Shown: positions 1-64,000 of the stretch, one piece after another
How positions within the stretch are numbered: the first letter of the stretch is position 1
How the letters are laid out: every line of letters starts with the position of its first letter
Source: Robinsoniella sp.
GTDB lineage: Bacteria; Bacillota; Clostridia; Lachnospirales; Lachnospiraceae
NCBI GenBank assembly: GCA_023664735.1
Contig: JAMPFB010000004.1
Coordinates: 2,316 to 66,315, forward strand
DNA: 64,000 nt
Direction: 5' to 3'
Program-made: the position numbers and the translations under genes
The notes under the pieces: generated by a model
What the model was told of the DNA's origin: nothing
What the model saw: the letters and a program-made list of their open reading frames with translations, nothing else
The model's database searches: none

Positions 1-1242
1 ATCCTGCAGCTTTTGATGCTGGATTTTCATTTCCGGATCTACCCCTACCTCCACATTCGTATCGGCGCCCATGGTAGAGCCCAGCGTACGACAAGTTATT
101 TTATTGGTAGCCCTTACAAAGCCCCCCATAATAAAGCCTTTTTTTCCATCTACGTTCACTTCTGTCTTTGCCGTTACCGTACTATGAAGTATCGAATTGG
201 CTTCTACATAATCTTCTGAATAAGCCACGGCATTTTCTAAAAACTTAGTAATGATGCAGCCGCCTGAGTTAAGCCTGCCCCTGCCCATGCCGTTCATGCC
301 CCGGTCAATAATAATATCGCCGCCTGCAACAATGTTGGCGCCTTCTACCACTCCCTGTACGTGCACATTGCCCTTTGCCCGTATGGAGAAACCAGTCTGT
401 ACATTTCCATTGACCTGCACGCTGCCTTCTGATTCTATATTTCCGGTTGCAGGTCCTACATTCTCCACTTCAAACACATCCGACACGAATACCTTATCTT
501 CCACTAAAGAAACATGACCATTTACCTTGGAATAAATCTCAGTCTTATCCTCTGAAATAGTAATATTTTTTCCATACTTTAAAGCCGCCTTCTTTACATC
601 CCTCGGCTTAATGGCTTCCCCTAACAGATTCATTCCGCTTTCTCCCGGATCTGCCGGAATCATCCTTGCCAAAAGCTCGCCTTCCTTGCAATGGTTGATG
701 GTATTCAAATGGAAAAAATCTACAGAGCCATCCTCGTTCCTCTTTGGCCTTGTATTCAAATCCGTATTAAAAAAATATTCGATTCTGCCATCCGTCCCAT
801 GTACAGGCGGCTTTCCTTCTGCCAGTACAATATCTGTACAATACTGCCTGCGCTTTAGGAATTCCTCTATCTTATTATCATCAATGCCATATTGGATATT
901 CTTTAATTTCAGGCAACTGACGATATCGTCCTTATCCATCCTTGCTCCTCCGGTACTTGGAGGATAAAATCTGGCAACTGCCTCCATATTATCCTGACTT
1001 ATGCGAACCACCAAAGTCTCATTTACCGGGGAAATTTTCTGGGAAACCAAAGAAACTACCTGAGGCTCCTTTAATGTACTAACCACTGCATTCAGCCGCT
1101 TTATATCAACATTCTCAATTTTACTGGCATGCAGATATTCCAACAATTCACCCACAGAAATAGGCTCTCCATTGTTTGTAGGGGGTACAAGCTTCAGTGC
1201 AGTTTCCTGTTCCTTTATCATTATTTGAAAACATCCGTTCAT
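1..1242 (-). CDS. FapA-like flagellar assembly protein (DUF342-type), C-terminus cut by the window edge
   Basis: Absent from the ORF track because it runs off the left edge. Manual translation from ATG 1242 (GGAGG upstream) gives MNGCFQIMIKEQETALKL...GNVHVQGVVEGANIVAGGDIIIDRGMNG... with no stop for 414 codons to position 1. Repetitive G-x-V beta-helix-like segments and the position right after fliA fit FapA/DUF342. Confidence 0.7.
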   Translation of the reverse strand, partial: MNGCFQIMIKEQETALKLVPPTNNGEPISVGELLEYLHASKIENVDIKRLNAVVSTLKEPQVVSLVSQKISPVNETLVVRISQDNMEAVARFYPPSTGGARMDKDDIVSCLKLKNIQYGIDDNKIEEFLKRRQYCTDIVLAEGKPPVHGTDGRIEYFFNTDLNTRPKRNEDGSVDFFHLNTINHCKEGELLARMIPADPGESGMNLLGEAIKPRDVKKAALKYGKNITISEDKTEIYSKVNGHVSLVEDKVFVSDVFEVENVGPATGNIESEGSVQVNGNVQTGFSIRAKGNVHVQGVVEGANIVAGGDIIIDRGMNGMGRGRLNSGGCIITKFLENAVAYSEDYVEANSILHSTVTAKTEVNVDGKKGFIMGGFVRATNKITCRTLGSTMGADTNVEVGVDPEMKIQHQKLQD

Positions 1243-1265
1243 CTGCCGCCTCCATTTTCTTCTCA

Positions 1266-2036
1266 CTATCTATTTGTTAGTATGCCTATATAATCGCCTA
1301 ATTTTGCTTTCATTTTATGAAGAGCCTTCGTGTGAAGCTGGGAGATACGTGATTCAGAAACCTCTAATATGCTGCTGATTTCTTTTAATGTAAGATCCTC
1401 ATAATAATAAAGCAGAATAACCTTCTTTTCTTTTTCTGTTAAAATTTCCAAAGATTCCATCAGTGTCTTTTTCAGCTCCTGCTGTAAGGTAACATCCTCC
1501 GGAGAATGGAACTGGCTTGATACCTTTCCTTTTTCATTTGGCACCTCACTACCCTGTTCCAAATATTCATTTAAGGAAACAAGCCCTGTTATCTTCATCT
1601 GAGACTGCCATTCCGTCAGCTCATCTTCTGAAATTCCAAGCCCTTCTGCTATTTCCTCATCCGTAGCGCTTCTTCCCTTTAAAGCCTCTATCTGCTTAAT
1701 GACTCCATCTATTTTTTTCTGCTTCTGCCTGATGGTTCTTGGAATCCAGTCCATTTTACGGATTTGATCCAAAATAGCTCCCCTAATACGCAGGCTTGCA
1801 TAAGTTTCAAATTTTACCTCTTTTGCATAATCATACTTATCAATGGCATCAATCAGTCCAAATATGCCATAGCTAACCAAATCATCATATTCCACATTAT
1901 AGCCTAAGTACATACTCAACCGTCCTGCCACTACTTTCACAAGGGGCGCATATTCCAATATGATTTTTTCCCTGAGCTCAGGCGATTTATCCTTTTCATA
2001 ATCCGCCCAAAGCTTTTTTTTGCCTGCCTCGTCCAT
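1266..2036 (-). CDS. fliA: Flagellar sigma factor sigma-28 (FliA/SigD)
   Basis: 256 aa. Sigma-70 regions 2-4 are recognisable (YAPLVKVVAGRL, DLVSYGIFGLIDAIDKYD, LKEISSILEVSESRISQLHTKAL). It lies at the end of the fla/che operon, as in Bacillus. ATG start with GGGAGAGG upstream. Confidence 0.9.
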   Translation of the reverse strand: MDEAGKKKLWADYEKDKSPELREKIILEYAPLVKVVAGRLSMYLGYNVEYDDLVSYGIFGLIDAIDKYDYAKEVKFETYASLRIRGAILDQIRKMDWIPRTIRQKQKKIDGVIKQIEALKGRSATDEEIAEGLGISEDELTEWQSQMKITGLVSLNEYLEQGSEVPNEKGKVSSQFHSPEDVTLQQELKKTLMESLEILTEKEKKVILLYYYEDLTLKEISSILEVSESRISQLHTKALHKMKAKLGDYIGILTNR

Positions 2037-2053
2037 AAGCCTCTCCCTTGATT

Positions 2054-2365
2054 CTATTCGGTTTCAGAAAGCGGGGTGTCAGAAGGCTCCTTTTGCTCTT
2101 TAGCCGCTTCTTTTTCAATAACAGCGCCTTCCCGTTCTTCCTCTTCTTTCCGCAGCCTCTCTTCCTCTTCCTCTTTTTGCTTAATCTCATCTTGAAATTT
2201 ATCCAAAATAGACTTTACAATTAGTCCTGCCACATAAAAAAGGAGTAATACTGCTAAAAGGATTCCTAGCATTGCTTTCACTTCATATCCCAAAACATAC
2301 GTGATAATACTGGTAACCGCACCTGCGCTTAACGATATGATAGCGGGTATATTTTTTGTATTCAT
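2054..2365 (-). CDS. Small 2-TM membrane protein with a highly charged E/K-rich tail, function unknown
   Basis: 103 aa. Two hydrophobic segments are followed by KQKEEEEERLRKEEEEREG. Its ATG shares a base with the cheD stop (translational coupling). No family recognised. Confidence 0.5.
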   Translation of the reverse strand: MNTKNIPAIISLSAGAVTSIITYVLGYEVKAMLGILLAVLLLFYVAGLIVKSILDKFQDEIKQKEEEEERLRKEEEEREGAVIEKEAAKEQKEPSDTPLSETE

Positions 2366-2850
2366 TATATGATCACTTCCCCTTTTCCCACTGCTTTAAT
2401 GAGAAAATCCCCGTTTTCTGGAAAGAATACTACGGTTCTTCCATAGTTTAATCCCGTATCCTCTGCTAAAATAGGAATATGTAATTCTCTTAATTTCTTT
2501 TTGGTTGCCTCTACATTTCGTTCTCCAACCCTGACTAAATCGCCTTTTCCCCCAACTGCAAACATCTGTGCCCCGCCTGCAATTTTAGCAACCATCCTGT
2601 AAGGGCTTGCTCCCCTTAATGCCATCTGCCTTACCAGCTCCTCAATACCAGTATCTGCAAATTTGGGTATATTTGTATTATTTCTAATCTGTGTGCTGTC
2701 TGGAAGCATGATATGAGCCAGCCCTCCTACTTTAGTAATCGGGTCCCTTATTGCAATTCCTACACAAGACCCCAGTCCTAACGTAGTAACGCTGTCAGGA
2801 CTTATACATACTTTCAAATCAGCCATTCCAACCTTAATTAGTTCACTCAT
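2365..2850 (-). CDS. cheD: Chemoreceptor glutamine deamidase CheD
   Basis: 161 aa. TTLGLGSCVGIAI motif with catalytic Cys, and AHIMLP. Follows cheC as in Bacillus. Confidence 0.9.
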   Translation of the reverse strand: MSELIKVGMADLKVCISPDSVTTLGLGSCVGIAIRDPITKVGGLAHIMLPDSTQIRNNTNIPKFADTGIEELVRQMALRGASPYRMVAKIAGGAQMFAVGGKGDLVRVGERNVEATKKKLRELHIPILAEDTGLNYGRTVVFFPENGDFLIKAVGKGEVII

Positions 2851-2869
2851 TTCTTTTCCCTACCGTCCA

Positions 2870-3484
2870 TCATAACCCTAATGATCCTAATAATCTATCA
2901 TAAGAATCTAAATCCGGCATCAAGATAAAAAATCCGTCCAGATTGATTTCATCTGTAAACTGCGTCTGAATCAGCAGAATCTTATCTCCCATTGCACCAA
3001 ATTCAATTGCCGGTACACTTAAAATCGCCGCTGCCATATCAATGCTCAAATCCGGTACAGAAGGAATAATCTTCATTTTCGTAAGGCTTGACAGGGAATT
3101 TAAATATGCCCCTGTAATGATATTACCGATTTCTTTTAAGGCGGAAAGCTCGATTTCAGTGAAAGTGCCCGTTCCGTTGCCCTCCACTCCCATCAATTTT
3201 TCCACCAGATGATGCGCCACCTTTTCTTCACATAAAAACATCATGCTTCCGGTAATATCCCCTTCCACTAGCAGATAGACCCCTGCCATAATCTGCTCTT
3301 CGCCTCCCATTGCCTCTCCCACCTGCGAGAAATCAAGGAGTCTTACTTGGGGAACCTTCATATCCACCTTACACTGAAGCATTTGCGCCAATGCCGTAGT
3401 AGCATTACCCGCCCCAATATTCCCCAGTTCCTTTAATACATCAAAGTATTCTTGGGAAACATCATCAAAATTCATCTTTGCCAT
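2870..3484 (-). CDS. cheC: CheY-P phosphatase CheC
   Basis: Two CheC repeats (LKELGNIGAGNATTALAQML and LKEIGNIITGAYLNSLS). Start trimmed to ATG 3484 (GGGGTGA RBS, 20 nt after the cheW stop) instead of the track start at 3526. Confidence 0.85.
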   Translation of the reverse strand: MAKMNFDDVSQEYFDVLKELGNIGAGNATTALAQMLQCKVDMKVPQVRLLDFSQVGEAMGGEEQIMAGVYLLVEGDITGSMMFLCEEKVAHHLVEKLMGVEGNGTGTFTEIELSALKEIGNIITGAYLNSLSSLTKMKIIPSVPDLSIDMAAAILSVPAIEFGAMGDKILLIQTQFTDEINLDGFFILMPDLDSYDRLLGSLGL

Positions 3485-3503
3485 ACAATCACCCCACTGC
3501 TTT

Positions 3504-3962
3504 TCAGTTGCTCTCTTTTTCAGCAAACAATGTATGCAGATCCAACAGGGAAATCAGTTCTCCCTTATCCTTTCCTACAGCCGGGACAAAATTGGGTCTT
3601 TCCTCCTTGGCATCATAGGATACCTTTTCTATCTGGGAGGCATCTAAAGTAACTACTTCTTTTACCTCATCCACGATCAGCCCAACTGCGTCATTGCTGT
3701 CAATTTTTACTATGATAATACGGGTAGCCTTTGTTTCTTCTACCTGCTCAAAGCCCATTTTTGCCCTGACACTCACTACCGGAATAACTTCTCCTCTTAA
3801 GTTGATGACGCCCTTTATAGACTGCTGCACCTTAGGAACCCGGTAAATCTGCTGCATTCTTATAATATTATCTATGTATTTAATATCTATTCCATATTGC
3901 TCATCATTTAATTTTACCACAATAAACTGTGTGGTCTCATAAGCAGCTTTTAATTCTTCCAT
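3504..3962 (-). CDS. cheW: Chemotaxis coupling protein CheW
   Basis: 152 aa single CheW domain (FIVVKLNDEQYGIDIKYI, INLRGEVIPVV). Lies between cheA and cheC. Confidence 0.9.
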   Translation of the reverse strand: MEELKAAYETTQFIVVKLNDEQYGIDIKYIDNIIRMQQIYRVPKVQQSIKGVINLRGEVIPVVSVRAKMGFEQVEETKATRIIIVKIDSNDAVGLIVDEVKEVVTLDASQIEKVSYDAKEERPNFVPAVGKDKGELISLLDLHTLFAEKESN

Positions 3963-3982
3963 CCCATTTCACCTGACCTTTC

Positions 3983-6046
3983 CTAAATAAGTGCGTTTGT
4001 ATCCAGAATAAGTGCGATTTCTCCGTTGCCCAGTACAGTTGCACCGCTGATAATCTTACACTTATTGATATACTTGTTTAAGGATTTAATAACGATTTCC
4101 TGCTGTCCCATCAATTCATCCACCACAAGGCCGGCAAGCTTGTCGCCCTTCTTTACGATGACTACGGTTAAGCTTTCATCCGGCGATTTGCTTGACTCCA
4201 CATCCAGCACTTCGTTTAGACGGATTAACGGAATTACCGAGCCTCTTAAATTGATGACTTCCTTTGCCTGCACGAACTTAATCTCTTCCGGTGCGATATC
4301 TTCAATTATCTGGATAGTCCCTAGGGAAATAGCATATTTCTCATGTCCCACTTCCACCATAAGTGCCTGAATAATTGCAAGTGTAAGAGGAAGCCGGATA
4401 ATAAAGGTAGTGCCTTCTCCTAGCTTTGTCTTAACCTCTACTTCGCCGCTTAGACTTTCAATCTTGGATTTTACCACATCAAGGCCTACGCCTCTGCCGG
4501 ATATATCGGATACCTGCTTTGCCGTGGAAAAGCTTGGTTTGAACAGAAGATCGATAATGTCCTTATCGCTCATATTCTCTGCCTGTTCCGGAGTAATTGT
4601 GCCTTTTGAAAGAGCCTTTTCCTTTACCGCCTCCACATCAATGCCGTTACCATCATCCCGTACCTCGATGACTACATTGTTACCATCCTGATAAGCATCC
4701 AGATAGATGGAGCCTACTTCCGGTTTTCCTCTCTGGATACGGGTTTCTGCCGATTCTAGTCCGTGGTCTGCGGAATTTCTTAAAAGATGCATCAACGGGT
4801 CGCCGATTTCATCTACCACGGTACGATCCAGCTCCGTTTCCTCACCGCTCATAAATAGCTGCATTTTCTTATTCAGCTTTTTAGACAGGTCACGAATCAT
4901 TTTCGGGAATTTTACTACAACTGACTCTATAGGAACCATCCTTACCTTCATAACTGACTCATGAAGGTTCGTAGTAACGCTTTCCAGATACTCAATGTGC
5001 TCGCTGGCTGCTGTTCTGGTACCTTCCGTATTGGATGCCGCTACTAAAGAGTTCTTGGCGATAATCAGCTCGCTGACCAGATTCATAAGCACATCAAGCT
5101 TTTCAATATCCACACGTACTGTACGGTTTACTACCGGCTTGGAAGCAGCAGGTTTTTTGTTCTCCTGTTTTGGCGATGCCACTGCTGTTTCGCTGCTCTT
5201 TTCCTTTGTTTCCTTTTTTTCTGCTGCCTGCACCCCTGTCTGGCTGTCTTCTGCTACATCTGTAAGCTCATATTCAAAAGGCGCCACAAACGCATCTTTA
5301 ATTTCGGATACATTCTTTATCGCATCTGCTACTTGCTCTGCGCTGCTGTCCGTTACAAAAAGCATACTAAAATCATATTCAAACTTTTCGTCCTCTATAT
5401 CCTGCGCTGCTGGAACAGATACGATGATTTCGCCCAGCTCCTCTAATGCCTTAAAGACTAGAAATGCTCTTGCAGCCTTCAAAATACAGCTTTCCTGTAC
5501 GTACACCGTAATGCCTAGTATGTTTTTCTCCTGAGCTGTTGCCGCCTTGATAACGGTCTGCTCCGCACTTCCAATCTTAATCGTTTTCCATTTTTCCTTA
5601 TCGCCTTCTTCTACAGGCGCCTTAGCAGGCGCAGCTCCCTTTGCCGAAGCACCGCCGCCTGCGTTTCCATTCAAAATTCCCTTTAAGGACTTTACCAGAT
5701 GGTCATTATCATTGGTTCCTTCCTCTGTGGTATTTTGAATATTATCCACATATTCTTCCAATGCGTCCAGACACTGGAACAAAATATCCACCATGTTGTC
5801 CTGAACCTTAATCGTATTGTTCCTGACTTCGGAAAATACATTTTCCATCTCATGGGTCAAAGCCTGCATCCGCTTATATCCCATGGTCCCGGCCATACCC
5901 TTTAAGGAATGGGCAGCCCTAAAAATCTCGTTAATCGTATCCATGTTTTCAGGCTCCTGCTCCAAAATCATGAGCTGGTCGCTTAAAGTCTGCAAATGCT
6001 CTTTGGATTCATCTAAAAATATTTCTAAATATTGGCTAACATCCAT
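3983..6046 (-). CDS. cheA: Chemotaxis histidine kinase CheA
   Basis: 687 aa. HPt box RAAHSLKGMAG, HATPase motifs (HLLRNSADHG, DDGNGID, GRGVGLDVV), C-terminal CheW-like domain. Confidence 0.95.
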   Translation of the reverse strand: MDVSQYLEIFLDESKEHLQTLSDQLMILEQEPENMDTINEIFRAAHSLKGMAGTMGYKRMQALTHEMENVFSEVRNNTIKVQDNMVDILFQCLDALEEYVDNIQNTTEEGTNDNDHLVKSLKGILNGNAGGGASAKGAAPAKAPVEEGDKEKWKTIKIGSAEQTVIKAATAQEKNILGITVYVQESCILKAARAFLVFKALEELGEIIVSVPAAQDIEDEKFEYDFSMLFVTDSSAEQVADAIKNVSEIKDAFVAPFEYELTDVAEDSQTGVQAAEKKETKEKSSETAVASPKQENKKPAASKPVVNRTVRVDIEKLDVLMNLVSELIIAKNSLVAASNTEGTRTAASEHIEYLESVTTNLHESVMKVRMVPIESVVVKFPKMIRDLSKKLNKKMQLFMSGEETELDRTVVDEIGDPLMHLLRNSADHGLESAETRIQRGKPEVGSIYLDAYQDGNNVVIEVRDDGNGIDVEAVKEKALSKGTITPEQAENMSDKDIIDLLFKPSFSTAKQVSDISGRGVGLDVVKSKIESLSGEVEVKTKLGEGTTFIIRLPLTLAIIQALMVEVGHEKYAISLGTIQIIEDIAPEEIKFVQAKEVINLRGSVIPLIRLNEVLDVESSKSPDESLTVVIVKKGDKLAGLVVDELMGQQEIVIKSLNKYINKCKIISGATVLGNGEIALILDTNALI

Positions 6047-6047
6047 T

Positions 6048-7130
6048 TCATCTTACCCCCACGTTCCTTGTGATTTGTTGTGCTATGTCTTCTAAGGCTG
6101 CTATTTGGTTTACCAGTCCTGTCATGCTGACTGCCCTTGGCATCCCGTAAACGGCACATGTACTCTGCTCCTGAGCGATTACATGAATCTGCTTTTTCTG
6201 GCTCAGATTCATAATCCCTTCTGTTCCATCGGCGCCCATTCCTGTCATTACAACGCATACGATCTGATCAAAGTCTGAATCCATAAGGGATTCATACATG
6301 TAATTGGCACAGGGCTTTACGCCTTCCCTTGGCGCTTCATCCCCAAATTCAATCCGATGCTCTCCGCGCTGCTTTATCACTTTTAAATGAGTGCCTCCCT
6401 TTGCAATATAAACATGCCCCTTTTCAAGCTTATCTCCTACTGCCGCTTCCTTAACGGATAGCTGGCTCAGCCCGTTCAACCGTTCTGCTAAAGATTCCGT
6501 AAAGCCGGAAGGCATGTGCTGTACAATCAGAACAGGTGCATCCAGATTTTCCGGAAGCTTTGGAACGACCTGCTGCAAAGCCTTTGGTCCTCCTGTGGAA
6601 CAGGCAATGGCTACAAGCTTTTTGCCGGTTACCGGTAAAGACTTGCGAAGCACTACCGGCTTCTCTTCTATCTGCGTAAACCTGCGCAGCTCCGGCTCCC
6701 CGTTACTTTCTTTTCTAGCTTTGGAAGGAAGATTTGCGGTTGTGGCTTCCCACAATATATTCAGGAACCGCCGCTTGAATTTATCTGCCTTGGCATCTAA
6801 AATGCTCAGGGGCTTATGCACAAAATCAATGGCGCCCAGCTCTAAAGCTTCCAGTGTAACCTGTGCTCCTTCTCTTGTAGTGGTACTGTTCATAACAACT
6901 CTGGCAGAAATCTTTTGTCTGTTCAATTCCCTTAAAAGCTCAATTCCTGACATCTTAGGCATATTCACGTCAAGAACCACTCCGTCATATGCCTTTTTCT
7001 GCAGAAGCATCAGAGCTTCTTCGCCATCTATTGCTGTGTCCTCCACATGGAATCTTCCATCTGCATTTATTATATCACAAACAACCCTTCTCATAAGTGC
7101 AGAGTCATCAACGACCAGTATTTTTTTCAT
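6048..7130 (-). CDS. cheB: Chemotaxis response regulator protein-glutamate methylesterase CheB
   Basis: Receiver domain (KILVVDDSALMRR, DVNMPKMSG) plus methylesterase domain (IACSTGGP, QHMP, GMGADG). Start trimmed to ATG 7130; the track start at 7211 would overlap the upstream PilZ gene. Confidence 0.9.
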   Translation of the reverse strand: MKKILVVDDSALMRRVVCDIINADGRFHVEDTAIDGEEALMLLQKKAYDGVVLDVNMPKMSGIELLRELNRQKISARVVMNSTTTREGAQVTLEALELGAIDFVHKPLSILDAKADKFKRRFLNILWEATTANLPSKARKESNGEPELRRFTQIEEKPVVLRKSLPVTGKKLVAIACSTGGPKALQQVVPKLPENLDAPVLIVQHMPSGFTESLAERLNGLSQLSVKEAAVGDKLEKGHVYIAKGGTHLKVIKQRGEHRIEFGDEAPREGVKPCANYMYESLMDSDFDQIVCVVMTGMGADGTEGIMNLSQKKQIHVIAQEQSTCAVYGMPRAVSMTGLVNQIAALEDIAQQITRNVGVR

Positions 7131-7137
7131 AATATCA

Positions 7138-7860
7138 CTATCCTTGCAATTTCTGCCTGTTTTTACGTTCTTCTTCAAAAATAAATCGAATGATCTCTTC
7201 CCGCTGGCCATTGGTTATATTCACATATTGCACTCTGTGCTCATACTGACCCTTCCTGTTTTCCAGCTCTCTGGAGCTTAATATCTTTCCTGTAAGCTCA
7301 TATTTCTTATCCATTCCCTGCATACTAAGGGCATAAGTCAGGTAGATAATCGTATCCTTTTCGTATTGGTGGTTTGCCACAAAACGAATGCCGCCGCCGC
7401 TAATATCAACGATAATGCTTTGACGCAGCGGAAGGCTTTCCTCCAAGAAAATAGTCTTGTTTTCCTCATAGGCAAGCTTTTCGTCCGGGCTAAGCTCCCT
7501 GCTCTTCATATTCAGCACACAGTTAAAGCGGTAATATTCCCTTCGCTGATGTTTCCGTAAATTTGTAGTAAGTTCAAACAACAATAAATATACGCCATTG
7601 ACCTTATAACGGTCTACCACTCTTGCAAGGCTTTGATAAATACCTGTTTTCGTATAAAAGCAAATTTCATATACCCCGTCAACCGGCAAAAGAATCAGCT
7701 TTGTCTGCTCCATTGGCATACAAATCTCAAGCCTCTCATCCGAAAGCACATCATAAACCTTGGACACATGTATTTTTTCATCGGAGCTTTCTCCTAAAAT
7801 AGCTCCTTCCACTGCCTGTAATTCTACCTTTTCTCCCGGCAATATATACTTTGATAGCAT
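7138..7860 (-). CDS. YcgR/MotI-like PilZ-domain protein (candidate c-di-GMP flagellar brake)
   Basis: 240 aa. The C-terminal half carries both PilZ signatures: QRREYYR (RxxxR) and DISGGG (DxSxxG). Confidence 0.85.
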   Translation of the reverse strand: MLSKYILPGEKVELQAVEGAILGESSDEKIHVSKVYDVLSDERLEICMPMEQTKLILLPVDGVYEICFYTKTGIYQSLARVVDRYKVNGVYLLLFELTTNLRKHQRREYYRFNCVLNMKSRELSPDEKLAYEENKTIFLEESLPLRQSIIVDISGGGIRFVANHQYEKDTIIYLTYALSMQGMDKKYELTGKILSSRELENRKGQYEHRVQYVNITNGQREEIIRFIFEEERKNRQKLQG

Positions 7861-7881
7861 AGGTAACCTCCTTTATATATA

Positions 7882-8760
7882 TTATTTCTTTCCTGATAAA
7901 ATATGGGAAAAGAATGCTGTCATTCCTCTTTTTTGAACCGTATCGCTTCCCTGTCCATTCATTAAAAGATCCGCAATTTCCACAAATGCCTTTGCAGCTT
8001 TTGCAGATGGACTTGCAAGACAGACCGGCTCCTGCTGCATGACTGCCTTAGAGAGCTGCACATCCTGCGGCACGCTGCCCAAATATTCAATTGGCAGCTT
8101 TAAGTATCTGCTCACTACCGTATCTAACTTTTTAAAAAGCTCCCTGCCCTCTTCTTTCGTGGCTACCCGGTTGGCAATTACTTTAATCTGGGAATTTTTC
8201 AAAGAAAACCGTTTATGCCCGTTTAAGGACTTAAGCAGGGAATAGGCATCCGTAATGGACGTGGGCTCCGGCGTGGTCACTAAAAGGATTTCCCCGCTTG
8301 CCACTAAAAATTCCAGAACCGCATCTGATATCCCTGCCCCGGTATCAATCAGGATAATATCCGCCATGGAATCCAGCTCCGCCAGATTCTGGATAATATA
8401 CATAAGATAATCCCGGCTCAAGTTGGACAATCCAGCAATTCCGGAGCCACCTGAAATAAATCCGATTTCTCCCGGTCCCCATGTGATTACATCCTTTATG
8501 CTTTTTCCCTGATATATTAAATCCGACAAATTATGCTTTGGTACAGCGCCAAACATGATTTCAATATTGGCAAGGCCAAAATCCGCATCCAAAATAATGA
8601 CTCTCTGTCCCATCCTTTTAAACTGCACAGCAAGATTGATGGCGGTATTGGATTTCCCCACCCCGCCCTTTCCGCTTGTAACAGCAATCACTCTGGCAAG
8701 GGGCCTTTGTTTCGTCTGGTTTGCTTTTATAATATTTCGGAGTTTTTCCGCCTGGTCCAT
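7882..8760 (-). CDS. flhG: MinD-type ATPase FlhG (YlxH)
   Basis: Deviant Walker A VTSGKGGVGKSNTAINLA. Follows flhF. Start trimmed to ATG 8760 (GGAGGAAGG RBS) rather than the TTG at 8808. Confidence 0.85.
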   Translation of the reverse strand: MDQAEKLRNIIKANQTKQRPLARVIAVTSGKGGVGKSNTAINLAVQFKRMGQRVIILDADFGLANIEIMFGAVPKHNLSDLIYQGKSIKDVITWGPGEIGFISGGSGIAGLSNLSRDYLMYIIQNLAELDSMADIILIDTGAGISDAVLEFLVASGEILLVTTPEPTSITDAYSLLKSLNGHKRFSLKNSQIKVIANRVATKEEGRELFKKLDTVVSRYLKLPIEYLGSVPQDVQLSKAVMQQEPVCLASPSAKAAKAFVEIADLLMNGQGSDTVQKRGMTAFFSHILSGKK

Positions 8761-8791
8761 TATCCTTCCTCCAATGTACGCTGGTATCCTG

Positions 8792-10009
8792 CTATTGCCT
8801 TCCCTCAAGCAACCGCTTTACCGTCTTTTGAGGATTGAAATCTGCAATATCATCCGGTACGTTCTGCCCGCATGTTACGTATGATAATTCTACCCCCGTA
8901 TGCAGCTTTAAATTCAGTAAATTTCCAAATGTTTCTGTTTCGTCCAGTTTCGTGAAAATAATTTTATAATCAGTCATCTTTGCGTATGTATCTGCAATAT
9001 TCAGCAAATCTCTGTATTTTGTGGTTGCGCTTAATACAAGATATACTTCCTTTTCCACCTTATCATCCATGGCATCCAAAAGCTTTTTCAGGTTTTCCCT
9101 CTGGCTTTCATTTTGATGGGAATGTCCTGCCGTATCCACCAGAATATAATCATAACCGGAAAATTCTTCACATGCCGCCTTGATTTCTTCCTCTGTATAA
9201 ATAATACGGAAGGGTGCTTCTAATATATTCGCATAAGTGCGAAGTTGTTCCGCTGCTGCTATCCGATAGGTGTCTGCAGTCAGAAGGGCAACCTTATTTT
9301 CCTTCTCTACCTGAAATTGGGATGCCAGCTTTGCAATGGTAGTGGTTTTACCCACGCCGGTAGGTCCTATGAAGAACACAAGCTTTGGCTTCTTGCCCGG
9401 CGGCTCAATTCCCTTCGACTCCCCAAAGCGCAGTATCATTTTCTGATAAATGTTAGAAAGAACAAAGTCTATGGTTTGATTGGAGGACTGAACCTTTCCA
9501 AAATCATCCACAATCTGATTAGCATAGATTTCATCCACTTCATTTTCAATCATCGTATTATAAAGCAGCTTTAAGAAACGTGTCATTTCATCCACTTCCT
9601 TGCTGTCTTCTTCCTCTTCCCCATCTTCCTTTTCTTTTTTTTCCTTTTCATCTATGATTGCCGCATTCAACAGCTGCTTTTCCAATAGGCTCTGAAGGGA
9701 ATCCAGCTTTTCTTCAATGGCGGCGCTGTCTTCCTTTATAGCTCCCTCTGCCGGCGCTGCCTGTGCCGGCTTTGGTGCCTGCTTTGCCACCGCTTCCTGC
9801 ACCGGCTGCTGCTTTGGCTGGACCTTTGGCTTTTCCCCTTCTTCCTCCAAAGCAACCGTCACTTCCACCTTCTCTCTTTGAAACAGGGAGAAAAAGCCTT
9901 TCTTCTTTACATTTTTTACATTCATGATCACAATGCCCGTTCCCAATTCCTTTTTGGCATTTTCTACTGCTTCCTCTTCGGTTTTTCCTAAAAATTTCTT
10001 AATGATCAT
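8792..10009 (-). CDS. flhF: SRP-type GTPase FlhF
   Basis: 405 aa. C-terminal G domain FFIGPTGVGKTTTIAKLA, DTAG, TKLDE. The start overlaps the flhA stop. Confidence 0.9.
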   Translation of the reverse strand: MIIKKFLGKTEEEAVENAKKELGTGIVIMNVKNVKKKGFFSLFQREKVEVTVALEEEGEKPKVQPKQQPVQEAVAKQAPKPAQAAPAEGAIKEDSAAIEEKLDSLQSLLEKQLLNAAIIDEKEKKEKEDGEEEEDSKEVDEMTRFLKLLYNTMIENEVDEIYANQIVDDFGKVQSSNQTIDFVLSNIYQKMILRFGESKGIEPPGKKPKLVFFIGPTGVGKTTTIAKLASQFQVEKENKVALLTADTYRIAAAEQLRTYANILEAPFRIIYTEEEIKAACEEFSGYDYILVDTAGHSHQNESQRENLKKLLDAMDDKVEKEVYLVLSATTKYRDLLNIADTYAKMTDYKIIFTKLDETETFGNLLNLKLHTGVELSYVTCGQNVPDDIADFNPQKTVKRLLEGRQ

Positions 10010-12042
10010 TATGCTGTCACCATCCCTACAGATTGTAATTCAATGTTAGATTCTATTTCATTATAGGATACTACGATTAAATCTCTGTAATAATCTTCCG
10101 TCAACCGTTTAAAGTACATACGTACAATAGGTGATGTAATTATAATAGGCGCTTTGCCAAGACTTTCCAGCTTGCCCACTTCCGTTTCTATGGAATGCAT
10201 GATTGCCTTTGTCTTTTCCGGCTCTAAATTCAAATAAGCCCCCTGCTCTGTCTGTTTTACAGCTGCCATGATCTCCTGCTCGATTTTCGGGTCCAGAGTT
10301 ACCACGCTGGTCGTCTCGTTAGCAGGAAAGAATCTGGCGGATATTGCCCTTTTCAATCCCTGCCTTACATATTCCGTTAAAATGTCCGTGTCTCTCGTAG
10401 TTGCCGCATAGTCCGCCAGCGTTTCAAAAATGGAAAGCAAATCTCTTATGGAAATGCCCTCCTTTAGCAAGTTCTGCAATACCTTCTGGATTTCCCCAAG
10501 CCCTAAAAGCTTCGGCACCAGCTCTTCCACAAGGGAAGGATTGCTTTCCTTCAGATTCTCTACCAAATGAGAAACATCCTGTCTTGTAAGCAGCTCGGAA
10601 ATATGCTGTCTGATAATTTCCGTCAAATGGGTAGCAATGATGGAAGGCGGGTCTACTACCGTATATCCCATGCTTTCCGCTCTCTCCCTCTGATTTTCCG
10701 TAATCCAGATAGCCGGAAGATGGAAGGAAGGCTCGAAGGTAGGAATGCCTGTAATCTCCTCTTCCACATATCCCGGATTCATTGCCATATAATGGTCAAA
10801 CAAAATCTCCCCTTCGCTGACTTGAATCCCTTTTATCTTAATAATATACTGGTTTGGGTTTAATTGTATATTATCACGAAGACGGATAATAGGCACTACA
10901 GTACCAAGCTCCAAAGCAATCTGCCGCCTAATCATAACTACACGATCTAACAGGTCACCGCCCTGATTCACATCTGCAAGCGGAATGATTCCATAGCCAA
11001 ATTCCAGCTCAATAGGATCCACCTGCAATAAAGAGGTAACGTTTTCAGGCTGCCTGATTTCCTCTGCCGCCACTTCATCCGCATCCACTTCCTGCTCAAT
11101 CTTGGCTGTTTCTATGGTGCCGGCAACCATTCTTCCAGCAATAATGAATACCATTCCCAAGGTAACAAAAATAACCGGATTCAAAGGAGTCACGACACCT
11201 AAAAAAGCAATGACTCCTCCAGTCATATAAAGCACCTTTGGCACTCCAAAGAGCTGCTTTAACAAAACGCTTCCAAAATCCGCATCCTTGCTTCCTTTTG
11301 TTACAAGAATACCAGTGGATAAGGAAATAAGCAGGGAGGGAATCTGGCTTACCAAACCGTCACCAATAGTCAGAATCGTATATTTGTTCAAAGCATCTCC
11401 AATATCCATGCCCTGACGCAGCACGCCCATGGCTATGCCGCCTACAATATTGATTACGGTAATCAAAAGGCCTGCCATGGCATCGCCCTTTACATACTTT
11501 ACCGCACCATCCATGCTTCCGAAAAAGCTTGCCTCCTGCTGAATCTTATCCCTTCGTATTTTTGCTTCCTGATCGGTAATCGCGCCTGTATTTAAATCCG
11601 CATCAATTGCCATCTGCTTACCGGGCATGGCATCCAAAGTAAACCTTGCAGTTACTTCCGCTACTCTTTCCGAACCTTTATTGATAACCATAAACTGTAT
11701 CAAGATTAAAATAACAAAAACAATAACGCCGATAATCAAATCGCCGCCGCCTACGAATTGTCCAAAGGTGGTAACTACATTTCCCGGCTCGCCTTGAAAC
11801 AAAATCAGCTTTGTGGAAGATACATTCAAAGCAATCCTGAAAATGGTGGTAAACAAAAGAATCGTCGGGAAATAAGACATATCCAGCGCTTCCTTGGCAA
11901 ACATACAGCTAAACATGACTATAAAGGCTGTTGCAATATTGATTGCCAGAAGCACATCCAGAAAAATAGAAGGAATCGTTACGATAAACATTACAAATGC
12001 CGTAAGTATATATAATGCCACGCCTAAGTCCGCTTTTTTCAT
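10009..12042 (-). CDS. flhA: Flagellar export apparatus protein FlhA
   Basis: 677 aa. N-terminal polytopic domain plus cytoplasmic domain. Conserved FHIPEP-type segment (LLFTTIFRIALNVSSTKLIL). Confidence 0.95.
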   Translation of the reverse strand: MKKADLGVALYILTAFVMFIVTIPSIFLDVLLAINIATAFIVMFSCMFAKEALDMSYFPTILLFTTIFRIALNVSSTKLILFQGEPGNVVTTFGQFVGGGDLIIGVIVFVILILIQFMVINKGSERVAEVTARFTLDAMPGKQMAIDADLNTGAITDQEAKIRRDKIQQEASFFGSMDGAVKYVKGDAMAGLLITVINIVGGIAMGVLRQGMDIGDALNKYTILTIGDGLVSQIPSLLISLSTGILVTKGSKDADFGSVLLKQLFGVPKVLYMTGGVIAFLGVVTPLNPVIFVTLGMVFIIAGRMVAGTIETAKIEQEVDADEVAAEEIRQPENVTSLLQVDPIELEFGYGIIPLADVNQGGDLLDRVVMIRRQIALELGTVVPIIRLRDNIQLNPNQYIIKIKGIQVSEGEILFDHYMAMNPGYVEEEITGIPTFEPSFHLPAIWITENQRERAESMGYTVVDPPSIIATHLTEIIRQHISELLTRQDVSHLVENLKESNPSLVEELVPKLLGLGEIQKVLQNLLKEGISIRDLLSIFETLADYAATTRDTDILTEYVRQGLKRAISARFFPANETTSVVTLDPKIEQEIMAAVKQTEQGAYLNLEPEKTKAIMHSIETEVGKLESLGKAPIIITSPIVRMYFKRLTEDYYRDLIVVSYNEIESNIELQSVGMVTA

Positions 12043-12095
12043 TTAACCAACTCCTCCTTTCCCAAAATCACTATTCTTTCTATCCTCAAAAAACT

Positions 12096-13205
12096 TTATA
12101 TCCTGCCCTGCGCATGATAAACCATGGCAAGCACCTCTGCCACCGCCTGATACAGCTCTGGCGGAATCTGCTGTCCAATTTCCACATTATGGTAAAGCAT
12201 CCTTGCCAAAGGCTTATTTTCTATAATTTCTATTTTATGCTCTTTTGCAGCTTCCTTAATCTTCTGTGCCATATAATCCTGCCCCTTTGCAAGCACGATT
12301 GGCGCTTCAGCCACTTCCTTGTCATACTGTATGGCAACCGCTAAATGGGTAGGGTTCGTAATGACTACGTCTGCCTTTGGCAGATCCTGCATCATGCGCC
12401 TTTGGGAAGCTTCCCGCATCTTCTGCCTGATTTTTCCCTTTATCTGCGGATCCCCTTCAGACTGCTTGAACTCTTCCTTGATTTCCTGTTTGGTCATCAT
12501 CTGATCCTTGCGGAATTTCCGCTTCTGATATATAAAATCAATTGCAGCAATAATCATGTATACAAAGGAGCATTTCAGTCCCAGATCAATTGCCATGGTG
12601 CCAGCTAACAGCACTCCCTGCCAAAGCTGCATTTGAAACAACAGATAAATCACATTGTATTGATCCTTAATCGTAGTATAGACTACATAAGAAATAAGCA
12701 CAATCTTCAAAAGCGCCTTTATAAGCTCCATAAGGGAGTTTAATGAAATAATCTTTTTCATGCCGCTGACTGGATTCATCTTGTTGAGCTTGGGCTGCAG
12801 CGGCTTCGTGGTAAACTTCCACTTTACCTGTGCATAATCACCTAGAAAGGCAACAAGGAAACCTATTAGAAAAAAGGGCGCCAGCAAGATTAAAATGCTG
12901 AGCATGCTGTTTCTTAACAAAACAGTCAAATCTCCTGCCGGAACCGTTCCATTCCACATTATAAAGACTTCCGGAATCTTACCATAAATTCCGTTGAACA
13001 ATTCCAGAAACGCATTGCCTATAAAGCCCACAAACACTTTTAGTATAAGAAACAATGCGATCAGGCTTAATGCATTGGTTACCTCCCTGCTCTTTGCAAC
13101 CTGCCCTTCCTTTCTGGCATCTTCAAGCCTTTTGGCGGTAGGCTCTTCCGTCTTTTCGCCACCAGGCCCGTCCTTTGCAAAAAACTGAAGTCTAAGTTCC
13201 ATCAT
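12096..13205 (-). CDS. flhB: Flagellar export switch protein FlhB
   Basis: 369 aa. EKTEEPTAKRLEDARKEGQVAKS N-terminus and NPTH autocleavage motif (VVITNPTHLAVAI). Confidence 0.95.
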   Translation of the reverse strand: MMELRLQFFAKDGPGGEKTEEPTAKRLEDARKEGQVAKSREVTNALSLIALFLILKVFVGFIGNAFLELFNGIYGKIPEVFIMWNGTVPAGDLTVLLRNSMLSILILLAPFFLIGFLVAFLGDYAQVKWKFTTKPLQPKLNKMNPVSGMKKIISLNSLMELIKALLKIVLISYVVYTTIKDQYNVIYLLFQMQLWQGVLLAGTMAIDLGLKCSFVYMIIAAIDFIYQKRKFRKDQMMTKQEIKEEFKQSEGDPQIKGKIRQKMREASQRRMMQDLPKADVVITNPTHLAVAIQYDKEVAEAPIVLAKGQDYMAQKIKEAAKEHKIEIIENKPLARMLYHNVEIGQQIPPELYQAVAEVLAMVYHAQGRI

Positions 13206-13988
13206 TTACATCATTGCCTCCACAAAAGATACCATCATGGTCTTCATTTCCGTAAAAATGAAATCAGAAACATATGGCAGCATGCCAACTGTCAGGAACA
13301 TGACTCCTAACCCTACTAACAACTTTATCTGTATGCCCACTGCAAACATATTCATCTGTGGCGAAACCTTGGCTAAAATGCCAAGAACCACATTTAAAAT
13401 CAGGATTACACAAAATACAGGAAGGCAGATACGAAAACCAATGCTTATATAATCTGATAAAAAGGCAAGCATGGAGCCAAGCAGCCTGTCTCTGTCAAAC
13501 ACTGCCCCGTTTATGGGAATCAGCGTATAGGTCTCTACCAATGCCCGCAGAATATATCTATGCATGCCACTGACTAAAAGCAGCAACATGACTACATACT
13601 GGTAAAATACACCGGTAATACTGGCATTTTCCCTTGTAGTAGGGTCTAACTGGTTCGCCATGGCAAGTCCAATGTCCATATCTATGATTCTTCCTGCAAA
13701 TACAATAATCGTGTTACAGATATTTGCGCCATAGCCTACTAACAGTCCGGTAAGCCCTTCCTTTATGACAATTGCTGCATATTCTAACAACGTGTCGTAC
13801 ACGATAGGCTCATGAGGCGCCAATGCTTGATAAATCAGATAGGACACAAAAACAGAAAGCCCCACCCGTACCTGTCTGGGCGTATTCGTCATACTAAAGA
13901 AAGGAGCTATAAAAATAAAGCAGCTCACTCTGGCAAACACAAGCAGGAAATATTGCAGTTCAACTATAGAAAAAGAATATTCTATCAT
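13206..13988 (-). CDS. fliR: Flagellar export protein FliR
   Basis: 260 aa polytopic protein lying between fliQ and flhB. Confidence 0.88.
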   Translation of the reverse strand: MIEYSFSIVELQYFLLVFARVSCFIFIAPFFSMTNTPRQVRVGLSVFVSYLIYQALAPHEPIVYDTLLEYAAIVIKEGLTGLLVGYGANICNTIIVFAGRIIDMDIGLAMANQLDPTTRENASITGVFYQYVVMLLLLVSGMHRYILRALVETYTLIPINGAVFDRDRLLGSMLAFLSDYISIGFRICLPVFCVILILNVVLGILAKVSPQMNMFAVGIQIKLLVGLGVMFLTVGMLPYVSDFIFTEMKTMMVSFVEAMM

Positions 13989-13996
13989 AGGAACAC

Positions 13997-14263
13997 CTAA
14001 ATATATCTGGAAAAGTCAGACCACAGCTCCGCCATAAATCCCGCCATCTCATTTAACATCCAGTGCCCTAACAGCATAAGCGCTAAAAATACAGCCAGAA
14101 TCTTAGGCACAAAGGTCAGCGTCTGTTCCTGAATGGAGGTTGCTGTCTGGAAAATACTAATGATCAGACCTACAATCAGGGATATTAAAAGCACCGGTGC
14201 GGAAACCTTTATGATAGTCCACAGAGCACGGTTGGCAATTTCAACTACATCATTTATTGACAT
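13997..14263 (-). CDS. fliQ: Flagellar export protein FliQ
   Basis: 88 aa, two TM segments, conserved position. Confidence 0.88.
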   Translation of the reverse strand: MSINDVVEIANRALWTIIKVSAPVLLISLIVGLIISIFQTATSIQEQTLTFVPKILAVFLALMLLGHWMLNEMAGFMAELWSDFSRYI

Positions 14264-14276
14264 ATCTTCACCTCAG

Positions 14277-15122
14277 CTAATAAAAAGTCTTCACCAGATT
14301 TACGATTACCAGATTCCATCCATCCGCCAACACAAAAAGAAGTATCTTAAAGGGCATGGATATAGTCGTTGGCGGGAGCATCATCATACCCATGCTCATA
14401 AGGGCTGAGGCTACCACCATATCTATTACAATAAAAGGTATATATATGACAAATCCAATAATAAATGCCGTCCTGAGCTCGCTGACGATAAAGCTTGGTA
14501 TCAATACGGAATTATCAATATCCGCCAGCTCTCCCGTCCATTCCTTTCCGGCAATATCCGTAAACATCATGGCATCTTTTTTCTGGGTCTGTTTAAACAT
14601 AAATTCCCGCAAAGGCTCCATGCCAATCTCCAATGCCTCTTCCTGTGTAATCTCTCCTGCCTCAAAGGGCTTGATTGCCGTTTCATTGATCTGGGTAATA
14701 ATCGGACTCATAATAAAATAAGTCAAAAACAATGCAATACCAATCAATACCTGATTAGGAGGCGCTGTCTGCGTATTCAGCGCTGTCCTGGTAAAATGAA
14801 GGACAATCAATATACGGGTAAAGGAAGTTAACAAAATAATGAGAATTGGTGCTAATGCAATGCCGGTTAAAATCAGTAAAATCCGAAGTGAGCCTGCTAT
14901 AGTGCCATTCCCATCATTATAAGTAACGGTTAAGTTGTTCCCAATATTTAATTCTTTCAGTTCTTCTGCTGACTGGGCGCTTCCCGGCTCGCGCATGTAC
15001 GTCCTGCTTTCACTGTCACCTGTAGCAGCCCCGCCTACCATGGAAGCGTGAACCGTCACAGGTGATATAAAGACAAATATTACAATCAGGAAAGCCAAAA
15101 GGACTCTTTTTGTTTTATTCAT
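14277..15122 (-). CDS. fliP: Flagellar export protein FliP
   Basis: 281 aa. Signal peptide, then conserved FTRILIVL and GFVIYIPFIVIDMVVAS segments. Confidence 0.9.
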   Translation of the reverse strand: MNKTKRVLLAFLIVIFVFISPVTVHASMVGGAATGDSESRTYMREPGSAQSAEELKELNIGNNLTVTYNDGNGTIAGSLRILLILTGIALAPILIILLTSFTRILIVLHFTRTALNTQTAPPNQVLIGIALFLTYFIMSPIITQINETAIKPFEAGEITQEEALEIGMEPLREFMFKQTQKKDAMMFTDIAGKEWTGELADIDNSVLIPSFIVSELRTAFIIGFVIYIPFIVIDMVVASALMSMGMMMLPPTTISMPFKILLFVLADGWNLVIVNLVKTFY

Positions 15123-15483
15123 CTTTATCCGTCCTTTTTATTGCTTTTTCCATAAGCTCCTTAAAAGAAACAAATTCTTTCTTTTCCGGCAGCTTTACTT
15201 CATCCTCACGAAGCTCTGTCAAAAGGGTAACCGTATCTTTACATATGGCAAGCGCCAGATACTTTTCCCCTACCTTTACAATCTGAATATACTTTCCCTG
15301 GGCAATCCGGAAAGCTTCTATCAGCTCCATATTTCCGGAAGCCACATTTCCCTGCTGAAGCCTGGCAATATATCTGGTAGTAAACCAGGTAATTCCACAA
15401 ACAAACAGAAAAACAAATAAAACTGTGAAAAACTGCACTATGGAATTTAGCCCACTGGAAACTGCCAGTATCATGCTATCCAA
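15115..15483 (-). CDS. fliO: FliO/FliZ-type flagellar biosynthesis protein
   Basis: 122 aa, single TM. Lies between cheY and fliP, overlapping both by 8 nt. Confidence 0.7.
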   Translation of the reverse strand: MDSMILAVSSGLNSIVQFFTVLFVFLFVCGITWFTTRYIARLQQGNVASGNMELIEAFRIAQGKYIQIVKVGEKYLALAICKDTVTLLTELREDEVKLPEKKEFVSFKELMEKAIKRTDKDE

Positions 15484-15838
15484 CTACTTTCTTTACAGCT
15501 TCTAATACACGGTCTGCCTGGAAAGGCTTTACAATAAAATCCTTTGCGCCTGCCTGAATGGATTCAATAACCATAGCCTGCTGTCCCATTGCGGAACACA
15601 TGATGACCATAGCGCCTCCGTCAGACTGTTTGATTTTCTTAAGCGCCTGAATCCCGTCCATCTCCGGCATGGTAATATCCATAAGCACCAGATCCGGTTT
15701 CAGTTCATTGTACTTTTCCACTGCCTTTGCGCCATTTTCAGCTTCACCTGCAACATTATAGCCATTTTTGGTTAAAATGTCCTTAATCATCATTCTCATA
15801 AATGCTGCATCATCCACGATTAAAATATTCTTTGCCAT
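15476..15838 (-). CDS. cheY: Chemotaxis response regulator CheY
   Basis: 120 aa stand-alone receiver domain (ILIVDDAAFMR, DITMPEMDG, KPF). Confidence 0.9.
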   Translation of the reverse strand: MAKNILIVDDAAFMRMMIKDILTKNGYNVAGEAENGAKAVEKYNELKPDLVLMDITMPEMDGIQALKKIKQSDGGAMVIMCSAMGQQAMVIESIQAGAKDFIVKPFQADRVLEAVKKVVG

Positions 15839-15863
15839 ATCCTTTGACTCCTCTGTTTCCGTT

Positions 15864-17048
15864 TTATTTTATGATTTCTGTTACTCTGATACCGAAGCTT
15901 TCTTCAATTACTACTACTTCACCTTTTGCCACAAACTTGCCATTTACCAAAACATCAATGGGTTCTCCGGCAATTTTGTCAAGCTCTATAATCGTACCCG
16001 GTGCAAAATCCAGAATATCCGCTATGGATTTTCTCGTCCTGCCCAGCTCTACTGTGACTTCCAGGGGAACATCCATAATCAGCCCAATATTTTCCTGACT
16101 TGCCATGGCGCCCATATCATTACTGAAGGACTGGAACTGCACTGGCTGAATATTCATCTGGGGCATCATCTGAGGCATTCCCATTCCCTGCATTGGCTGC
16201 TGCATCTGGGGCATTCCCATTTGCTGCATCGGCTGCTGCATCATCGGCTGCTGCATTTGAGGCATTCCCATTTGCTGCTGCGTGGGCATCTCAGGCGCCG
16301 GTGCCGGCGCTGGTGCTGGTGCTGGTTCCGGAGCGCTTTGTCCGCTTGCATTCTGATTACCGATAAAGGTTTCATACAGGCTTTTTGCAAACTCTGTAGG
16401 ATAAAGCTGTATGATAGTGCTATCCACCAGCTCATCAATCTGCAAACGGAAGGAAACCCTTACAAAATCCCCTTCCAAAAAGGGAGCAATCTCACCGCCC
16501 TCCTTAAACTCCATTAAATCCACCAGACTTGCCTCCGGCGGGCTGATATCAATCATCTTTCCCAACATGGAAGAAAGGGATGTAGCGGAAGAACCCATCA
16601 TCTGATTCATAGCCTCGGAAATGGCGCTTAAATGAAGCTCTCCTAATTCACCATCCGTATTGGTTCCATCACCGCCCATCATAAGGTCTGTAATGACCTT
16701 AACATCATGCTCCTTTAATACTAAAATATTGGCTCCATCCAACCCTATCGTATATTTAATTTGAATAAAAACACATGGCTTTTCGTATTCCTCGATTACA
16801 TGCTTCCATCTACACATCTCAACAACAGGAGTTGTAATATTTACTTTTCTGTTTACCAAGGAAAAAAGTGTTGTAGCCGATGTTCCCATGCTGATGTTAG
16901 CAATTTCGCCAATGGCATCTTTTTCATCATCCGTTAAAGTCTCCGTTACTGCATCCGCAACTTCATCTGCGCCATCACTTTGGTCATCACTTGGAGAAAT
17001 GCCATTTAAAAGCGCATTAATCTCATCCTGGGACAACATACCTTCCAT
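15864..17048 (-). CDS. fliY: Flagellar C-ring protein FliY (CheC-like domain plus FliN domain)
   Basis: 394 aa. N-terminal LSQDEINALL motif, CheC-like repeats (IGEIANISMGTSATTL, AISEAMNQMMGSSATSL), a Q/M/P-rich linker, and a C-terminal FliN/SpoA domain (VELGRTRKSIADILDF...VVIEESFGIRVTEI). Confidence 0.9.
   Translation of the reverse strand: MEGMLSQDEINALLNGISPSDDQSDGADEVADAVTETLTDDEKDAIGEIANISMGTSATTLFSLVNRKVNITTPVVEMCRWKHVIEEYEKPCVFIQIKYTIGLDGANILVLKEHDVKVITDLMMGGDGTNTDGELGELHLSAISEAMNQMMGSSATSLSSMLGKMIDISPPEASLVDLMEFKEGGEIAPFLEGDFVRVSFRLQIDELVDSTIIQLYPTEFAKSLYETFIGNQNASGQSAPEPAPAPAPAPAPEMPTQQQMGMPQMQQPMMQQPMQQMGMPQMQQPMQGMGMPQMMPQMNIQPVQFQSFSNDMGAMASQENIGLIMDVPLEVTVELGRTRKSIADILDFAPGTIIELDKIAGEPIDVLVNGKFVAKGEVVVIEESFGIRVTEIIK
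16155..16330 (-). repeat. Imperfect in-frame DNA repeats encoding the Q/M/P-rich and (PA)n linker of FliY
   Basis: Reiterated CTGCATCTGRGGCATTCCCATTTGCTG-like units plus GGTGCCGGCGCTGGTGCTGGTGCTGG. They encode MGMPQMQQP repeats and PAPAPAPAPAP. Confidence 0.7.
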
Positions 17049-17052
17049 TTGC

Positions 17053-18033
17053 TTATTCCTCCTCTCTTATTACTGATGCAACCTTTACCGCATAAACATC
17101 TTTATTGGAGCCGGGCAAGGCTGTAAATTTCTTTATATTTCCAACGTATACATCTAATTCGCTGTCAATCCTTGTATCCAACCGGATAATGTCCCCTAGC
17201 TGCAGGTTCACGAAATCCATGACAGAAACTGCACTCTTTCCAAGAACCGCCTTAACAGGCACATCCACCTTCTTTATCAGCGTAGCAATATGTTCCCCAT
17301 AGCTTTCATCTTCCATTTCCTGCATAGTAGAGAACCAGTACTTGGTATTCAGCTTATCCATAATATCTTCCACCGTAAAATACGGAATACAGACATTCAT
17401 AAATCCTTCGATATCGCCAATCTTAACATTTAAGGTAACAATGGCTATCATGTCGCTCGGGGCAATTACCTGCGCAAACTGAGGATTGGTTTCAATCCGC
17501 TCCATGAAAGGCTCCACCTTCACTACATTCTTCCATGGCTCCCTTAAAAGCTCCATGCATGCTACCATGACCTTATCCAGAATGGATAATTCTATTTCCG
17601 AAAATTCCCTGCTCTTTTCCAAAGGGATTCCGGCGCCGCCAAGCATTCTGTCTAATATGGCAAATCCCAAATTCGATGCCAGTTCAATAATAATGCTTCC
17701 TGGCAGCGGGGCGAAATTCACGATTCCCAAAATAACCGGAGTTCCAAGGGAATTGGTAAATTCTGAAAAAATCATGGCTTCCGAGCTGGCTACGCTGACT
17801 TGTACATTTTTTCTAAGATAAACCGGTAGGTTAGTGGATAATAACCGTCCATAATGCTCAAAAATAATTTCCAATGTCCTAAGATGCTCTTTTGAAAACT
17901 TGGCAGGACGCTTAAAATCATAATTCTTTACCTGTCTATCGTTATTTTCCTTCATTTCCTCTACATCTAATTCACCGGTACTGAGTGCCTGAAGCAAGCT
18001 ATCTATCTCACTTTGAGATAATACTTCTCCCAC
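17053..18033 (-). CDS. fliM: Flagellar motor switch protein FliM
   Basis: 326 aa. LSQSEIDSLL CheY-P binding motif. GTG start preceded by GGGAGGTGA. Confidence 0.9.
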   Translation of the reverse strand: MGEVLSQSEIDSLLQALSTGELDVEEMKENNDRQVKNYDFKRPAKFSKEHLRTLEIIFEHYGRLLSTNLPVYLRKNVQVSVASSEAMIFSEFTNSLGTPVILGIVNFAPLPGSIIIELASNLGFAILDRMLGGAGIPLEKSREFSEIELSILDKVMVACMELLREPWKNVVKVEPFMERIETNPQFAQVIAPSDMIAIVTLNVKIGDIEGFMNVCIPYFTVEDIMDKLNTKYWFSTMQEMEDESYGEHIATLIKKVDVPVKAVLGKSAVSVMDFVNLQLGDIIRLDTRIDSELDVYVGNIKKFTALPGSNKDVYAVKVASVIREEE

Positions 18034-18072
18034 TTGAACTCACCTCCCATATTTTCTAATTTGCAATATGAC

Positions 18073-18597
18073 CTACTGGTAAACGATAGAACTAAAGGTA
18101 ACTTTATAAACAAATTCCGATTCAAACATGGTTTGAATCCTCTTGAGAATTTCATCCCTGATGGCATCCTCATTTCCTCTTGCCTCTTCTAAAGTATATG
18201 CGGAAAATACATCATTGATTTCCGCTTTTATCAGGCTTACATTTTCATCCATTTTCTCCCCATAGGTCTTATAGCCCTTATCCTTGGAATTCATGGCAAG
18301 GCTCACGGACACCTGTACCGCATGATCCTTTTCATCTTCTCCCGGCTTTAACATAATCGTCAGGTCATCCTCGATGGCATAAGGCACCGTATCCTTCATG
18401 GAAACCTCCGGCTGCGCATTTTCCCCATTTTCCCCATTTCCGCTTGTCAGCTCCAAATGCAGGATTGAGGCAATGTCATTTACCACTGCCGCTGTTTTTT
18501 TGTTGGTACTTGTCACGCTGAACATGGTAATGGCCGTCAATACCACATTTACTACCAAAAGCGCCAAAATCAGTATGGATATCAGATTCTTTTTCAT
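18073..18597 (-). CDS. fliL: Flagellar basal-body-associated protein FliL
   Basis: 174 aa, single N-terminal TM. Lies between motB and fliM. Confidence 0.75.
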   Translation of the reverse strand: MKKNLISILILALLVVNVVLTAITMFSVTSTNKKTAAVVNDIASILHLELTSGNGENGENAQPEVSMKDTVPYAIEDDLTIMLKPGEDEKDHAVQVSVSLAMNSKDKGYKTYGEKMDENVSLIKAEINDVFSAYTLEEARGNEDAIRDEILKRIQTMFESEFVYKVTFSSIVYQ

Positions 18598-18618
18598 ATT
18601 CCTTCTCCTCTTGCAAAA

Positions 18619-19419
18619 TTAGTAAGTGCTCAATGCATGATATATTTTAATTTCAACTCTTCGGTTCCTCGCTCTTCCTTCCGGAACAGCATTGTCAGCT
18701 ACAGGAACATATTCCCCTCTGCCGGAATGCTTTAAAAGTGCCGGATCCAGATTGGTGTTCTCCACGAAATAATTGAAAACAGTCAAAGCACGGAAGCTGG
18801 ACAATTCATTATTGTCGCCAAACCGGCTGTTATGAATAGGCACATTATCCGTATGCCCTTCGATTTCAATAATGCTTTCCCCGTATCTGACCAAAATCTG
18901 TCCCACTTTATCCAAAACAGGTAGCGCTTCCTCCTTTAACTGATCGCTTCCGGAGTCAAACAGCAGTGCACCGTTTAAAGTCAGGGACACATACTGGGAA
19001 GTAAAATTGATGTCTATCTCATTGGCCATGTCCGACTCATTTACTGCTTCTTCTATTTTTTCCGCTAGTTCTTCCGCTTCCTGCTGCTGCTTTGCTTCAA
19101 ACTCCTCTAAAGCTTCTTTATTTTCATCTTCCACGTCAGCTGCTTTTCCGGTGCTGTTTATGTATTCATCCAGCTCGTTCAGCTGACTGACACCATTACT
19201 TATAAGCACTCCATCGCCAATGGCGCTGGCGCCCCCTGAAAAAAGACTAAAAGTCTGATTAAAGGACTGTGCAACTGCTTCCAGCTTATCCTGCTCAATA
19301 GTTGACATGGAAAAAAGCAATATGAAAAAGCAAAGCAAAAGGTTCATCAAATCACTGAAGGTAGCCATCCATGCCGGCGAACCCGGCGCTGGAGCTTCCT
19401 CCTGCTTTTTTCTAGCCAT
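18619..19419 (-). CDS. motB: Flagellar stator protein MotB
   Basis: TM segment with the conserved Asp (ATFSDLMNLLLCFF) and a C-terminal OmpA-like domain (GHTDNVP...NRRVEI). ATG 19419 is preferred (GGAGGTG 7 nt upstream); ATG 19443 is an alternative. Confidence 0.85.
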   Translation of the reverse strand: MARKKQEEAPAPGSPAWMATFSDLMNLLLCFFILLFSMSTIEQDKLEAVAQSFNQTFSLFSGGASAIGDGVLISNGVSQLNELDEYINSTGKAADVEDENKEALEEFEAKQQQEAEELAEKIEEAVNESDMANEIDINFTSQYVSLTLNGALLFDSGSDQLKEEALPVLDKVGQILVRYGESIIEIEGHTDNVPIHNSRFGDNNELSSFRALTVFNYFVENTNLDPALLKHSGRGEYVPVADNAVPEGRARNRRVEIKIYHALSTY

Positions 19420-20224
19420 TTGCTTCACCTCCACCTTCTTCATCAGATGGGGTTTCCCTATCCTTTGGCGCTAAGAAAGATTTCAGTTTTTCCTCAATGA
19501 CACGAGGATTCTCTCCTGCCTGAATGGATAAGAGACCTTCTATCATGATTTCCTTTATCATGATTTCTGCGTCATTATTTGTTTTTAATTTACTTGCAAC
19601 CGGCGTGCATATCCAGTTGGCTAACAGGGAACCATATAAAGTAGTAATCAATGCAACCGCCATGTTGGGTCCGATGGAAGAAGGGTCATCCAGTTTTTTC
19701 AACATATTAATCAGACCAATCAGCGTTCCAATCATACCCCATGCAGGACCCATGGAAGCAACGTCCTGCCAAAAGCCAATTTTTGCCTTATGCCTTCCTT
19801 CCACACTGGTAAGCTCCGTTTCCATAATCGCCCTTACCAGCTCCGGGTCGGTACCATCCACAATAAGCAATATGCCCTTTTTTAAAAAGTCATCATCCAA
19901 ATCTCCTGCTGCTTCTTCCAAGGAAAGAAGTCCTTCTTTTCTTGCAACATTGGATAGCTCAATAATTTTTTTTATGATTTCAGGTGTGTCCATGGCAGGC
20001 GTCTTGAAAATAAGCCCCATGCTCTTTAAACCACCTACAAAATCCGCTATGCTGTTAGAAGCCAGAATACAGGCAAAAGAACCACCAAAGGTAATCAGCG
20101 CCGAGGGGGCATGCAAAAAGTTTGCCAGTGCCGCCACCCCTGCCTCGCCTGAGACAATACCAAAGATAACTAAGGCCAAACAGGCAATTAAACCAATAAT
20201 CGATGCTAAATCCAAAATGTCCAC
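19412..20224 (-). CDS. motA: Flagellar stator protein MotA
   Basis: 270 aa, four TM segments, MotA/ExbB-type C-terminal half (GPAWGMIGTLIGLI, ALITTLYGSLLAN). Confidence 0.9.
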   Translation of the reverse strand: MDILDLASIIGLIACLALVIFGIVSGEAGVAALANFLHAPSALITFGGSFACILASNSIADFVGGLKSMGLIFKTPAMDTPEIIKKIIELSNVARKEGLLSLEEAAGDLDDDFLKKGILLIVDGTDPELVRAIMETELTSVEGRHKAKIGFWQDVASMGPAWGMIGTLIGLINMLKKLDDPSSIGPNMAVALITTLYGSLLANWICTPVASKLKTNNDAEIMIKEIMIEGLLSIQAGENPRVIEEKLKSFLAPKDRETPSDEEGGGEANG

Positions 20225-20239
20225 CTTCCTACTCTTGCG

Positions 20240-20425
20240 TTAGCTTGCAAAAATATCCTTTCTATACGATTTTACTAAATTTTTTACTTCTTGTCTACTT
20301 TCTTTTACAATTATTTTTTTCCCGGTCGTAAAAGAAATGACTGTATCGGGAGTTTCCTCCACAGTCTCCATCAAGTCAGGATTTATCAACACTTTCTGTC
20401 CATTCAGCTTTGTGACTTCAATCAT
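20240..20425 (-). CDS. flbD: Flagellar protein FlbD
   Basis: 61 aa: MIEVTKLNGQKVLINPDLMETVEETPDTVISFTTGKKIIVKES. This matches the typical FlbD pattern, and it lies just upstream of motA. Confidence 0.8.
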   Translation of the reverse strand: MIEVTKLNGQKVLINPDLMETVEETPDTVISFTTGKKIIVKESRQEVKNLVKSYRKDIFAS

Positions 20426-20501
20426 TTTTCATCATTCTCCAAATGTTTTTTCACGGATAACAGAATATTTTCCTAAAATTTACTAATCGTTACCGCAACA
20501 A

Positions 20502-20529
20502 GGCAGAAACAGTTTTATCCGTTTCCGCC
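20502..20529 (-). other. Intra-operon stem-loop after flgE
   Basis: The minus strand reads GGCGGAAAC-10 nt loop-GTTTCTGCC (9 bp including one G-U), 37 nt after the flgE stop, followed by TTGTTGCGG. Confidence 0.35.
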
Positions 20530-20565
20530 TGCTGCTTTTTTCATATGATTTACCTTAACCTTTTA

Positions 20566-22224
20566 TTAACGTTTCAGGTTTACCAGCTCTTCTAGCAAGG
20601 TGTCTGATACGGTAATAATTCTGGAGTTTGCCTGAAAACCTCTCTGAGTGGTAATCATTTCGGTAAATTCCGATGAAAGATCCACGTTGCTCATTTCCAG
20701 CACGCCGGTAGAGATATAACCGCCGCTTGCTGTAACATCCACGCCTATTCCATCAAATTCACCTGAATTTAAGGTAGCGGCATACAGGTTGTCACCCTGC
20801 TTTTCCAGTCCTGCTGCATTTGGGAACTCTGCTACTGCAATCTGTCCTAGCAGCTTTGTCTGTCCGTTGTCATAATGGGCATATATCATGCCATTGCCTT
20901 CTATGGACACTCCGGACATTTTTCCAACCTTGCGTCCTGCTCCCCTTCCGTCTTTATCTCCTGCATCTGCGCCAATGGTACTGGTGCCATTGGAATTATA
21001 GTTATTGGATGGGGAGAAGTCAATGTTTATGGTATTAAATGGCCCGTTTGGTATGGAAACCTCTGCGCCAAAATTCAAATCCAAAGTAAAATTATTGGTT
21101 AATCCGTTTACGGATTCTATCAGTTTCGTGGAATCGTTATATTTTACAATGCCACCCTGAATAACCTTACCAGCTACTGTCAAGGCGCCTGTTGCATCCA
21201 TAATGTTCGTATCAATGGAGCCTGCTGCCAGCATGGTTGCCAATGTATCTGTATCTGCGCCGCTTACGCTTCCATACAGCTTGGAAAACTCCTCATAGGT
21301 GCTGAAGCCGTAAGCATTTGCCAGTATCTTCTGCTTTTCTGCTGCCGTCCCCTGTGCATCATCCGTAAATAAATCCGCAAACGTATAGGTAACGCCTTCA
21401 TAAGTAACACTGGTGGCATTGACCGTATAGCCCTGTGCCACATTTAATGTCTGGGCCCCTGGCACCTTTACAGAGCTTCCAAATGCCATGTTCGGGAATT
21501 GGGATAGAACGGATTTTCCATTAGAATCCAGTATATCTGCTATCTCCACACTGTATTCTCCATTCCTTCCGGTAGCCTTCATGGATATTTTTGCTGTATA
21601 AGCATATCCTGCATTGTCAAAAAATCCCAGATTCATAATCTTTCCGGTTTCTGAAGTAACATCCGGATCATTGGCATCAATAATGCCAGATACAAGTGCC
21701 TTCGTAGTAGCTTCCGGTGGATATGTCATATTCTCCGGATTTAAAACCTTTAAAGGACTTACTGTATCCTTCTTAATCTGCCCTGTTGTTTCATCTACCT
21801 GCCAGCCCATTACATTGTAGCCATTAGAGCTCATGGCAAGATTACCAGCTGCATCCACATTAAAGGAGCCATCTCTTGTAAAGAAGCGGTTGGAACCATC
21901 GCTTACAACAAAGAACGCATCCCCCTTCAATTGAAGGTCAAAAGGATTGCCGGTTGTCTGGCTGGAACCCGCCTGCGCAATTGCGGTACTGATTGCCGCA
22001 CTTTTTACACCAAGGCCAATCTGCTTTGCATTGGTTCCGGCTGTTCCGGTAGTGGCGTTTGGGCCTGATGCGCTCTGGCTGGTCTGATACATCAGCTCTG
22101 CAAAATTTATGGATTGGGATTTATATCCTACTGTGTTGACATTTGCTATGTTATTACCAATAACGTCCATCTTGATCTGGTGTGTCTTAAGACCTGCTAC
22201 ACCAGAATACAATGATCTCATCAT
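20566..22224 (-). CDS. flgE: Flagellar hook protein FlgE
   Basis: 552 aa. Conserved rod/hook N-terminus (MMRSLYSGVAGLKTHQIKMDVIGNNIANVNTVGYK) and C-terminus (LEMSNVDLSSEFTEMITTQRGFQANSRIITVSD). Confidence 0.9.
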   Translation of the reverse strand: MMRSLYSGVAGLKTHQIKMDVIGNNIANVNTVGYKSQSINFAELMYQTSQSASGPNATTGTAGTNAKQIGLGVKSAAISTAIAQAGSSQTTGNPFDLQLKGDAFFVVSDGSNRFFTRDGSFNVDAAGNLAMSSNGYNVMGWQVDETTGQIKKDTVSPLKVLNPENMTYPPEATTKALVSGIIDANDPDVTSETGKIMNLGFFDNAGYAYTAKISMKATGRNGEYSVEIADILDSNGKSVLSQFPNMAFGSSVKVPGAQTLNVAQGYTVNATSVTYEGVTYTFADLFTDDAQGTAAEKQKILANAYGFSTYEEFSKLYGSVSGADTDTLATMLAAGSIDTNIMDATGALTVAGKVIQGGIVKYNDSTKLIESVNGLTNNFTLDLNFGAEVSIPNGPFNTINIDFSPSNNYNSNGTSTIGADAGDKDGRGAGRKVGKMSGVSIEGNGMIYAHYDNGQTKLLGQIAVAEFPNAAGLEKQGDNLYAATLNSGEFDGIGVDVTASGGYISTGVLEMSNVDLSSEFTEMITTQRGFQANSRIITVSDTLLEELVNLKR

Positions 22225-22302
22225 AATGAAACGACCTCCTATTTTTTATTGCCGCATGCCCCTTCTATCATTCAGGAACAAAAGCCTCCTTATCGGTCCG
22301 GC

Positions 22303-22707
22303 TTACATAATTACGGCGCCATCTATGTTCGTGAAAATGTGATTATCTGTTTCTCCCTGATTCATGGCAGTAATGACTGTATGATTGCTGATATTCACAA
22401 TAAACGCCAGATCATCTACCAGTACAAGGGATTCTTTTATGCCTTTCTCTCCTGCCCTACTTGTACCTTCCGCCAAACGCTTAAGCTGTCCGTCCGTCAA
22501 ATCAATATTCCTTTTCTGCAGGCGGTTTGCCGCATGCTTGGAAAATTTCAATTCCCCGGCTTCTTCCAGTTCATTGGATTTCGCCGCTAAGATTTCAGAA
22601 AAGCTAAGGTTCTCTTCCTTCTTTGGCTGGCTGGATTTTACGTTCTGGCTCTGATACTCATTTTGTATCTGCTGGATAGAAAGAAACTGATTGGATATAG
22701 GGTTCAT
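22303..22707 (-). CDS. Small flagellar-operon protein of unknown function, between flgD and flgE
   Basis: 134 aa with no recognised motif. A small gene in this position is common in clostridial fla operons. The call rests on context only. Confidence 0.5.
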   Translation of the reverse strand: MNPISNQFLSIQQIQNEYQSQNVKSSQPKKEENLSFSEILAAKSNELEEAGELKFSKHAANRLQKRNIDLTDGQLKRLAEGTSRAGEKGIKESLVLVDDLAFIVNISNHTVITAMNQGETDNHIFTNIDGAVIM

Positions 22708-22758
22708 CTTCCTTCCTCCTCCATGAGCATTGGGCTTATCGTAATATGCCCTGATTGT

Positions 22759-23445
22759 TTATTCTGCGTCCGTACCTTCTGAACCCTCAGTGCTTGGCTT
22801 GTTATCCTCTTCAATCTGAATGAGCGTCTTCATCTTTTCGATATACTCCTCAATCATCTTCTGGTCTTCCTCGCTGATAAAGGATTTCTGATACTCGTTC
22901 ATGGATTCGTATACCTGCTGGATGGATAATACCGCATCCTTATTGGTAATGTTTAAATTCAACATGCTTGGCAGCCTTGAAACAGCATACAATAATGCGG
23001 TTGCCATATTGAAAGCTTCCAGATAATCCGAATCTGCCACTGTATCCACCTGATCCAAAGGATACTCCTCTCCATTTACGCCAAGGATTGCCTTACCGTT
23101 TTCATAAGCTACATAATTTACCTTACCCGTGTCATAGGTTACCTTTCCGGTATCGCTGACCGTTTTTACTGTAACCTCTTTTCCTACAAGGGAAGATGCC
23201 CTCTGCAGCTCGTTGTTTGCATTTAAGTTCTGCATTTCCTCAAGCTCTGAGAATGTGGCAAGCTGGGAAATATATTCCGTATTGGATGTAGGCTCCAAAG
23301 GATCCTGATATTTCATCTGTGCTACCAATAACTGTAAAAATGCATTTTTGTCAAGGCTGTTGGATTTTTTTTCTTCTTTCTGGGCCTCCTGCCAGGATGT
23401 TCCCAAATCTAATTTTCCGTCTACAAACGGCGCTATGTTTGCCAT
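22759..23445 (-). CDS. flgD: Hook capping/assembly protein FlgD
   Basis: 228 aa. FlgD N-terminal motif FLQLLVAQMKYQDPLEP. Confidence 0.85.
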   Translation of the reverse strand: MANIAPFVDGKLDLGTSWQEAQKEEKKSNSLDKNAFLQLLVAQMKYQDPLEPTSNTEYISQLATFSELEEMQNLNANNELQRASSLVGKEVTVKTVSDTGKVTYDTGKVNYVAYENGKAILGVNGEEYPLDQVDTVADSDYLEAFNMATALLYAVSRLPSMLNLNITNKDAVLSIQQVYESMNEYQKSFISEEDQKMIEEYIEKMKTLIQIEEDNKPSTEGSEGTDAE

Positions 23446-23460
23446 ATGCTTCCTCCTTTC

Positions 23461-24930
23461 TTATACCATATAATCCAATGTGTTGCCATTTCGCTCCATC
23501 ATGTCCTTCTGGATTTCCACTGCATCCTGTTCTTCCTCTGTCAGCTCTGTTTCTTCTCCTTCCGGTACATTCAGGTTGATCTTTCTTCTTGTTACTTTTT
23601 TCGCTTCGTAAGCATTCTTTTCCTGACTGCCGCCTTTTTCCAGATTTCTTTCAAATTCATGGCTTGCTACCAGCACTTCCACTGCTTCCACCTTGACTCC
23701 TTGATTTTCCAGCTTTTCTCTAAGCTGGATTACTTGGGCTTCCAGCACTTGCTTTACTGCTTCACTTTCCGTGGTAAACTGTGCGGTTATAATGCCTTCC
23801 TTTGCCCGTACCTGTAAGTGCAGGGTGCCAAGGCTTTCCGGATGGAGCTGCATTTCCATGCTTGTAAAATCTTCTCCGCCCGTTACTCTTACCGCTTCCC
23901 CGATCTGATTTAAAATACTCTGGGGATCTACGGTAGGCAATGGCGCTTCCATTTTTACAGGGACTGCTGCCTTTCCTTCGGCAAATGCTGCCGGCTGCTG
24001 AATTGAAGCGGCCGTTTCCTGTCCTAAACCGTTCCGGCTCTTAGACTGCCTGCTGTCGTCCTTAAGACCTTCCTGCGCCGTCTGTTGTCCTGCTGACGCC
24101 GTCTCTTTCACAGATGTCCCATTGGCAGATGTCTCCTTTGCAATCGTTGCATATTCCCTGCTCTCTTTTGCTGCTGGAACTTCATCCTGTACATTTTCCG
24201 TCGGCTGGAAAGCTTTCACCGCTTCCTTGTCTGCTTCTTCTCCTGCCAAATCTTCCGCCTGCATAAGCGCTTCCTCTTCACCGGAAACCAAAGCCTTTTC
24301 AGGCTGCTCGTTTCCTTCCGGAGCCTTTGCAGCTTCTTCCAGCATGGAAACAATCTCTTCCGGCTTCATGCCAAGCTCACTGGCAAGCTCCTCCACAGTT
24401 GCCGTTACCTGTCCGGAAAGCTCCTTAAGCCCTTCAAACACTGCTTCATCCGTCACAAGAGTGAGACCATCCATTTCTTCTACTATTTCTGCTGTAAGCT
24501 TTGCCAGATTTATGGGATTCAAAAGATCTCCCAAAGATAATCCCAGCGCTTCCATGGCTGTTTCCAGTTCCTCTACCGTTATGTCCATGGCATCGGCAAT
24601 TTCTTCCTTTAGGTCTTCTGCCGTTTTCTCTATCTGTCCGGATTCTTCTAGGGAAAGCTTTTCCGAAGATTTTCCAGTTTCAGCCTTCTCATCGGATATC
24701 CGTTCCGGCCTGCTGCTTCCATTCTTTTCAAAGGGCTGCTTTCCACTTTCTGAAGCATTGGGTGAGGCTTTTATTTTTCCGCCATCTGCCGCAGCTTCCG
24801 TCTGGCTTCCACTTCCATTCATAATATCCGCAAAGCTTTGCTCCATATTTTTAGCTGAGCTTGCCTGAGCTTTTCCAGCTGGCAGATTCAACGAAAATGC
24901 CGTCATGTTTGTTGCAGGTATTCCTGTCAT
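23461..24930 (-). CDS. fliK: Hook-length control protein FliK
   Basis: 489 aa. Low-complexity E/A/S-rich body with a C-terminal Flg_hook-type domain (MEMQLHPESLGTLHLQVRAKEGIITAQFTTES). Confidence 0.75.
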   Translation of the reverse strand: MTGIPATNMTAFSLNLPAGKAQASSAKNMEQSFADIMNGSGSQTEAAADGGKIKASPNASESGKQPFEKNGSSRPERISDEKAETGKSSEKLSLEESGQIEKTAEDLKEEIADAMDITVEELETAMEALGLSLGDLLNPINLAKLTAEIVEEMDGLTLVTDEAVFEGLKELSGQVTATVEELASELGMKPEEIVSMLEEAAKAPEGNEQPEKALVSGEEEALMQAEDLAGEEADKEAVKAFQPTENVQDEVPAAKESREYATIAKETSANGTSVKETASAGQQTAQEGLKDDSRQSKSRNGLGQETAASIQQPAAFAEGKAAVPVKMEAPLPTVDPQSILNQIGEAVRVTGGEDFTSMEMQLHPESLGTLHLQVRAKEGIITAQFTTESEAVKQVLEAQVIQLREKLENQGVKVEAVEVLVASHEFERNLEKGGSQEKNAYEAKKVTRRKINLNVPEGEETELTEEEQDAVEIQKDMMERNGNTLDYMV

Positions 24931-25007
24931 CCAAGTTCCTCCTTTCTTTTATTTTTCAATGTTCTTTTTTATAATTAATTGGAATTCTCCAAAAAATTAT
25001 CACTTAT

Positions 25008-25036
25008 ATTATCGGCATAAAAAAACTGATTCTTAA
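25008..25036 (-). promoter_or_regulatory. Candidate sigma-28 (FliA/SigD) promoter inside the fla operon, upstream of fliK
   Basis: The minus strand reads TAAG-15 nt-GCCGATAA, against the consensus TAAA-N15-GCCGATAT/A. The -35 overlaps the stop codon of the ylxF-like gene. Confidence 0.4.
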
Positions 25037-25914
25037 CTTTGAGGATCCATAATCTTCGTCAGCCTTGCTGCCACCTTTTCATCCATAACTCCTAATATTT
25101 TCCCTCTTGAGCTGGCATCCATGGCATTTAAGATTTTTGCCGCCAATTCGAGATTATCTGTCATAGCTTCAAAAATCGCTGCTGCCTCTTTAGGCTTCAT
25201 CTCTGAATACGCCTTTGCATAGTCCTTTACCTGACTGTCTACTTCCGCCTGTTTCACTACTTCCTTGTATAAATACTCTGCTGTGGCAGGGTCCATTTCC
25301 TCATAATACTTCCGATATTCATCAGCTCCCGGTCCTTTCTCCGAGTAAACCACTTCTTCATAAAATTCCGTCTTAATTCGCTGAAACTCTACCTGACTGT
25401 TTTCAAAGGTCTTTAATCTTTCAATCTCTGCCTTAAGAGCCGCAACCTCTTCTGCATCGGAAGCGCTTCCATCCTGTTCCTTTTCTAGCTGCATTTCCAA
25501 AATCTGTATCTGCTCCACAGCTTCCTTCAGACTTGTATAGCCGCCGTATTCTCCCTCATCTGCCGTTTCGGTTTCTTTCGAGCCGGGCAGTATTTTGTTC
25601 ACAACAGGCACATCCTTTAAAATAGGAGTAAGTACATTGCTTCCAAAGCCGCCTACATCCAGCTTAATCAAAAGGCAAAGGATAACCAGCCAGACAGCAA
25701 TAATAACAGTTGTTACCAATACTACAGAAATGGTACTGCCCTCTGAATCCTCATCTAAAGCCGCCTCCTGCATGGCAAATTCCTTTGCCCGCTCTTTAGC
25801 TTCCTTCCGCTGTTTCTTCTGTTCTTCTTTAAACCGTTTCTTTTCTTCTTTTAGTTTTCTTTTATCCGCTTCAGGATCTTTTGAAATATTTTGTTCTAAT
25901 GCTTCTCTTGCCAT
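25033..25914 (-). CDS. YlxF-like flagellar-operon protein (single TM, coiled coil, MgtE-N-like C-terminus)
   Basis: 293 aa. K/E-rich N-terminus, one TM segment, C-terminal KPKEAAAIFEAMTDNLELAAKILNAMDASSRGKILGVMD. Lies between fliJ and fliK, like Bacillus ylxF. Confidence 0.6.
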   Translation of the reverse strand: MAREALEQNISKDPEADKRKLKEEKKRFKEEQKKQRKEAKERAKEFAMQEAALDEDSEGSTISVVLVTTVIIAVWLVILCLLIKLDVGGFGSNVLTPILKDVPVVNKILPGSKETETADEGEYGGYTSLKEAVEQIQILEMQLEKEQDGSASDAEEVAALKAEIERLKTFENSQVEFQRIKTEFYEEVVYSEKGPGADEYRKYYEEMDPATAEYLYKEVVKQAEVDSQVKDYAKAYSEMKPKEAAAIFEAMTDNLELAAKILNAMDASSRGKILGVMDEKVAARLTKIMDPQS

Positions 25915-25927
25915 TTCCTGTCACCTG

Positions 25928-26386
25928 CTATTTATTTTCCGCCAGCTTCTGTCCGTAAGTATAGCTGGTAAGCTGATCAATTTCCTTGCTTTCCGCTGCC
26001 TTCTCTTCTAAAAGAAATTCTGCAAAGGCATTTTCCCTGAGTATCTCATGGGCCCTGCGTTCTGTGCGGACCTCCATAAGCTCCACCCGTTTTTCCTCCA
26101 AAAGCTTTTCTGCAAGAAAAAGAACCTTATTCTGCTCCTTTATCCTGCCTTCCGCTTTTTGGATGCCTGCTTTATTTAATGTGATTTCCTGAATGTCCAG
26201 AACATCCGCTTCCAGCAAAGCCTTTGCCTTCCGTTCCAGAGCAGCTTTCCTGTTATGCAGAGCCGACAGCTTTGCCTGCTCCTCTAACACCCTGCGGTTT
26301 GCCATGGCAAATTCATTTTTTGCCTGCTCCTCCAGCTTATTCTTTATATTCAGAATATTTTGCATACGATACTTAAATACACTCAA
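25928..26386 (-). CDS. fliJ: Flagellar export chaperone FliJ
   Basis: 152 aa predicted coiled coil, immediately after fliI. Confidence 0.75.
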   Translation of the reverse strand: MSVFKYRMQNILNIKNKLEEQAKNEFAMANRRVLEEQAKLSALHNRKAALERKAKALLEADVLDIQEITLNKAGIQKAEGRIKEQNKVLFLAEKLLEEKRVELMEVRTERRAHEILRENAFAEFLLEEKAAESKEIDQLTSYTYGQKLAENK

Positions 26387-26400
26387 AACACTTCAGCCCT

Positions 26401-27735
26401 CTATGCTTCAAACAACTCTGAAAGCATCTTTATTTCGTCTTCAAAAGCAATTTTCTCATCGGTTTCCTGCATTAAAAACTCATTTACCTGTTCTATTTTT
26501 TCTATGGCAAAATCAATTGCCGGATTGCTTCCCTGCTTATAGGCTCCAATATTGATTAAATCCTCTGCCTCTGTATAAGTCGCCATTACATTTTTCAGCT
26601 TTCCAGCCGCCTGCTTGTGCTCCCTGTCACAAATCTGGCTCATACACCTAGATATGCTTTGGAGAATATCAATGGCAGGATAATGGTTTTTATGGGCAAG
26701 CTTTCGGTTTAACATAATGTGACCATCTAAAATGCTTCGGGCTGTATCGGTAATTGGTTCGTTAAAATCATCCCCATCTACTAAAACCGTATATAAGCCT
26801 GTAATGGAACCATTTTGTGCCCTTCCCGCCCTCTCTAACAGCTTTGGCATCTCCGAATACACGCTGGGGGGATAGCCTCTTGTAACAGGGGGCTCCCCGC
26901 TTGCTAATCCAATTTCCCGCTGTGCCATGGAAAAACGCGTTAGGGAATCCATCATAAGCAGAACATCCTTTCCCTGATCCCTGAAATATTCCGCTATCGC
27001 TGTAGCAGTCTTTGCCGCTTTATTTCGTTCAAGAGCAGGCTTGTCGGAGGTTGCAACTACTACCACCGACCTTCTCATGCCTTCTTCACCTAAATCTCTT
27101 TCAATAAACTCTCTTACTTCTCTGCCCCGCTCTCCAATTAGGGCAATTACGTTAATGTCCGCCCTTGTGTTTCTGGCAAACATTCCCATAAGAGTGGATT
27201 TCCCCACGCCGGAACCAGCAAAAATCCCAATCCTCTGTCCTTTTCCTACCGTAATCAATCCGTCTACTGCCTTCACTCCAAGAGGCAGCACCGTATCAAT
27301 AATCTCTCTTTTTAAAGGGTCTGGCGGAAGCGCTTCTACCGGATATGTGGTTTTTAAGGAAAGCTCCTCTCCATGTATAGGTCTTCCAAGACCATCCAAT
27401 GTTTTTCCAAGCAGCTCCTGACCCACCTGTACCGTCAAAGGATAACCTTGATTTTCAACAATACAGCCGCCGCCAATGCCATCTGTTACCTCATAAGGCA
27501 TAAGCAGCGTTCTCCCATTCTGAAAGCCTACTACCTCGGCAAGTATGTATTTCCCCGTCCTGCCCACTAAATAAATGCGGCAGATATCCCCAAGCTTGGC
27601 TTCCGGACCTGCTGATTCAATCGTCAGTCCCACTACATTGACTACTTTTCCCATTTTTTTGAAAAAGGTGTCTTTTTTTAATTTCTCATATTTTTGAAAA
27701 TCAACCCACAGCCCTTCCATATCAATTCCTTTCAT
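26401..27735 (-). CDS. fliI: Flagellum-specific ATPase FliI
   Basis: 444 aa. Walker A GSGVGKST and Walker B LLMMDSLTR; F1-ATPase-like. Confidence 0.95.
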   Translation of the reverse strand: MKGIDMEGLWVDFQKYEKLKKDTFFKKMGKVVNVVGLTIESAGPEAKLGDICRIYLVGRTGKYILAEVVGFQNGRTLLMPYEVTDGIGGGCIVENQGYPLTVQVGQELLGKTLDGLGRPIHGEELSLKTTYPVEALPPDPLKREIIDTVLPLGVKAVDGLITVGKGQRIGIFAGSGVGKSTLMGMFARNTRADINVIALIGERGREVREFIERDLGEEGMRRSVVVVATSDKPALERNKAAKTATAIAEYFRDQGKDVLLMMDSLTRFSMAQREIGLASGEPPVTRGYPPSVYSEMPKLLERAGRAQNGSITGLYTVLVDGDDFNEPITDTARSILDGHIMLNRKLAHKNHYPAIDILQSISRCMSQICDREHKQAAGKLKNVMATYTEAEDLINIGAYKQGSNPAIDFAIEKIEQVNEFLMQETDEKIAFEDEIKMLSELFEA

Positions 27736-28615
27736 AAGACAAAAGCTGCAGCTGCTTTGATAATTCTTCTAATTGAACACCTAGACTGCAGTCAAAAATA
27801 CCTCCCTCGGTTTCTATCATGCATTCAGCCTGTGCCAGAGTCATATCCTCAATTACTTCAAGAGTCACATCGCTGCCTGCCGCAAACTGTCTGATTTCGT
27901 CCTTTTTGGCGCTGACCGCCTCAAAATCATCTTTTGACACATGGATAATAAAATTCCGTCCTGCACCCATTCTGCTCATGTTCACTTCCAAAAGATGCAC
28001 GATCATTCCCTTTTCCTGCTTTAAATTCACTTTAAAAATATGCTCATAGATGCCAGTCAATGTATCCACAAATTCCGGCTCCAGTTCTTTTATTTTCTCC
28101 TGATAGCTTCTTTCTAAAAGCTCCTCTTTCTCAGACAGCTCCTGTTCCTTTTGGGAGATTTCTGACTGAGCCAGCTCCATGGCCTCTCTATAGCCTGCCT
28201 GCTGGCCTTCGGAAAAGCCCTCTTCCCTTGCCCTAAGCTTAAGAGCCTCTGCCTCTGCCTGTGCATTCTGTAATATCTCTTCTGCTTCCCTTTTGGCATT
28301 TTCTACCAGTTCTTCCGGTGCAGGTCCTGTATATTCTTCCATAACCGGCTGTGCTTCTATCCCTTGGGAAAACCCTTCCTCATCCATATCTATCTCTTCG
28401 CCTAGCAGCCTTGCCACATTTGCTGCTTCCAGAGTGTTTGCCTTTTCTACGGGCACAAATTCTTTCATCGGTTCCTTAGGAGCCTCCTTTGCAGCATTCT
28501 GAAACTCCTTTAATCGCTTTTCAAAGACTGCATTGGAATCGATTACTACAGCTTCTTCTGTCTGAAATGTAATATAAGACTTATATAAATTCGGACTAGA
28601 CAACGATTTCGTCAC
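27722..28615 (-). CDS. fliH: Flagellar assembly protein FliH
   Basis: 297 aa. E/A-rich coiled region plus a FliH C-terminal domain. Lies between fliG and fliI. The start is uncertain: the GTG at 28615 abuts its RBS, and TTG 28603 is an alternative. Confidence 0.78.
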   Translation of the reverse strand: MTKSLSSPNLYKSYITFQTEEAVVIDSNAVFEKRLKEFQNAAKEAPKEPMKEFVPVEKANTLEAANVARLLGEEIDMDEEGFSQGIEAQPVMEEYTGPAPEELVENAKREAEEILQNAQAEAEALKLRAREEGFSEGQQAGYREAMELAQSEISQKEQELSEKEELLERSYQEKIKELEPEFVDTLTGIYEHIFKVNLKQEKGMIVHLLEVNMSRMGAGRNFIIHVSKDDFEAVSAKKDEIRQFAAGSDVTLEVIEDMTLAQAECMIETEGGIFDCSLGVQLEELSKQLQLLSYERN

Positions 28616-29609
28616 CTCCGCCTCTGGATATTACGATTTCACCTGAATCCTCCAGTTTCCTGATAATATTAACAATCTTCTGCTGTGCTTCTTCTACATC
28701 CTTCATACGGACAGGACCCATAAATTCCATATCCTCTTTAATCATCGTAGCAAGACGTTTGGACAGATTGTTAAAGATTGCAGTCTGAACCTGTTCATTG
28801 GAGCCCTTCAGCGCAATTGCCAGATCATTGTTATCCACATCCCTGAGGACTCTCTGAATTGCCCTGTCATCAAGCAGCAGAATATCCTCGAATACAAACA
28901 TCTTCTTTCGGATTTCGTCTGCCAGCTCCGGCTCTTCGATTTCCAAGGTTTCCATAATATGCTTTTCTGTCCCTCTGTCCACAGTATTCAGAATATCCAC
29001 TACTGCATCTACACCGCCGATAATGGTGTAATCCTGATTTACCAGCGAAGACAGCTTTGACTCTAATATCTTTTCTACCTCTTTGATTACATCCGGACTT
29101 GTACGGTCCATCATTGCCATACGCTTTGCTACATCCGCCTGCCTGTCCGGCGGAAGGGAGGAAATAATGCTTGCCGCCTGTCCAGAAGGCAGATAGGATA
29201 GAATAAGGGCAATGGTCTGTGGATGTTCATCCTGAATAAAGTTCAAAATCTGCCCCGCCTCTGCCTTTCTTACAAATTCAAAAGGCTTAACCTGTAAGGA
29301 AGCCGTCAGCTTTCCGATTACCTCTACTGCCTTGTCTGAACCAAGAGCCTTTTCCAAAAGCTCCTTGGCATAGCCAATACCGCCTTCGGCAATATACTGC
29401 TGTGCCAGACAGACTTCGTAAAACTCATTGATTACCTCTTCCTTTACTTGGGGCGTAATGCTCCTTGTATTGGCAATTTCCAAAGTCAATTCTTCTATTT
29501 CTTCTTCTTTTAAATGCTTAAACACAAGCGAAGATTTCTCCGGTCCAAGGGCTATCAATAAAATTGCAGCCTTTTGAAGTCCTGATATGCCAGATTCTCC
29601 TCGAGCCAT
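28596..29609 (-). CDS. fliG: Flagellar motor switch protein FliG
   Basis: GLQKAAILLIALG N-terminus, MFVFEDI motif, C-terminal torque helix region. ATG 29609 is preferred over 29624, which has its RBS directly adjacent. Confidence 0.9.
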   Translation of the reverse strand: MARGESGISGLQKAAILLIALGPEKSSLVFKHLKEEEIEELTLEIANTRSITPQVKEEVINEFYEVCLAQQYIAEGGIGYAKELLEKALGSDKAVEVIGKLTASLQVKPFEFVRKAEAGQILNFIQDEHPQTIALILSYLPSGQAASIISSLPPDRQADVAKRMAMMDRTSPDVIKEVEKILESKLSSLVNQDYTIIGGVDAVVDILNTVDRGTEKHIMETLEIEEPELADEIRKKMFVFEDILLLDDRAIQRVLRDVDNNDLAIALKGSNEQVQTAIFNNLSKRLATMIKEDMEFMGPVRMKDVEEAQQKIVNIIRKLEDSGEIVISRGGGDEIVV

Positions 29610-29614
29610 TGGTA

Positions 29615-31225
29615 TTACCCCCATTCCTCCGTAAGCCAGTTCCTAAGCAAGCTGGCAACTGCTTCCGGATTTTCGTCCACAAATTTTTCTATCAGCTTTC
29701 TTGTCTCTGATTTTTCTTCTAATTCAATATCTTCTAACTCTACCGCCGGGGTAGACTGCAACAGTGATTCCACAGAAAGCTCTTCTTCCACCTGCTCTTC
29801 TCTTGCCCCTCTCATGCTCCTTAGGACAACAAAAGCAAGCAATGCCAGAATCAAAACGATAAGTACAATCTGCACTACATCCCATGCGCCTATGGAAAGT
29901 CCTTCTTTATCAATGAAGATAGGCTTTTCCTGTGCCACGATTTGAATATTTTCTTCGGAAATGCCGGTAGCCTTTGCTACCAGTGCATAAATCTCATCAT
30001 CTACTTCCAGCTTGACTACATCGCCATTGGTAACCTTAAATTCATCCCAAGTAATTCCTTCTAAGAGGCCCTGTCTCTCAACATCCTCTTCTTTGTAAAC
30101 ATGAAGCTTCGTAGCTGCAATACCTACAGAAGACTCCTCATAAATCACATCTCCCGGTGGCTTTACCTCAGACTCTACGCTTTCATCCTGCAGATACTTG
30201 CTTTCCCTTTCCGAAACAGTAGAAGAAGAATCCGCATAATCGCTCAGCACATAGCTTGCTCCATCTTCATTGTTGCTGCCTGTGCCCGGCTCTCCTCCGG
30301 TAATGCCCTGACTTTCACTGTCATATACTCGTTCCTCACTTAAAAGACCTCCTTCCGAGCCTTCCGGCGCCGTATAAGTGTGGTCGGTCTTTTCCTTTGT
30401 GGAAAAATCAAGCTTTAAATTACTAGTCACTTCCACATTGTCATAAAGTGTGGTGCCAATCAAAACAGAACGCACTTCGCTTTTCACGATTGCCTCCGCC
30501 TTTGATTTGGCGTCTAGCTGGGTGCTGGCATTTCCTGCCGTACTGCTATTATCTTCGCCGGCAAAAAGCAGGTTGTTTTCCGTATCAATAATCGTAATAT
30601 TATCCGTGCTTGTATTGCCAAGCGCCGTAGCTGCATACCTAGCCAGCGCTGCTGCATTTTCCGGGGTAAGCTCCATTCCCCCTTCGATTTCTAATGTAAT
30701 TGCAGCAAAGGACTCTTTCTCCTGAGCAATCAATGTGCCGTCCTGCTCCGGTATAGTCAAATCCACCTTTGCCCATTTTACCGCTTCGCTTCTCTGAAGG
30801 GTTGCCTCCATATCCTCCTGCAGCCATACTTTATATAATTTCTGCTTATCTGCTTCCGTGGTGGAAAAGCCACCGGATGTCACATCCTTTATGGTGCTGT
30901 ATGTATCGGAAGGAATGTTGTTAGAGCCTAAAAGAAGGTTGGCATCGCTTTCCTGACTCTTCAATATGGATATCCTGAGACCATCCGTACTTGTCTGGAA
31001 CTTTAGATTCTCTGCTTCCAAAAGGTCTACAATCGCAGCCGCTTCCTTTTGGCTTTCGCAAGTCACCAGAGGAATATACTGTGGTCTAGTCAATGCATAG
31101 CTCAAAACAGAAAACATTAAAACAATGCCGGCAAATGCGCAAACAACAATCGTCTTCTGTTTTGGGTTGAATTTATTCCACCATTCTAATAACTTTTCTG
31201 GAATTTTTTTAAATCTGTCTGCCAT
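29615..31225 (-). CDS. fliF: Flagellar MS-ring protein FliF
   Basis: 536 aa. N- and C-terminal TM segments flank a large periplasmic-type domain. Conserved position. Confidence 0.9.
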   Translation of the reverse strand: MADRFKKIPEKLLEWWNKFNPKQKTIVVCAFAGIVLMFSVLSYALTRPQYIPLVTCESQKEAAAIVDLLEAENLKFQTSTDGLRISILKSQESDANLLLGSNNIPSDTYSTIKDVTSGGFSTTEADKQKLYKVWLQEDMEATLQRSEAVKWAKVDLTIPEQDGTLIAQEKESFAAITLEIEGGMELTPENAAALARYAATALGNTSTDNITIIDTENNLLFAGEDNSSTAGNASTQLDAKSKAEAIVKSEVRSVLIGTTLYDNVEVTSNLKLDFSTKEKTDHTYTAPEGSEGGLLSEERVYDSESQGITGGEPGTGSNNEDGASYVLSDYADSSSTVSERESKYLQDESVESEVKPPGDVIYEESSVGIAATKLHVYKEEDVERQGLLEGITWDEFKVTNGDVVKLEVDDEIYALVAKATGISEENIQIVAQEKPIFIDKEGLSIGAWDVVQIVLIVLILALLAFVVLRSMRGAREEQVEEELSVESLLQSTPAVELEDIELEEKSETRKLIEKFVDENPEAVASLLRNWLTEEWG

Positions 31226-31251
31226 AACAAGTTGCTCCTTAGTACCTTACT

Positions 31252-31590
31252 TTAAATCTGAATCTGCATGATTTCTTTATAGGCTTCCATAAACTTGTCT
31301 CTTACCGCTATGGTGTATGTAAGTGCAGTCGATGCCTTTTGCAATGCAATTGCCAAATCGTGGGGATTTTCCGTTTCGCCAAGGGCAAGCTTTATCTCTT
31401 CATTTTCTGCATCGGATAAATAGCCGTTGGTCGTATTGATTCCTTCTACTGCTGCATTCAAAAAGGATTCAAACACATCCTTGTCTGTTTCCTGTCCGCC
31501 ATGGATTTTCATATTGGATAATAAAGGGCTTGTTTTGACTGCCTCTTTGATAATGCCTGAATTTACATTGTTTAAAGCTGTAATGTCCAT
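31252..31590 (-). CDS. fliE: Flagellar hook-basal body protein FliE
   Basis: 112 aa. C-terminal AVRDKFMEAYKEIMQIQI is typical of FliE. Confidence 0.85.
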   Translation of the reverse strand: MDITALNNVNSGIIKEAVKTSPLLSNMKIHGGQETDKDVFESFLNAAVEGINTTNGYLSDAENEEIKLALGETENPHDLAIALQKASTALTYTIAVRDKFMEAYKEIMQIQI

Positions 31591-31614
31591 TTCATTTCCT
31601 CTTTACTTTTTATT

Positions 31615-32058
31615 TTAGTTTGCCATTTCCAGACCTTTGACAGCCATGCTCTTGCTTGCGTCAAAAGCTGTGGCATTTGCCTCATATGCCCGGCTGGCAT
31701 CAATTAAATTCGTCATTTCTGTAATGATATTTACATTGGGATATAATACATAGCCGTCCTCGTCCGCATCCGGGTGCGCAGGGTCATATGCTTTTATCAA
31801 ATCTGTAGTGTGGTCCTCATAAGTGCCCACTACCTTTACCCCCTTGCCCGCATAACGGTCTGTCGCACTGTTTAACACTCTGGAAAAAGGCGTCTGTGAA
31901 TCCCGCTCCTGAAATACCACTGTCTTCCTACGGTATGGCGTTCCATCGGAGGTTCTGGTCGTATTGGCATTTGCTACGTTTTCCGAAATCACGTCCATAC
32001 GGTATCTTTGTGCTGTAAGTCCTGATGCATTGATGTCAAAAGCAGTAAACATACTCAT
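31615..32058 (-). CDS. flgC: Flagellar rod protein FlgC
   Basis: 147 aa. ASGLTAQRYRMDVISENVANANTT, and C-terminal EMTNLIDASRAYEANATA. Confidence 0.9.
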   Translation of the reverse strand: MSMFTAFDINASGLTAQRYRMDVISENVANANTTRTSDGTPYRRKTVVFQERDSQTPFSRVLNSATDRYAGKGVKVVGTYEDHTTDLIKAYDPAHPDADEDGYVLYPNVNIITEMTNLIDASRAYEANATAFDASKSMAVKGLEMAN

Positions 32059-32070
32059 AATTCATCCCTC

Positions 32071-32460
32071 CTATTTCATAACTGCCTTTAAGTTGGCAAA
32101 TTCTTGATTGTAGGCATCTACCAATGCCCGATATTTTATCTGGTTGTTGGCAAGCGCTACATTTTCCGACTCTGGGTCCACATTATTGCCGTCTAACCGG
32201 TAGGAATATCCGGCATAGTCTGTATAAGTGGTGGGAAAAAGCTCGCTTGTCCTTACACCGGCTACTTTCGCATCCATTGTTTCATATCTGCTGCTCCCAA
32301 GAGCCTTGGTGAGCTGGCTTTCAAAATCAACATCCTGACGCTTATAGCCCGGTGTGTCTTTATTGGCAATATTATTAGAAATAGCCTCATTTCTCAGCCA
32401 TGAAGCATCCGCTGCCTTATCCAATACATTGATATAATTGTATACGCTTGTGTTGATCAT
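32071..32460 (-). CDS. flgB: Flagellar rod protein FlgB
   Basis: SNNIANKDTPGYKRQDVDFE motif. Start trimmed to ATG 32460 (AAGGAG 6 nt upstream) instead of the GTG at 32487. Confidence 0.9.
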   Translation of the reverse strand: MINTSVYNYINVLDKAADASWLRNEAISNNIANKDTPGYKRQDVDFESQLTKALGSSRYETMDAKVAGVRTSELFPTTYTDYAGYSYRLDGNNVDPESENVALANNQIKYRALVDAYNQEFANLKAVMK

Positions 32461-32505
32461 ACTTTTCTCCTTTCTAAAAGGGGGCACAAATTTTCATCCC
32501 ATACT

Positions 32506-32533
32506 ATTATAAAATATTTTAAGAAAAACGCAA
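32506..32533 (-). promoter_or_regulatory. Candidate sigma-A promoter of the flgB operon
   Basis: The minus strand reads TTGCGT-16 nt-TATAAT, about 45 nt upstream of the flgB ATG and just after the codY terminator. Confidence 0.5.
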
Positions 32534-32544
32534 GGCATTTTCAA

Positions 32545-32590
32545 AAAAAAACAGAAACCAAAAAAGGATTTATTATTTTATAAATCCTTT
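32545..32590 (-). terminator. Candidate rho-independent terminator after codY
   Basis: 10-bp AU-rich stem AAAGGATTTA/TAAATCCTTT (32563-32572 and 32581-32590), followed on the minus strand by TTTGGTTTCTGTTTTTTTTT. Confidence 0.5.
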
Positions 32591-32636
32591 TAGTAAAACT
32601 TTCCGGCAACTCCTTTTGCCTTCCTGCTATTGCAGC

Positions 32637-33416
32637 TTATATTTGTTTTCTCAAGTCATCTAATTCCTCATAGATGGCATCGTTTATAACCTTGATGTAG
32701 GTGCCCTTCATGCCGGAAGACCTAGATTCTATCACTCCTGCACTTTCAAACTTCCTAAGGGCATTTACAATGACCGAACGGGTAATCCCTACCCGGTCCG
32801 CAATCTTGCTTGCCACCAATATCCCTTCCATCCCATTCAGCTCGTCAAATATATGTACGATTGCTTCCATTTCTGATAAGGATAAGGTATGGATGGCGGA
32901 TTTTACTACTGCCTGCTTCCTGCTTTCCTCTGCATTTTCTTCATTGACCGCCCGGAGCATCTCCAAGCTGACTACCGTCGCCCCGTACTCACATAAAATA
33001 ATATCGTCTATGTCGTAGGTTTCCTCTTCATTATAAATAAATAAAGTTCCAAGCCTTTCTCCCGCAATGTCAATAGGAGTAATGACGCCCTGAAAACGTT
33101 TGGTATCCGTGGTCTCAAAGCCAAGAGTCTCCAGATTGACGTTTTCTTTTGTGGAAAGCACAGATAGAAACCTTTCATTTAAAGCACTGTCTATGAAATC
33201 TCCCACTTGCCCCTTTAAAAGCTCCGTAATCACTTCCACGCTTCCATAATTGGCCAGTCCCAAAACCTTGCCCTTCTTACTGATTACAAGTACATTGGAT
33301 TCTAATATCTCCTTTAATACTGTACATATATCGGTAAAGACCACCTTACTGGAGCTATTATTGTGCAGCAGCTTTCCAATCTTTCTCGTTTTATCCAATA
33401 ACTGTACACTGCTCAT
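32637..33416 (-). CDS. codY: GTP/BCAA-sensing global regulator CodY
   Basis: MSSVQLLDKTRKIGKLLH..., GAF-like N-terminal domain, and a C-terminal wHTH ASKIADRVGITRSVIVNALRKFESAGVIESRS. Start trimmed to ATG 33416 (GGAGGA RBS). Confidence 0.9.
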   Translation of the reverse strand: MSSVQLLDKTRKIGKLLHNNSSSKVVFTDICTVLKEILESNVLVISKKGKVLGLANYGSVEVITELLKGQVGDFIDSALNERFLSVLSTKENVNLETLGFETTDTKRFQGVITPIDIAGERLGTLFIYNEEETYDIDDIILCEYGATVVSLEMLRAVNEENAEESRKQAVVKSAIHTLSLSEMEAIVHIFDELNGMEGILVASKIADRVGITRSVIVNALRKFESAGVIESRSSGMKGTYIKVINDAIYEELDDLRKQI

Positions 33417-33489
33417 CGCTTCCTCCGTAATCCCATACTCAATAGAATAAGTTATATGCCACGTCATTGCTATTGTTATTGCTATTGAT

Positions 33490-33518
33490 ATGTTACCACA
33501 ATTTCTTGGGAACTGCAA
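33490..33518 (-). promoter_or_regulatory. Candidate codY promoter
   Basis: The minus strand reads TTGCAG-17 nt-TAACAT with TGg immediately upstream of the -10 (extended -10). Confidence 0.35.
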
Positions 33519-33519
33519 G

Positions 33520-33534
33520 AATTTTCAGATAATT
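33520..33534. promoter_or_regulatory. CodY-box-like palindrome
   Basis: AATTTTCAGATAATT matches the CodY consensus AATTTTCWGAAAATT at 14 of 15 positions. It directly abuts the candidate -35 of codY. Confidence 0.5.
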
Positions 33535-33545
33535 GGATAAGATTG

Positions 33546-33609
33546 GTGGGTGGGGAAAGCAGGGGGGGAAACTTGGGTTGGAAAATCGGGGGGGTTGGAA
33601 AATCGGGAC
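33546..33609 (+). repeat. G-rich tract with two G7 homopolymers and a duplicated TTGGAAAATCGGG unit
   Basis: GGTGGGTGGGGAAAGCAGGGGGGGAAACTTGGGTTGGAAAATCGGGGGGGTTGGAAAATCGGGAC. G7 runs at 33562-33568 and 33588-33594. Confidence 0.8.
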
Positions 33610-33756
33610 GTGGGAGCAGGGCTCTTAGATAGAAGTCTTATGGGCGCGCTCTCGCTCTATGAAAACGCAGCGGTACTAACGCACCAAAGTACGGTGCGTA
33701 AGGACCGGCGTTTTCATAAGGCCCTTAAGACTTCTATCTAAGAGCCCTGCTCCCAC
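33610..33756. repeat. Long hairpin element A (147 nt)
   Basis: Outer stem 33610-33645 pairs with 33721-33756 at 35 of 36 positions. Inner stems are CTATGAAAACGC/GCGTTTTCATAAG and ACGCACC/GGTGCGT. Confidence 0.85.
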
Positions 33757-33804
33757 TGGGTGTCGGATGCTTTTTGGGTGTGATTTCTGGGTGTATGCTT
33801 TCCG

Positions 33805-33956
33805 GATTCGCTTTCCGAATGTGGTTGCTGGATATGCTTTCCGATTCGCTTTCCAAGTATGGCTGCTGGATATACTTTCCAATTCGCTTTCCAAGTATGG
33901 CTGCTGGATATGCTTTCAGATTCGCCTTCCAAATGTGGCTGCTGGATATGCTTTCC
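33805..33956. repeat. Tandem direct repeat, 4 x 38 bp, with degenerate partial copies at 33757-33804
   Basis: Unit GATTCGCTTTCCAAGTATGGCTGCTGGATATGCTTTCC at 33805, 33843, 33881 and 33919, with a few substitutions per copy. Confidence 0.9.
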
Positions 33957-33977
33957 CAATAGGGGTGCCGATACACA

Positions 33978-34125
33978 GTGAGAGCCGGTGCAGCATAGGA
34001 TAGTCTTCTGGGCCTTGGTAAAGGCGCCGGTCCTTACGCACCGTACTTTGGTGCGTTAGTACCGCTGCGTCTTTGCAGAGCGAGAGCGTGCCCAGAAGAC
34101 TATCCTATGCTGCGCCAGCTCTCAC
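33978..34125. repeat. Long hairpin element B (148 nt), an inverted diverged copy of element A
   Basis: Outer stem 33978-34013 pairs with 34090-34125 (34 Watson-Crick pairs, 1 G-T, 1 mismatch). Core 34025-34069 is the exact reverse complement of 33666-33710. Confidence 0.85.
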
Positions 34126-34153
34126 GTCCCTCCTCCAACACCTCCCCACACGT

Positions 34154-36244
34154 TTACAATTGCAGCTCCTTTTCTTCTTTCTTTGCCGCTTCCACATACC
34201 CGCACCCCTCACCTGAGCAGACCAGCTTATTTCCTTTTTCTAAAAGGACGGAGCCGCATTTGGGGCACATTTCCCTGCTGGGTTTTTGCCATACCATGAA
34301 ATCGCAGTCTGGGTTGTTTTCGCAGCCGAAATATCTTCTTCCTTTTTTGGTCTTTTTTAAAACTACTTCTCCGCCGCACTTGGGACAGGGGACTCCGATT
34401 TTTTCTAGGTAGGGCTTGGTGTTCCTGCAGTCCGGGAAACCGGGGCAGGCAAGGAATTTGCCGTGGGGACCGTACTTGATTACCATTTGTCTGCCACAAA
34501 GGTCGCAGACTTGGTCGGATACTTCGTCTTCGATTTTTATGGATTCCAGTTCTTTTTCTGCTAAATTGACCGCCTCGTCCAAATCTGGGTAGAAATTCGC
34601 CACAATGACCTTCCAGTTTATAGTTCCTTCTTCTACCTTATCTAAAAGGGACTCCATATTTGCTGTGAAGTTTACGTCCACGATGCTGCCAAAGGCATCC
34701 TTCATAATGGAGTTTACCGCTTCCCCAAGCTCGGTAACATATAAATTTTTCTCTTCCTTTATAATGTAACGCCTTCCTAAAATAGTGCCGATGGTGGGGG
34801 CATAGGTGCTTGGGCGTCCGATGCCAAGCTCTTCTAATGTACGCACAAGGGAAGCCTCCGTATAGTGGGCAGGCGGCTGGGTGAAATGCTGTCTTGGCTC
34901 AAAGCCCTCCAATTGAAGCTTTGTATCTGTATCTAATGATTTTGCAAGTAAGCTGCCTTCCTTTTTCTCCTCATCCGCTTCCGTATATACGCTCATAAAT
35001 CCATCAAATACGATTTTGGAAGCAGCTACGGTAAAACGATAATCCCCTGCATCTATTTTTACGGAGGTAGTCTCATAAAGGGCAGGCTTCATGCAGCTTG
35101 CAGTAAACCGTTTCCAAATCAACTGATATAACCGGAATAAATCCCGGCTTAAGGAGTCCTTGATTTCCAATGGAGTCCGGGAAATATCTGTAGGGCGGAT
35201 TGCCTCGTGGGCATCCTGTATTTTCCCTTGGGATTTCTTGCTGTTTTCCGCTTCCTCTGCATATTGGCCGCCATATGCCTTCGCAATATATTCTTTTGCA
35301 TTCTGCTTTGCTTCTTGGGAAACCCTTGTAGAATCTGTACGGAGATAGGTAATCAGGCCTACCGTGCCGCTTCCTTTGATTTCCACTCCTTCGTACAATT
35401 GCTGGGCAAGCCTCATAGTCTTTGAGGTGGAAAAATTCAATGCCTTGCTTGCCTCCTGCTGCAAGGTAGAAGTAGTAAAGGGCATTGGCGCTTTTTTGCT
35501 CCTTTCCCCTTTCTTTACGGAATGAACCTGAAACTCGGCTCCTTTCAGCTTCTCTAAAACCTGATCCAACTCCCCTTTGGAGGAAATGGACAGCTTTTCT
35601 TCCTTTGTGCCGTAAAATTTTGCCTGTAACGGCTTTTTTTCTCCGGGTATCTTCAAATTGGCATCTAATGTCCAATACTCTTCCGGAATAAAAGCATTGA
35701 TTTCCTCTTCCCGGTCGCAGATAATCCGGAGAGCCACGGACTGGACACGCCCTGCGCTAAGCCCTCTTTTTACCTTTGCCCATAAAAGAGGGGAAATCCG
35801 ATAGCCCACCATTCGGTCAAGCACTCTTCTTGCCTGCTGGGCATCTACCAAGTCCATATTGATTTCCCTTGCATGCTTTAAGGATTCCTTTACCGCATTT
35901 TTAGTGATTTCATTAAAGGTAATCCGGTAGACCTTTTTATCTTCTAACTTCAGCGCTTTTAACAAATGCCATGATATTGCTTCTCCTTCCCGGTCCGGGT
36001 CCGTTGCCAGATAAATCTTTTCCGCCTTTTTTACTTCCTTTCTTAAAGAAGCAAGGATATCCCCTTTTCCCCGTATGGTGATATACTTTGGCTCATAATC
36101 ATTTTCCACATCAATACCCATCCGGCTTTTGGGCAAATCCCGCACATGTCCGTTGCTGGCAAGCACTTCATAATTTGTTCCTAAAAACTTCTTAATGGTC
36201 TTTACCTTTGCAGGTGATTCCACAATTACTAAATATTTTGCCAT
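34154..36244 (-). CDS. topA: DNA topoisomerase I
   Basis: AKYLVIVESPAKVKTIKKFLG Toprim N-terminus, active-site region ITYLRTDS, and C-terminal Cys4 zinc ribbons (CDLCGRQM...CPGFPDC, CPKCGG...C). Start trimmed to ATG 36244. Confidence 0.95.
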   Translation of the reverse strand: MAKYLVIVESPAKVKTIKKFLGTNYEVLASNGHVRDLPKSRMGIDVENDYEPKYITIRGKGDILASLRKEVKKAEKIYLATDPDREGEAISWHLLKALKLEDKKVYRITFNEITKNAVKESLKHAREINMDLVDAQQARRVLDRMVGYRISPLLWAKVKRGLSAGRVQSVALRIICDREEEINAFIPEEYWTLDANLKIPGEKKPLQAKFYGTKEEKLSISSKGELDQVLEKLKGAEFQVHSVKKGERSKKAPMPFTTSTLQQEASKALNFSTSKTMRLAQQLYEGVEIKGSGTVGLITYLRTDSTRVSQEAKQNAKEYIAKAYGGQYAEEAENSKKSQGKIQDAHEAIRPTDISRTPLEIKDSLSRDLFRLYQLIWKRFTASCMKPALYETTSVKIDAGDYRFTVAASKIVFDGFMSVYTEADEEKKEGSLLAKSLDTDTKLQLEGFEPRQHFTQPPAHYTEASLVRTLEELGIGRPSTYAPTIGTILGRRYIIKEEKNLYVTELGEAVNSIMKDAFGSIVDVNFTANMESLLDKVEEGTINWKVIVANFYPDLDEAVNLAEKELESIKIEDEVSDQVCDLCGRQMVIKYGPHGKFLACPGFPDCRNTKPYLEKIGVPCPKCGGEVVLKKTKKGRRYFGCENNPDCDFMVWQKPSREMCPKCGSVLLEKGNKLVCSGEGCGYVEAAKKEEKELQL

Positions 36245-36286
36245 AATGCTTCCCCTATTCTCTTCCATTTCAAGTAATCGTCTCAA

Positions 36287-36315
36287 ACTATACACCAAAA
36301 AAATTGATGTGTAAA
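36287..36315 (-). promoter_or_regulatory. Candidate topA promoter
   Basis: The minus strand reads TTTACA-17 nt-TATAGT, between the upstream terminator and the topA ATG. Confidence 0.4.
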
Positions 36316-36350
36316 GAGCTTTTTTTCGGAAAGGCTGCCTGAACTGTTAC

Positions 36351-36377
36351 AAAAAAACAGGTCCCTAAGGGACCTGC
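36351..36377 (-). terminator. Rho-independent terminator ending the pilus operon
   Basis: The minus strand reads CAGGTCCC-TTAG-GGACCTG followed by TTTTTTT, 4 nt after the stop of the 1697-aa gene. Confidence 0.75.
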
Positions 36378-36380
36378 CTT

Positions 36381-39300
36381 TTAATCTAGTTTCAATAAAT
36401 CCATCTTTGTAACACCTAAAACTGCATAAGACTTACCGGACGTGCTAGCATTTACATCACCGGTTATAGATACGCTTTCAATCGTAGTCTCTGCTTCCAC
36501 ATAAAGCTTAAAGTCAACGTTTGTTTTCAGTAAATCCATAGGAAGCTTCAAGCCATACATAACACCGGCTGTAGCATCGGTACCATAAGCATAAGATTGA
36601 CCCTGAGCAAAGTCAGCCGGATAAAATGGCATCCTCAATTCTACCACCGTAACAGCCTGACCATTATCCAGTGTGATAGTCTGTGAACCAGCCGTGCCAT
36701 CAGACACTTCCCTCCAGAATTTAAGCTGGATTTTCTTTGAACCTTTTACCAGATTCGGATCTGATACGCAGAACCATACTTTGGTTGCATTTGCATCCGA
36801 TACCGATACAAATGGGTACTGGTATTTTGTATTGTCCGCTTTATCTATCAGAATAGAAGATTCTGCCTTATTCGTATCGCTGGCATTATAACCAACATTT
36901 TCGTCATATGGTACTACCACATTGCTGATAGCAGAACTGTTCAAATCACTTCCATCATAGATGCTTACGGCAGGCTTTTTGATTCCCGCCCGATATGCAG
37001 CAACCAATGTATTGATGAACAATTGTGCTTCGTATTTATTTTGCGGACTTACTAGATTGCTATGACCGCTTCCGGTATAAGTAACATTACCACTGTTAAA
37101 AATATAATAATTGTTGACTCCATCCTTTGGCGATATATTGTATACGCCATCAGCAAGCTTTGTGTTATTAGTTTCATCAGCTATATTGTCTCCATGTCCA
37201 TAAGCCAGCGTGTACCAAATGGTAATATCCGCCGTTCCATCCTGATCCTGATCCGCCTCCATATTCGGCTGGAAGTACTGCCCATGGGTTCTATTTACCG
37301 CAAATGAATCCGGCAGCTTGTAAGGATAATTTGTAATCTGTCCATCATTTACCTTATCAATAACAACAAGATAATCCTGATTGCTATTTGCTGCTGGTGG
37401 ATGTCCCCAATCATACATATCCGGGGACAACAGTGGAAAATAATCATTGCCTGTAGCTCTCTTGTTTGTATTACCACTCTTATCCTTATAAAATTTCATC
37501 AAAAAGTAATTGGTTAAACCCTGTGTCTCGCCTAGCAACGTCCTCTTATTGCTGCCCGGCTGGTACGCAACACGCCTTCCAGAGCCTTCAATCGCTGCAA
37601 TTGCAGCCGCATTGCCTGAATGCGATTTTGAATAGCTTGTTCCTTGTTTCAAATAGTTTCCAAGTTCTCCTGAAGTAAGACCATATCGATCCATCCCAAG
37701 CTTATCCCGCAATGTTTTTACAACTTTATAAGAGGGATAATGCTCCAAAAAGTCATGGGCAAGCAATACCGGTCTTCCGCTTGCAACATAATTAGCAATA
37801 GCATCCGTTGCTGTTTGAGCTATAAAATCATTTCCTTGTGTGTCCTTGTAGTTATCTCCAAATCCTAACACAAGCATATCAAAATCCTCCAATGCCTCAT
37901 AATAGCGCACCTCTTCTATTGTGGTCCCATTGGCATCTTTCCTAGGATACAAGTTGTTAACATATTGCGTCTGATTTATTGTGGTTATATCCAGCTTAAA
38001 CATGCCTAAAGATTCCAACTGGTTGATATACGCACCATACAAACCATGCTTATACTGTAAGGACAATGTACTTCCATTGTCTCCCTCGCCTCCCTCGTTG
38101 CCATTCAAAGTAATCTGCAGTATTTTGATAGTAGCTGCCGATGCTCCTCTTATGGCAGAATATCCTGTTTCACTGGCGGAAACATTGGGGGTAAGACTCT
38201 TTTGCACCTTCAAGCACCATGGAAGAACTCCCTGAAAGCCATCCGGCACCTCACGCCTTAACCGATACAATACATTCGTAGACAGCTTATAAGAACTCCC
38301 CCGGATGTCAGTGGTATGTACTACCTCCTCATTTGTCAGTGCATTGGTAACAACTGCCCCTTCCAGCTCTTCTGTTTCAGAAAACTTACCGTCTGCATTA
38401 ACATCCACATATAGCTTAGGCGTATATAAATCCGAATCTGTGCTATTTATAGAAAAGTTCTGCAAGGTAAATTCAAATTCTAAATAATATTTGCCATCTG
38501 AGCTTGCTGCAAGGTACTTTGGGGATGTAAGCGCACCATTCGTCAGTTCCACATATTCATACTCCGTAGGCCTTGCTGTAACATTCATAGACAGCTTTGC
38601 CGCATTAACCGCATGAGCCATCTTTTCTTTAAAGTTCGCTGCGGTAACCGGATTTCCAGCTGCCTCCAAGGCATCTGCTTCCGAAATGAAATTATCATAC
38701 CCACTACTGCTATAACTTCCTATGCTCTCCAAATTCCCACTATTCCCTGTTGCTATCTGGAAGAGCTCATACATCTCAGAACAGTTATCAATCCTTCCAT
38801 GGTCAATCCCAGTGATACCTGTATCCGTCAGAGAGCTGCCAGTGTTTATGGTTGGATTGATTATGCGATTATCGCTATCATCCGTCTTTAACATATCGCC
38901 TGCAACAATAATCGGATAGCCATTCTCTAGGAAATCCAGCAATTCTTTCTTTTTATAAACAGTCAAATCTCTCGCTGAAAAACGTGTTTCTCCACTTGTC
39001 TGCCTTTCACGGTTACCTTCAAAATATCCCCATAGCTTCTGTCCACCCCAACCAGAAGGCAGCGCCTCGCTATAATAAGTAATGTCCCCAATATTAAAAT
39101 ATACCATGCCATCCATCAGATTATCCCTGAAATCGGTAATATACTCCGGTGTATCAGCACTTTTGCCCACATCATCCTTTGCTTTGACAGTCTTATAATT
39201 TCCTGTAGTACCCCTATCATATGTGTCATAAGCAGGATTTCGAGAATGGTTTGAGCCGATATAAATAATGTCATAATCCTCACTAACGTTACCATTGATA

Positions 39301-41474
39301 CAGATAAACTCTTCAATCGTCATGCTCGTAAACATTACCCGGTCAATATTTTGTCCCTCTATATCGCCATTATCCTTAACGAAAGGCGCACCTAAATAGG
39401 TCTTAACAAACTCCTCCCTGTTTGCACAGCACTCATTTGCATACCGATTTCCACTATTCTTCACATCCGTATAGCTCTGGGTACCCCAGCCAATATTATA
39501 GGAAAAGTCCCTGCATGGCTCAATTTCCAATACCCGAAGGTCATTTTTTACCAGCTCGGAAGCCGTGCCATCATATGTCAGAATATATTGAACCACGACA
39601 GCAGGCGTTATACGCTCATTCATGGGCTCCGTAGGATTGCTGGCATTATTGGCTCTTACCATATATTCCACTCTGGAAAGTCCTGCCGCTATTACCGTTT
39701 CCGTATATTTGGAATTGAAGTCACCGTTTCCAAAGAAGTCATATGCATCCACCTGTGCCTTTGGAACATCGAAATAGCTAAGTCTATGCTCATATACGTA
39801 TACGCTCCCTGCCACAAAGTTGCTGCTACGCTTAAAAAACTCCTGACTGGCAAGATAATGCCATGTTATATTGCTTACGCTTCCATAAGAGAGAATGCTT
39901 AACTCCCCATTGCTTGCAATGTCAACATCAAACCCATTATTTGCCTCGCCGGACGCCTCATTTCCGGATATTGTGTCCGTCAAAACAGCCGTCTGGTTCT
40001 CCTGCCATAAAAGCAGAGCCAGCTTTTCCATATTGGACAGGCTTCCTACCGCTGCCTTATCTGCAATCAAGCCTGTATCAATCAGGGCATAGTCCATAAT
40101 CACTGCCTTATAATCCGTGCTGATTACTGCATTGTACAGCTCCATTACCTGAGAGTCGGAAAAATCCTTCCCATTATTCAGATAGGTTTCATTGCTTCCT
40201 GAAACATAGATCAAATCATAATCTTTCATGTCGTTACTGATTTCATCCGGAGTCTTTGTCTCTATAATTATATTAATATTGATATTCTTATCCCCAAATA
40301 CCAGCTCCTTAAACCAGCTGCCATTATGGAAGTAATTATTTGAATTATTATTATAATAAACATTCTTCGTCGTATAGCCAAAATATTTTCCAGCAGAGCT
40401 TTCAGAAAACTTCACATTTCCTGTGCCGTTCCCCACATAAGTAATGCCTTCCGGCAAAGCCTTGTTAAACCGGTCGCCTTCTTCTACCGGCGCATAGCTT
40501 CCATCATAAGCTCCCACGCCCTGAAAATATCGCTCTCCATAGCCTTCCTGCGAAGGAGCGACCCAGGAGCCTCCCTCTATATCCTGAAGCATATTCCCAT
40601 CGGTCGAATTCTCTGTTTCTCCGGATTCTGCCGGATTCTGCGGAGATTCTTCCTTAGGGGTTTCATTGCCCTGCCCTTCCTTTTCCTCTGCAGGCTCTTC
40701 CTCTTCATCCTCGACCGTAACAGTCACTTCCTCCTGTTCGTTCACTACCGGCACATCCTGACCGGGTGTTTCCTCCGTTACCCCTTCCGTATTGGAGATG
40801 ACAGAAAGAGCTCTGGTCAATGCCCCACCGCCGATGCTATTATTGCTTACCGGGGGATTATTTCCGCTGACAACGCCTGTCATGGCATTGATTGTTCCGG
40901 ACACATCAATGAAATAGCCATCCTGCAGCATATAATCCCCTGACATGCTGGAATCATTTTCATATACACCATATACCAGCTGCCTGCCTGCCTCTACATA
41001 TCCCGTCATGGCATAGCTGGCAAAGGTTGCAGCATCAGAATAAACCGGATTGTCAGATACATGCCCGGCGCTATTTCCATAATCAGCGCCATAATCCTTA
41101 ATCAGACCATAGTCACGCATCATCAGCAAATTGGAAACACCTTCCGCTGCTAAAAAGCTTCCGATGGATTTTGCTTTGGAAACCTCCATAAAATCCCGAT
41201 TGCCGCTTCCATCCTCCATAAAATATCCGATTTCCTCATTCTCATGAAGGGTATGCTCCGGCACCACCTCCAAAATCCTGAAAGTATCACCGCTTTTGTA
41301 TTTATCTGACACCTTCTGCAAAACCTTCGTACTTGCCTCTACCTGTGCAGTAGCCTTTTTTGCCACAAAGGTGCAAATGGCAATGGCAACAGCCAATACA
41401 GCTGCGGTACTCAATATTCTAATAATCAGCTTCTTTTTTCCTTTTTCCATATTCTCTCTCCATTGCATTTGCAT
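36381..41474 (-). CDS. Giant (about 1690 aa) exported non-pilin protein, last gene of the pilus operon; candidate pilus-associated adhesin
   Basis: An N-terminal K-rich segment is followed by one hydrophobic segment (LIIRILSTAAVLAVAIAICTFVA), with no prepilin G-F-x-L-x-E motif and no LPXTG. It has an acidic linker, a three-fold recurring pattern (FRILEVVP / LRVLEIEP / IKILQITL, each followed by DYDLIYVSGS / DYDIIYIGS / DFDMLVLGFG), and the DVNADGKFSETE and DQDQDGTAD calcium-loop motifs. Alternative starts at 41468 and 41450. Confidence 0.7.
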   Translation of the reverse strand: MQMQWRENMEKGKKKLIIRILSTAAVLAVAIAICTFVAKKATAQVEASTKVLQKVSDKYKSGDTFRILEVVPEHTLHENEEIGYFMEDGSGNRDFMEVSKAKSIGSFLAAEGVSNLLMMRDYGLIKDYGADYGNSAGHVSDNPVYSDAATFASYAMTGYVEAGRQLVYGVYENDSSMSGDYMLQDGYFIDVSGTINAMTGVVSGNNPPVSNNSIGGGALTRALSVISNTEGVTEETPGQDVPVVNEQEEVTVTVEDEEEEPAEEKEGQGNETPKEESPQNPAESGETENSTDGNMLQDIEGGSWVAPSQEGYGERYFQGVGAYDGSYAPVEEGDRFNKALPEGITYVGNGTGNVKFSESSAGKYFGYTTKNVYYNNNSNNYFHNGSWFKELVFGDKNININIIIETKTPDEISNDMKDYDLIYVSGSNETYLNNGKDFSDSQVMELYNAVISTDYKAVIMDYALIDTGLIADKAAVGSLSNMEKLALLLWQENQTAVLTDTISGNEASGEANNGFDVDIASNGELSILSYGSVSNITWHYLASQEFFKRSSNFVAGSVYVYEHRLSYFDVPKAQVDAYDFFGNGDFNSKYTETVIAAGLSRVEYMVRANNASNPTEPMNERITPAVVVQYILTYDGTASELVKNDLRVLEIEPCRDFSYNIGWGTQSYTDVKNSGNRYANECCANREEFVKTYLGAPFVKDNGDIEGQNIDRVMFTSMTIEEFICINGNVSEDYDIIYIGSNHSRNPAYDTYDRGTTGNYKTVKAKDDVGKSADTPEYITDFRDNLMDGMVYFNIGDITYYSEALPSGWGGQKLWGYFEGNRERQTSGETRFSARDLTVYKKKELLDFLENGYPIIVAGDMLKTDDSDNRIINPTINTGSSLTDTGITGIDHGRIDNCSEMYELFQIATGNSGNLESIGSYSSSGYDNFISEADALEAAGNPVTAANFKEKMAHAVNAAKLSMNVTARPTEYEYVELTNGALTSPKYLAASSDGKYYLEFEFTLQNFSINSTDSDLYTPKLYVDVNADGKFSETEELEGAVVTNALTNEEVVHTTDIRGSSYKLSTNVLYRLRREVPDGFQGVLPWCLKVQKSLTPNVSASETGYSAIRGASAATIKILQITLNGNEGGEGDNGSTLSLQYKHGLYGAYINQLESLGMFKLDITTINQTQYVNNLYPRKDANGTTIEEVRYYEALEDFDMLVLGFGDNYKDTQGNDFIAQTATDAIANYVASGRPVLLAHDFLEHYPSYKVVKTLRDKLGMDRYGLTSGELGNYLKQGTSYSKSHSGNAAAIAAIEGSGRRVAYQPGSNKRTLLGETQGLTNYFLMKFYKDKSGNTNKRATGNDYFPLLSPDMYDWGHPPAANSNQDYLVVIDKVNDGQITNYPYKLPDSFAVNRTHGQYFQPNMEADQDQDGTADITIWYTLAYGHGDNIADETNNTKLADGVYNISPKDGVNNYYIFNSGNVTYTGSGHSNLVSPQNKYEAQLFINTLVAAYRAGIKKPAVSIYDGSDLNSSAISNVVVPYDENVGYNASDTNKAESSILIDKADNTKYQYPFVSVSDANATKVWFCVSDPNLVKGSKKIQLKFWREVSDGTAGSQTITLDNGQAVTVVELRMPFYPADFAQGQSYAYGTDATAGVMYGLKLPMDLLKTNVDFKLYVEAETTIESVSITGDVNASTSGKSYAVLGVTKMDLLKLD

Positions 41475-41514
41475 TCACCTGTTCCTATTAGTTATTGCTA
41501 TTTTCTGCTATTTG

Positions 41515-43794
41515 CTATCTATTGTTCCTTCTCCAGTAATGATATGTGGAATCATATACATAACCCAGTCCGTTATATTCCATTTCAAGATTACCGTTTC
41601 TTACCCTTAGTTTTATATTCAGGTTTCCTGTAGGTGTGGAAACTGTCCTGGTTTGATATTTCTTACCAAGACCGTCTCGTCCCTGCTCAGGAATATAAGC
41701 AGTAACTCCTTCCACATTTGCCACATACACCGTATATTGTACATAAGAATCCGCAGCCTTATTTGAGATTACATAATAATCATCCAGTGCAAGCGTCAAG
41801 GTAATTGGCGCCTCCGGATACTCCCTTGTGTTACTTGCTGCCGTCAGCCTGAACTTAGCCTCCGTCACTCCTTTATCCCTTGTTCCAAGCAGGCTCTTGC
41901 CATTTTCTGTAGTCACCATCCTGCAGGACAGGTATTTGTTGGCTCCGCTGCTACTGCCGCCTACCTGAGTGCCATCCATAAACATACTCATCTGGGAAGA
42001 CTTTGTAATATTAAAGCCTAAAGTGGAAAGCGTAATATCCGAAGTAGTTCCTTTCCTGATGACAAGCACATTATCAGTAGGTCCAACCTTTAGCACCTGC
42101 ACCGCCGGAAGCGTAATCGTAGTGGTTCTGCTGTCAGTGCCTGTAGGTGTAGTAAAGTCAACCTTAAGTCCAATTTGCAGTCCCTGATAAAAACGGGCTT
42201 TTCTTGTAAAATCTCCATCATGATAAGCATCATAATCCACATATAAGACATAATTGTTATCAAAGTAAACGAAGTCGCTGAAATTTCCCGTATAATCCGG
42301 CACATTCGTTACTTCAATCTTGTCAATGCTGATTACAGAAGTAACATCTCCTGCAATCTCCGTAGGATTTACCATATAATAGGACTTCAAATCCATATTG
42401 ACGCCTCTTAAGAACTGGATATCCGATGTCAATATCGAATCCGCTATGTAAAAGACATATTCACCCTTCACTGTATTATCAAAAACAGAGGTCGCTTCTA
42501 CTTTAAAGCGATAGGCGGAATTTATATTGTTTCTTAAAAGCACCGTATTGCCATTCATAGCAGCTTCCGTAATGCTGTTGGCCTCCTGCCAGTTTCCTGC
42601 AAAATTGCCAGAGCCGTCTTTTATATCCTTGTATATTTTCCATGTAACCTGCTCATTTCCCTCTAAGTTCCAACCATCCACATTTGCGTTGAAAGTGATG
42701 GTAGCATTCTTTGTGGATACAGGCTGCCCCATATCATTATTACGCAGCGGCGTATAGGGATTTACCCATACTCCCAATGCTTTTACTACCTTAATCGTTG
42801 TATAGCCTATTTTTGTAGGATCCTCTCTGGAAGTAGAAATTACCCGAAAGGATTTTACAGTAGGATCCGGAATAGGCGTTATAGTATGCTGCCTTAGCGA
42901 AATCCGGTTTGGATCTGCCGGATCTGGGACTATATCTACGCCTGTCGCATCAGGGTCAGAGGAAAGCGACCAATCCACCGCTGTATCAGCGCTGCCTGTG
43001 CTCACTACTTTTGCATAAATATAAGGATTGCTGTCAGGATCAGTCCACTTTATATCTAATGGCTGATTTGCCTTTACCTCCATCCTAATGGTGGCAGGGT
43101 CATTCTTAAGAGAAACAATGCTATCCGCCGCCGGTCTTTCGGGAGTTGCATCGCTTCCCTCCTCTACATCCTTATTGCGCATGTGCACCTGATAATTTCC
43201 CGTATAGTCCCTGTTCCTTAAAGCATAAGTCAAATCAAATTCCAATATCTTGTCGCTTGTAAGCTTATCAGTATTTACAGTAAAATCCTGTACGTTATCC
43301 GCCAGCATTTCCGCATCCTCTGGATCAAAGCCGTTCCAATCATCACTTGCGCTGTCCCATGTGGTTTCATTAAAATAAATCACATTTCTAGCCTGATCAA
43401 AAAAGATAATCGACTTTGTCTGGCTGCTATTATTGATAAGCTGCAATATTTTAGCATTATTTAATACAATCAAATCAGCAGGATCACTGGAATATGTAGG
43501 ATAATAGCTTACATTAAACGAAACAGGAAGCCCGGTTGTAACATCTATGGAACCATCATAAAACTTCAGCTGCGTCTCACAGTCAATAACCCTGTCGGTA
43601 ATCGCATTGGCTGTAAACTGCGCCGCCTCCTGAACATCCGTTTCCGCACTGCTATGATTGTAGGTATTAGAGCTCTGCTGGACAAATGCCACCAACGATG
43701 CGCCCACAATGGACACAATCATAACCGCAACAAGCAGTTCAACTAATGAAAATCCGCTATTCTCCTGTAATAATTTTCTTTGAACATTCTTCAT
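41515..43794 (-). CDS. Very large minor-pilin-like protein (about 760 aa) with a class III prepilin signal
   Basis: MKNVQRKLLQENSG/FSLVELLVAVMIVSIV is a prepilin cleavage/methylation motif with Glu5. ATG 43794 (AGGTG RBS) is preferred over the TTG at 43827. Confidence 0.8.
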   Translation of the reverse strand: MKNVQRKLLQENSGFSLVELLVAVMIVSIVGASLVAFVQQSSNTYNHSSAETDVQEAAQFTANAITDRVIDCETQLKFYDGSIDVTTGLPVSFNVSYYPTYSSDPADLIVLNNAKILQLINNSSQTKSIIFFDQARNVIYFNETTWDSASDDWNGFDPEDAEMLADNVQDFTVNTDKLTSDKILEFDLTYALRNRDYTGNYQVHMRNKDVEEGSDATPERPAADSIVSLKNDPATIRMEVKANQPLDIKWTDPDSNPYIYAKVVSTGSADTAVDWSLSSDPDATGVDIVPDPADPNRISLRQHTITPIPDPTVKSFRVISTSREDPTKIGYTTIKVVKALGVWVNPYTPLRNNDMGQPVSTKNATITFNANVDGWNLEGNEQVTWKIYKDIKDGSGNFAGNWQEANSITEAAMNGNTVLLRNNINSAYRFKVEATSVFDNTVKGEYVFYIADSILTSDIQFLRGVNMDLKSYYMVNPTEIAGDVTSVISIDKIEVTNVPDYTGNFSDFVYFDNNYVLYVDYDAYHDGDFTRKARFYQGLQIGLKVDFTTPTGTDSRTTTITLPAVQVLKVGPTDNVLVIRKGTTSDITLSTLGFNITKSSQMSMFMDGTQVGGSSSGANKYLSCRMVTTENGKSLLGTRDKGVTEAKFRLTAASNTREYPEAPITLTLALDDYYVISNKAADSYVQYTVYVANVEGVTAYIPEQGRDGLGKKYQTRTVSTPTGNLNIKLRVRNGNLEMEYNGLGYVYDSTYHYWRRNNR

Positions 43795-43807
43795 ACTATT
43801 CACCTGC

Positions 43808-44374
43808 TTACCGCCCTTTTCGCACAACCTTACCTGTTTTCTTCATCAACTTAAGCTCATATTGCCTGCTTCCGCCTAATATATAGATTTCTTCTATGTA
43901 TTTTCCGTCCTTATAAGGAAGAAAGGCTCCCGTAGAACGGTCATAGGAAAACATAATGCCATTGCCTTCTCCTCCGACCAATTCCTCATCTGTAAGACCT
44001 GCCCCCTTGCAGATCATGGTAACGCCTCTTCCGGCTATCTTGTTTCCTTTCTCTTCTTTTGCTACACCCATCACATAAGTCTTGGCATAAATAGAATTAT
44101 CATACTTATAAAATTCAATATATACCCCGTCATTTTGTATATCCGTATTCACTCCCCCAAAAGTATCCTTTACGGAAACGGTTTTGGTAAGCTTTGAATG
44201 GGCAAGCACCTGTACTTTTTCTGTTGTAAGGGTATTGACCACCTTTTTATAGGCCTCCTGCGCCCTGTAGCTAAAGAGCACATCGCTTTTAATAACGCCA
44301 AAAGTAATCACTATTCCCATTACTGCCATTATTACAATTAGCTCGATTAAAGAAAACCCCTTATTCTCTTTCAT
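43808..44374 (-). CDS. Minor pilin (188 aa) with a prepilin signal
   Basis: MKENKG/FSLIELIVIMAVMGIV, the canonical G-F-x-L-I-E motif. Confidence 0.8.
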   Translation of the reverse strand: MKENKGFSLIELIVIMAVMGIVITFGVIKSDVLFSYRAQEAYKKVVNTLTTEKVQVLAHSKLTKTVSVKDTFGGVNTDIQNDGVYIEFYKYDNSIYAKTYVMGVAKEEKGNKIAGRGVTMICKGAGLTDEELVGGEGNGIMFSYDRSTGAFLPYKDGKYIEEIYILGGSRQYELKLMKKTGKVVRKGR

Positions 44375-44382
44375 ACCATCAC

Positions 44383-46905
44383 CTACTTTTTATTCCAGTT
44401 TTCGTAGTAAATCAAATCCGCAAGCTCCATATATCCATACTCGTTAGACGGTGTCGTATTCGTATCATTTGCCGCTGTATAATTTAAATAAGAAGCGCCG
44501 TCAATCAGAATATCTGCTGCAAAATGTCCGTTCACAAGATCGTTTTGATCCCTGCAGCTCATTGCCGCTTTTACCTTATCCGGAACTGCAATAAAGCTGT
44601 CACAGCTTGGTTCAACGGTAATTGTTCCTCTTGCAAGGATTACGCCTTTAAATTCCCTTGCCGTAACTCTTACATCTCCGCTGGCAACAACAAAGTAAAG
44701 CTTGTCGGCATTGGAATCTGTAATTTCAAAAGGACTGCCATTATAATTATTCACTATCATTGCATTGACTTCGTCTGCCGGGTCTACGCCTGTTCCGCTG
44801 TTCGTACATATCATAGTTGTCCCTGCCGGAACAATATCGCCAAACTGCTCAGTGCCTGATGCCACATCGTCTCCAAATGCATCGTCGCCTAAAACAATAT
44901 TTTCATATGCCGTGCGCAGGGAACCATCCACCGGATTAGTCAGTTCTGAGCTCGCTACATTTTCTATATTTAAAAGCAGCTTTGCAAATAAAGCCTGATG
45001 GCTGTCTTTAATTACATCTATGCTGGAATTTAAGCTTGCTATGTTATTTAAGTCTTCCGTTTTCGTGTCTCTCTTCAAAACTGCATTGCCAGTACCATTA
45101 TTATCAAAATAAACCAGATTTCCCGCAATATGTAAAGGAGAATTTACTACGCCGCTTGCATTCCTTGTACCCAAGGCTTCATTCCAGCTGAATTCTGCCA
45201 CATATTTTTTGATATATGCATCCAAAGCCTCTTTATCCGCAGCATAATAGTCACTGAAAAACTCATTTGCCATGGATTCTGAATTAAAATATAAGTAATA
45301 ATATACCATAACAGTGCCATCCACCCGCCGGTAAACCGGACGGTATGATGCACCATATGCATTAACTGATTTTCCAAGCTTTTCAAACACCTTATCCAGA
45401 CGCACTACCGAATATTTTAAAAGCGCATTTCCTGCCGCATCCGTTATCGTAGCGCCCGAAGCATCCGTCTGCACAGTGGTGGTAAGCATAGTATGCTCCG
45501 CTATAGTCATTGGGTTCTTTGGCAATACCTGTACATTTCCTTCATATCCCATGCATTCCTCAGGCACCATATACATCATCTGATCGCCTTTTACTGCAAC
45601 AGACTGGCCTAACATAAAATCACTGCTATTTAAATAGGGATCGGAAGGATCCGGACTGGGATTGATAGTATCCACATAATCAGACCCGGAAGCAACATTT
45701 GCATCATAATGCCTTGCTCCTACGAAAGCATGACCCATCAGCATCAGGTTATTAAGCTGCGACATATCCAGCGTTGTATTTGCCCCATTAATCAATATGG
45801 AGCTACTGTCCTCTGCCTGAACGCTGCCGCTTCCATAACCATAGTACTCCCCACCCAGAGTAATCCGGGAATTTCTTCCTTCTATCGTCAAATCGTCCTT
45901 GACATATGTTTTGTCCTGCAGGGAAACATTATTGGCGCTGAACACATCAATCGCTTCTGTCCAAAGCTGGGTCCCCGGCAAGGTAGTAAGGCCCGAACCG
46001 GCGCCATCTTTTCCAACTGTAACCTGCTTTGCTATATATTTACGTTCCTGCCCCGTTGTTTCATCTCCTACACGCAGACTCCGCCTATTATCTATAATCG
46101 TGCCAATCTTGCCGCCGCCATACACGCTTCCATTGATGGTGGTCTGAGTATTCCCATTCTTTACCTCCAGCAGCTCATTGGCAATCAGGCAGTAATTTTC
46201 AATATCAGGCATTTGTTTAGTAGATACAAAGCTTACTGTCGGTATCTTGATTACGATATCTGTGGTAAGCATGGACACATATCCTCTCAAATCCCGATAT
46301 TGCAAGGATACGTTTTTCAAAATCAGCATATCACCATTGCCAGGTTGATATGCAACTTCAGTATTGCCGATTCTTGTGTTCAGCGCTGGTATAAGATCCG
46401 GATCTGAGCCATCCTGCTTCGTAAGAACCAAAGCCCCAACATCCTTAGAGGAATCATATCTTGTTTTATCCAAATAGAGAGTCAGCTTATCCACCCTGTA
46501 TAACTGTGAATTTGTACCAGAACTGCCGGGCTGTTTATATCGAAGCTTCTCCCATAATGATTTATAAAAGCTCGTTTTGAATTCATCTTCCTTTTGCTGC
46601 ACAGAAAGATTGGATTGCCTACTGACTGCCGTGTAGCATTCTGCCATCGAAAGGGAAATTTCTCTCTGCAGTCCTACATTAATTTCATCCAGGGCAGTCT
46701 CCACCGTGTAAAAACTATTCTTTGCACTTCTATCGTTGTATTTCATATAGAAGTTGTAATAAGACGCATATACGCTGATGGATACCAGCACTCCTACAAA
46801 GGAAACCATAATAATAACCATTATTAAGGAAGAGCCTTCGTTCTGATACCGTTTCTTTCTAATTGCTTCTAATACCCCTGAAATTTTGTGAAACATAGAA
46901 AACAT
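44383..46905 (-). CDS. Large PilX/GspK-like pseudopilin-type protein (840 aa) lacking Glu5
   Basis: The N-terminus ...RYQNEG/SSLIMVIIMVSFVGVLVSI resembles PilX/GspK-type N-terminal helices, which lack the conserved Glu5. The gene is embedded among the minor pilin genes. Confidence 0.65.
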   Translation of the reverse strand: MFSMFHKISGVLEAIRKKRYQNEGSSLIMVIIMVSFVGVLVSISVYASYYNFYMKYNDRSAKNSFYTVETALDEINVGLQREISLSMAECYTAVSRQSNLSVQQKEDEFKTSFYKSLWEKLRYKQPGSSGTNSQLYRVDKLTLYLDKTRYDSSKDVGALVLTKQDGSDPDLIPALNTRIGNTEVAYQPGNGDMLILKNVSLQYRDLRGYVSMLTTDIVIKIPTVSFVSTKQMPDIENYCLIANELLEVKNGNTQTTINGSVYGGGKIGTIIDNRRSLRVGDETTGQERKYIAKQVTVGKDGAGSGLTTLPGTQLWTEAIDVFSANNVSLQDKTYVKDDLTIEGRNSRITLGGEYYGYGSGSVQAEDSSSILINGANTTLDMSQLNNLMLMGHAFVGARHYDANVASGSDYVDTINPSPDPSDPYLNSSDFMLGQSVAVKGDQMMYMVPEECMGYEGNVQVLPKNPMTIAEHTMLTTTVQTDASGATITDAAGNALLKYSVVRLDKVFEKLGKSVNAYGASYRPVYRRVDGTVMVYYYLYFNSESMANEFFSDYYAADKEALDAYIKKYVAEFSWNEALGTRNASGVVNSPLHIAGNLVYFDNNGTGNAVLKRDTKTEDLNNIASLNSSIDVIKDSHQALFAKLLLNIENVASSELTNPVDGSLRTAYENIVLGDDAFGDDVASGTEQFGDIVPAGTTMICTNSGTGVDPADEVNAMIVNNYNGSPFEITDSNADKLYFVVASGDVRVTAREFKGVILARGTITVEPSCDSFIAVPDKVKAAMSCRDQNDLVNGHFAADILIDGASYLNYTAANDTNTTPSNEYGYMELADLIYYENWNKK

Positions 46906-46913
46906 TCCTTTCT

Positions 46914-48686
46914 TTAATTGCTGCCGCCTGTAAACTTTGCAATTCTTGCATCCTTATTAAAGTTCTCGCCTGCTTTGAAAACCTGTACTGTCACTTCATA
47001 TATATAATCTTCATCATTGGAGCCTGTAATCGTGTTGATGCCATCCAAGGCTCCAAATCTTAACCTCTGTTTTACATCACCCTCAGATACTAAAGCGCCA
47101 TTCACATAACAGCTTACCTTGCTGTTTGGATATAGATAATCCCCATCAAAACGCGCATCCGTTTCTAAATTATATCCTATATTGCTATATATATGTGTAT
47201 GTACATTTTCAAGCCTGTTTTCTTTTAAATTTTCATCCAGCTGAAGCGTCATTTTATAATTTGCCTCTTTGCTGGCAAGATCCACTACCGAATTGCCCAC
47301 CTGCCGAATCAGGAAGAAATTCATCTCTGTTCCCAAAATAGCACTTGTATTTGTATCTACATTGCCTGCAGTATTCACAATATGAATAACATCCCCTCTT
47401 CCAGCGGCCGTTCCACTGGAAGCATCATAATTAGGAAAATAATAGAAATAAAAATTTCTTGGACGGTTGGCAGCGCTTCGGAACACTTCCGTTTCCATCT
47501 CTTCAAATACTGCACTTGCGCCTGAATTTAAAAGGGAAGCATTCATCAATTCATACTTATACTGCACTGTTATAATCCTATAAGGATTGCTGGGATTTAC
47601 CGGATTTGCCTCCTGCCTAATGTTAATATACATCTCCCTCTTAAGATCCTTTAAAATCTGCTCGCTGGTAACACCGCCTTTACATCTGAGCAAATACTGG
47701 GTTACTGCCTCGCCTAAGTCGCCACTGTCTTCCGAAAAATAACGATCCGAAGTCGTATCGTCCACAGCTGCATTCGTACCAATGTTGGTGTTTATTCTGG
47801 ACAACATGGTATCATTATAAGCCCTCTTACCGGAATAAGCGCCGCCCGCACTTTCACTTCTGATTTGGCTTCCATCATCATTATAATTCGGCAGGACTTC
47901 TGTCGTATCAACAAGCCCGGTGTCCACATAATCACGATAGTAATTGGCATCCATGCTCAAAATCACATCATATTTTTTAGAACCATATTGTACATTCCTA
48001 AGCCAGAATGCATACGCATGTAAATCATCATCTTCATTTAATTTGTCATCCTTTAAATATGGCTTACCAAAATAAACCTCTTCCGTATCGCCCCATTTTG
48101 CCTTATAAGCATACTTCATGCTATAACTGCTGCGAGGGTTACGGGATTCCAAATTATTCCCCCCCGTATTATAACTGCAGTCATAAACTCCCTCTTCATA
48201 GCCGGAAATGGCAAGAAGCCTTCCATGGTCAATGGACAGATTGCTATAGTCATCCTGATATTTATCATCATCAGCATCTACATACTTTGGTATTTTTACT
48301 GTTTCCCCTAAAGTATTGGTATGAGTCCCAGGCTCACATTCAATGACACAGCGTCCCCAGTTTTCCACAGCCATGCTGCTTGGCATAAATTTCAGCCCAT
48401 TTTCAGGATCTGTATTGGTGGGAGTCTCTGTGGGATGGGCGCTGTCCCAACCAGCATCCCACACATGCTCCAGCTGTATTATCGTATTTTCCACACCATA
48501 GGCGCTAATGCCTTCCATAATATTCTGAGCCACAATCGTACCATTCATGGTAACCTTGGCTTTGGAATTTACTTTGGAGGAAGTAACAAAATTCGCCAGC
48601 ATGGGAACAACCGCAATTGCCAGAATCGATACGGCTATTAAAAGCTCTACCAAAGTAAATCCCTTATCATTCCTTTGCATTTTCAT
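46914..48686 (-). CDS. Large PilV-like minor pilin (590 aa)
   Basis: MKMQRNDKG/FTLVELLIAVSILAIAVVPML prepilin motif. First gene after pilO. Confidence 0.8.
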   Translation of the reverse strand: MKMQRNDKGFTLVELLIAVSILAIAVVPMLANFVTSSKVNSKAKVTMNGTIVAQNIMEGISAYGVENTIIQLEHVWDAGWDSAHPTETPTNTDPENGLKFMPSSMAVENWGRCVIECEPGTHTNTLGETVKIPKYVDADDDKYQDDYSNLSIDHGRLLAISGYEEGVYDCSYNTGGNNLESRNPRSSYSMKYAYKAKWGDTEEVYFGKPYLKDDKLNEDDDLHAYAFWLRNVQYGSKKYDVILSMDANYYRDYVDTGLVDTTEVLPNYNDDGSQIRSESAGGAYSGKRAYNDTMLSRINTNIGTNAAVDDTTSDRYFSEDSGDLGEAVTQYLLRCKGGVTSEQILKDLKREMYINIRQEANPVNPSNPYRIITVQYKYELMNASLLNSGASAVFEEMETEVFRSAANRPRNFYFYYFPNYDASSGTAAGRGDVIHIVNTAGNVDTNTSAILGTEMNFFLIRQVGNSVVDLASKEANYKMTLQLDENLKENRLENVHTHIYSNIGYNLETDARFDGDYLYPNSKVSCYVNGALVSEGDVKQRLRFGALDGINTITGSNDEDYIYEVTVQVFKAGENFNKDARIAKFTGGSN

Positions 48687-48734
48687 TACATTTCCTCCAT
48701 TTCCTTACTGCCTTTATTGTTTTACTGCTCTTTT

Positions 48735-49580
48735 TTACTGCTCATCCTCTGACTGGTCGTTATTTTCCGTCTCTGTGCTTTCTGCATTGGCATCAAAGGT
48801 ATTGTTCTCCCTGCCTACATTTAATGTTTCGGATGATTTAAACAGATTATCCGTACCTATGCCAATTCCCTGAATGCTCGGCGCTTCATAAATTCTATCC
48901 GTTCCGGTAAGGCTGAACATATTCACTATAATGGAGCCTGTAAGGTTTCCTGTGCTTTCATCATAGCTTAAAGTAACGTTATCAATGGATTTTTTATTTT
49001 CCCTGTCAGTTAAAATTTCTTTAATCCACTCCTTAGCTGCCGTATAGGTCAGTTTAAAATTAAATGTAATTGGCGCCCTATATAAAGCAATCGTAGTTGC
49101 TGCTGAAGCAACCGGAGCCGCCTGCTCTGCCTGAGCCGCTCCTGCATTTTCCGTTCCTTCTGCTGCTTCCCCTGTTCCATCATCTACCACTTCCGGCTGC
49201 GCCTCTGCTGTCACCGGCTGCGCAATTGCAACAGCCTCTGCAACCGGCATGTCGATTGCCGTTGCTAAAACATCATATTTATTTTCCATGTTGTATGCGT
49301 AATAGATTTCATCTTCCGGATGCAGTTCAGAAGGGAACTGTGCCTTGATTTCTTCCATTTCCGCATTCATCCTGTCCGTCTCTGCAAGATAAAACTCTTT
49401 ATTATCCATCAGTTCCTGTAAATATGCCACTTCCTGAGCCAGAGACTGATTCTCTGCCACCAGTACATCCGTCTGCTCATTCAGGCTTACAAATACAAAG
49501 AAGTAAACTAACAGTGGAATAGCAATTCCTATTAAGCCAAGTATTATATTTTTTTCTCTTTCTCCTATTTTAAGCTTCAT
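48735..49580 (-). CDS. pilO: PilO-like pilus alignment protein
   Basis: 281 aa. N-terminal TM segment, then a coiled coil (LVAENQSLAQEVAYLQELM). It follows the pilM-N fusion, and the C-terminal tail is acidic. Confidence 0.65.
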   Translation of the reverse strand: MKLKIGEREKNIILGLIGIAIPLLVYFFVFVSLNEQTDVLVAENQSLAQEVAYLQELMDNKEFYLAETDRMNAEMEEIKAQFPSELHPEDEIYYAYNMENKYDVLATAIDMPVAEAVAIAQPVTAEAQPEVVDDGTGEAAEGTENAGAAQAEQAAPVASAATTIALYRAPITFNFKLTYTAAKEWIKEILTDRENKKSIDNVTLSYDESTGNLTGSIIVNMFSLTGTDRIYEAPSIQGIGIGTDNLFKSSETLNVGRENNTFDANAESTETENNDQSEDEQ

Positions 49581-49591
49581 GCCTCTACCCC

Positions 49592-51415
49592 CTATTCAAC
49601 CGTTTCCATAGCATCCAATGCTTCTTCCACATCTGTTTCGCTCTCTAAGAGCTTTGGATTCACTCCATATGTGCACATAATCGTAGCCGTCACTTCAGTA
49701 TTTACCTGATTGCTGTTTTCCAGAGTTTCCTGCTTGGTAGCAACGCTGGTACAGGATACATCTGAGAAATAATCAATGCTCCGAAGCTGGATAATTGCTT
49801 TTGCCACCGAACGTTTATTAGGATAGGTAGCGCTAATGGACACATCCGTGGATGTAATGTTTAAGCTGTCAATGCTGATTTTGGTAGGCATTAAGGTTTC
49901 CAAATCAGCAAGCACCTGATGCAGCTCTGAATTATAATTTTCTGTCTGGGCATATACAGACGTTAAATATTGATAATCCGCCTCAACCTGCACATAAGTA
50001 TCATAAATCGGCTGAATTTCCTGCAGCTGCTGCTTTCTGAGAAGCAATGCATCATTTTCCGTTTTTGCATCAAAATACGGAACTGCCGCCCATGCCGCAA
50101 GCCCTACTGCTATGACCGCTCCAATGCCCAATATAATAACCCCAACCTTGCTCTTCTTTCCGGTTGCCCCTTTGGTGCCCTTTTTATCTTTAGAAACCGT
50201 AACGGCATTTAATGAGAAGCCGGAAACACTGAGTCCGGCGCCAATAACCGAAATGTAATCACCAAGGGAGATATCCTGCAAATGAAGACCCTGATTGATA
50301 TTCGTTCCTGCTAAATCCCTTAAGACCTCTACATCTCTGCCCAGCTCTGCGGCAAGCAGGTTGGAAAAGCCCCAAAAGTCTGCGGCAATACCGGTGATAA
50401 CGATTCTGTCAATAGCCGCTTCCCTGTTCTTGGAATTATAATAGTCAATAACACGTACAATGGAGCTGATTAGCTGATTGTAAGAATATGTTATATCCTT
50501 ACGCAGACGAAGCATCTTCAGATTGGCATCTGCCTGCTTGGAGGCAACCTTTGCTGCTGCTGCGCCAACTGTATCTCCTGCTGAGGAAGCTCTTTCCGCA
50601 GCCTCCTCCTGTTCTCTGAAAAGCTCTTCTGTTTCTTTCTCCCTTTGCAGAAGGATTTCCTCTTCATCCGCCCGCATTACGAGATTATTTCTTCTTAATG
50701 TTTTGACAGCAGCTTCATAAGTAAGCTTTTCCCCATAAGCATCTGTCTCCATCAGAGTTTCCACGATTTGATCTGCACCATAGATACCTGAACGCTGCAT
50801 GGAAATAACCCCGTTCCTAATAACGGTAATCAGGGAATTTCTTTCATCTATCTTTACTACCAAATTTGTGCCTGTAGCAAATTTCGACTTTAAAACCTGA
50901 AATATAGAGTTACCGCTGTATTCAATAGAATCCAGTTCCAGCCCTAAGGCTTTTGCCAGTTCTACATAGCCTTCAAAAATATCTCCGGGAACTGCCATCA
51001 ACATCAAATGATACTGCTTATTGCCCGCATTATCCGTTACTGTATTCATGATATTGTGAGCAAACTGATACATGGATGGATCTACCGGGAAGTAATCCGT
51101 AACATTGCTTAACACCATATCCCTTACTTTATTTTCTTTTACTGCCGGGATCATCGCTTCCCTATTGGCAATTTTCGTGGAAGAAACGGAAAAAATAACT
51201 TTTTTCGCATGCATTCCATTTGCCTCTAAATAGGACCTTAATTCTGATGAAAATTCCCCGCTGGGGCGGACATAACCGTCATCCAATACTCCCTGGGGCG
51301 TTTTCATACTGAAAACACCATATACCTTTGGATGTTTGGACCGATAGTCCATTTCGCATACTTTTGTTAAGGAATAGCCAACCTCAATACTTAGTACTCT
51401 CTGTGCTTTTGCCAT
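49592..51415 (-). CDS. pilM: PilM-PilN fusion protein (actin-like ATPase domain, TM segment, PilN-like domain)
   Basis: 607 aa. N-terminal VLSIEVGYSLTKVCEM, an actin/FtsA-like fold, an internal TM segment (VGVIILGIGAVIAVGLAAWAAV), and an extracytoplasmic tail. This architecture is typical of clostridial PilMN. Confidence 0.75.
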   Translation of the reverse strand: MAKAQRVLSIEVGYSLTKVCEMDYRSKHPKVYGVFSMKTPQGVLDDGYVRPSGEFSSELRSYLEANGMHAKKVIFSVSSTKIANREAMIPAVKENKVRDMVLSNVTDYFPVDPSMYQFAHNIMNTVTDNAGNKQYHLMLMAVPGDIFEGYVELAKALGLELDSIEYSGNSIFQVLKSKFATGTNLVVKIDERNSLITVIRNGVISMQRSGIYGADQIVETLMETDAYGEKLTYEAAVKTLRRNNLVMRADEEEILLQREKETEELFREQEEAAERASSAGDTVGAAAAKVASKQADANLKMLRLRKDITYSYNQLISSIVRVIDYYNSKNREAAIDRIVITGIAADFWGFSNLLAAELGRDVEVLRDLAGTNINQGLHLQDISLGDYISVIGAGLSVSGFSLNAVTVSKDKKGTKGATGKKSKVGVIILGIGAVIAVGLAAWAAVPYFDAKTENDALLLRKQQLQEIQPIYDTYVQVEADYQYLTSVYAQTENYNSELHQVLADLETLMPTKISIDSLNITSTDVSISATYPNKRSVAKAIIQLRSIDYFSDVSCTSVATKQETLENSNQVNTEVTATIMCTYGVNPKLLESETDVEEALDAMETVE

Positions 51416-51537
51416 GATTTACCTCCCTGAAAAAATGCAGGACAGCTCCCCCATTTTTTTATTTTTCTTTTTTCCTTGCATTTTCATACTGCTTTATGCT
51501 TCTAATTCCTTATGTATCCTATCAAGTCCGTTAACCG

Positions 51538-52299
51538 CTAAAACAGACCAAAATACCAACTTAAAAACGATTCGCCCCACAGCACCGACAACAAAATGCC
51601 GATTGCCAGATAAGGCCCCATAGCCAGTTTATGCCCTTCTTTTGTTACTTTCATGCGAATCAGATGTATAACAGAGCCAATTACACATCCTGCTATCATT
51701 GCCAGATATGACAGCTTCCAGCCAATCAGCAGACCAGCCGCCGCCATAAGCTTCACATCGCCACCGCCTATTGCCCTGCCCTTTGATGCTAAAAAAATAA
51801 TTTCAAATATTCCGCTTACAAGAACAAGACCAATCAAATACTGTTTCCAATCTGAAATATGCAGCAGCAAATGAAGTATACCTAATATAAAAATAAATAC
51901 ATTGATACCAAAGGGGATTTCATAAGTCCGAAAATCTATTACGCTTAATGTAAGAAGCGCTGATGCCAGAAAGCAATAGATAACCGCATCCAGATTCCAG
52001 CCTTTTACCACAAAAATCAATACATATAACAAACCATTTACTCCTTCAATAATAGGGTATTGAAGGGAAATATGCTTTTTGCATTGGCGACATCTACCAC
52101 CGAGAAACAGGTAGCTGAACAGTGGAATCAAATCATACCACTTCAGCTGATAACCACATTGCATACAGTGGCTCCTGTTCTTGGCTATACTCTCCCTGTT
52201 TGGGATGCGTAAAATACAGACATTTAAAAAACTGCCAATCACAATCCCAAACAGGAAGATCCATATGTAAAATATGAGATTATATAGCTCGATGGTCAT
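51538..52299 (-). CDS. pilD: Prepilin peptidase (A24 family) PilD
   Basis: 253 aa. N-terminal Cys4 motif CMQCGYQL...CRQCKK, and the catalytic-Asp motif GGGDVKLMAAAG. Confidence 0.9.
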   Translation of the reverse strand: MTIELYNLIFYIWIFLFGIVIGSFLNVCILRIPNRESIAKNRSHCMQCGYQLKWYDLIPLFSYLFLGGRCRQCKKHISLQYPIIEGVNGLLYVLIFVVKGWNLDAVIYCFLASALLTLSVIDFRTYEIPFGINVFIFILGILHLLLHISDWKQYLIGLVLVSGIFEIIFLASKGRAIGGGDVKLMAAAGLLIGWKLSYLAMIAGCVIGSVIHLIRMKVTKEGHKLAMGPYLAIGILLSVLWGESFLSWYFGLF

Positions 52300-52365
52300 A
52301 GGGGCGATGTCTCCTCAAATGCAAAATATTACTATTCATACTTTTTGTTTGAATCTTATATAATC

Positions 52366-52809
52366 TTAGTAGCTTGTTGGGTCGTAAGTAGTACCATTGG
52401 CATCTACTACAACTTTAAGGTTATGATTAGTTGTATCTTCTGAAATTTTAATTGTAACCGTTACAGAGTTAAATACCTTAGATTTAAACTTATTATTTGC
52501 TACACTGCCATAAAATTCAGAAATAGCAGCATTTAAACCAGTGGTAGCAGTACCACCGGTGACAGTGACACCAGTACTGGTGATTACAATGTTGTCACCA
52601 TCATTAAGATCATCATAATAATCATCATCAGTAGTAGCAGTCTGTGCTGCCTTCGTTAAGGAATCAATCATATCCTTATCAGAAGAAACTCTTGATTTTT
52701 CTACGTACTTAATGTACTGTGGCGCTAATACACCAATTAAGATTGCCATAATAGCAATAACGATGATAAGTTCTACTAACGAGAAACCTTTGTTGTTTGT
52801 CTTTTTCAT
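52366..52809 (-). CDS. pilA: Type IV pilin (candidate major pilin, copy 2)
   Basis: MKKTNNKG/FSLVELIIVIAIMAILIGVLAPQYIKYVEKSR. 147 aa, no Cys. Confidence 0.85.
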   Translation of the reverse strand: MKKTNNKGFSLVELIIVIAIMAILIGVLAPQYIKYVEKSRVSSDKDMIDSLTKAAQTATTDDDYYDDLNDGDNIVITSTGVTVTGGTATTGLNAAISEFYGSVANNKFKSKVFNSVTVTIKISEDTTNHNLKVVVDANGTTYDPTSY

Positions 52810-52884
52810 ACTAAACTCTCTCCTTTTAACATTTTATTTTTTGTTTTTATCTTAAACACTCTTCCCCTATGCAAAGTGTCTAAT

Positions 52885-53310
52885 TCATGGATTAGGCTGC
52901 CAGCTTCCGGTTACCATAAAAGTACCACTGGCGGTAGCAGCATCTTCAAATTCAACTACATACTTTTGATTATGATATGTTTTTGATTTTACCTGCTTGC
53001 TGCTCCAGCCGGCAATAAATTCATTCAATGCGTTGGTCAGATTCGGGTCATTTGCAGGCTGCAAATCAATCCCGCTTCTGGAAAAAATAATTTGATCCCC
53101 TATATTCACATCTGAAAAATAACTTTCATCTGATGCAATCAAATATCCCACGCCAAGCAATGTGTCCGCCGTATCCTCATCTACTGAGACTCTGGACTTT
53201 TCCACGTATTTAATATACTGGGGAGCCAGCACCCCTATCAGGACTGCCATAATGGCAACCACGATAATCAATTCTATTAAAGAAAATCCTTTATTCCTAC
53301 TTCCTTCCAT
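52885..53310 (-). CDS. pilA: Type IV pilin (candidate major pilin, copy 1)
   Basis: MEGSRNKG/FSLIELIIVVAIMAVLIGVLAPQYIKYVEKSR. 141 aa. The C-terminal domain differs from copy 2. Confidence 0.85.
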   Translation of the reverse strand: MEGSRNKGFSLIELIIVVAIMAVLIGVLAPQYIKYVEKSRVSVDEDTADTLLGVGYLIASDESYFSDVNIGDQIIFSRSGIDLQPANDPNLTNALNEFIAGWSSKQVKSKTYHNQKYVVEFEDAATASGTFMVTGSWQPNP

Positions 53311-53322
53311 AGCCTTTCCCTC

Positions 53323-54540
53323 TTACAAATTATCAAGACCTTCATACATAGCTGCCATCGGCGCCATAACCGCACCAATAATAACGCCGCAGACGCCTGC
53401 CATAACAATAATCAGCGCCGGCTCCAAAGCAGCCATCAAAGACTGGGTTGCAGTCTCCACTTCCTCTTCATAATAATCAGCCATCTTATCAAGCATATCC
53501 TCTACATTACCTGTTTCCTCACCGATACGGGTCATATGATATACCATAGGCGGAAACAGTCCGCAGCGCTCAAGGGGCTGTGACAGCGGAACACCCTGCA
53601 TAACGTCTGTCTTGGCATTCATCAATGCTTCTTTATAGAATAAGTTGTTGATGGTGCCGGCTGTTATTTCCACAGCTTCCGGCATAGGTATGCCGGCAGC
53701 CAGCATAGTGGACAATGTCCTTGCCAGCTTCGCCGAGCTGGACTTAACTGTAATATCACCAAACAGTGGAATCTTTATAGCAGCCTTGGATATCAGCGCT
53801 TCGCCAAAAGGCTGCCTTTTAAACCACATAACAAAAGCTACGATTGCTATGATAGCCATGACTACTATATACCATCTTGCCTTCATGAAATCACTGGCAG
53901 CAATAACCGCCAAGGTGATGCCCGGCATGTCAATGTCCATATCTGCAAACATTCCTATGAAATTAGGAACCACGAAAGTCAGCATGACGATAACAACCAC
54001 TACCGCTACAATAGCTACTACGATTGGGTAAATCATAGCCTTTTTTATCATGGACTGCAGCTTTGCAGATTTTTCAAACTGCTCCGCCATACGTTCAAAG
54101 GCAATGTCCAGACTACCGGAAGCTTCACCTGCAGTTACCATATGAATCAGCAGCCCTGGAAATACTTTTGGTGACTTTGCCATGGATTTTGCTAAAGACT
54201 CACCTTTCTGAACACCCAGATAAGTCTCCTGAACCGCTTCCCTCAACGTATCGTTTTCCGTCTGTTCCGTAAGCATCCGCAAAGATTCCAAAATCGTTAC
54301 ACCTGCCCTGTGCATGCTGACAAACTGCCTGCAGAAAAGGCTCAAATCCCTTGTCTTCACCTTTTTCTTGAAAATCGCTAAATTGACATCCTTATCCAAA
54401 AGCCCCTGTTCCTTCAGCTCCATAGGCGTCAGCCCATCGTTTTTAATAATGCTTCTGGCTTTTTCTAATGTATCCGCTTCAATAGAACTTTTTACCTGTT
54501 TTCCTGCCTTGTCTATGGCAATATAAGAATATGTAGCCAA
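53323..54540 (-). CDS. pilC: Pilus platform protein PilC (GspF family)
   Basis: 405 aa with two GspF repeats (FCRQFVSMHRAGVTILESL, ARTLSTMLAAGIPMPEAV). TTG start with a GGAGGG RBS 7 nt upstream. Confidence 0.9.
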   Translation of the reverse strand: MATYSYIAIDKAGKQVKSSIEADTLEKARSIIKNDGLTPMELKEQGLLDKDVNLAIFKKKVKTRDLSLFCRQFVSMHRAGVTILESLRMLTEQTENDTLREAVQETYLGVQKGESLAKSMAKSPKVFPGLLIHMVTAGEASGSLDIAFERMAEQFEKSAKLQSMIKKAMIYPIVVAIVAVVVVIVMLTFVVPNFIGMFADMDIDMPGITLAVIAASDFMKARWYIVVMAIIAIVAFVMWFKRQPFGEALISKAAIKIPLFGDITVKSSSAKLARTLSTMLAAGIPMPEAVEITAGTINNLFYKEALMNAKTDVMQGVPLSQPLERCGLFPPMVYHMTRIGEETGNVEDMLDKMADYYEEEVETATQSLMAALEPALIIVMAGVCGVIIGAVMAPMAAMYEGLDNL

Positions 54541-54577
54541 ATCGTTTCCCTCCTAAAATATGTTTTCTTTTTTTCAA

Positions 54578-56278
54578 CTACATCTCGAAGGAAACCTTTA
54601 TCATCTCCGCAACCGATGTAATTCCCTGTAACACATAATCCGTGGCAGCCATACGCAGGGTATGCATACCATCTATCAATGCCGCCTGTTTAATCTGCTC
54701 AGCATCACCGCCTCTGGCAATAATCTTTTTTACCTCCTGAGTCACTTCCATGATTTCATATACACCAATACGTCCTCTGTAGCCATTGTTGTCACATGCC
54801 GGACAGCCTACAGGCTCGTATATGGTAACTTCATGTCCTTCCAATAAAAGCAGCTCTAGTTCTTCCTGATTTGCCAGTCTTGCCCTTTTACACTTGGGGC
54901 ACAGCCTTCTTACAAGACGCTGTGCAATAATACCTACCGTAGAATCCGCTATCATATAAGGTGGGATACCCATATCCGCCAAACGGGTAACAGTAGAAGC
55001 CGCTGAGTTGGTATGGAGCGTGCTTACTACCAAGTGGCCTGTAATAGAAGCCTGTACTGCAATTTGAGCTGTCTCACCGTCACGAATTTCTCCAATCATG
55101 ATAATATCCGGGTCCTGACGAAGTATGGAACGAAGGGCGCTGGCAAAGGTAAGTCCTGCTTTTACATTGGTCTGTACCTGATTGATGCCTGCAACATTTG
55201 CTTCCACCGGGTCTTCTACTGTAATGATATTAACATGTTCTGTATTTAATTCGCTTAAAGCAGTATATAAGGTTGTGGATTTACCACTACCGGTAGGTCC
55301 TGTTACTAGAATAATGCCGTGTGGGTTTTGTAAAATACGGTCAAATCGTTCTAGTTCATTTGCCGGAAATCCCAATTCCGATTTGTCTTTTGTCAGTGCG
55401 TTCTTGTTGGTAATACGCATTACCACTTTTTCTCCAAATACAGTAGGCAAAATAGATACACGGATATCATACTCCCTGCCATCTACAAAGGTGGTAATAC
55501 GTCCATCCTGTGGCTTTCTCTTCTCGGAAATATCCATGCCTCCGGTAATCTTTAGCCTTGCTACAATAGCCGGAAGCAGCTTGATATTGTAAGTAATCCT
55601 TTCATATAAGGAACCATCGATCCGGTACCGGACGCGAACCTTCTTCTCAAGGGCCTCGATATGGATATCAGATGCCCTTTGCCGGACTGCCTGCTCTAAC
55701 ATACCATTTACAAGCTGAACGATAGGCGAGTTATTCACATCATCGTTCATCATCTTTTCCATTTCATCTTCTGCAAACAGGTCGCTTCGTTCCTGCTCGT
55801 AGTCGCTTGCCGCTTTTAATGCTTCTGCATTTCCATAATATTTGTCAATGGCAAGCATGATTTCCCTTGGGGTGGCAACTATCGGCTCAATGGCGCGATT
55901 GGAAATCATGGACAAATCATCAATAGCAAGCATATCCATAGGATCTGCCATTGCCACACGAATCATATTGATATTGTTCCGGCCATATTCCACCGGAATC
56001 ACTGTATACTTCTTTAATATGTCTACCTCAAAGAGAGAAAGAATATCATCTGTAATGGTGGTATTTCCTAAATCCGCCCTGTCCATATGGAGCTGGCTAC
56101 ATAAAGCATCCGCCATAGCCTCGTCAGAAACAAAGCCTTCGTCTACTAAAATCTCACCCAGACGTTTCTTTTTTTCTTTTTGCATCTCCAATGCTTTTCC
56201 TAATGTTTCTTCTGTCAGAAGGCCTTCATTGATCAGAATATCTCCAATACGTAGCTTTCTTCTGCTTGAAAATCCCAT
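54578..56278 (-). CDS. pilB: Pilus extension ATPase PilB (GspE family) with an N-terminal MshEN-type domain
   Basis: 566 aa. Walker A GPTGSGKSTT, Asp box, Walker B IIMIGEIRD, tetracysteine motif (CPKC...CPAC), and an N-terminal tandem RxGxxLLxxGLL...Q motif. Confidence 0.92.
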   Translation of the reverse strand: MGFSSRRKLRIGDILINEGLLTEETLGKALEMQKEKKKRLGEILVDEGFVSDEAMADALCSQLHMDRADLGNTTITDDILSLFEVDILKKYTVIPVEYGRNNINMIRVAMADPMDMLAIDDLSMISNRAIEPIVATPREIMLAIDKYYGNAEALKAASDYEQERSDLFAEDEMEKMMNDDVNNSPIVQLVNGMLEQAVRQRASDIHIEALEKKVRVRYRIDGSLYERITYNIKLLPAIVARLKITGGMDISEKRKPQDGRITTFVDGREYDIRVSILPTVFGEKVVMRITNKNALTKDKSELGFPANELERFDRILQNPHGIILVTGPTGSGKSTTLYTALSELNTEHVNIITVEDPVEANVAGINQVQTNVKAGLTFASALRSILRQDPDIIMIGEIRDGETAQIAVQASITGHLVVSTLHTNSAASTVTRLADMGIPPYMIADSTVGIIAQRLVRRLCPKCKRARLANQEELELLLLEGHEVTIYEPVGCPACDNNGYRGRIGVYEIMEVTQEVKKIIARGGDAEQIKQAALIDGMHTLRMAATDYVLQGITSVAEMIKVSFEM

Positions 56279-56347
56279 GATACTTCCCTCACATTTTCAG
56301 AATAGATTTTAGGCACATTTTGTTATCTATCTATTTTTATGTAATCC

Positions 56348-56376
56348 ATTTTATCATTTTTATATTCTTTCGTCAA
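56348..56376 (-). promoter_or_regulatory. Candidate sigma-A promoter of the pilB operon
   Basis: The minus strand reads TTGACG-17 nt-TAAAAT, about 70 nt upstream of the pilB ATG in the 181-bp dprA-pilB spacer. Confidence 0.5.
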
Positions 56377-56459
56377 ACCCTTTTAACACTTTAGCTCTAT
56401 CAAAAATGACTAAATTTTTTTCAAATATTTAGTTGATATTACCAAAATTTAAGAGATTA

Positions 56460-57611
56460 TTAAGATTTTAGGGCATAATACCCTCCTCTTACCTGAATGA
56501 AACCTTCTTTTTCAAGCTTTATCAAAATTTCCATGAGTTTTTTTAATTCGGGTGGCTTTCCGTTTTTTGCTTCTTTTTTTATGTCGTCATGGATTGCCTG
56601 AACCGTTTTTGGATAATAGTCTAGGCTTTCCAAAATCATTTGCTCTAATGCCCCCAATTGTACTTTACAGGCCTCTTCCTTTTCTCCAAAAGCTCCATCC
56701 CCTATAGGGTATATAGCTTTCCCACATACTTCCTTTATAAATTCTTCCACGGAACAGAGCACATCTGCACCCTGCTTTATCAGCCGGTTGCATCCGGCGC
56801 TTAAGGAATCCGTTACCCTTCCCGGAACTACGTATACGTCTCTTCCCTGCTCCAATGCCATGTCTACAGTAATCAGCGTGCCGCTTTTTTCTTTTGCTTC
56901 TACCACGACTACTGCCCTAGACAAACCGCTGATAATCCGGTTCCTTGCCGGAAAATTACATGCTTTTGGTTCTGTTCCCGGAGGATATTCAGAAATAATG
57001 CCTCCCTTTCGTTTCATGTTTTCATAAACGTTCCTGCTGCCTAAGGGATAACATATATCCACTCCGCTTCCAAGCACTCCATAAGCCTCCCCCTCTTTTA
57101 AAGCGGACTGTTGGGCAATGCTGTCTATCCCTCTTGCCATTCCGCTGACTACCTGTATTCCTCTTCCAGCAAGGGCTTTTCCTAATTCCTTTGCCACATG
57201 CGCTCCATAAGCAGAGCATTCTCTTGCCCCTATGACCGCCACCACAGGCCTGTCCTGCTTTGGAAGCCGCCCTATTACATACAAAGCCCATGGCGCATCC
57301 GGAATCTCTCTCAGACTATTGGGATATAATGGATGAAATGCGGGATAAAAATCAATTCCCTTTCTTTTCATTTTATCATATTCTTTTTTGATATCCCATT
57401 CTTCCCTTGTCCTTATAATATGATATACAGTCTCTTCCTTAAATATGCTTTCTGTTTCCACATAAAGTTGAAGCATCTGCTTCTTTTCCATGAAATAAAG
57501 CCGACTTGGTTTTGAACCTTTCGCAAGCAGCTTGCGGATTCCTTTGTTGCCCACTCCTTTTATATTATGAAGCCAGTAAGCATATGGCAATTCCTCTTTG
57601 TAAGCTTCCAT
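56460..57611 (-). CDS. dprA: DNA-processing protein DprA (Smf)
   Basis: 383 aa. Rossmann-like DprA core (VVAVIGARECSAYG, SGMARGIDSIAQQSAL, GVLGSGVDICYP) and a C-terminal wHTH-like tail. Confidence 0.9.
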   Translation of the reverse strand: MEAYKEELPYAYWLHNIKGVGNKGIRKLLAKGSKPSRLYFMEKKQMLQLYVETESIFKEETVYHIIRTREEWDIKKEYDKMKRKGIDFYPAFHPLYPNSLREIPDAPWALYVIGRLPKQDRPVVAVIGARECSAYGAHVAKELGKALAGRGIQVVSGMARGIDSIAQQSALKEGEAYGVLGSGVDICYPLGSRNVYENMKRKGGIISEYPPGTEPKACNFPARNRIISGLSRAVVVVEAKEKSGTLITVDMALEQGRDVYVVPGRVTDSLSAGCNRLIKQGADVLCSVEEFIKEVCGKAIYPIGDGAFGEKEEACKVQLGALEQMILESLDYYPKTVQAIHDDIKKEAKNGKPPELKKLMEILIKLEKEGFIQVRGGYYALKS

Positions 57612-57645
57612 ATTCCTTTTTCCTCCGTTCTTTCTTTTTGCAGCT

Positions 57646-59181
57646 TTATGAAAATTCCCCGTTTAGGGACTCTAAGTCAACCGAATAGCTCAATGCCTCC
57701 ATGACATGTTCCTTTTGTATTTTACTGCTTTTTTCCAAATCGGCTATTGTTCTGGAAATTTTAAGTATTCCAAAATAGGCTCTTGGCGTCATGCTTCTCT
57801 TTTGAAATATTTCCTCCAGCATTCTTTCCGTAGCTCTGTCCAGTTGACAGTATTCCTTTATGCTATGCCCTCTAAGGTGCCCGTTATGATGTATATCCGT
57901 CCCACGGTATCTTTCTTCCTGCAGGCTTCTGGCTTCCTTTACCATATCCGCCATGACCTTGCTGGTAATGGCTTTTCCAGCTTTCTTTCCGGAAAATATT
58001 TCTATTTTAACAGGTTCCACAACCATACAGATATCCATTCTGTCCAAAATCGGTCCTGATACTCTGTTCCTGTATCTTTTTCTCTCCTTTAGGCTGCAGT
58101 GACATTTCCCCATATCCGGAAAATATCCGCAAGGGCATAAGTTCATGGCACCCACCAGCATAAAGTCCGCCGGATAAGTGAAGGTTCCGGTATTTCTTGT
58201 TATTTGTATCCTTTTTTCTTCCAACGGCTGCCTCATGCTATCTAAGGCCTCTCTTTTAAATTCTGCCATTTCATCTAAAAAAAGCACGCCTTTATGAGCC
58301 AAGCTAATTGCTCCCGGCACCGGCATCCTGCCTCCTCCGGTCAATGCCTGCTGCGTAGCGGAATGATGAGGTGCAACGTAAGGAGGCCGCCTCATCATTT
58401 GTCCCTCTTTTAACAAGCCCGATATGCTGTAAACCTTGGATACTTCCACACATTCTTCTTCGGACAGCTTTGGCAGTATACCCGGAATCCTTTTGGCAAT
58501 CATGGTTTTCCCCGCTCCGGGCGTCCCCAGCATAAGAAAATGATGAAAGCCTGCTGCCGCAATCAGGGCAGCCCTCTTTACAGCCTCCTGCCCTTCCACC
58601 TCGGAAAAATCCGGCTCTTCTTTTTGGATTAGCGGTATCTGTGGGTCATTTCTAAGAAGCATAGGGATTTCTTTTTGGGAAACCAGCTCTGTTGTTTCTT
58701 TTAGATGGCTTACTCCAAATATGGCAATATCTCCCACCAGATTTCCTTCCTTTTCGTTTTCTTTTGGCACTACACATGCCTTCATTCCTCTTTTTCTTGC
58801 TTCCAATACAATGGGGAGTATTCCTTTCACGCCTCGGATGCTTCCATCTAACCCAAGCTCTCCTACAAAGAGAACATGCTTTTGCCAGACCTCCTCCACT
58901 TTCCCCATGGCTCCAAGAATGCCTACTGCAATAGGTAAATCAAAGGAGCTTCCTGCCTTACGCACATTGGCAGGAGAAAGATTTACCGTTACCCTTTGTC
59001 CCGGTATGGAAACACCGCAGTTATGCATTGACACACGCACCCGTTCCTTTGCTTCTCTGACTTCTGAGCTTAAAAAGCCCACTAATTCCATGCAGGGAAG
59101 TCCTGTAGAAATGTCTACCTCTACTGTAACAAGGTAGCATTCTATCCCCTGCAAGGCACCTGACATGACTTTGCAAAACAT
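57646..59181 (-). CDS. comM: Mg-chelatase-like AAA+ protein ComM/YifB
   Basis: 511 aa. N-terminal Lon-protease-like domain (GLPCMELVG), Walker A GTPGAGKTM, Walker B VLFLDEM. Confidence 0.9.
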   Translation of the reverse strand: MFCKVMSGALQGIECYLVTVEVDISTGLPCMELVGFLSSEVREAKERVRVSMHNCGVSIPGQRVTVNLSPANVRKAGSSFDLPIAVGILGAMGKVEEVWQKHVLFVGELGLDGSIRGVKGILPIVLEARKRGMKACVVPKENEKEGNLVGDIAIFGVSHLKETTELVSQKEIPMLLRNDPQIPLIQKEEPDFSEVEGQEAVKRAALIAAAGFHHFLMLGTPGAGKTMIAKRIPGILPKLSEEECVEVSKVYSISGLLKEGQMMRRPPYVAPHHSATQQALTGGGRMPVPGAISLAHKGVLFLDEMAEFKREALDSMRQPLEEKRIQITRNTGTFTYPADFMLVGAMNLCPCGYFPDMGKCHCSLKERKRYRNRVSGPILDRMDICMVVEPVKIEIFSGKKAGKAITSKVMADMVKEARSLQEERYRGTDIHHNGHLRGHSIKEYCQLDRATERMLEEIFQKRSMTPRAYFGILKISRTIADLEKSSKIQKEHVMEALSYSVDLESLNGEFS

Positions 59182-59260
59182 AGATTTTCTCCTTTACTTA
59201 AGAAATTGTTATTATATTTTTGTGTTTTATTGGAAATCCTGTCTGAAACGACAGATTTTA

Positions 59261-59294
59261 ATTCCTTCCCTGTCTTCTGTTACAGGGAAGGAAT
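59261..59294 (-). terminator. Stem-loop after pilT (candidate terminator)
   Basis: 13-bp GC-containing stem ATTCCTTCCCTGT/ACAGGGAAGGAAT, 30 nt after the pilT stop. The trailing sequence TTAAAATCTG is only moderately U-rich. Confidence 0.45.
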
Positions 59295-59324
59295 CGTTTA
59301 GATGTTTTTAGATAATAGGAATTA

Positions 59325-60380
59325 TTATACTTTTGTCCTCATAACACCGGAATCATGGGCATATTTAATGCAGTCATCCTTAGAAATCTTCCTTTGCATA
59401 TAAAGCGCCAGCAAAGCATCATCCATCGTTTGCATTCCTGCCTGCTTATTGGTCTGTAAAATGGATGAAACCTGATGGGTTTTCCCTTCACGAACCAGAT
59501 TCCGAACCGCATGGTTTGCAATGAGCACCTCAAAGGCAGCTACACGTCCATTTCCATCTATGGTAGGAATCAATGTCTGTGCCACAATAGCCTCAAGCAC
59601 GTTTGAAAGCTGCACCCGGATCTGCTGCTGCTGGTGTGGCGGGAATACGTCTATGATACGGTCAATGGTACTTGCCGCATCTACGGTATGTAAGGTGGAA
59701 AAAACAAGATGTCCGGTTTCTGCTGCAGTAATGGCAATTCCAATTGTTTCAAAATCACGCATCTCACCTACTAAAATAACATCCGGGTCTTCACGGAGGG
59801 CAGCCCTTAGTGCATTAGCAAAGCTTCCGGTATCCATTCCCACTTCTCTTTGGTTAACCATGGACTTCTTGTGGCGGTGCATATATTCGATAGGGTCTTC
59901 CAAGGTAATAATATGGGCATCCCTGTTGGTATTAATCTTGTCTAATATGGAGGCAAGCGTAGTGGACTTACCACTACCGGTAGGTCCTGTTACAAGCACG
60001 AGCCCCCTCTTTTTGTGCTGCATCGCCACTACAGAGGGCGGCACGCCCAGACTTTCCGAGCTGGGAATATCAATACTGATAGTACGAAGAGCCATAGCTA
60101 CCGCTCCCCGCTGTCTGAACACATTCAGACGATACCGTCCAAGTCCCTGTACGGCTACGGACATATCGTATTCTCCCTCTTCTTCAAATTTTTCTCTCTG
60201 CCCCGGTGTCATGACCTGCATGGCAAGGCTCTGGGTATCCTCCGGCGTAAGCTCTGGAAAATTCATTTTCTGCAGCCTTCCATAAACGCGCATGATGGGA
60301 GGAAGTCCTGTGGTAAGGTGCACATCCGAAGCATTTGCATCGTGTGCTACCTGTAAAATTTCTGGCATTGTTGGCAACAT
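59325..60380 (-). CDS. pilT: Pilus retraction ATPase PilT
   Basis: 351 aa. ASDVHLTTGLPPIMRVYG, Walker A GPTGSGKSTT, ILVGEMRD, and GHLVFSTLHT (His box). Confidence 0.9.
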   Translation of the reverse strand: MLPTMPEILQVAHDANASDVHLTTGLPPIMRVYGRLQKMNFPELTPEDTQSLAMQVMTPGQREKFEEEGEYDMSVAVQGLGRYRLNVFRQRGAVAMALRTISIDIPSSESLGVPPSVVAMQHKKRGLVLVTGPTGSGKSTTLASILDKINTNRDAHIITLEDPIEYMHRHKKSMVNQREVGMDTGSFANALRAALREDPDVILVGEMRDFETIGIAITAAETGHLVFSTLHTVDAASTIDRIIDVFPPHQQQQIRVQLSNVLEAIVAQTLIPTIDGNGRVAAFEVLIANHAVRNLVREGKTHQVSSILQTNKQAGMQTMDDALLALYMQRKISKDDCIKYAHDSGVMRTKV

Positions 60381-60450
60381 GTTTTCTTGTCCTTTCTATC
60401 CCTTATTTTATCCTATTATAGCTTTAGAATAATATTCCTGTATTATGTAA

Positions 60451-61617
60451 TTAAAAATCCCTTCCCGGAACATATGCTTCTTCCGGCTCCTCGTCTGGCA
60501 CCTTGGCATATTCCGGTTCTTGTACCATGTATCCGTTTTCTCTTAAAAACTCTATGTCCATAACATGACGATTGTCCAATGTCTTCATAATATCTTTAAT
60601 TTCTAAGTCCCCGTAAGTATTCCTGTCGCTTAAATCCAAAACCTGATTGTCCTGAAAGCTCAGCACAACCGGATACAGGATGTCCTCATCATTGGCTGTA
60701 ATGACAATTCCTTTTTCACCTGTATTTAATTCAACAGCAAGTCCCGGACGCAACAGATTGATGGATTTAATCAATGCCCCTACCGCTTTTTCATCAAAGG
60801 CATCCTTTCTCTCTAGCAAAAGCCGTATGGCCGCTACTTCTGATTCCGGTGTTCCGTTTATGCTCATGGCAGTCATAGAGTCAAACAATTCTGCCACCAT
60901 AAGGATTTTGGCTCCTTTTACAAGCTTTGTCCCATTGTATGTACCGGAATAAAAATCAGATAATGCTTTCTGGCTCTGTGCGCAGATGCGCTTTATATTC
61001 GGGTTGGAGGAAAATACCAAATCTATCACTTCATGCCCTTTTGCCTCCGCCCCCTGCAGGATTACTTTTTCCTGCTCAGTCAGCTTTTCTTTTTCCCCAA
61101 GTCCGTCGGAAATGGTCAGCCTTCCAATATCATGGACGAGAGCTGCCAGAACTGTTTCAAGCTGCTCCTCCGGCTTTGCATTCATATTTCGCGCAATCAT
61201 GGCACACAGCATAGCCACGTTCACAGAATGCTTGTATATGAAATCCTCCCTGCTTCTAAGGTTTTGTATGAAATTAATCTTATGGTCGAGACGTCCGTAA
61301 TTTTTGATGACATTAGAAGCAATGACTTGTATCTTTGGTGCTTTCTTTGTCTGCAAAATCATTGCCAGCTCTTCTTTTAGTGCAAAGACTGCCATAGTCT
61401 GGTAGCGTTCAAAGGCAATATCCTCTTCCGTCATGGGCGGTACCGGTTCTGCCGGCTCCAACACGAATATCCCAATCAGAGCAAAGTTCCTTATGCTTTG
61501 GATTCCCTGAGATGTCAATTTGGAATTCCTTTCATAAAGTAATACTCCATCCCGATTGTATATAGGTCTTGCCAATCGCATTCCCACCTTCAGAGCTTCT
61601 GTTTTTACAAACTTCAT
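60451..61617 (-). CDS. HD-GYP-family protein with degenerate catalytic motifs
   Basis: 388 aa. The N-terminal region LKVGMRLARPIYNRDGVLLYERNSKLTSQGI is typical of HD-GYP proteins. The HD domain keeps KHSVNV and LVHDIGRL. By manual alignment, the HHE and GYP positions read QSQK and GTYNG. Confidence 0.65.
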   Translation of the reverse strand: MKFVKTEALKVGMRLARPIYNRDGVLLYERNSKLTSQGIQSIRNFALIGIFVLEPAEPVPPMTEEDIAFERYQTMAVFALKEELAMILQTKKAPKIQVIASNVIKNYGRLDHKINFIQNLRSREDFIYKHSVNVAMLCAMIARNMNAKPEEQLETVLAALVHDIGRLTISDGLGEKEKLTEQEKVILQGAEAKGHEVIDLVFSSNPNIKRICAQSQKALSDFYSGTYNGTKLVKGAKILMVAELFDSMTAMSINGTPESEVAAIRLLLERKDAFDEKAVGALIKSINLLRPGLAVELNTGEKGIVITANDEDILYPVVLSFQDNQVLDLSDRNTYGDLEIKDIMKTLDNRHVMDIEFLRENGYMVQEPEYAKVPDEEPEEAYVPGRDF

Positions 61618-61640
61618 GGTTCTTCCCCCTGTATTTTGTC

Positions 61641-62282
61641 TTAACTCAACTGTTCAAATGCCTGCCTAAGCTTGCAAAGCGCCTTTTTCTCAATCCTTGA
61701 CACATAGCTTCTGGATATGCCAAGCGCCTTGCCAATCTCCCGCTGGGTAATTTCCCGGTCTGTTATAAGTCCGTAGCGCATCAGGATGATGTCTTTTTCT
61801 CTTCCCTTTAGCACTTTATCCACAAGCGTCATGAGCTTTGCAATGTCTTCTCTTGTAGCCATCTGCTCCACTACATCCAGCTGCTCCGAAACTGTAATAT
61901 CCAGTAAATTTATTTCATTGCCTTCTTTGTCTGTTCCAAGAGGTTCATACAGGGAAACTTCCTTTGAGGTTTTCTTTTTTGCCCTAAGCAGCATAAGCAG
62001 TTCATTGTCAATGCACCTTGCGGCATAGGTTGCCAGCCTGCTCCCCTTCGTCTCATCAAAGGTGCTCACGGCTTTAATCAGTCCAATGGTACCTATTGAT
62101 ATAAGGTCCTCTTGCTCTTCTTCTACATTTTGGTACTTTTTTGCAATATGGGCAACCAGCCTTAGGTTCCGCTCAATCAGTATCCCCCGCGCTTCCTTTG
62201 CCTGTGCCTCATCGCCTTCTCTAAGCAGCCTTATATAGTAAGCTTCTTCTGTCTCTGACAGAGGTTTTTGAAAGGTTTGCAA
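61641..62282 (-). CDS. sigK: Sporulation sigma factor SigK-like, without pro-sequence
   Basis: 213 aa. FQKPLSETEE...ERNLRLVAHIAKKY, LATYAARCIDNELLMLLRA, and GISRSYVSRIEKKAL closely parallel mature B. subtilis SigK. TTG start; in-frame TAG and TAA lie 21-27 nt upstream. Confidence 0.8.
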   Translation of the reverse strand: MQTFQKPLSETEEAYYIRLLREGDEAQAKEARGILIERNLRLVAHIAKKYQNVEEEQEDLISIGTIGLIKAVSTFDETKGSRLATYAARCIDNELLMLLRAKKKTSKEVSLYEPLGTDKEGNEINLLDITVSEQLDVVEQMATREDIAKLMTLVDKVLKGREKDIILMRYGLITDREITQREIGKALGISRSYVSRIEKKALCKLRQAFEQLS

Positions 62283-62426
62283 GAAAAGCCCCCAAAAAAC
62301 ATTTTACTATAGTATATGCGTAGGGTTTGGCTCACGGTACACTCTGTTTTTATTATACAAACTCGACTACTAAAAAGCAAGTCGAAATAGTGAAATTTAC
62401 TAAACAGTTACTAATTTGTTTGCTCC

Positions 62427-62455
62427 TTGATAGAAGATAAGAAAAATGTTATAAT
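62427..62455 (+). promoter_or_regulatory. Candidate sigma-A promoter for the plus-strand membrane protein gene
   Basis: TTGATA-17 nt-TATAAT with TGt extended -10, about 67 nt upstream of ATG 62522. Confidence 0.6.
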
Positions 62456-62521
62456 TCTAAAAGTTTAGGAAAATTATTTCTTATTATATTACTTTTCAAG
62501 CCGAAAGGAGCTCTATTTTTT

Positions 62522-64000
62522 ATGAAAAAAACAAACAAAGCTATTTTCAAAAGCATTTATCCCTATATAGCTGCCTTTTTTATTCCGGCACTTTTATTAT
62601 TTCTGGTACATATCCTGTTCCAATCCGGTTACGGCACTCCTCTTATCGGAGTCCTCTCCCCTTCGCAAATACTTTGGAACGGGCTTGCCAGCGTATGCTT
62701 CTTTTTTTATATCAGGCATACTGCCGCTGCTTCCCGTATAGGGCTCTGCTGGCAGCTTATGGTTTCTTTTGCTTATGGACTCTGTTCTTATGGAATTTTA
62801 CAGGAAAGCTCTGTTTCTGCTTTGTGCCTTTATGCAATTTTTCCCCTTGTATTTTTATCCTTTGAGCAAATGATATCCGGAAAGAAATATTTTCCTTTTC
62901 TCTGTATGGCAGCGCTGGCTTTTATCATAAATCCAGCCTGCGTGGCACCCATTTTTCTCTTGTTTTTTCTTCTGACTTTTTTAGAAGCCGGACAGGCTTA
63001 TACTGCTTCCCTTGGGAACATCCTGCACCGCTTAAGCTGCCTTTTGCTTTCTTTATCCCTTGGCGCATTACGGATAATCCCTTATTTTCATGACCTGAAG
63101 GATTCCTTCCAGTATTCCGGCTTTTTCCAAAGCTATTCGATACCGGTGTTCTTATCCCGTTTCCTGCCCGGAAGCGCACCGTCAATTGCCTATTCCACTC
63201 CATATGGCATCGACTTATACTTTGGTTTCTTTTTCCTCCTGTTATTCCTTTTATTTTTCTTTTGCAAAACCATTTCCAGCCATAAACGGTTAAGCTACGG
63301 CATTATGGCGCTGCTATTAGCTGCTTCTTTGGAATTTTCAACAGTTACTTATGTCTCTCGTTTTTTTGCAGAGCCTGACGGCTATTCTCTTGTGCACAGC
63401 TTCCTTTTGGTTTTCTGGTGCCTGAAGCTTGCCGCAGAAGCGATTTCACATTTTAAAGACATTTCATTTTTCCAATTAGGCTGCGCTTCCGCCATCGCCT
63501 CTTTAGTTTTGGCAGTCTGCTGGCTTTTTTCTTCTCATAATTTCAGCCCAATGCTCATTCCATCCCTGGCATTGCTTTTCGCATTTATGTTAACCTTACT
63601 GTTCCTATTCAAAAGTAAACGCAACAGGAAATATCCGCAAATGTTTCTATTTCTTCTTATATTTATAGAATTTTTTGCCAATACATTAATCAGCCCTAAT
63701 CTGGATTTTCTTGCTTCCGGAAGAAATACTGCCTCTTCCTGCATTTGGGACAATCCTACAAATACGGAAACAGAAACATCTGATTCCAATAAAACAACTG
63801 AGTTGACTCAGAATGCCGCAGAGGATTATAGGCAATTTGTCTCCACACATACTGCAGACCAGACACTTATAAATCTGGTTAATGACTTACAGGCAAACGT
63901 TTCTTTGGATGCTTCTGAAATAGAGAAATACTGCGGCAAAAAGCTCCCGAACCAATTAGAGCGGCTTAACGGGCTCTGCCACAAAATTGGCTGCAAGGAG
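62522..64000 (+). CDS. Large polytopic membrane protein, truncated by the window edge (possibly YfhO-like; family uncertain)
   Basis: Absent from the ORF track because no stop occurs in the window. Manual translation from ATG 62522 (AAAGGAG upstream) gives 493 codons without a stop: many hydrophobic segments, then a polar region (NPTNTETETSDSNKTTE). Confidence 0.65.
   Translation, partial: MKKTNKAIFKSIYPYIAAFFIPALLLFLVHILFQSGYGTPLIGVLSPSQILWNGLASVCFFFYIRHTAAASRIGLCWQLMVSFAYGLCSYGILQESSVSALCLYAIFPLVFLSFEQMISGKKYFPFLCMAALAFIINPACVAPIFLLFFLLTFLEAGQAYTASLGNILHRLSCLLLSLSLGALRIIPYFHDLKDSFQYSGFFQSYSIPVFLSRFLPGSAPSIAYSTPYGIDLYFGFFFLLLFLLFFFCKTISSHKRLSYGIMALLLAASLEFSTVTYVSRFFAEPDGYSLVHSFLLVFWCLKLAAEAISHFKDISFFQLGCASAIASLVLAVCWLFSSHNFSPMLIPSLALLFAFMLTLLFLFKSKRNRKYPQMFLFLLIFIEFFANTLISPNLDFLASGRNTASSCIWDNPTNTETETSDSNKTTELTQNAAEDYRQFVSTHTADQTLINLVNDLQANVSLDASEIEKYCGKKLPNQLERLNGLCHKIGCKE

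Follow-up and report, generated by a model that had tools for sequence, protein, structure and literature searches.

The two long hairpins in the topA–codY spacer each form a palindromic module of a single non-coding repeat element of ~615 bp, and the family to which they belong is apparently an undescribed, dispersed multi-copy repeat of uncultured gut Lachnospiraceae. Its members are probably non-autonomous, MITE/REPIN-like palindromic repeats that are mobilised in trans and whose arms are homogenised by template switching. The copies are numerous and dispersed, are absent from the same sites in relatives and are associated with terminal inverted motifs; pairing is maintained in situ, is of the Watson–Crick type only, and a core has become inverted between its arms. 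From these patterns we infer transposition, a single-stranded DNA intermediate and template switching.

An inserted composite element between topA and codY

The window, the whole 64,000-nt stretch analysed, carries comM, dprA, a type IV pilus cluster, topA, a 737-nt spacer and codY, all on the minus strand and followed on that strand by the flagellar operon (flgB, flgC, fliE, fliF, fliG ... flhB, flhA ... cheA). The topA–codY spacer measures only ~90 nt in four other assemblies (L003–L006; CodY 84–87% identical), in which it reads TAA-ATTATCTGAAAATT (the CodY box), then the −35 and then the −10 element. Since the same CodY box and promoter are present at 33534–33490 of the window, ~615 bp (33535–34153) represent an insertion. 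The empty sites available for comparison are only 84–90% related, and at most an ambiguous A/AA is seen at the junctions of the window. An assembly from an independent sample (L067; CodY 97%) shares the A-side junction, with a G-rich flank of only ~20 nt. Two 'long CodY' proteins (P0001 and P0002), considered as hints of related insertions, proved to reflect a partial duplication of codY in ENA assemblies, with no element there. Standing between topA and codY with its flagellar operon, the insertion could alter read-through into a global regulator. The features of the locus are as follows.

34154–36244, minus strand: topA (DNA topoisomerase I), the gene upstream of the spacer
33535–34153, no strand: the whole insertion (~615–619 bp), one composite repeat element reaching from the topA stop codon to the CodY box and codY promoter
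34126–34150, minus strand: right terminal inverted motif, minus-strand GGGGAGGTGTTGGAGGAGGGAC, then GTG of hairpin B
33978–34125, minus strand: hairpin B, subfamily type 1 (..CTCTGCAAAGACGC..), in opposite orientation to A, the 3' ends of A and B facing each other
33957–33977, minus strand: 3'-terminal motif of B, minus-strand CTGTGTATCGGCACCCC
33794–33956, no strand: tandem array of 38 nt × 4.3 with a 13-nt sub-period, confined to the window locus
33757–33793, plus strand: 3'-terminal motif of A, CTGGGTGTCGGATGC, the form taken here by the family motif CTGKGTATCGAAAGGCC, with degenerate reiterations next to it (read by eye)
33665–33710, plus strand: 46-nt core stretch of A identical to B, containing the apical hairpin ACGCACC-AAAGTAC-GGTGCGT
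33610–33756, plus strand: hairpin A, subfamily type 2 (..CTCTATGAAAACGC..), a three-way-junction core inside a 36-bp outer stem
33541–33609, plus strand: left terminal G-rich region, with the inverted terminal motif at ~33575–33609 (last letters GGGAC)
33534–33520, minus strand: CodY box AATTATCTGAAAATT, kept just outside the insertion (compared with L003–L005)
33518–33513 (−35, TTGCAG) and 33495–33490 (−10, TAACAT), minus strand: putative codY promoter, assigned from consensus
32637–33416, minus strand: codY, with flgB-flgC-fliE-fliF-fliG... next

Repeat search of the window and folding recovered both hairpins with the 36-bp stems and positions given in a preliminary description of this DNA. 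The 36-nt arms of A (33610–33645/33721–33756) are 97% complementary and those of B (33978–34013/34090–34125) 94%. Predicted RNA fold energies were −106.2 (A) and −98.1 (B) kcal/mol (z = −14.2 and −10.1, respectively), and 0 of 200 shuffles were as stable as either; folded as single-stranded DNA, the two strands were equal in stability (A, −67.6/−66.0; B, −59.0/−58.1 kcal/mol). Alignment of A(+) with B(−) supports their described homology in inverted orientation: GGGACGTG precedes both hairpins, CGCTCTCGCTCT is present in both, and the cores (33634–33710 and 34025–34101) form a 77-nt inverted repeat of 92% identity. The shared perfect run reported at 45 nt is indeed present and is 46 nt long, while our own count of matching outer-arm positions (22 of 36) agrees with the earlier one. 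A and B are the only family copies within the 64-kb window. The left terminal region (33541–33609) is enlarged locally by two 17-nt repeats, GGGTTGGAAAATCGGGG. Between A and B, the tandem array, absent from the preliminary description, has units similar to 3'-terminal and linker motifs of the family (CTGCTGGATATGC / TTTCCGAT) and no match at any other family locus compared.

A dispersed family with a near-invariant core

The 22-mer of the apical hairpin, AACGCACCAAAGTACGGTGCGT, occurs exactly in 60 stretches from 9 MAG assemblies: six Lachnospiraceae MAGs hold 18, 14, 12, 10, 5 and 1 matches, and three further assemblies hold divergent single copies. Eight of the nine are labelled Lachnospiraceae, including two with divergent single copies (L054 and L063); the ninth, with divergent copy L026, is labelled Muribaculum. 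An nhmmer count, which the preliminary description had proposed, used a profile built from 41 copies and gave 79 sense copies in 525 kb of fetched sequence, so the hairpins are not unique to this locus. Copies fall between long ORFs on either side, and their orientation is unbiased relative to both the upstream gene (same/opposite, 28/32) and the downstream gene (26/25). Those co-oriented with the upstream gene lie ~10–115 nt, mostly 20–60 nt, from its stop codon. Conservation ends ~40 nt upstream of the copies, and no conserved promoter was found there; nor does a promoter lie inside the core, which is GC-rich, the elements containing no sigma-70-like site. Presence also varies between genomes at a second locus, where a copy (L047:1312–1505) sits within a ~360-nt stretch for which L028 and L064 have ~30 nt. 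A clean junction was not obtained at this site, the genomes being too diverged for a target duplication to be read.

Each unit opens at its 5' end with a G-rich flank, GGGG.KTGGA..RG.GGACGY, which precedes nearly all copies. RGGAGC comes next, then a variable stem (consensus TGGCAGAGCATATGGT), which is lengthened in some copies by 5–30 extra mirrored base pairs, and AGTCTTnnGGGC. An unpaired CACGCTYTCGCTCT, an inner stem and an invariant apical GGTACTAACGCACCAAAGTACGGTGCGTAAG(GA/TG)CC follow; on the 3' side come the return arms and then CTGKGTATCGAAAGGCC. The apical core (~80 nt) is near-invariant and asymmetric. Two subfamilies, type 1 (47 copies, among them B) and type 2 (30 copies, among them A), differ at the foot and, within the inner stem, by a triple covarying switch (GCAAAG..CTTTGC vs ATGAAR..TTCAT). 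Copies of a third form (L032, L048/L051 and L058) are fully symmetric palindromes whose arms measure ~75 nt, and the distant homologues L054, L063 (secY–adk spacer) and L026 keep the core within unrelated stems. An extra outer helix, TTTGGAT/ATCGAAA, was considered and rejected, given its constant G·G mismatch and lack of covariation by eye. Short GGA-containing motifs are reiterated in the flanks of copies and in the 38-nt array of the window.

Rfam 15 gave no match in the window at the gathering threshold. At E ≤ 10, the interval 33400–34200 returned a nonsense H19_3 match alone (E = 1.6), and other family copies returned only spurious, sub-threshold plant miRNA-precursor matches. The core was not found in scans of the JGI metagenome and IMG/VR viral contig collections, blastn against phages and plasmids matched neither the window insertion nor a hairpin–TwoAYGGAY composite of the kind described below, and literature searches (full-text for the core sequence; Lachnospiraceae MITEs) returned nothing relevant. 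The earlier statement that the hairpins match no known RNA family therefore stands against Rfam. Its extension to repeat classes does not, as the hairpins fall into a recognisable class, that of dispersed palindromic repeats of MITE/REPIN type, of which this family itself appears to be undescribed.

Convergent pairs, terminal motifs and composites with TwoAYGGAY

Close pairs (<200 nt apart) are found at four independent loci, namely the window, the argC–argG spacer (L033/L059/L061/L062), L010 and L046. At each of these loci the copies converge, 3' end towards 3' end, and a type 1 is combined with a type 2 copy, a result for which the chance expectation under random pairing is roughly 0.25^4 × 0.48^4; at every one of them the arms remain 94–100% complementary. 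In ~18 of the 79 copies, a second palindrome of ~260 nt follows 30–250 nt downstream in the same orientation. Eight of these second cores were tested and are bona fide TwoAYGGAY (RF01731; 80–103 bits, gathering cutoff 43). Across non-orthologous loci, the hairpin can be aligned together with its linker and TwoAYGGAY as a single unit of ~505 nt, and the ~70-bp stem of the TwoAYGGAY palindrome is likewise Watson–Crick-only and covarying. The hairpins of the window do not score against RF01731, and TwoAYGGAY is absent from the window.

On the 3' side of TwoAYGGAY lies GCGTCC-YYYY-CCAC-CCCC, which is the G-rich flank of the leading hairpin in reverse complement; imperfect inverted terminal motifs of ~22–25 nt thus bound both the composites and the A...B insertion of the window. 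The window insertion, the L059 pair and five hairpin–TwoAYGGAY composites each have such a G-rich motif (ending GGACGY) at either end. Units accordingly occur in three arrangements: solo, as a tail-to-tail type 1 + type 2 pair, or followed by a TwoAYGGAY-core palindrome. Solo type 1 or type 2 copies, which make up most of the family, have one full terminal motif each, an arrangement that fits a mobile element poorly.

TwoAYGGAY was originally described as having a closing stem that is 'often very large' and was judged 'probably RNA' (PMC2864571); it was later proposed to be bound by CsrA (PMC4333381). The present hairpins resemble it in occurring in the same genomes and in enclosing a conserved core in a very long, near-perfect stem, but their core is different and lacks AYGGAY loops. 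In these genomes, this orphan Rfam motif is a module of a repeated composite, which changes how it should be interpreted.

Covariation of the arms points to copying at the DNA level

Pairing is maintained across the copies: standard pairs account for 98.5% of 2443 cells (41 copies), compared with 83.8% in column shuffles and 35–42% in slid controls. Double changes affect 37 of 60 pairs (372 cells, 41 copies), and the compensation of arm differences first described from A and B holds across 41–79 copies. In the outer stem of all 79 copies, 2297 cells excluding three junction columns comprise 2239 Watson–Crick pairs, 14 G·T, 14 A·C and 30 others, the equality of G·T and A·C meaning that there is no wobble excess on either strand. 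Real RNA helices usually have several per cent G·U. Frequent double changes are transversions (e.g., GC:29/CG:10, UA:23/AU:14 and GC:17/UA:16), which cannot pass through G·U. Sense-strand G·U occurs at two core positions (columns 97/127 and 65/148). Indels are mirrored in both arms, and those of 5 nt and more rule out a conserved reading frame, in line with the initial claim that an ORF does not account for the elements. One small ORF spanning the 5' arm and core (..WTRFRSAKTQRY*) was discarded, its start codons being unconserved and its frame shifted by 5-nt indels.

Orthologous copies from different species-level MAGs differ in their stems by 77 compensated doubles versus 20 singles. L059 and L062 show 8 doubles and no single change (~22% per pair), with ~4% difference in the core and 9–22% in the flanks; over the whole family, diversity per site is 0.33 for the outer stem versus 0.05–0.12 for the core. 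In the orthologous L048 and L051, flanks and 75-nt arms are identical and the asymmetric core is inverted, as expected of spacer inversion by template switching (PMC8604942). Template switching between inverted-repeat arms has been shown to yield homogenised arms, longer palindromes, inverted spacers and compensatory changes made in one step (PMC8604942, PMC8794818, PMC7202029); compensatory changes have also been reported in REPIN hairpins (PMC3116915). The symmetric type 3 copies also resemble products of palindrome extension.

Near-neutral drift of the stem together with perfect pairing matches the expectation for copying from arm to arm and departs from that for classical two-step compensation; such DNA-level copying fits the pairing pattern and requires no selection on the structure. 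Homogenisation of a DNA palindrome, over a selected RNA fold, is the most likely source of the covariation. The preliminary description had concluded from the compensatory changes that the hairpin, and not the primary sequence, is under selection. We cannot uphold this conclusion as it stands: the ~80-nt core is the most conserved part of the element, and the Watson–Crick-only stem, the transversion doubles and the divergence of stems to at least the level of the flanks do not resemble the outcome of stepwise selection on an RNA helix. The family is a clean natural case in which textbook covariation has likely arisen without RNA selection, and hence a caution for covariation-based RNA discovery.

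A structured RNA, expressed from the copies alone or together with TwoAYGGAY as a multi-copy or mobile sRNA or as a cis-acting RNA module, is a possible though not a probable explanation of the same pattern. The three-way-junction core would then be protein-binding or catalytic, and the long stem a clamp or an RNase III site. Very strong covariation for a defined three-way-junction fold agrees with this, as do a core that is near-invariant across species and survives in L026, L054 and L063 despite wholly different stems, the two sense-strand G·U positions, the co-oriented TwoAYGGAY downstream of ~18 of 79 copies, and the location of copies within transcribed spacers (the 5' region of argC in L059; topA–codY here). 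However, Rfam, searched up to E ≤ 10, offers no credible match, the copies share no conserved promoter or terminator, and, their orientation to neighbouring genes being random, about half of them would be transcribed in antisense. No strand-specific wobble signature is seen in the outer stem (14 vs 14), a perfect duplex of 36–75 bp is unusual among stable bacterial RNAs, and a core can turn over between its flanks. That TwoAYGGAY is coupled to the hairpins so often, and in a set orientation, speaks for some role at the RNA level.

A probable MITE/REPIN-like repeat and its proposed spread

REPINs are REP doublets that form hairpins and are mobilised by RAYT/TnpA-REP (PMC3116915, PMC8266576). 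Like them, the elements described here are dispersed, extragenic, non-coding palindromes with long hairpins, in which two-sided compensatory changes are common; both occur as singlets and in higher-order clusters, and for both a single-stranded-DNA hairpin intermediate is proposed. In REPINs, however, the ends (two inverted short REPs of ~20–40 nt) are conserved and the spacer is variable, whereas here it is the apical core of ~80 nt that is invariant and the stem that varies, so that the hairpin is present with its conservation reversed. The present elements are also larger (150–620 bp), with asymmetric flanks, G-rich terminal motifs and a Firmicute host, and 525 kb of flanking sequence showed no RAYT gene.

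The similarity to miniature inverted-repeat elements is broader. Bacterial MITEs and stem-loop repeats include Correia/NEMIS, ERIC, RUP, BOX and Bacillus bcr1. As such repeats are generally described, the family shares with them small size, lack of coding capacity, inverted terminal motifs, many intergenic copies, presence or absence between related genomes and modular composites. The units are short (<~600 bp), with at least 18 exact-core matches in one MAG, and, given the mirrored indels of 5 nt and more, no conserved ORF is possible. Terminal inverted repeats are present as the imperfect ~22–25-nt G-rich motifs, and insertion polymorphism is seen in the window versus L003–L006 and in L047 versus L028/L064. 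In contrast to these repeats, the centre and not the ends is most conserved, and the stems drift yet stay Watson–Crick. No target-site duplication could be defined at the diverged empty sites. In the 525 kb of flanking sequence and the 64-kb window, neither a parent insertion sequence nor a transposase gene was found, be it adjoining a copy or between paired copies, and a regular-expression search for genes bracketed by terminal motifs brought up nothing but pairs of distinct elements. The gene families that recur beside copies are of housekeeping type: ABC ATPases, histidine kinases, flippases, PRPP synthetase and argC/argG.

In the mechanism that we propose, the element would spread in trans through a putative transposase recognising the terminal motifs and/or the invariant core, possibly in the form of a hairpin in single-stranded DNA. 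After insertion, a new mutation in one arm would be copied to its partner by replication template switching or hairpin-templated repair; the stem sequence would thereby drift while the palindrome stays perfectly Watson–Crick. Template-switch mutagenesis at quasipalindromes and inverted repeats predicts homogenised arms, one-step doubles including transversions, palindrome extension and spacer inversion (PMC7202029, PMC8604942, PMC8794818, PMC5941160); it describes how sequences mutate and does not define a family of elements, and its action here is suggested by these patterns. Since conservation of the core far exceeds that of the stems, between orthologues as well, either an in-situ function or gene conversion among copies is required in addition. 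Such an excess of core over stem conservation would not be expected of a purely selfish element that decays where it inserted. No plasmid, phage, viral or JGI metagenome copy was found in the collections searched, and horizontal mobility is accordingly undocumented.

Functional readings of the core and the locus

A bolder proposal, which we hold to be unlikely, is that hairpin module and TwoAYGGAY together constitute a new modular, hairpin-cored mobile element whose apical cores are functional as RNA or single-stranded DNA. The cores might then be protein-titrating RNAs (CsrA-type GGA sites) spread by transposition, and in this genome a GGA-rich array would have been put directly upstream of the codY–flagellar regulon; alternatively, they might be the recognition hairpins of a novel single-stranded-DNA transposase. 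If true, this would provide the first biological context for the orphan TwoAYGGAY motif.

Also unlikely is domestication as a cis-acting DNA or RNA site that the host uses, for instance one bound by nucleoid, topoisomerase or regulatory proteins, a transcription insulator or an mRNA-end stabiliser; roles of this kind have been proposed for REP/BIME sequences. Such a role would be consistent with retention of the core in situ between orthologues while stems and flanks diverge, with the proximity of co-oriented copies to the upstream stop codon (~10–115 nt) and with the reiterated GGA-containing motifs of the flanks and the 38-nt array. Nevertheless, the copies obey no rule of position or orientation, the element is missing from the same loci of close relatives with no visible compensation, and core conservation could equally reflect gene conversion among copies.

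Invertons and phase-variable promoters, such as the Clostridioides difficile flgB switch, likewise have inverted repeats around a short segment upstream of a flagellar operon, and both core orientations exist within one member of this family (L048 vs L051); yet an invertible switch, in which a recombinase would flip the 314-bp segment (33711–34024) between the inverted 77-nt cores just upstream of codY–flgB and thus phase-vary codY and the flagellar operon, is very improbable, because the same repeats are dispersed at dozens of unrelated housekeeping loci, no recombinase (invertase) gene was found nearby, no promoter-like site lies within the segment (the codY promoter and CodY box being outside it), and recombination between the A and B cores would join non-complementary arms and destroy both hairpins. 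Copies of the repeat also lie at contig ends, and such repeats may break assemblies.

Composite elements and inversion of the palindrome centre

Members of the hairpin family recur immediately upstream of ~260-nt palindromes that enclose the Rfam RNA motif TwoAYGGAY, with both in one orientation. The motifs are genuine RF01731 matches (80–103 bits), and the enclosing palindromes have Watson–Crick-only stems of ~70 bp. Hairpin and TwoAYGGAY thereby form a recurring composite of ~505 nt, the ends of which are inverted terminal motifs. L-numbers denote sequence stretches from other assemblies, mostly Lachnospiraceae MAGs.

TwoAYGGAY motifs
L018:2181–2480
L029:619–882
L047:3225–3487
L064:4906–5160
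about 14 further loci

Orthologous copies at L048:5380–5533 and L051:3362–3503 share identical flanks and perfect 75-nt arms, whereas their asymmetric ~75-nt core lies in opposite orientation in the two assemblies; the difference is a natural flip/flop of the palindrome centre. Core variants include two copies (L017:1516–1744 and L020:1881–2092) in which a further small hairpin, CTTTTCCCCGATCTTGTATCGGGGACTTTCC, is inserted into the inner portion of the core on its 3′ side. Two distant homologues retain the apical core of the family on wholly unlike stems, and both occupy the secY–adk spacer of the ribosomal-protein operon.

Distant homologues (rumen and roe-deer MAGs)
L054:~150–330
L063:~400–600, with a ~60-nt additional insert

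Repeats flanking the elements

Tandem arrays of short period (11–17 nt, or 2–3 times that) were found within 250 nt of elements: about 13 independent loci have them 3′ of the element and about 7 have them 5′ of it (raw counts). Their units vary from locus to locus, several being similar to the element 3′ motif CTGKGTATCG.

Tandem arrays near elements
window 33794–33956
L016:4155–4231
L013:1012–1102
L053:1108–1198
L047:1131–1219
L020:1589–1657

The G-rich terminal flank in the window (33541–33609) spans ~70 nt and contains reiterated TTGGAAAATCGGG units, versus only ~20 nt in the matching flank of a 97%-CodY relative (L067:1–45), a length difference showing that this terminal motif undergoes rapid expansion and contraction. 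Long poly-C runs adjoin copies at contig ends (L014:~2135–2190 and L067:1–14), and further contig-end copies occur in L007, L031, L036, L043 and L044; together, these suggest that short-read assemblies are broken by the repeats.

Genomic settings

Upstream of argC, repeated TGCATAATTATGCA-type boxes and a promoter-like TTGCAT-N17-TATAAT site (L059:5290–5400; likewise in L033, L061 and L062) precede two elements. Boxes and site are directed into both elements, which lie between the site and the gene, an arrangement in which the argC 5′ leader appears to tolerate elements.

Two ENA assemblies carry long 'CodY' calls of 415 aa (L002:3001–4248) and 389 aa (L068:881–2050), and no hairpin element was found at either locus. 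The L002 call stems from a partial internal duplication of codY, in which 113 nt recur as a direct repeat at a distance of 465 nt; misassembly is the probable cause. In L002, dprA immediately adjoins topA, whereas in the window a type IV pilus gene cluster separates them.

Type IV pilus cluster
window 36381–56278, between dprA and topA

This cluster includes pilB, pilC, a prepilin peptidase gene, PilM/N and several N-methyl pilins, and also encodes a 1697-aa DUF5057 protein.

Follow-up and report, generated by a model that had tools for sequence, protein, structure and literature searches.

What does a giant protein that is not itself a pilin do at the end of a type IV pilus operon in Clostridia? 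In reviews, the type IV pili of Gram-positive bacteria are portrayed as pared-down machines that lack a PilC/PilY1-type component (PMC6916266), and an earlier note on this locus, made from its sequence alone, proposed that the protein could be a Gram-positive analogue of PilY1/PilC. We followed up this proposal computationally in a window of 64,000 nt from Robinsoniella sp., the whole stretch of DNA that was analyzed, whose coordinates are used throughout. The giant reading frame proposed by the note is present on the minus strand, and its surroundings are listed here in the direction of transcription.

48735..56278, minus strand: rest of the operon (PilB ATPase, PilC platform, two major-pilin paralogues, PilD peptidase, PilM-PilN fusion, PilO-like 281-aa protein)
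46914..48686, minus strand: minor pilin of 590 aa (N_methyl, Pfam)
44383..46905, minus strand: E5-less PilK/GspK-type pilin-like protein of 840 aa, with its own conserved C-terminal strand LIYYENWNKK-COOH
43808..44374, minus strand: minor pilin of 188 aa (N_methyl, Pfam)
41515..43827, minus strand: minor pilin of 770 aa (N_methyl, Pfam), immediately upstream of the giant
36381..41474, minus strand: giant non-pilin protein of 1697 aa, ATG start with alternative starts at codons 3 and 9, DUF5057 family
36358..36376, minus strand: intrinsic terminator with an 8-bp GC-rich stem, 3-nt loop and T7 tail, which ends the pilus operon

The pilus of this locus is probably of the retractile, type IVa-like kind. 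As claimed, the giant gene stands at the operon end, where it follows four minor-pilin genes (three with N_methyl and one E5-less pilin-like) and is succeeded by the terminator. The latter is a perfect hairpin, CAGGTCCC-tta-GGGACCTG plus T7, that occupies positions 36376-36358 directly past the giant's stop codon. A promoter-like site for topA is located after the terminator, at 36315-36287. Counterparts of the 770-aa minor pilin outside Lachnospiraceae are 165-210 aa in length.

The likeness of this placement to that of pilY1 was correctly recognized in the note, and it recurs in essentially every relative sampled, in both directions. Among 55 species-level Clostridia loci that were sampled via the giant and had at least 700 nt of upstream DNA, the immediate same-strand upstream gene is a prepilin reading frame in 52 (the three exceptions resemble split giant reading frames), with synteny in many loci being partly a matter of shared ancestry. 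Wherever the upstream DNA reached at least 5.5 kb (49 loci), it included the PilK-like gene. Representatives come from Lachnospiraceae, Oscillospiraceae, Ruminococcaceae, Acutalibacteraceae, Sporobacter, and Butyrivibrio. Metagenome sampling via the PilK-like gene returned the order PilK-like, pilin, pilin, giant in 53/55 loci with enough downstream DNA, a set of loci that is redundant. Pfam confirmed three distant loci, and distant synteny partners match the DUF5057 model. A survey of this kind had been recommended in the note, and among the loci sampled homologues follow minor pilins almost without exception.

Gaps between the giant and the upstream pilin gene are short or the two genes overlap, and the genes downstream from the giant differ by locus (topA in 20, unrelated genes in 30, PilB in two, and PilD in one). 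The giant is the fixed last member of a minor-pilin module with the order pilin, PilK-like, pilin, pilin, giant, and its linkage is to minor-pilin genes rather than to PilMNO. This synteny suggests that the protein is associated with the pilus.

The sole Pfam family match of the giant is DUF5057 (PF16480; aa 836-1241, E = 1.5e-51), with a score of 176.4 bits versus a gathering threshold of 27.9. The protein is therefore a DUF5057 member, and the Pfam model, which is limited to aa 836-1241, crosses predicted domain boundaries. An NCBI entry for the identical protein, from a metagenome-assembled Roseburia sp., is named "DUF5057 domain-containing protein" and is given as 1689 aa, with a start eight codons later. 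Clustering at 50% identity gives the family 1,923 representatives at E <= 1e-3, or 1,255 at E <= 1e-30, nearly all of which are 1.4-3 kaa long; a repeat homologue search with whole-protein alignment added none to the first 28 proteins. For DUF5057, the literature search gave no function, pilus link, or paper, and NCBIfam assigned no family to the giant. Searches of seven segments against Pfam (E <= 10) returned only DUF5057 pieces and noise (GEVED, 0.043; YtoQ, 0.012). Among PDB sequences, neither the profile nor any of three single segments found a relative, the sole row being LH3 at E = 0.38, and no catalytic family was detected in Pfam, NCBIfam, or PDB sequence searches. The parts of the protein discussed below are arranged as follows.

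41334..41474, minus strand: N-terminal signal peptide or anchor (aa 1-47), with a K-rich n-region, hydrophobic aa 14-43, then VEA
39675..41333, minus strand: variable N-terminal region (aa 48-600), which holds the first alpha/beta module "ILEVVP...DYDLIYVSG"
40575..40799, minus strand: acidic low-complexity linker (aa 226-300), E/T/P/Q-rich, inside the variable N-terminal region
38775..39557, minus strand: second alpha/beta module (aa 640-900), LRVLEIEPC ... DYDIIYIGS ... LLDFLENGYPIIVAGD, with a low-confidence insertion
37752..38969, minus strand: Pfam DUF5057, PF16480 (aa 836-1241), running from the end of module 2 through the beta-sandwich into the start of module 3
38109..38597, minus strand: beta-sandwich domain (aa ~960-1122; AF2 strands at local residues 341-503), which carries the 12-residue loop
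38370..38405, minus strand: DVNADGKFSETE, a 12-residue DxNxDG...E loop (aa 1024-1035) of the PilY1 "motif 3" type, between beta-strands
36990..38135, minus strand: third alpha/beta module (aa ~1114-1495), from AF2 and motif conservation
37227..37253, minus strand: DQDQDGTAD, an exact Dx(D/N)xDGxxD loop (aa 1408-1416) of the PilY1 "motif 1" type
36399..36923, minus strand: C-terminal beta-sandwich (aa ~1518-1692; AF2 strands at local residues 899-1073, pLDDT 70-89)
36384..36419, minus strand: extreme C-terminal peptide LGVTKMDLLKLD-COOH, a candidate docking strand, placed by its conservation in relatives

A single hydrophobic segment (aa 14-43) precedes VEA, the A47 of which is invariant among homologues. 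The N-termini of relatives are alike (MKK..h-region..[VA]x[A]) and family-wide look like Sec signal peptides, which would be consistent with cleavage by signal peptidase I. No prepilin motif was found in the first 120 aa, nor an N_methyl (PF07963) match by Pfam, and the giant has neither an LPxT[GAN] motif nor a C-terminal hydrophobic segment; no sortase anchor was found in 147 relatives either. The description of an N-terminal signal or anchor without prepilin motif or LPXTG was therefore accurate, and the giant is a non-pilin protein of ~185 kDa that is probably exported by the Sec route.

Conservation is unevenly distributed over the remainder. Only 30-38 of 207 relatives align with aa 1-350, whereas the core and the C-terminal two-thirds are conserved. 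An AF2 model of 1078 aa is of medium quality (pLDDT 65) and consists of alpha/beta modules and beta-sandwiches. Foldseek searches of this model against PDB and BFVD gave generic beta-sandwich and multi-domain matches with TM <= 0.15, including integrin thigh/calf, PAD N-terminal domains, GH2/GH123 accessory domains, and an SGNH esterase; these were not used as functional clues. The beta-sandwich region at aa ~960-1122 likewise matched only Ig-like/beta-sandwich domains.

The note had also read a three-fold recurring strand/Asp pattern as three flavodoxin- or GATase1-like modules. The pattern "ILEI.P ... DYD.IY.G" is real and conserved at aa 67/418, 648/733, and 1118/1197, and the third copy is degenerate. 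This third module carries the motifs IKILQIT ... DFDMLVLGFG ... RPVLLAHDF ... NVTYTGSGH ... EAQLFINTLVAAY and a large low-confidence insertion. Beta-alpha-beta secondary structure is seen in the AF2 model. Comparison by hhalign revealed no convincing internal repeat among the three modules or between the two sandwiches, and a three-fold domain repeat is not established because the matches among modules are short and weak (11-27 aligned columns, P 0.002-0.008). Neither Pfam, PDB, nor Foldseek supported a GATase1 or flavodoxin assignment, and three such modules are a weakly backed prediction.

Published calcium motifs of PilY1/PilC include motif 1, Dx(D/N)xDGxxD, and motif 3, DxD/NxDxxxxxxD/E (PMC13190605). 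Both loops proposed for the giant are encoded exactly as described, DQDQDGTAD at 37227-37253 and DVNADGKFSETE at 38370-38405, and the suggestion of PilY1-type sites held in that they fit these two classes (PMC13190605). Each motif class arises in ~0.75% of 20,000 composition-preserving shuffles. Across 27 homologues of 30-85% identity, six residues never vary (D1024, N1026, G1029, D1408, D1412, and G1413), and conservation reaches at least 90% at D1028, F1031, E1035, and D1416.

The two loops differ in their reach. Conservation of the 12-residue loop is family-wide, and the LYVDVNADGKFS block ranks third among conserved 12-mers of the giant. Conservation of the DxDxDG loop is confined to the Lachnospiraceae clade, and most Oscillospiraceae relatives lack it. 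The note itself had named placement of the motifs in regions predicted to be unstructured as a point against its proposal. This point touches the DxDxDG loop, which lies in a segment of the AF2 model with pLDDT < 50, and the 12-residue loop resides inside a beta-sandwich. The note had likened the latter to an EF-hand loop: the loop pattern is there, and the helices are not. AF2 strands E395-404 and E422-425 flank the loop and there is no EF-hand Pfam match, so that a canonical EF-hand was rejected and "DxDxDG-type loop" appears to be the better term. A dockerin was also rejected (single copy, no Dockerin_1 match, strand instead of helix after the loop), as was a vWA/MIDAS site at DFSDS, aa 437, where the serines are not conserved. 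Calcium binding by one or two Asp-rich loops of the giant is a prediction.

The other outstanding feature is the extreme C-terminus, which ends with the consensus L-T-[IV]-x-[KR]-x-[DQE]-L-[FL]-[DN]-L-[DE]-COOH (short form K-x-x-L-F/L-D-L-D-COOH). This end peptide is positionally fixed in 142 of 147 representatives and in all complete genome copies, and in the close family it is within the top 2% of 12-mers by conservation. In PilC/PilY1, the last ~10 residues form a beta-strand that is added to a PilK-type minor pilin and thereby licenses assembly, and modeling indicates the same C-terminal strand addition for MshQ (PMC13533445). By analogy, the C-terminal strand of the giant may dock on a minor pilin. 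In the AF2 monomer, this final strand is packed into the protein's own beta-sandwich. The PilK-like neighbor (AF2, pLDDT 82.6) has its own C-terminal strand, E832-839, after a disordered linker. Because this protein supplies its terminal strand in cis, as GspK and CpaL do, the site occupied in trans by PilY1 may already be taken here. A likeness of the PilK-like protein to tapirin 4wa0 (Foldseek E 0.05, prob 0.30) was set aside as too weak.

How far does the giant resemble known systems? PilY1/PilC proteins, too, are large non-pilins that carry a signal peptide and whose genes directly follow those of the core minor pilins. They likewise combine a variable N-terminal part with a conserved C-terminal part, and have both Dx(D/N)xDGxxD and 12-residue Asp-rich motifs as well as a conserved extreme C-terminal peptide. 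In contrast, the giant has no seven-bladed beta-propeller, vWA domain, or detectable sequence or fold similarity to them. Its calcium-type loop is in a beta-sandwich and its DQDQDGTAD is outside any propeller; its host is a monoderm without secretin, and its PilK-like partner apparently has its own terminal strand. No PF05567 match was found with the whole protein (E <= 1) or with seven segments (E <= 10), and neither a PDB profile search nor Foldseek against PDB found the PilY1 propeller (3HX6). The giant is not a PilY1/PilC member, because no PilY1 beta-propeller is found by sequence or by fold. Thus, the proposed analogy stands for placement and motif classes and fails for kinship.

Several other systems provide precedents of varying closeness. 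The MSHA pilus of Vibrio cholerae has MshQ, a protein of ~1200 aa that is no PilY1 homologue and is encoded immediately downstream from PilIJK-type minor pilins; extreme C-terminal docking has been proposed for it from synteny and modeling (PMC13533445). Its sequence family is unrelated to that of the giant, and its host is Gram-negative. CpaL/TadG of Tad pili and GspK of type II secretion carry the licensing strand at their extreme C-terminus after a long dispensable middle, which is exactly the layout of the 840-aa PilK-like neighbor. They are pilin-like themselves, whereas the DUF5057 giant has no pilin N-terminus. The tapirins of Caldicellulosiruptor (PDB 4wa0) are non-pilin surface adhesins of a Gram-positive, Clostridia-class organism that are encoded beside a type IV pilus locus and may be associated with the pilus (bioRxiv 10.1101/359786), but they are ~600-900 aa beta-helix cellulose binders without a DUF5057 domain, and their weak structural resemblance is to the PilK-like neighbor only. 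The Gram-positive adhesion solution described so far is that of Streptococcus sanguinis PilB/PilC, adhesive modules on the pilus that are true pilins with grafted vWA or lectin modules, unlike the non-pilin giant. In agreement with the note, our literature search found no description of a PilY1 analogue in Gram-positive type IV pili.

We therefore favor, with roughly even confidence for and against, a role for the giant as a secreted non-pilin protein that binds calcium and partners the tip or initiation complex of minor pilins, analogous to PilY1, MshQ, or CpaL. The exported protein would join the minor-pilin initiation complex at the membrane and would then be carried at, or remain bound to, the pilus tip. 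Its conserved core (aa ~600-1500) and its C-terminal beta-sandwich with the invariant end peptide would anchor it to the minor pilins, calcium bound by one or two Asp-rich loops would stabilize or gate the fold, and the clade-variable N-terminal region would touch the substrate. By these steps, the giant would therefore work like PilY1/PilC, MshQ, or CpaL without kinship to them. Against a tip role stands the need for a globular passenger of this mass to pass thick peptidoglycan.

The giant might instead be the cargo of a type II secretion-like pseudopilus, with the pilus machinery working as a piston that drives the large folded protein through the peptidoglycan. It would then act away from the pilus, perhaps in a matrix or in adhesion. 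An export route of this sort for folded proteins, dependent on type IV pili, has been suggested for Clostridium perfringens (bioRxiv 10.1101/2024.11.04.621531), and the signal-peptide-like N-terminus, the lack of a wall anchor, and the final position in the operon would all be in keeping with it. We nevertheless consider this reading unlikely. Genes for type II secretion cargo normally have no fixed position and none that is conserved across families, whereas the order after the minor pilins is invariant here across bacterial families in both directions of sampling. We know of no cargo with a positionally fixed extreme C-terminus such as the giant has, and the two major pilins together with a PilT-like ATPase at 59325-60380 are what a true retractile pilus would have.

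A place at the base rather than at the tip has slightly poorer prospects. The passage of monoderm pili through peptidoglycan is an open question (PMC6916266), and the giant could form a collar or channel in the wall that replaces the missing secretin/PilP layer. A wide passage would be needed because the minor pilins here are huge (590-840 aa), and a conserved core with a variable N-terminus and strict linkage to pilus machinery would suit such a structure. It is made rather improbable by the absence of peptidoglycan-binding or hydrolase domains in Pfam and NCBIfam searches, of ring-forming repeats, and of linkage to PilMNO as opposed to minor-pilin genes; the fixed C-terminal peptide is also better suited to subunit docking.

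Shared regulation alone is more doubtful again. The giant would then be a mechanistically independent surface protein, glycan-binding or enzymatic, as its AF2 modules and sandwiches and the weak Foldseek matches to glycosidase accessory domains and an SGNH-type esterase might hint, but such matches are of a generic kind (TM <= 0.15), no search pointed to a catalytic family, and co-regulation would not by itself keep gene order over family-level divergence amid changing downstream genes. Finally, a highly divergent true PilY1/PilC homologue, as the identical operon position and two common calcium motif classes might imply, is effectively refuted by the missing PF05567 match, by the failure of PDB profile and Foldseek searches to recover 3HX6 or any beta-propeller, and by predicted alpha/beta modules and sandwiches in place of seven blades, with aa ~1300-1460 at low confidence.

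The partner of the minor-pilin complex that we propose is the best candidate so far for a Gram-positive PilY1 counterpart, though unrelated to PilY1. New here are the large size of the family, its fixed minor-pilin synteny, the fixed C-terminal peptide, and the variable N-terminus with a conserved core. A bolder formulation, which we offer tentatively and think rather less likely than its negation, is that DUF5057 giants fill the vacant place of PilY1 in monoderm type IVa pili, as calcium-dependent tip proteins of unrelated structure that occur across gut and rumen Clostridia and are locked to the minor-pilin initiation complex via the invariant C-terminal K-x-x-L-F-D-L-D.

Adhesion, assembly priming, and wall crossing are open questions for Gram-positive type IV pili, and the giant family supplies a concrete and testable candidate for the component that is missing. 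DUF5057 is also placed in a functional context for the first time, and experiments can take hold of the giant at two precise points, its 12-residue calcium-type loop and its final 12 residues. About 1,900 clusters of giants are tied to minor-pilin genes in Lachnospiraceae, Oscillospiraceae, and Ruminococcaceae, the dominant butyrate producers and fiber degraders of gut and rumen. If the bolder formulation is true, the rule of terminal beta-strand licensing would extend to Gram-positive pili, and the variable N-terminus would set the adhesion targets of these abundant commensal Clostridia.

The 1697-aa non-pilin protein examined here (the giant) is likened to the non-pilin proteins that occupy pilus tips or prime pilus assembly, and it is not a member of the PilY1 family. 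Its ORF is 36381..41474 on the minus strand, limits that the earlier note had given exactly with the strand left unstated. The same protein has been deposited for a Roseburia sp. MAG as a "DUF5057 domain-containing protein" with a start 8 codons later. The start codon is ambiguous (41450-41474, minus strand), with in-frame ATGs at codons 1, 3, and 9 (the last being the NCBI choice), a purine-rich stretch upstream of each candidate, and an AGGTGA/GGAGAG-rich leader 5' of the alternative ATGs; the choice has no effect on our conclusions. There is a single hydrophobic segment (aa 14-43), and neither an LPXTG sequence nor a prepilin motif was found in the protein, as had been proposed.

Genes of the pilus operon and its upstream neighbors, in order of transcription
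59325-60380, minus strand, PilT-like ATPase
57646-59181, minus strand, ComM-like protein
56460-57611, minus strand, DprA
54578-56278, minus strand, PilB
53323-54540, minus strand, PilC
52885-53310 and 52366-52809, minus strand, two major-pilin paralogues
51538-52299, minus strand, PilD
49592-51415, minus strand, PilM-PilN fusion
48735-49580, minus strand, PilO-like protein
46914-48686, minus strand, minor pilin, 590 aa
44383-46905, minus strand, pilin-like protein of PilK/GspK type without Glu5, 840 aa (…NEG/SSLIMVII…), here called the PilK-like protein
43808-44374, minus strand, minor pilin, 188 aa
41515-43827, minus strand, minor pilin, 770 aa
36381-41474, minus strand, the giant

The earlier note had the giant closing the pilus operon, and a textbook terminator indeed lies directly 3' of its stop on the minus strand (CAGGTCCC-tta-GGGACCTG, then T7). 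Because this terminator and a topA promoter-like site follow, the giant is the last pilus-operon gene in this genome; codY and the flagellar flgB operon lie beyond. The entire pilus operon stands between dprA and topA, in a dprA-topA-codY-flgB block (32637-57611, minus strand) that is also known from Bacillus subtilis, and it is located elsewhere in families other than that of the 20 Lachnospiraceae loci with topA after the giant. For this reason, the dprA/comM neighborhood may reflect ancestry and need not point to DNA uptake.

Several other features of the operon deserve mention. The 351-aa T2SSE-family ATPase upstream of comM/dprA has the size of a PilT retraction motor, which suggests that the pilus is retractile. 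A single 607-aa protein combines PilM and PilN, and the next gene encodes a PilO-like protein of 281 aa whose tail is acidic and of low complexity. The tandem major pilins (52366-53310, minus strand; 141 and 147 aa) are almost identical in their N-terminal halves and differ in their C-terminal halves. The 770- and 590-aa minor pilins are unusually large, and counterparts of the former measure only 165-210 aa in Oscillospiraceae loci. Lachnospiraceae versions are therefore greatly extended at the C-terminus, and they may be adhesive pilins of modular build.

Gene order was surveyed with one genome per species, giving 58 loci from Lachnospiraceae, Oscillospiraceae, Ruminococcaceae, Acutalibacteraceae, Sporobacter, Butyrivibrio, and "Clostridium", annotated by ORF calls, matching to window proteins, and a class III signal motif search. 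In a sample that the scan patterns bias toward recognizable relatives, a prepilin ORF is the immediate co-oriented upstream gene in 52 of the 55 loci whose upstream sequence reaches 700 nt or more, and the other three resemble frameshift-split giants. The PilK-like gene, again lacking E5, is present in every one of the 49 loci whose upstream sequence reaches 5.5 kb or more. DUF5057 and N_methyl were confirmed by Pfam in three distant loci, and two look-ups at 30-32% identity gave the same order from precomputed Pfam labels. Conversely, when metagenome contigs (a redundant set) were surveyed by the PilK-like protein, the order PilK-like protein, small pilin, pilin, giant was found in 53 of the 55 loci whose contigs extend 4.5 kb or more downstream, and a large contig-truncated ORF holds the giant's position in the other two. 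The earlier note asked whether homologues follow minor pilins, and in nearly all loci they do, whether the survey starts from the giant or from the PilK-like protein; they are clearly not found mostly away from pilus genes.

Downstream genes differ (topA in 20 loci, unrelated genes in 30, PilB in two, and PilD in one). PilB and a PilT-like ATPase come next in two relatives (L042:14493-17363 and L056:14459-17342), and PilD does in another (L058:12899-13678). What stays constant is a place behind the minor pilins rather than the end of the operon. We consider it very likely that the giant is functionally coupled to the minor-pilin module.

The sole family match of the giant is Pfam DUF5057 (aa 836-1241, E = 1.5e-51). 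NCBIfam gave no match, seven segments searched against Pfam at lenient thresholds returned nothing further, and PDB sequence searches found no chain related to any part. An initial search yielded 27 homologues (1.57-1.76 kaa, 30-85% identity), and an exhaustive HMMER search with a profile of aa 620-1697 yielded 1,923 representatives of clusters formed at 50% identity. An E <= 1e-30 was reached by 1,255 of them; nearly all of the 1,923 measure 1.4-3 kaa, and many align through the final residue. Among 207 relatives, aa ~600-1500 are covered by ~200 and the first ~350 aa by only 30-38, and thus the layout is a variable N-terminus with a conserved core. Within that clade-variable region, a strongly acidic E/T/P/Q-rich low-complexity stretch (aa 226-300; 40575-40799, minus strand) breaks up the first alpha/beta module. 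The N-termini of 147 representatives resemble Sec signal peptides ending AxA/VxA, and none of the 147 carries LPXTG.

An AF2 model of aa 620-1697, built from a 15-sequence alignment and of medium quality (pLDDT 65, pTM 0.61), places alpha/beta modules around the ILEI/DYD motifs, a beta-sandwich at aa ~960-1122, a further alpha/beta module with a long low-confidence insertion, and a C-terminal beta-sandwich at aa ~1518-1692. Foldseek against PDB and BFVD returned generic beta-sandwich matches only (TM <= 0.15), with no beta-propeller and no vWA domain. The "ILEI.P ... DYD.IY.G" pattern does recur (aa 67/418, 648/733, and a degenerate third copy at 1118/1197) and is conserved in homologues. Because the three putative modules match one another only in short motif-level stretches by profile-profile comparison, their description as GATase1-like is plausible but unproven.

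Both calcium-type motifs of the earlier note are present: DQDQDGTAD (aa 1408-1416, 37227-37253) and DVNADGKFSETE (aa 1024-1035, 38370-38405). Each motif class arises in only ~0.75% of 20,000 composition-preserving shuffles. D1024, N1026, G1029, D1408, D1412, and G1413 are invariant in the 27 homologues, among which LYVDVNADGKFS is the third most conserved 12-mer. Most distant relatives retain the 12-residue loop; only the Lachnospiraceae clade retains the DxDxDGxxD nonamer. In the AF2 model, the 12-residue loop joins two strands of the first beta-sandwich (pLDDT ~58-68) with no helix-loop-helix, and so it is a DxDxDG-type loop and not the EF-hand type first suggested. The concern that such motifs might fall in disordered regions touches the nonamer, which lies in a segment with pLDDT <50. 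The 12-residue loop probably binds calcium.

The defining feature of PilY1/PilC proteins is a seven-bladed propeller at the C-terminus (PF05567), and they have calcium motifs and variable N-terminal domains (PMC13190605; PMC3248442); the giant's two motifs are exactly of their kinds. In PilC/PilY1, the final ~10-12 residues license assembly by filling out the beta-sheet of the minor pilin of PilK type (Ellison et al. 2026; PMC13533445). The same docking has been proposed from modeling for MshQ, an unrelated protein whose gene directly follows those of the MSHA minor pilins, and GspK and CpaL provide the licensing strand in cis (PMC13533445).

The giant's relatives likewise share a terminal peptide. 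The ending [LIVMF]-x-x-[LIVMF]-x-COOH occurs in 142 of 147 representatives and the full 12-residue pattern in 133 (consensus L-T-[IV]-x-[KR]-x-[DQE]-L-[FL]-[DN]-L-[DE]-COOH); in the 27-homologue set, the final 12 residues form the ninth most conserved of the non-overlapping blocks. One Oscillospiraceae MAG carries two DUF5057 giants (L039:211-5172 and L040:552-5555, with upstream DNA cut by contig ends) that end in a variant peptide, …YEM[AL]LH[SQ]LV-COOH, a pairing that resembles the multiple PilY1 sets of Myxococcus.

We infer all functional steps for the giant. Presumably secreted, always encoded after the minor pilins, and always bearing the same terminal peptide, it fits the PilC/PilY1 scheme: it would be a secreted partner at the tip or initiation complex, docking by its fixed peptide. 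We judge such a tip or initiation role evenly balanced, and docking through the C-terminal strand is a more doubtful proposition. The good AF2 model of the PilK-like protein (pLDDT 82.6) speaks against docking, as its own terminal strand is already present: a 73-residue N-terminal helix, a small sheet, and a beta-solenoid-like middle come first, residues 809-824 form a disordered linker, and the chain ends in a confidently modeled strand (E832-839), a layout of the CpaL/GspK in-cis type. Its C-terminus, [DE]L[IV]xYxNWxK[EK]-COOH, is conserved across the full set of 49 loci (LIYYENWNKK-COOH in the window). Therefore, the giant's peptide, if it docks, may pair beside this strand or in another minor pilin. 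The best PDB fold match of the PilK-like protein, to the C-terminal domain of a tapirin (4wa0), is weak, with E 0.05.

Alternatively, the giant could be a wall-passage collar in place of the secretin layer, wall passage being an open question for monoderm pili (PMC6916266). It could also be cargo of a T2SS-like pseudopilus, for which a precedent has been proposed in C. perfringens (bioRxiv 10.1101/2024.11.04.621531), or a surface protein that works independently of the pilus and only shares its regulation. Against both cargo and co-regulation, a gene order kept invariant at family-level divergence, together with translationally tight spacing and a fixed C-terminus, favors a structural partner of the minor pilins. 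A divergent true PilY1 is effectively excluded.

As the earlier note held, no such component was found in the Gram-positive/Clostridial T4P and PilY1 literature searched. None of the papers covered mentions DUF5057, and a review of monoderm T4P lists no PilC/PilY1-type protein among the components (PMC6916266). The nearest Gram-positive idea is the Caldicellulosiruptor tapirins, adhesins encoded beside a T4P locus whose pilus link is unresolved (bioRxiv 10.1101/359786), but these are unrelated to the giant. For a non-pilin tip or priming protein, the giant is a clear, testable, and widely distributed candidate in ecologically important bacteria.
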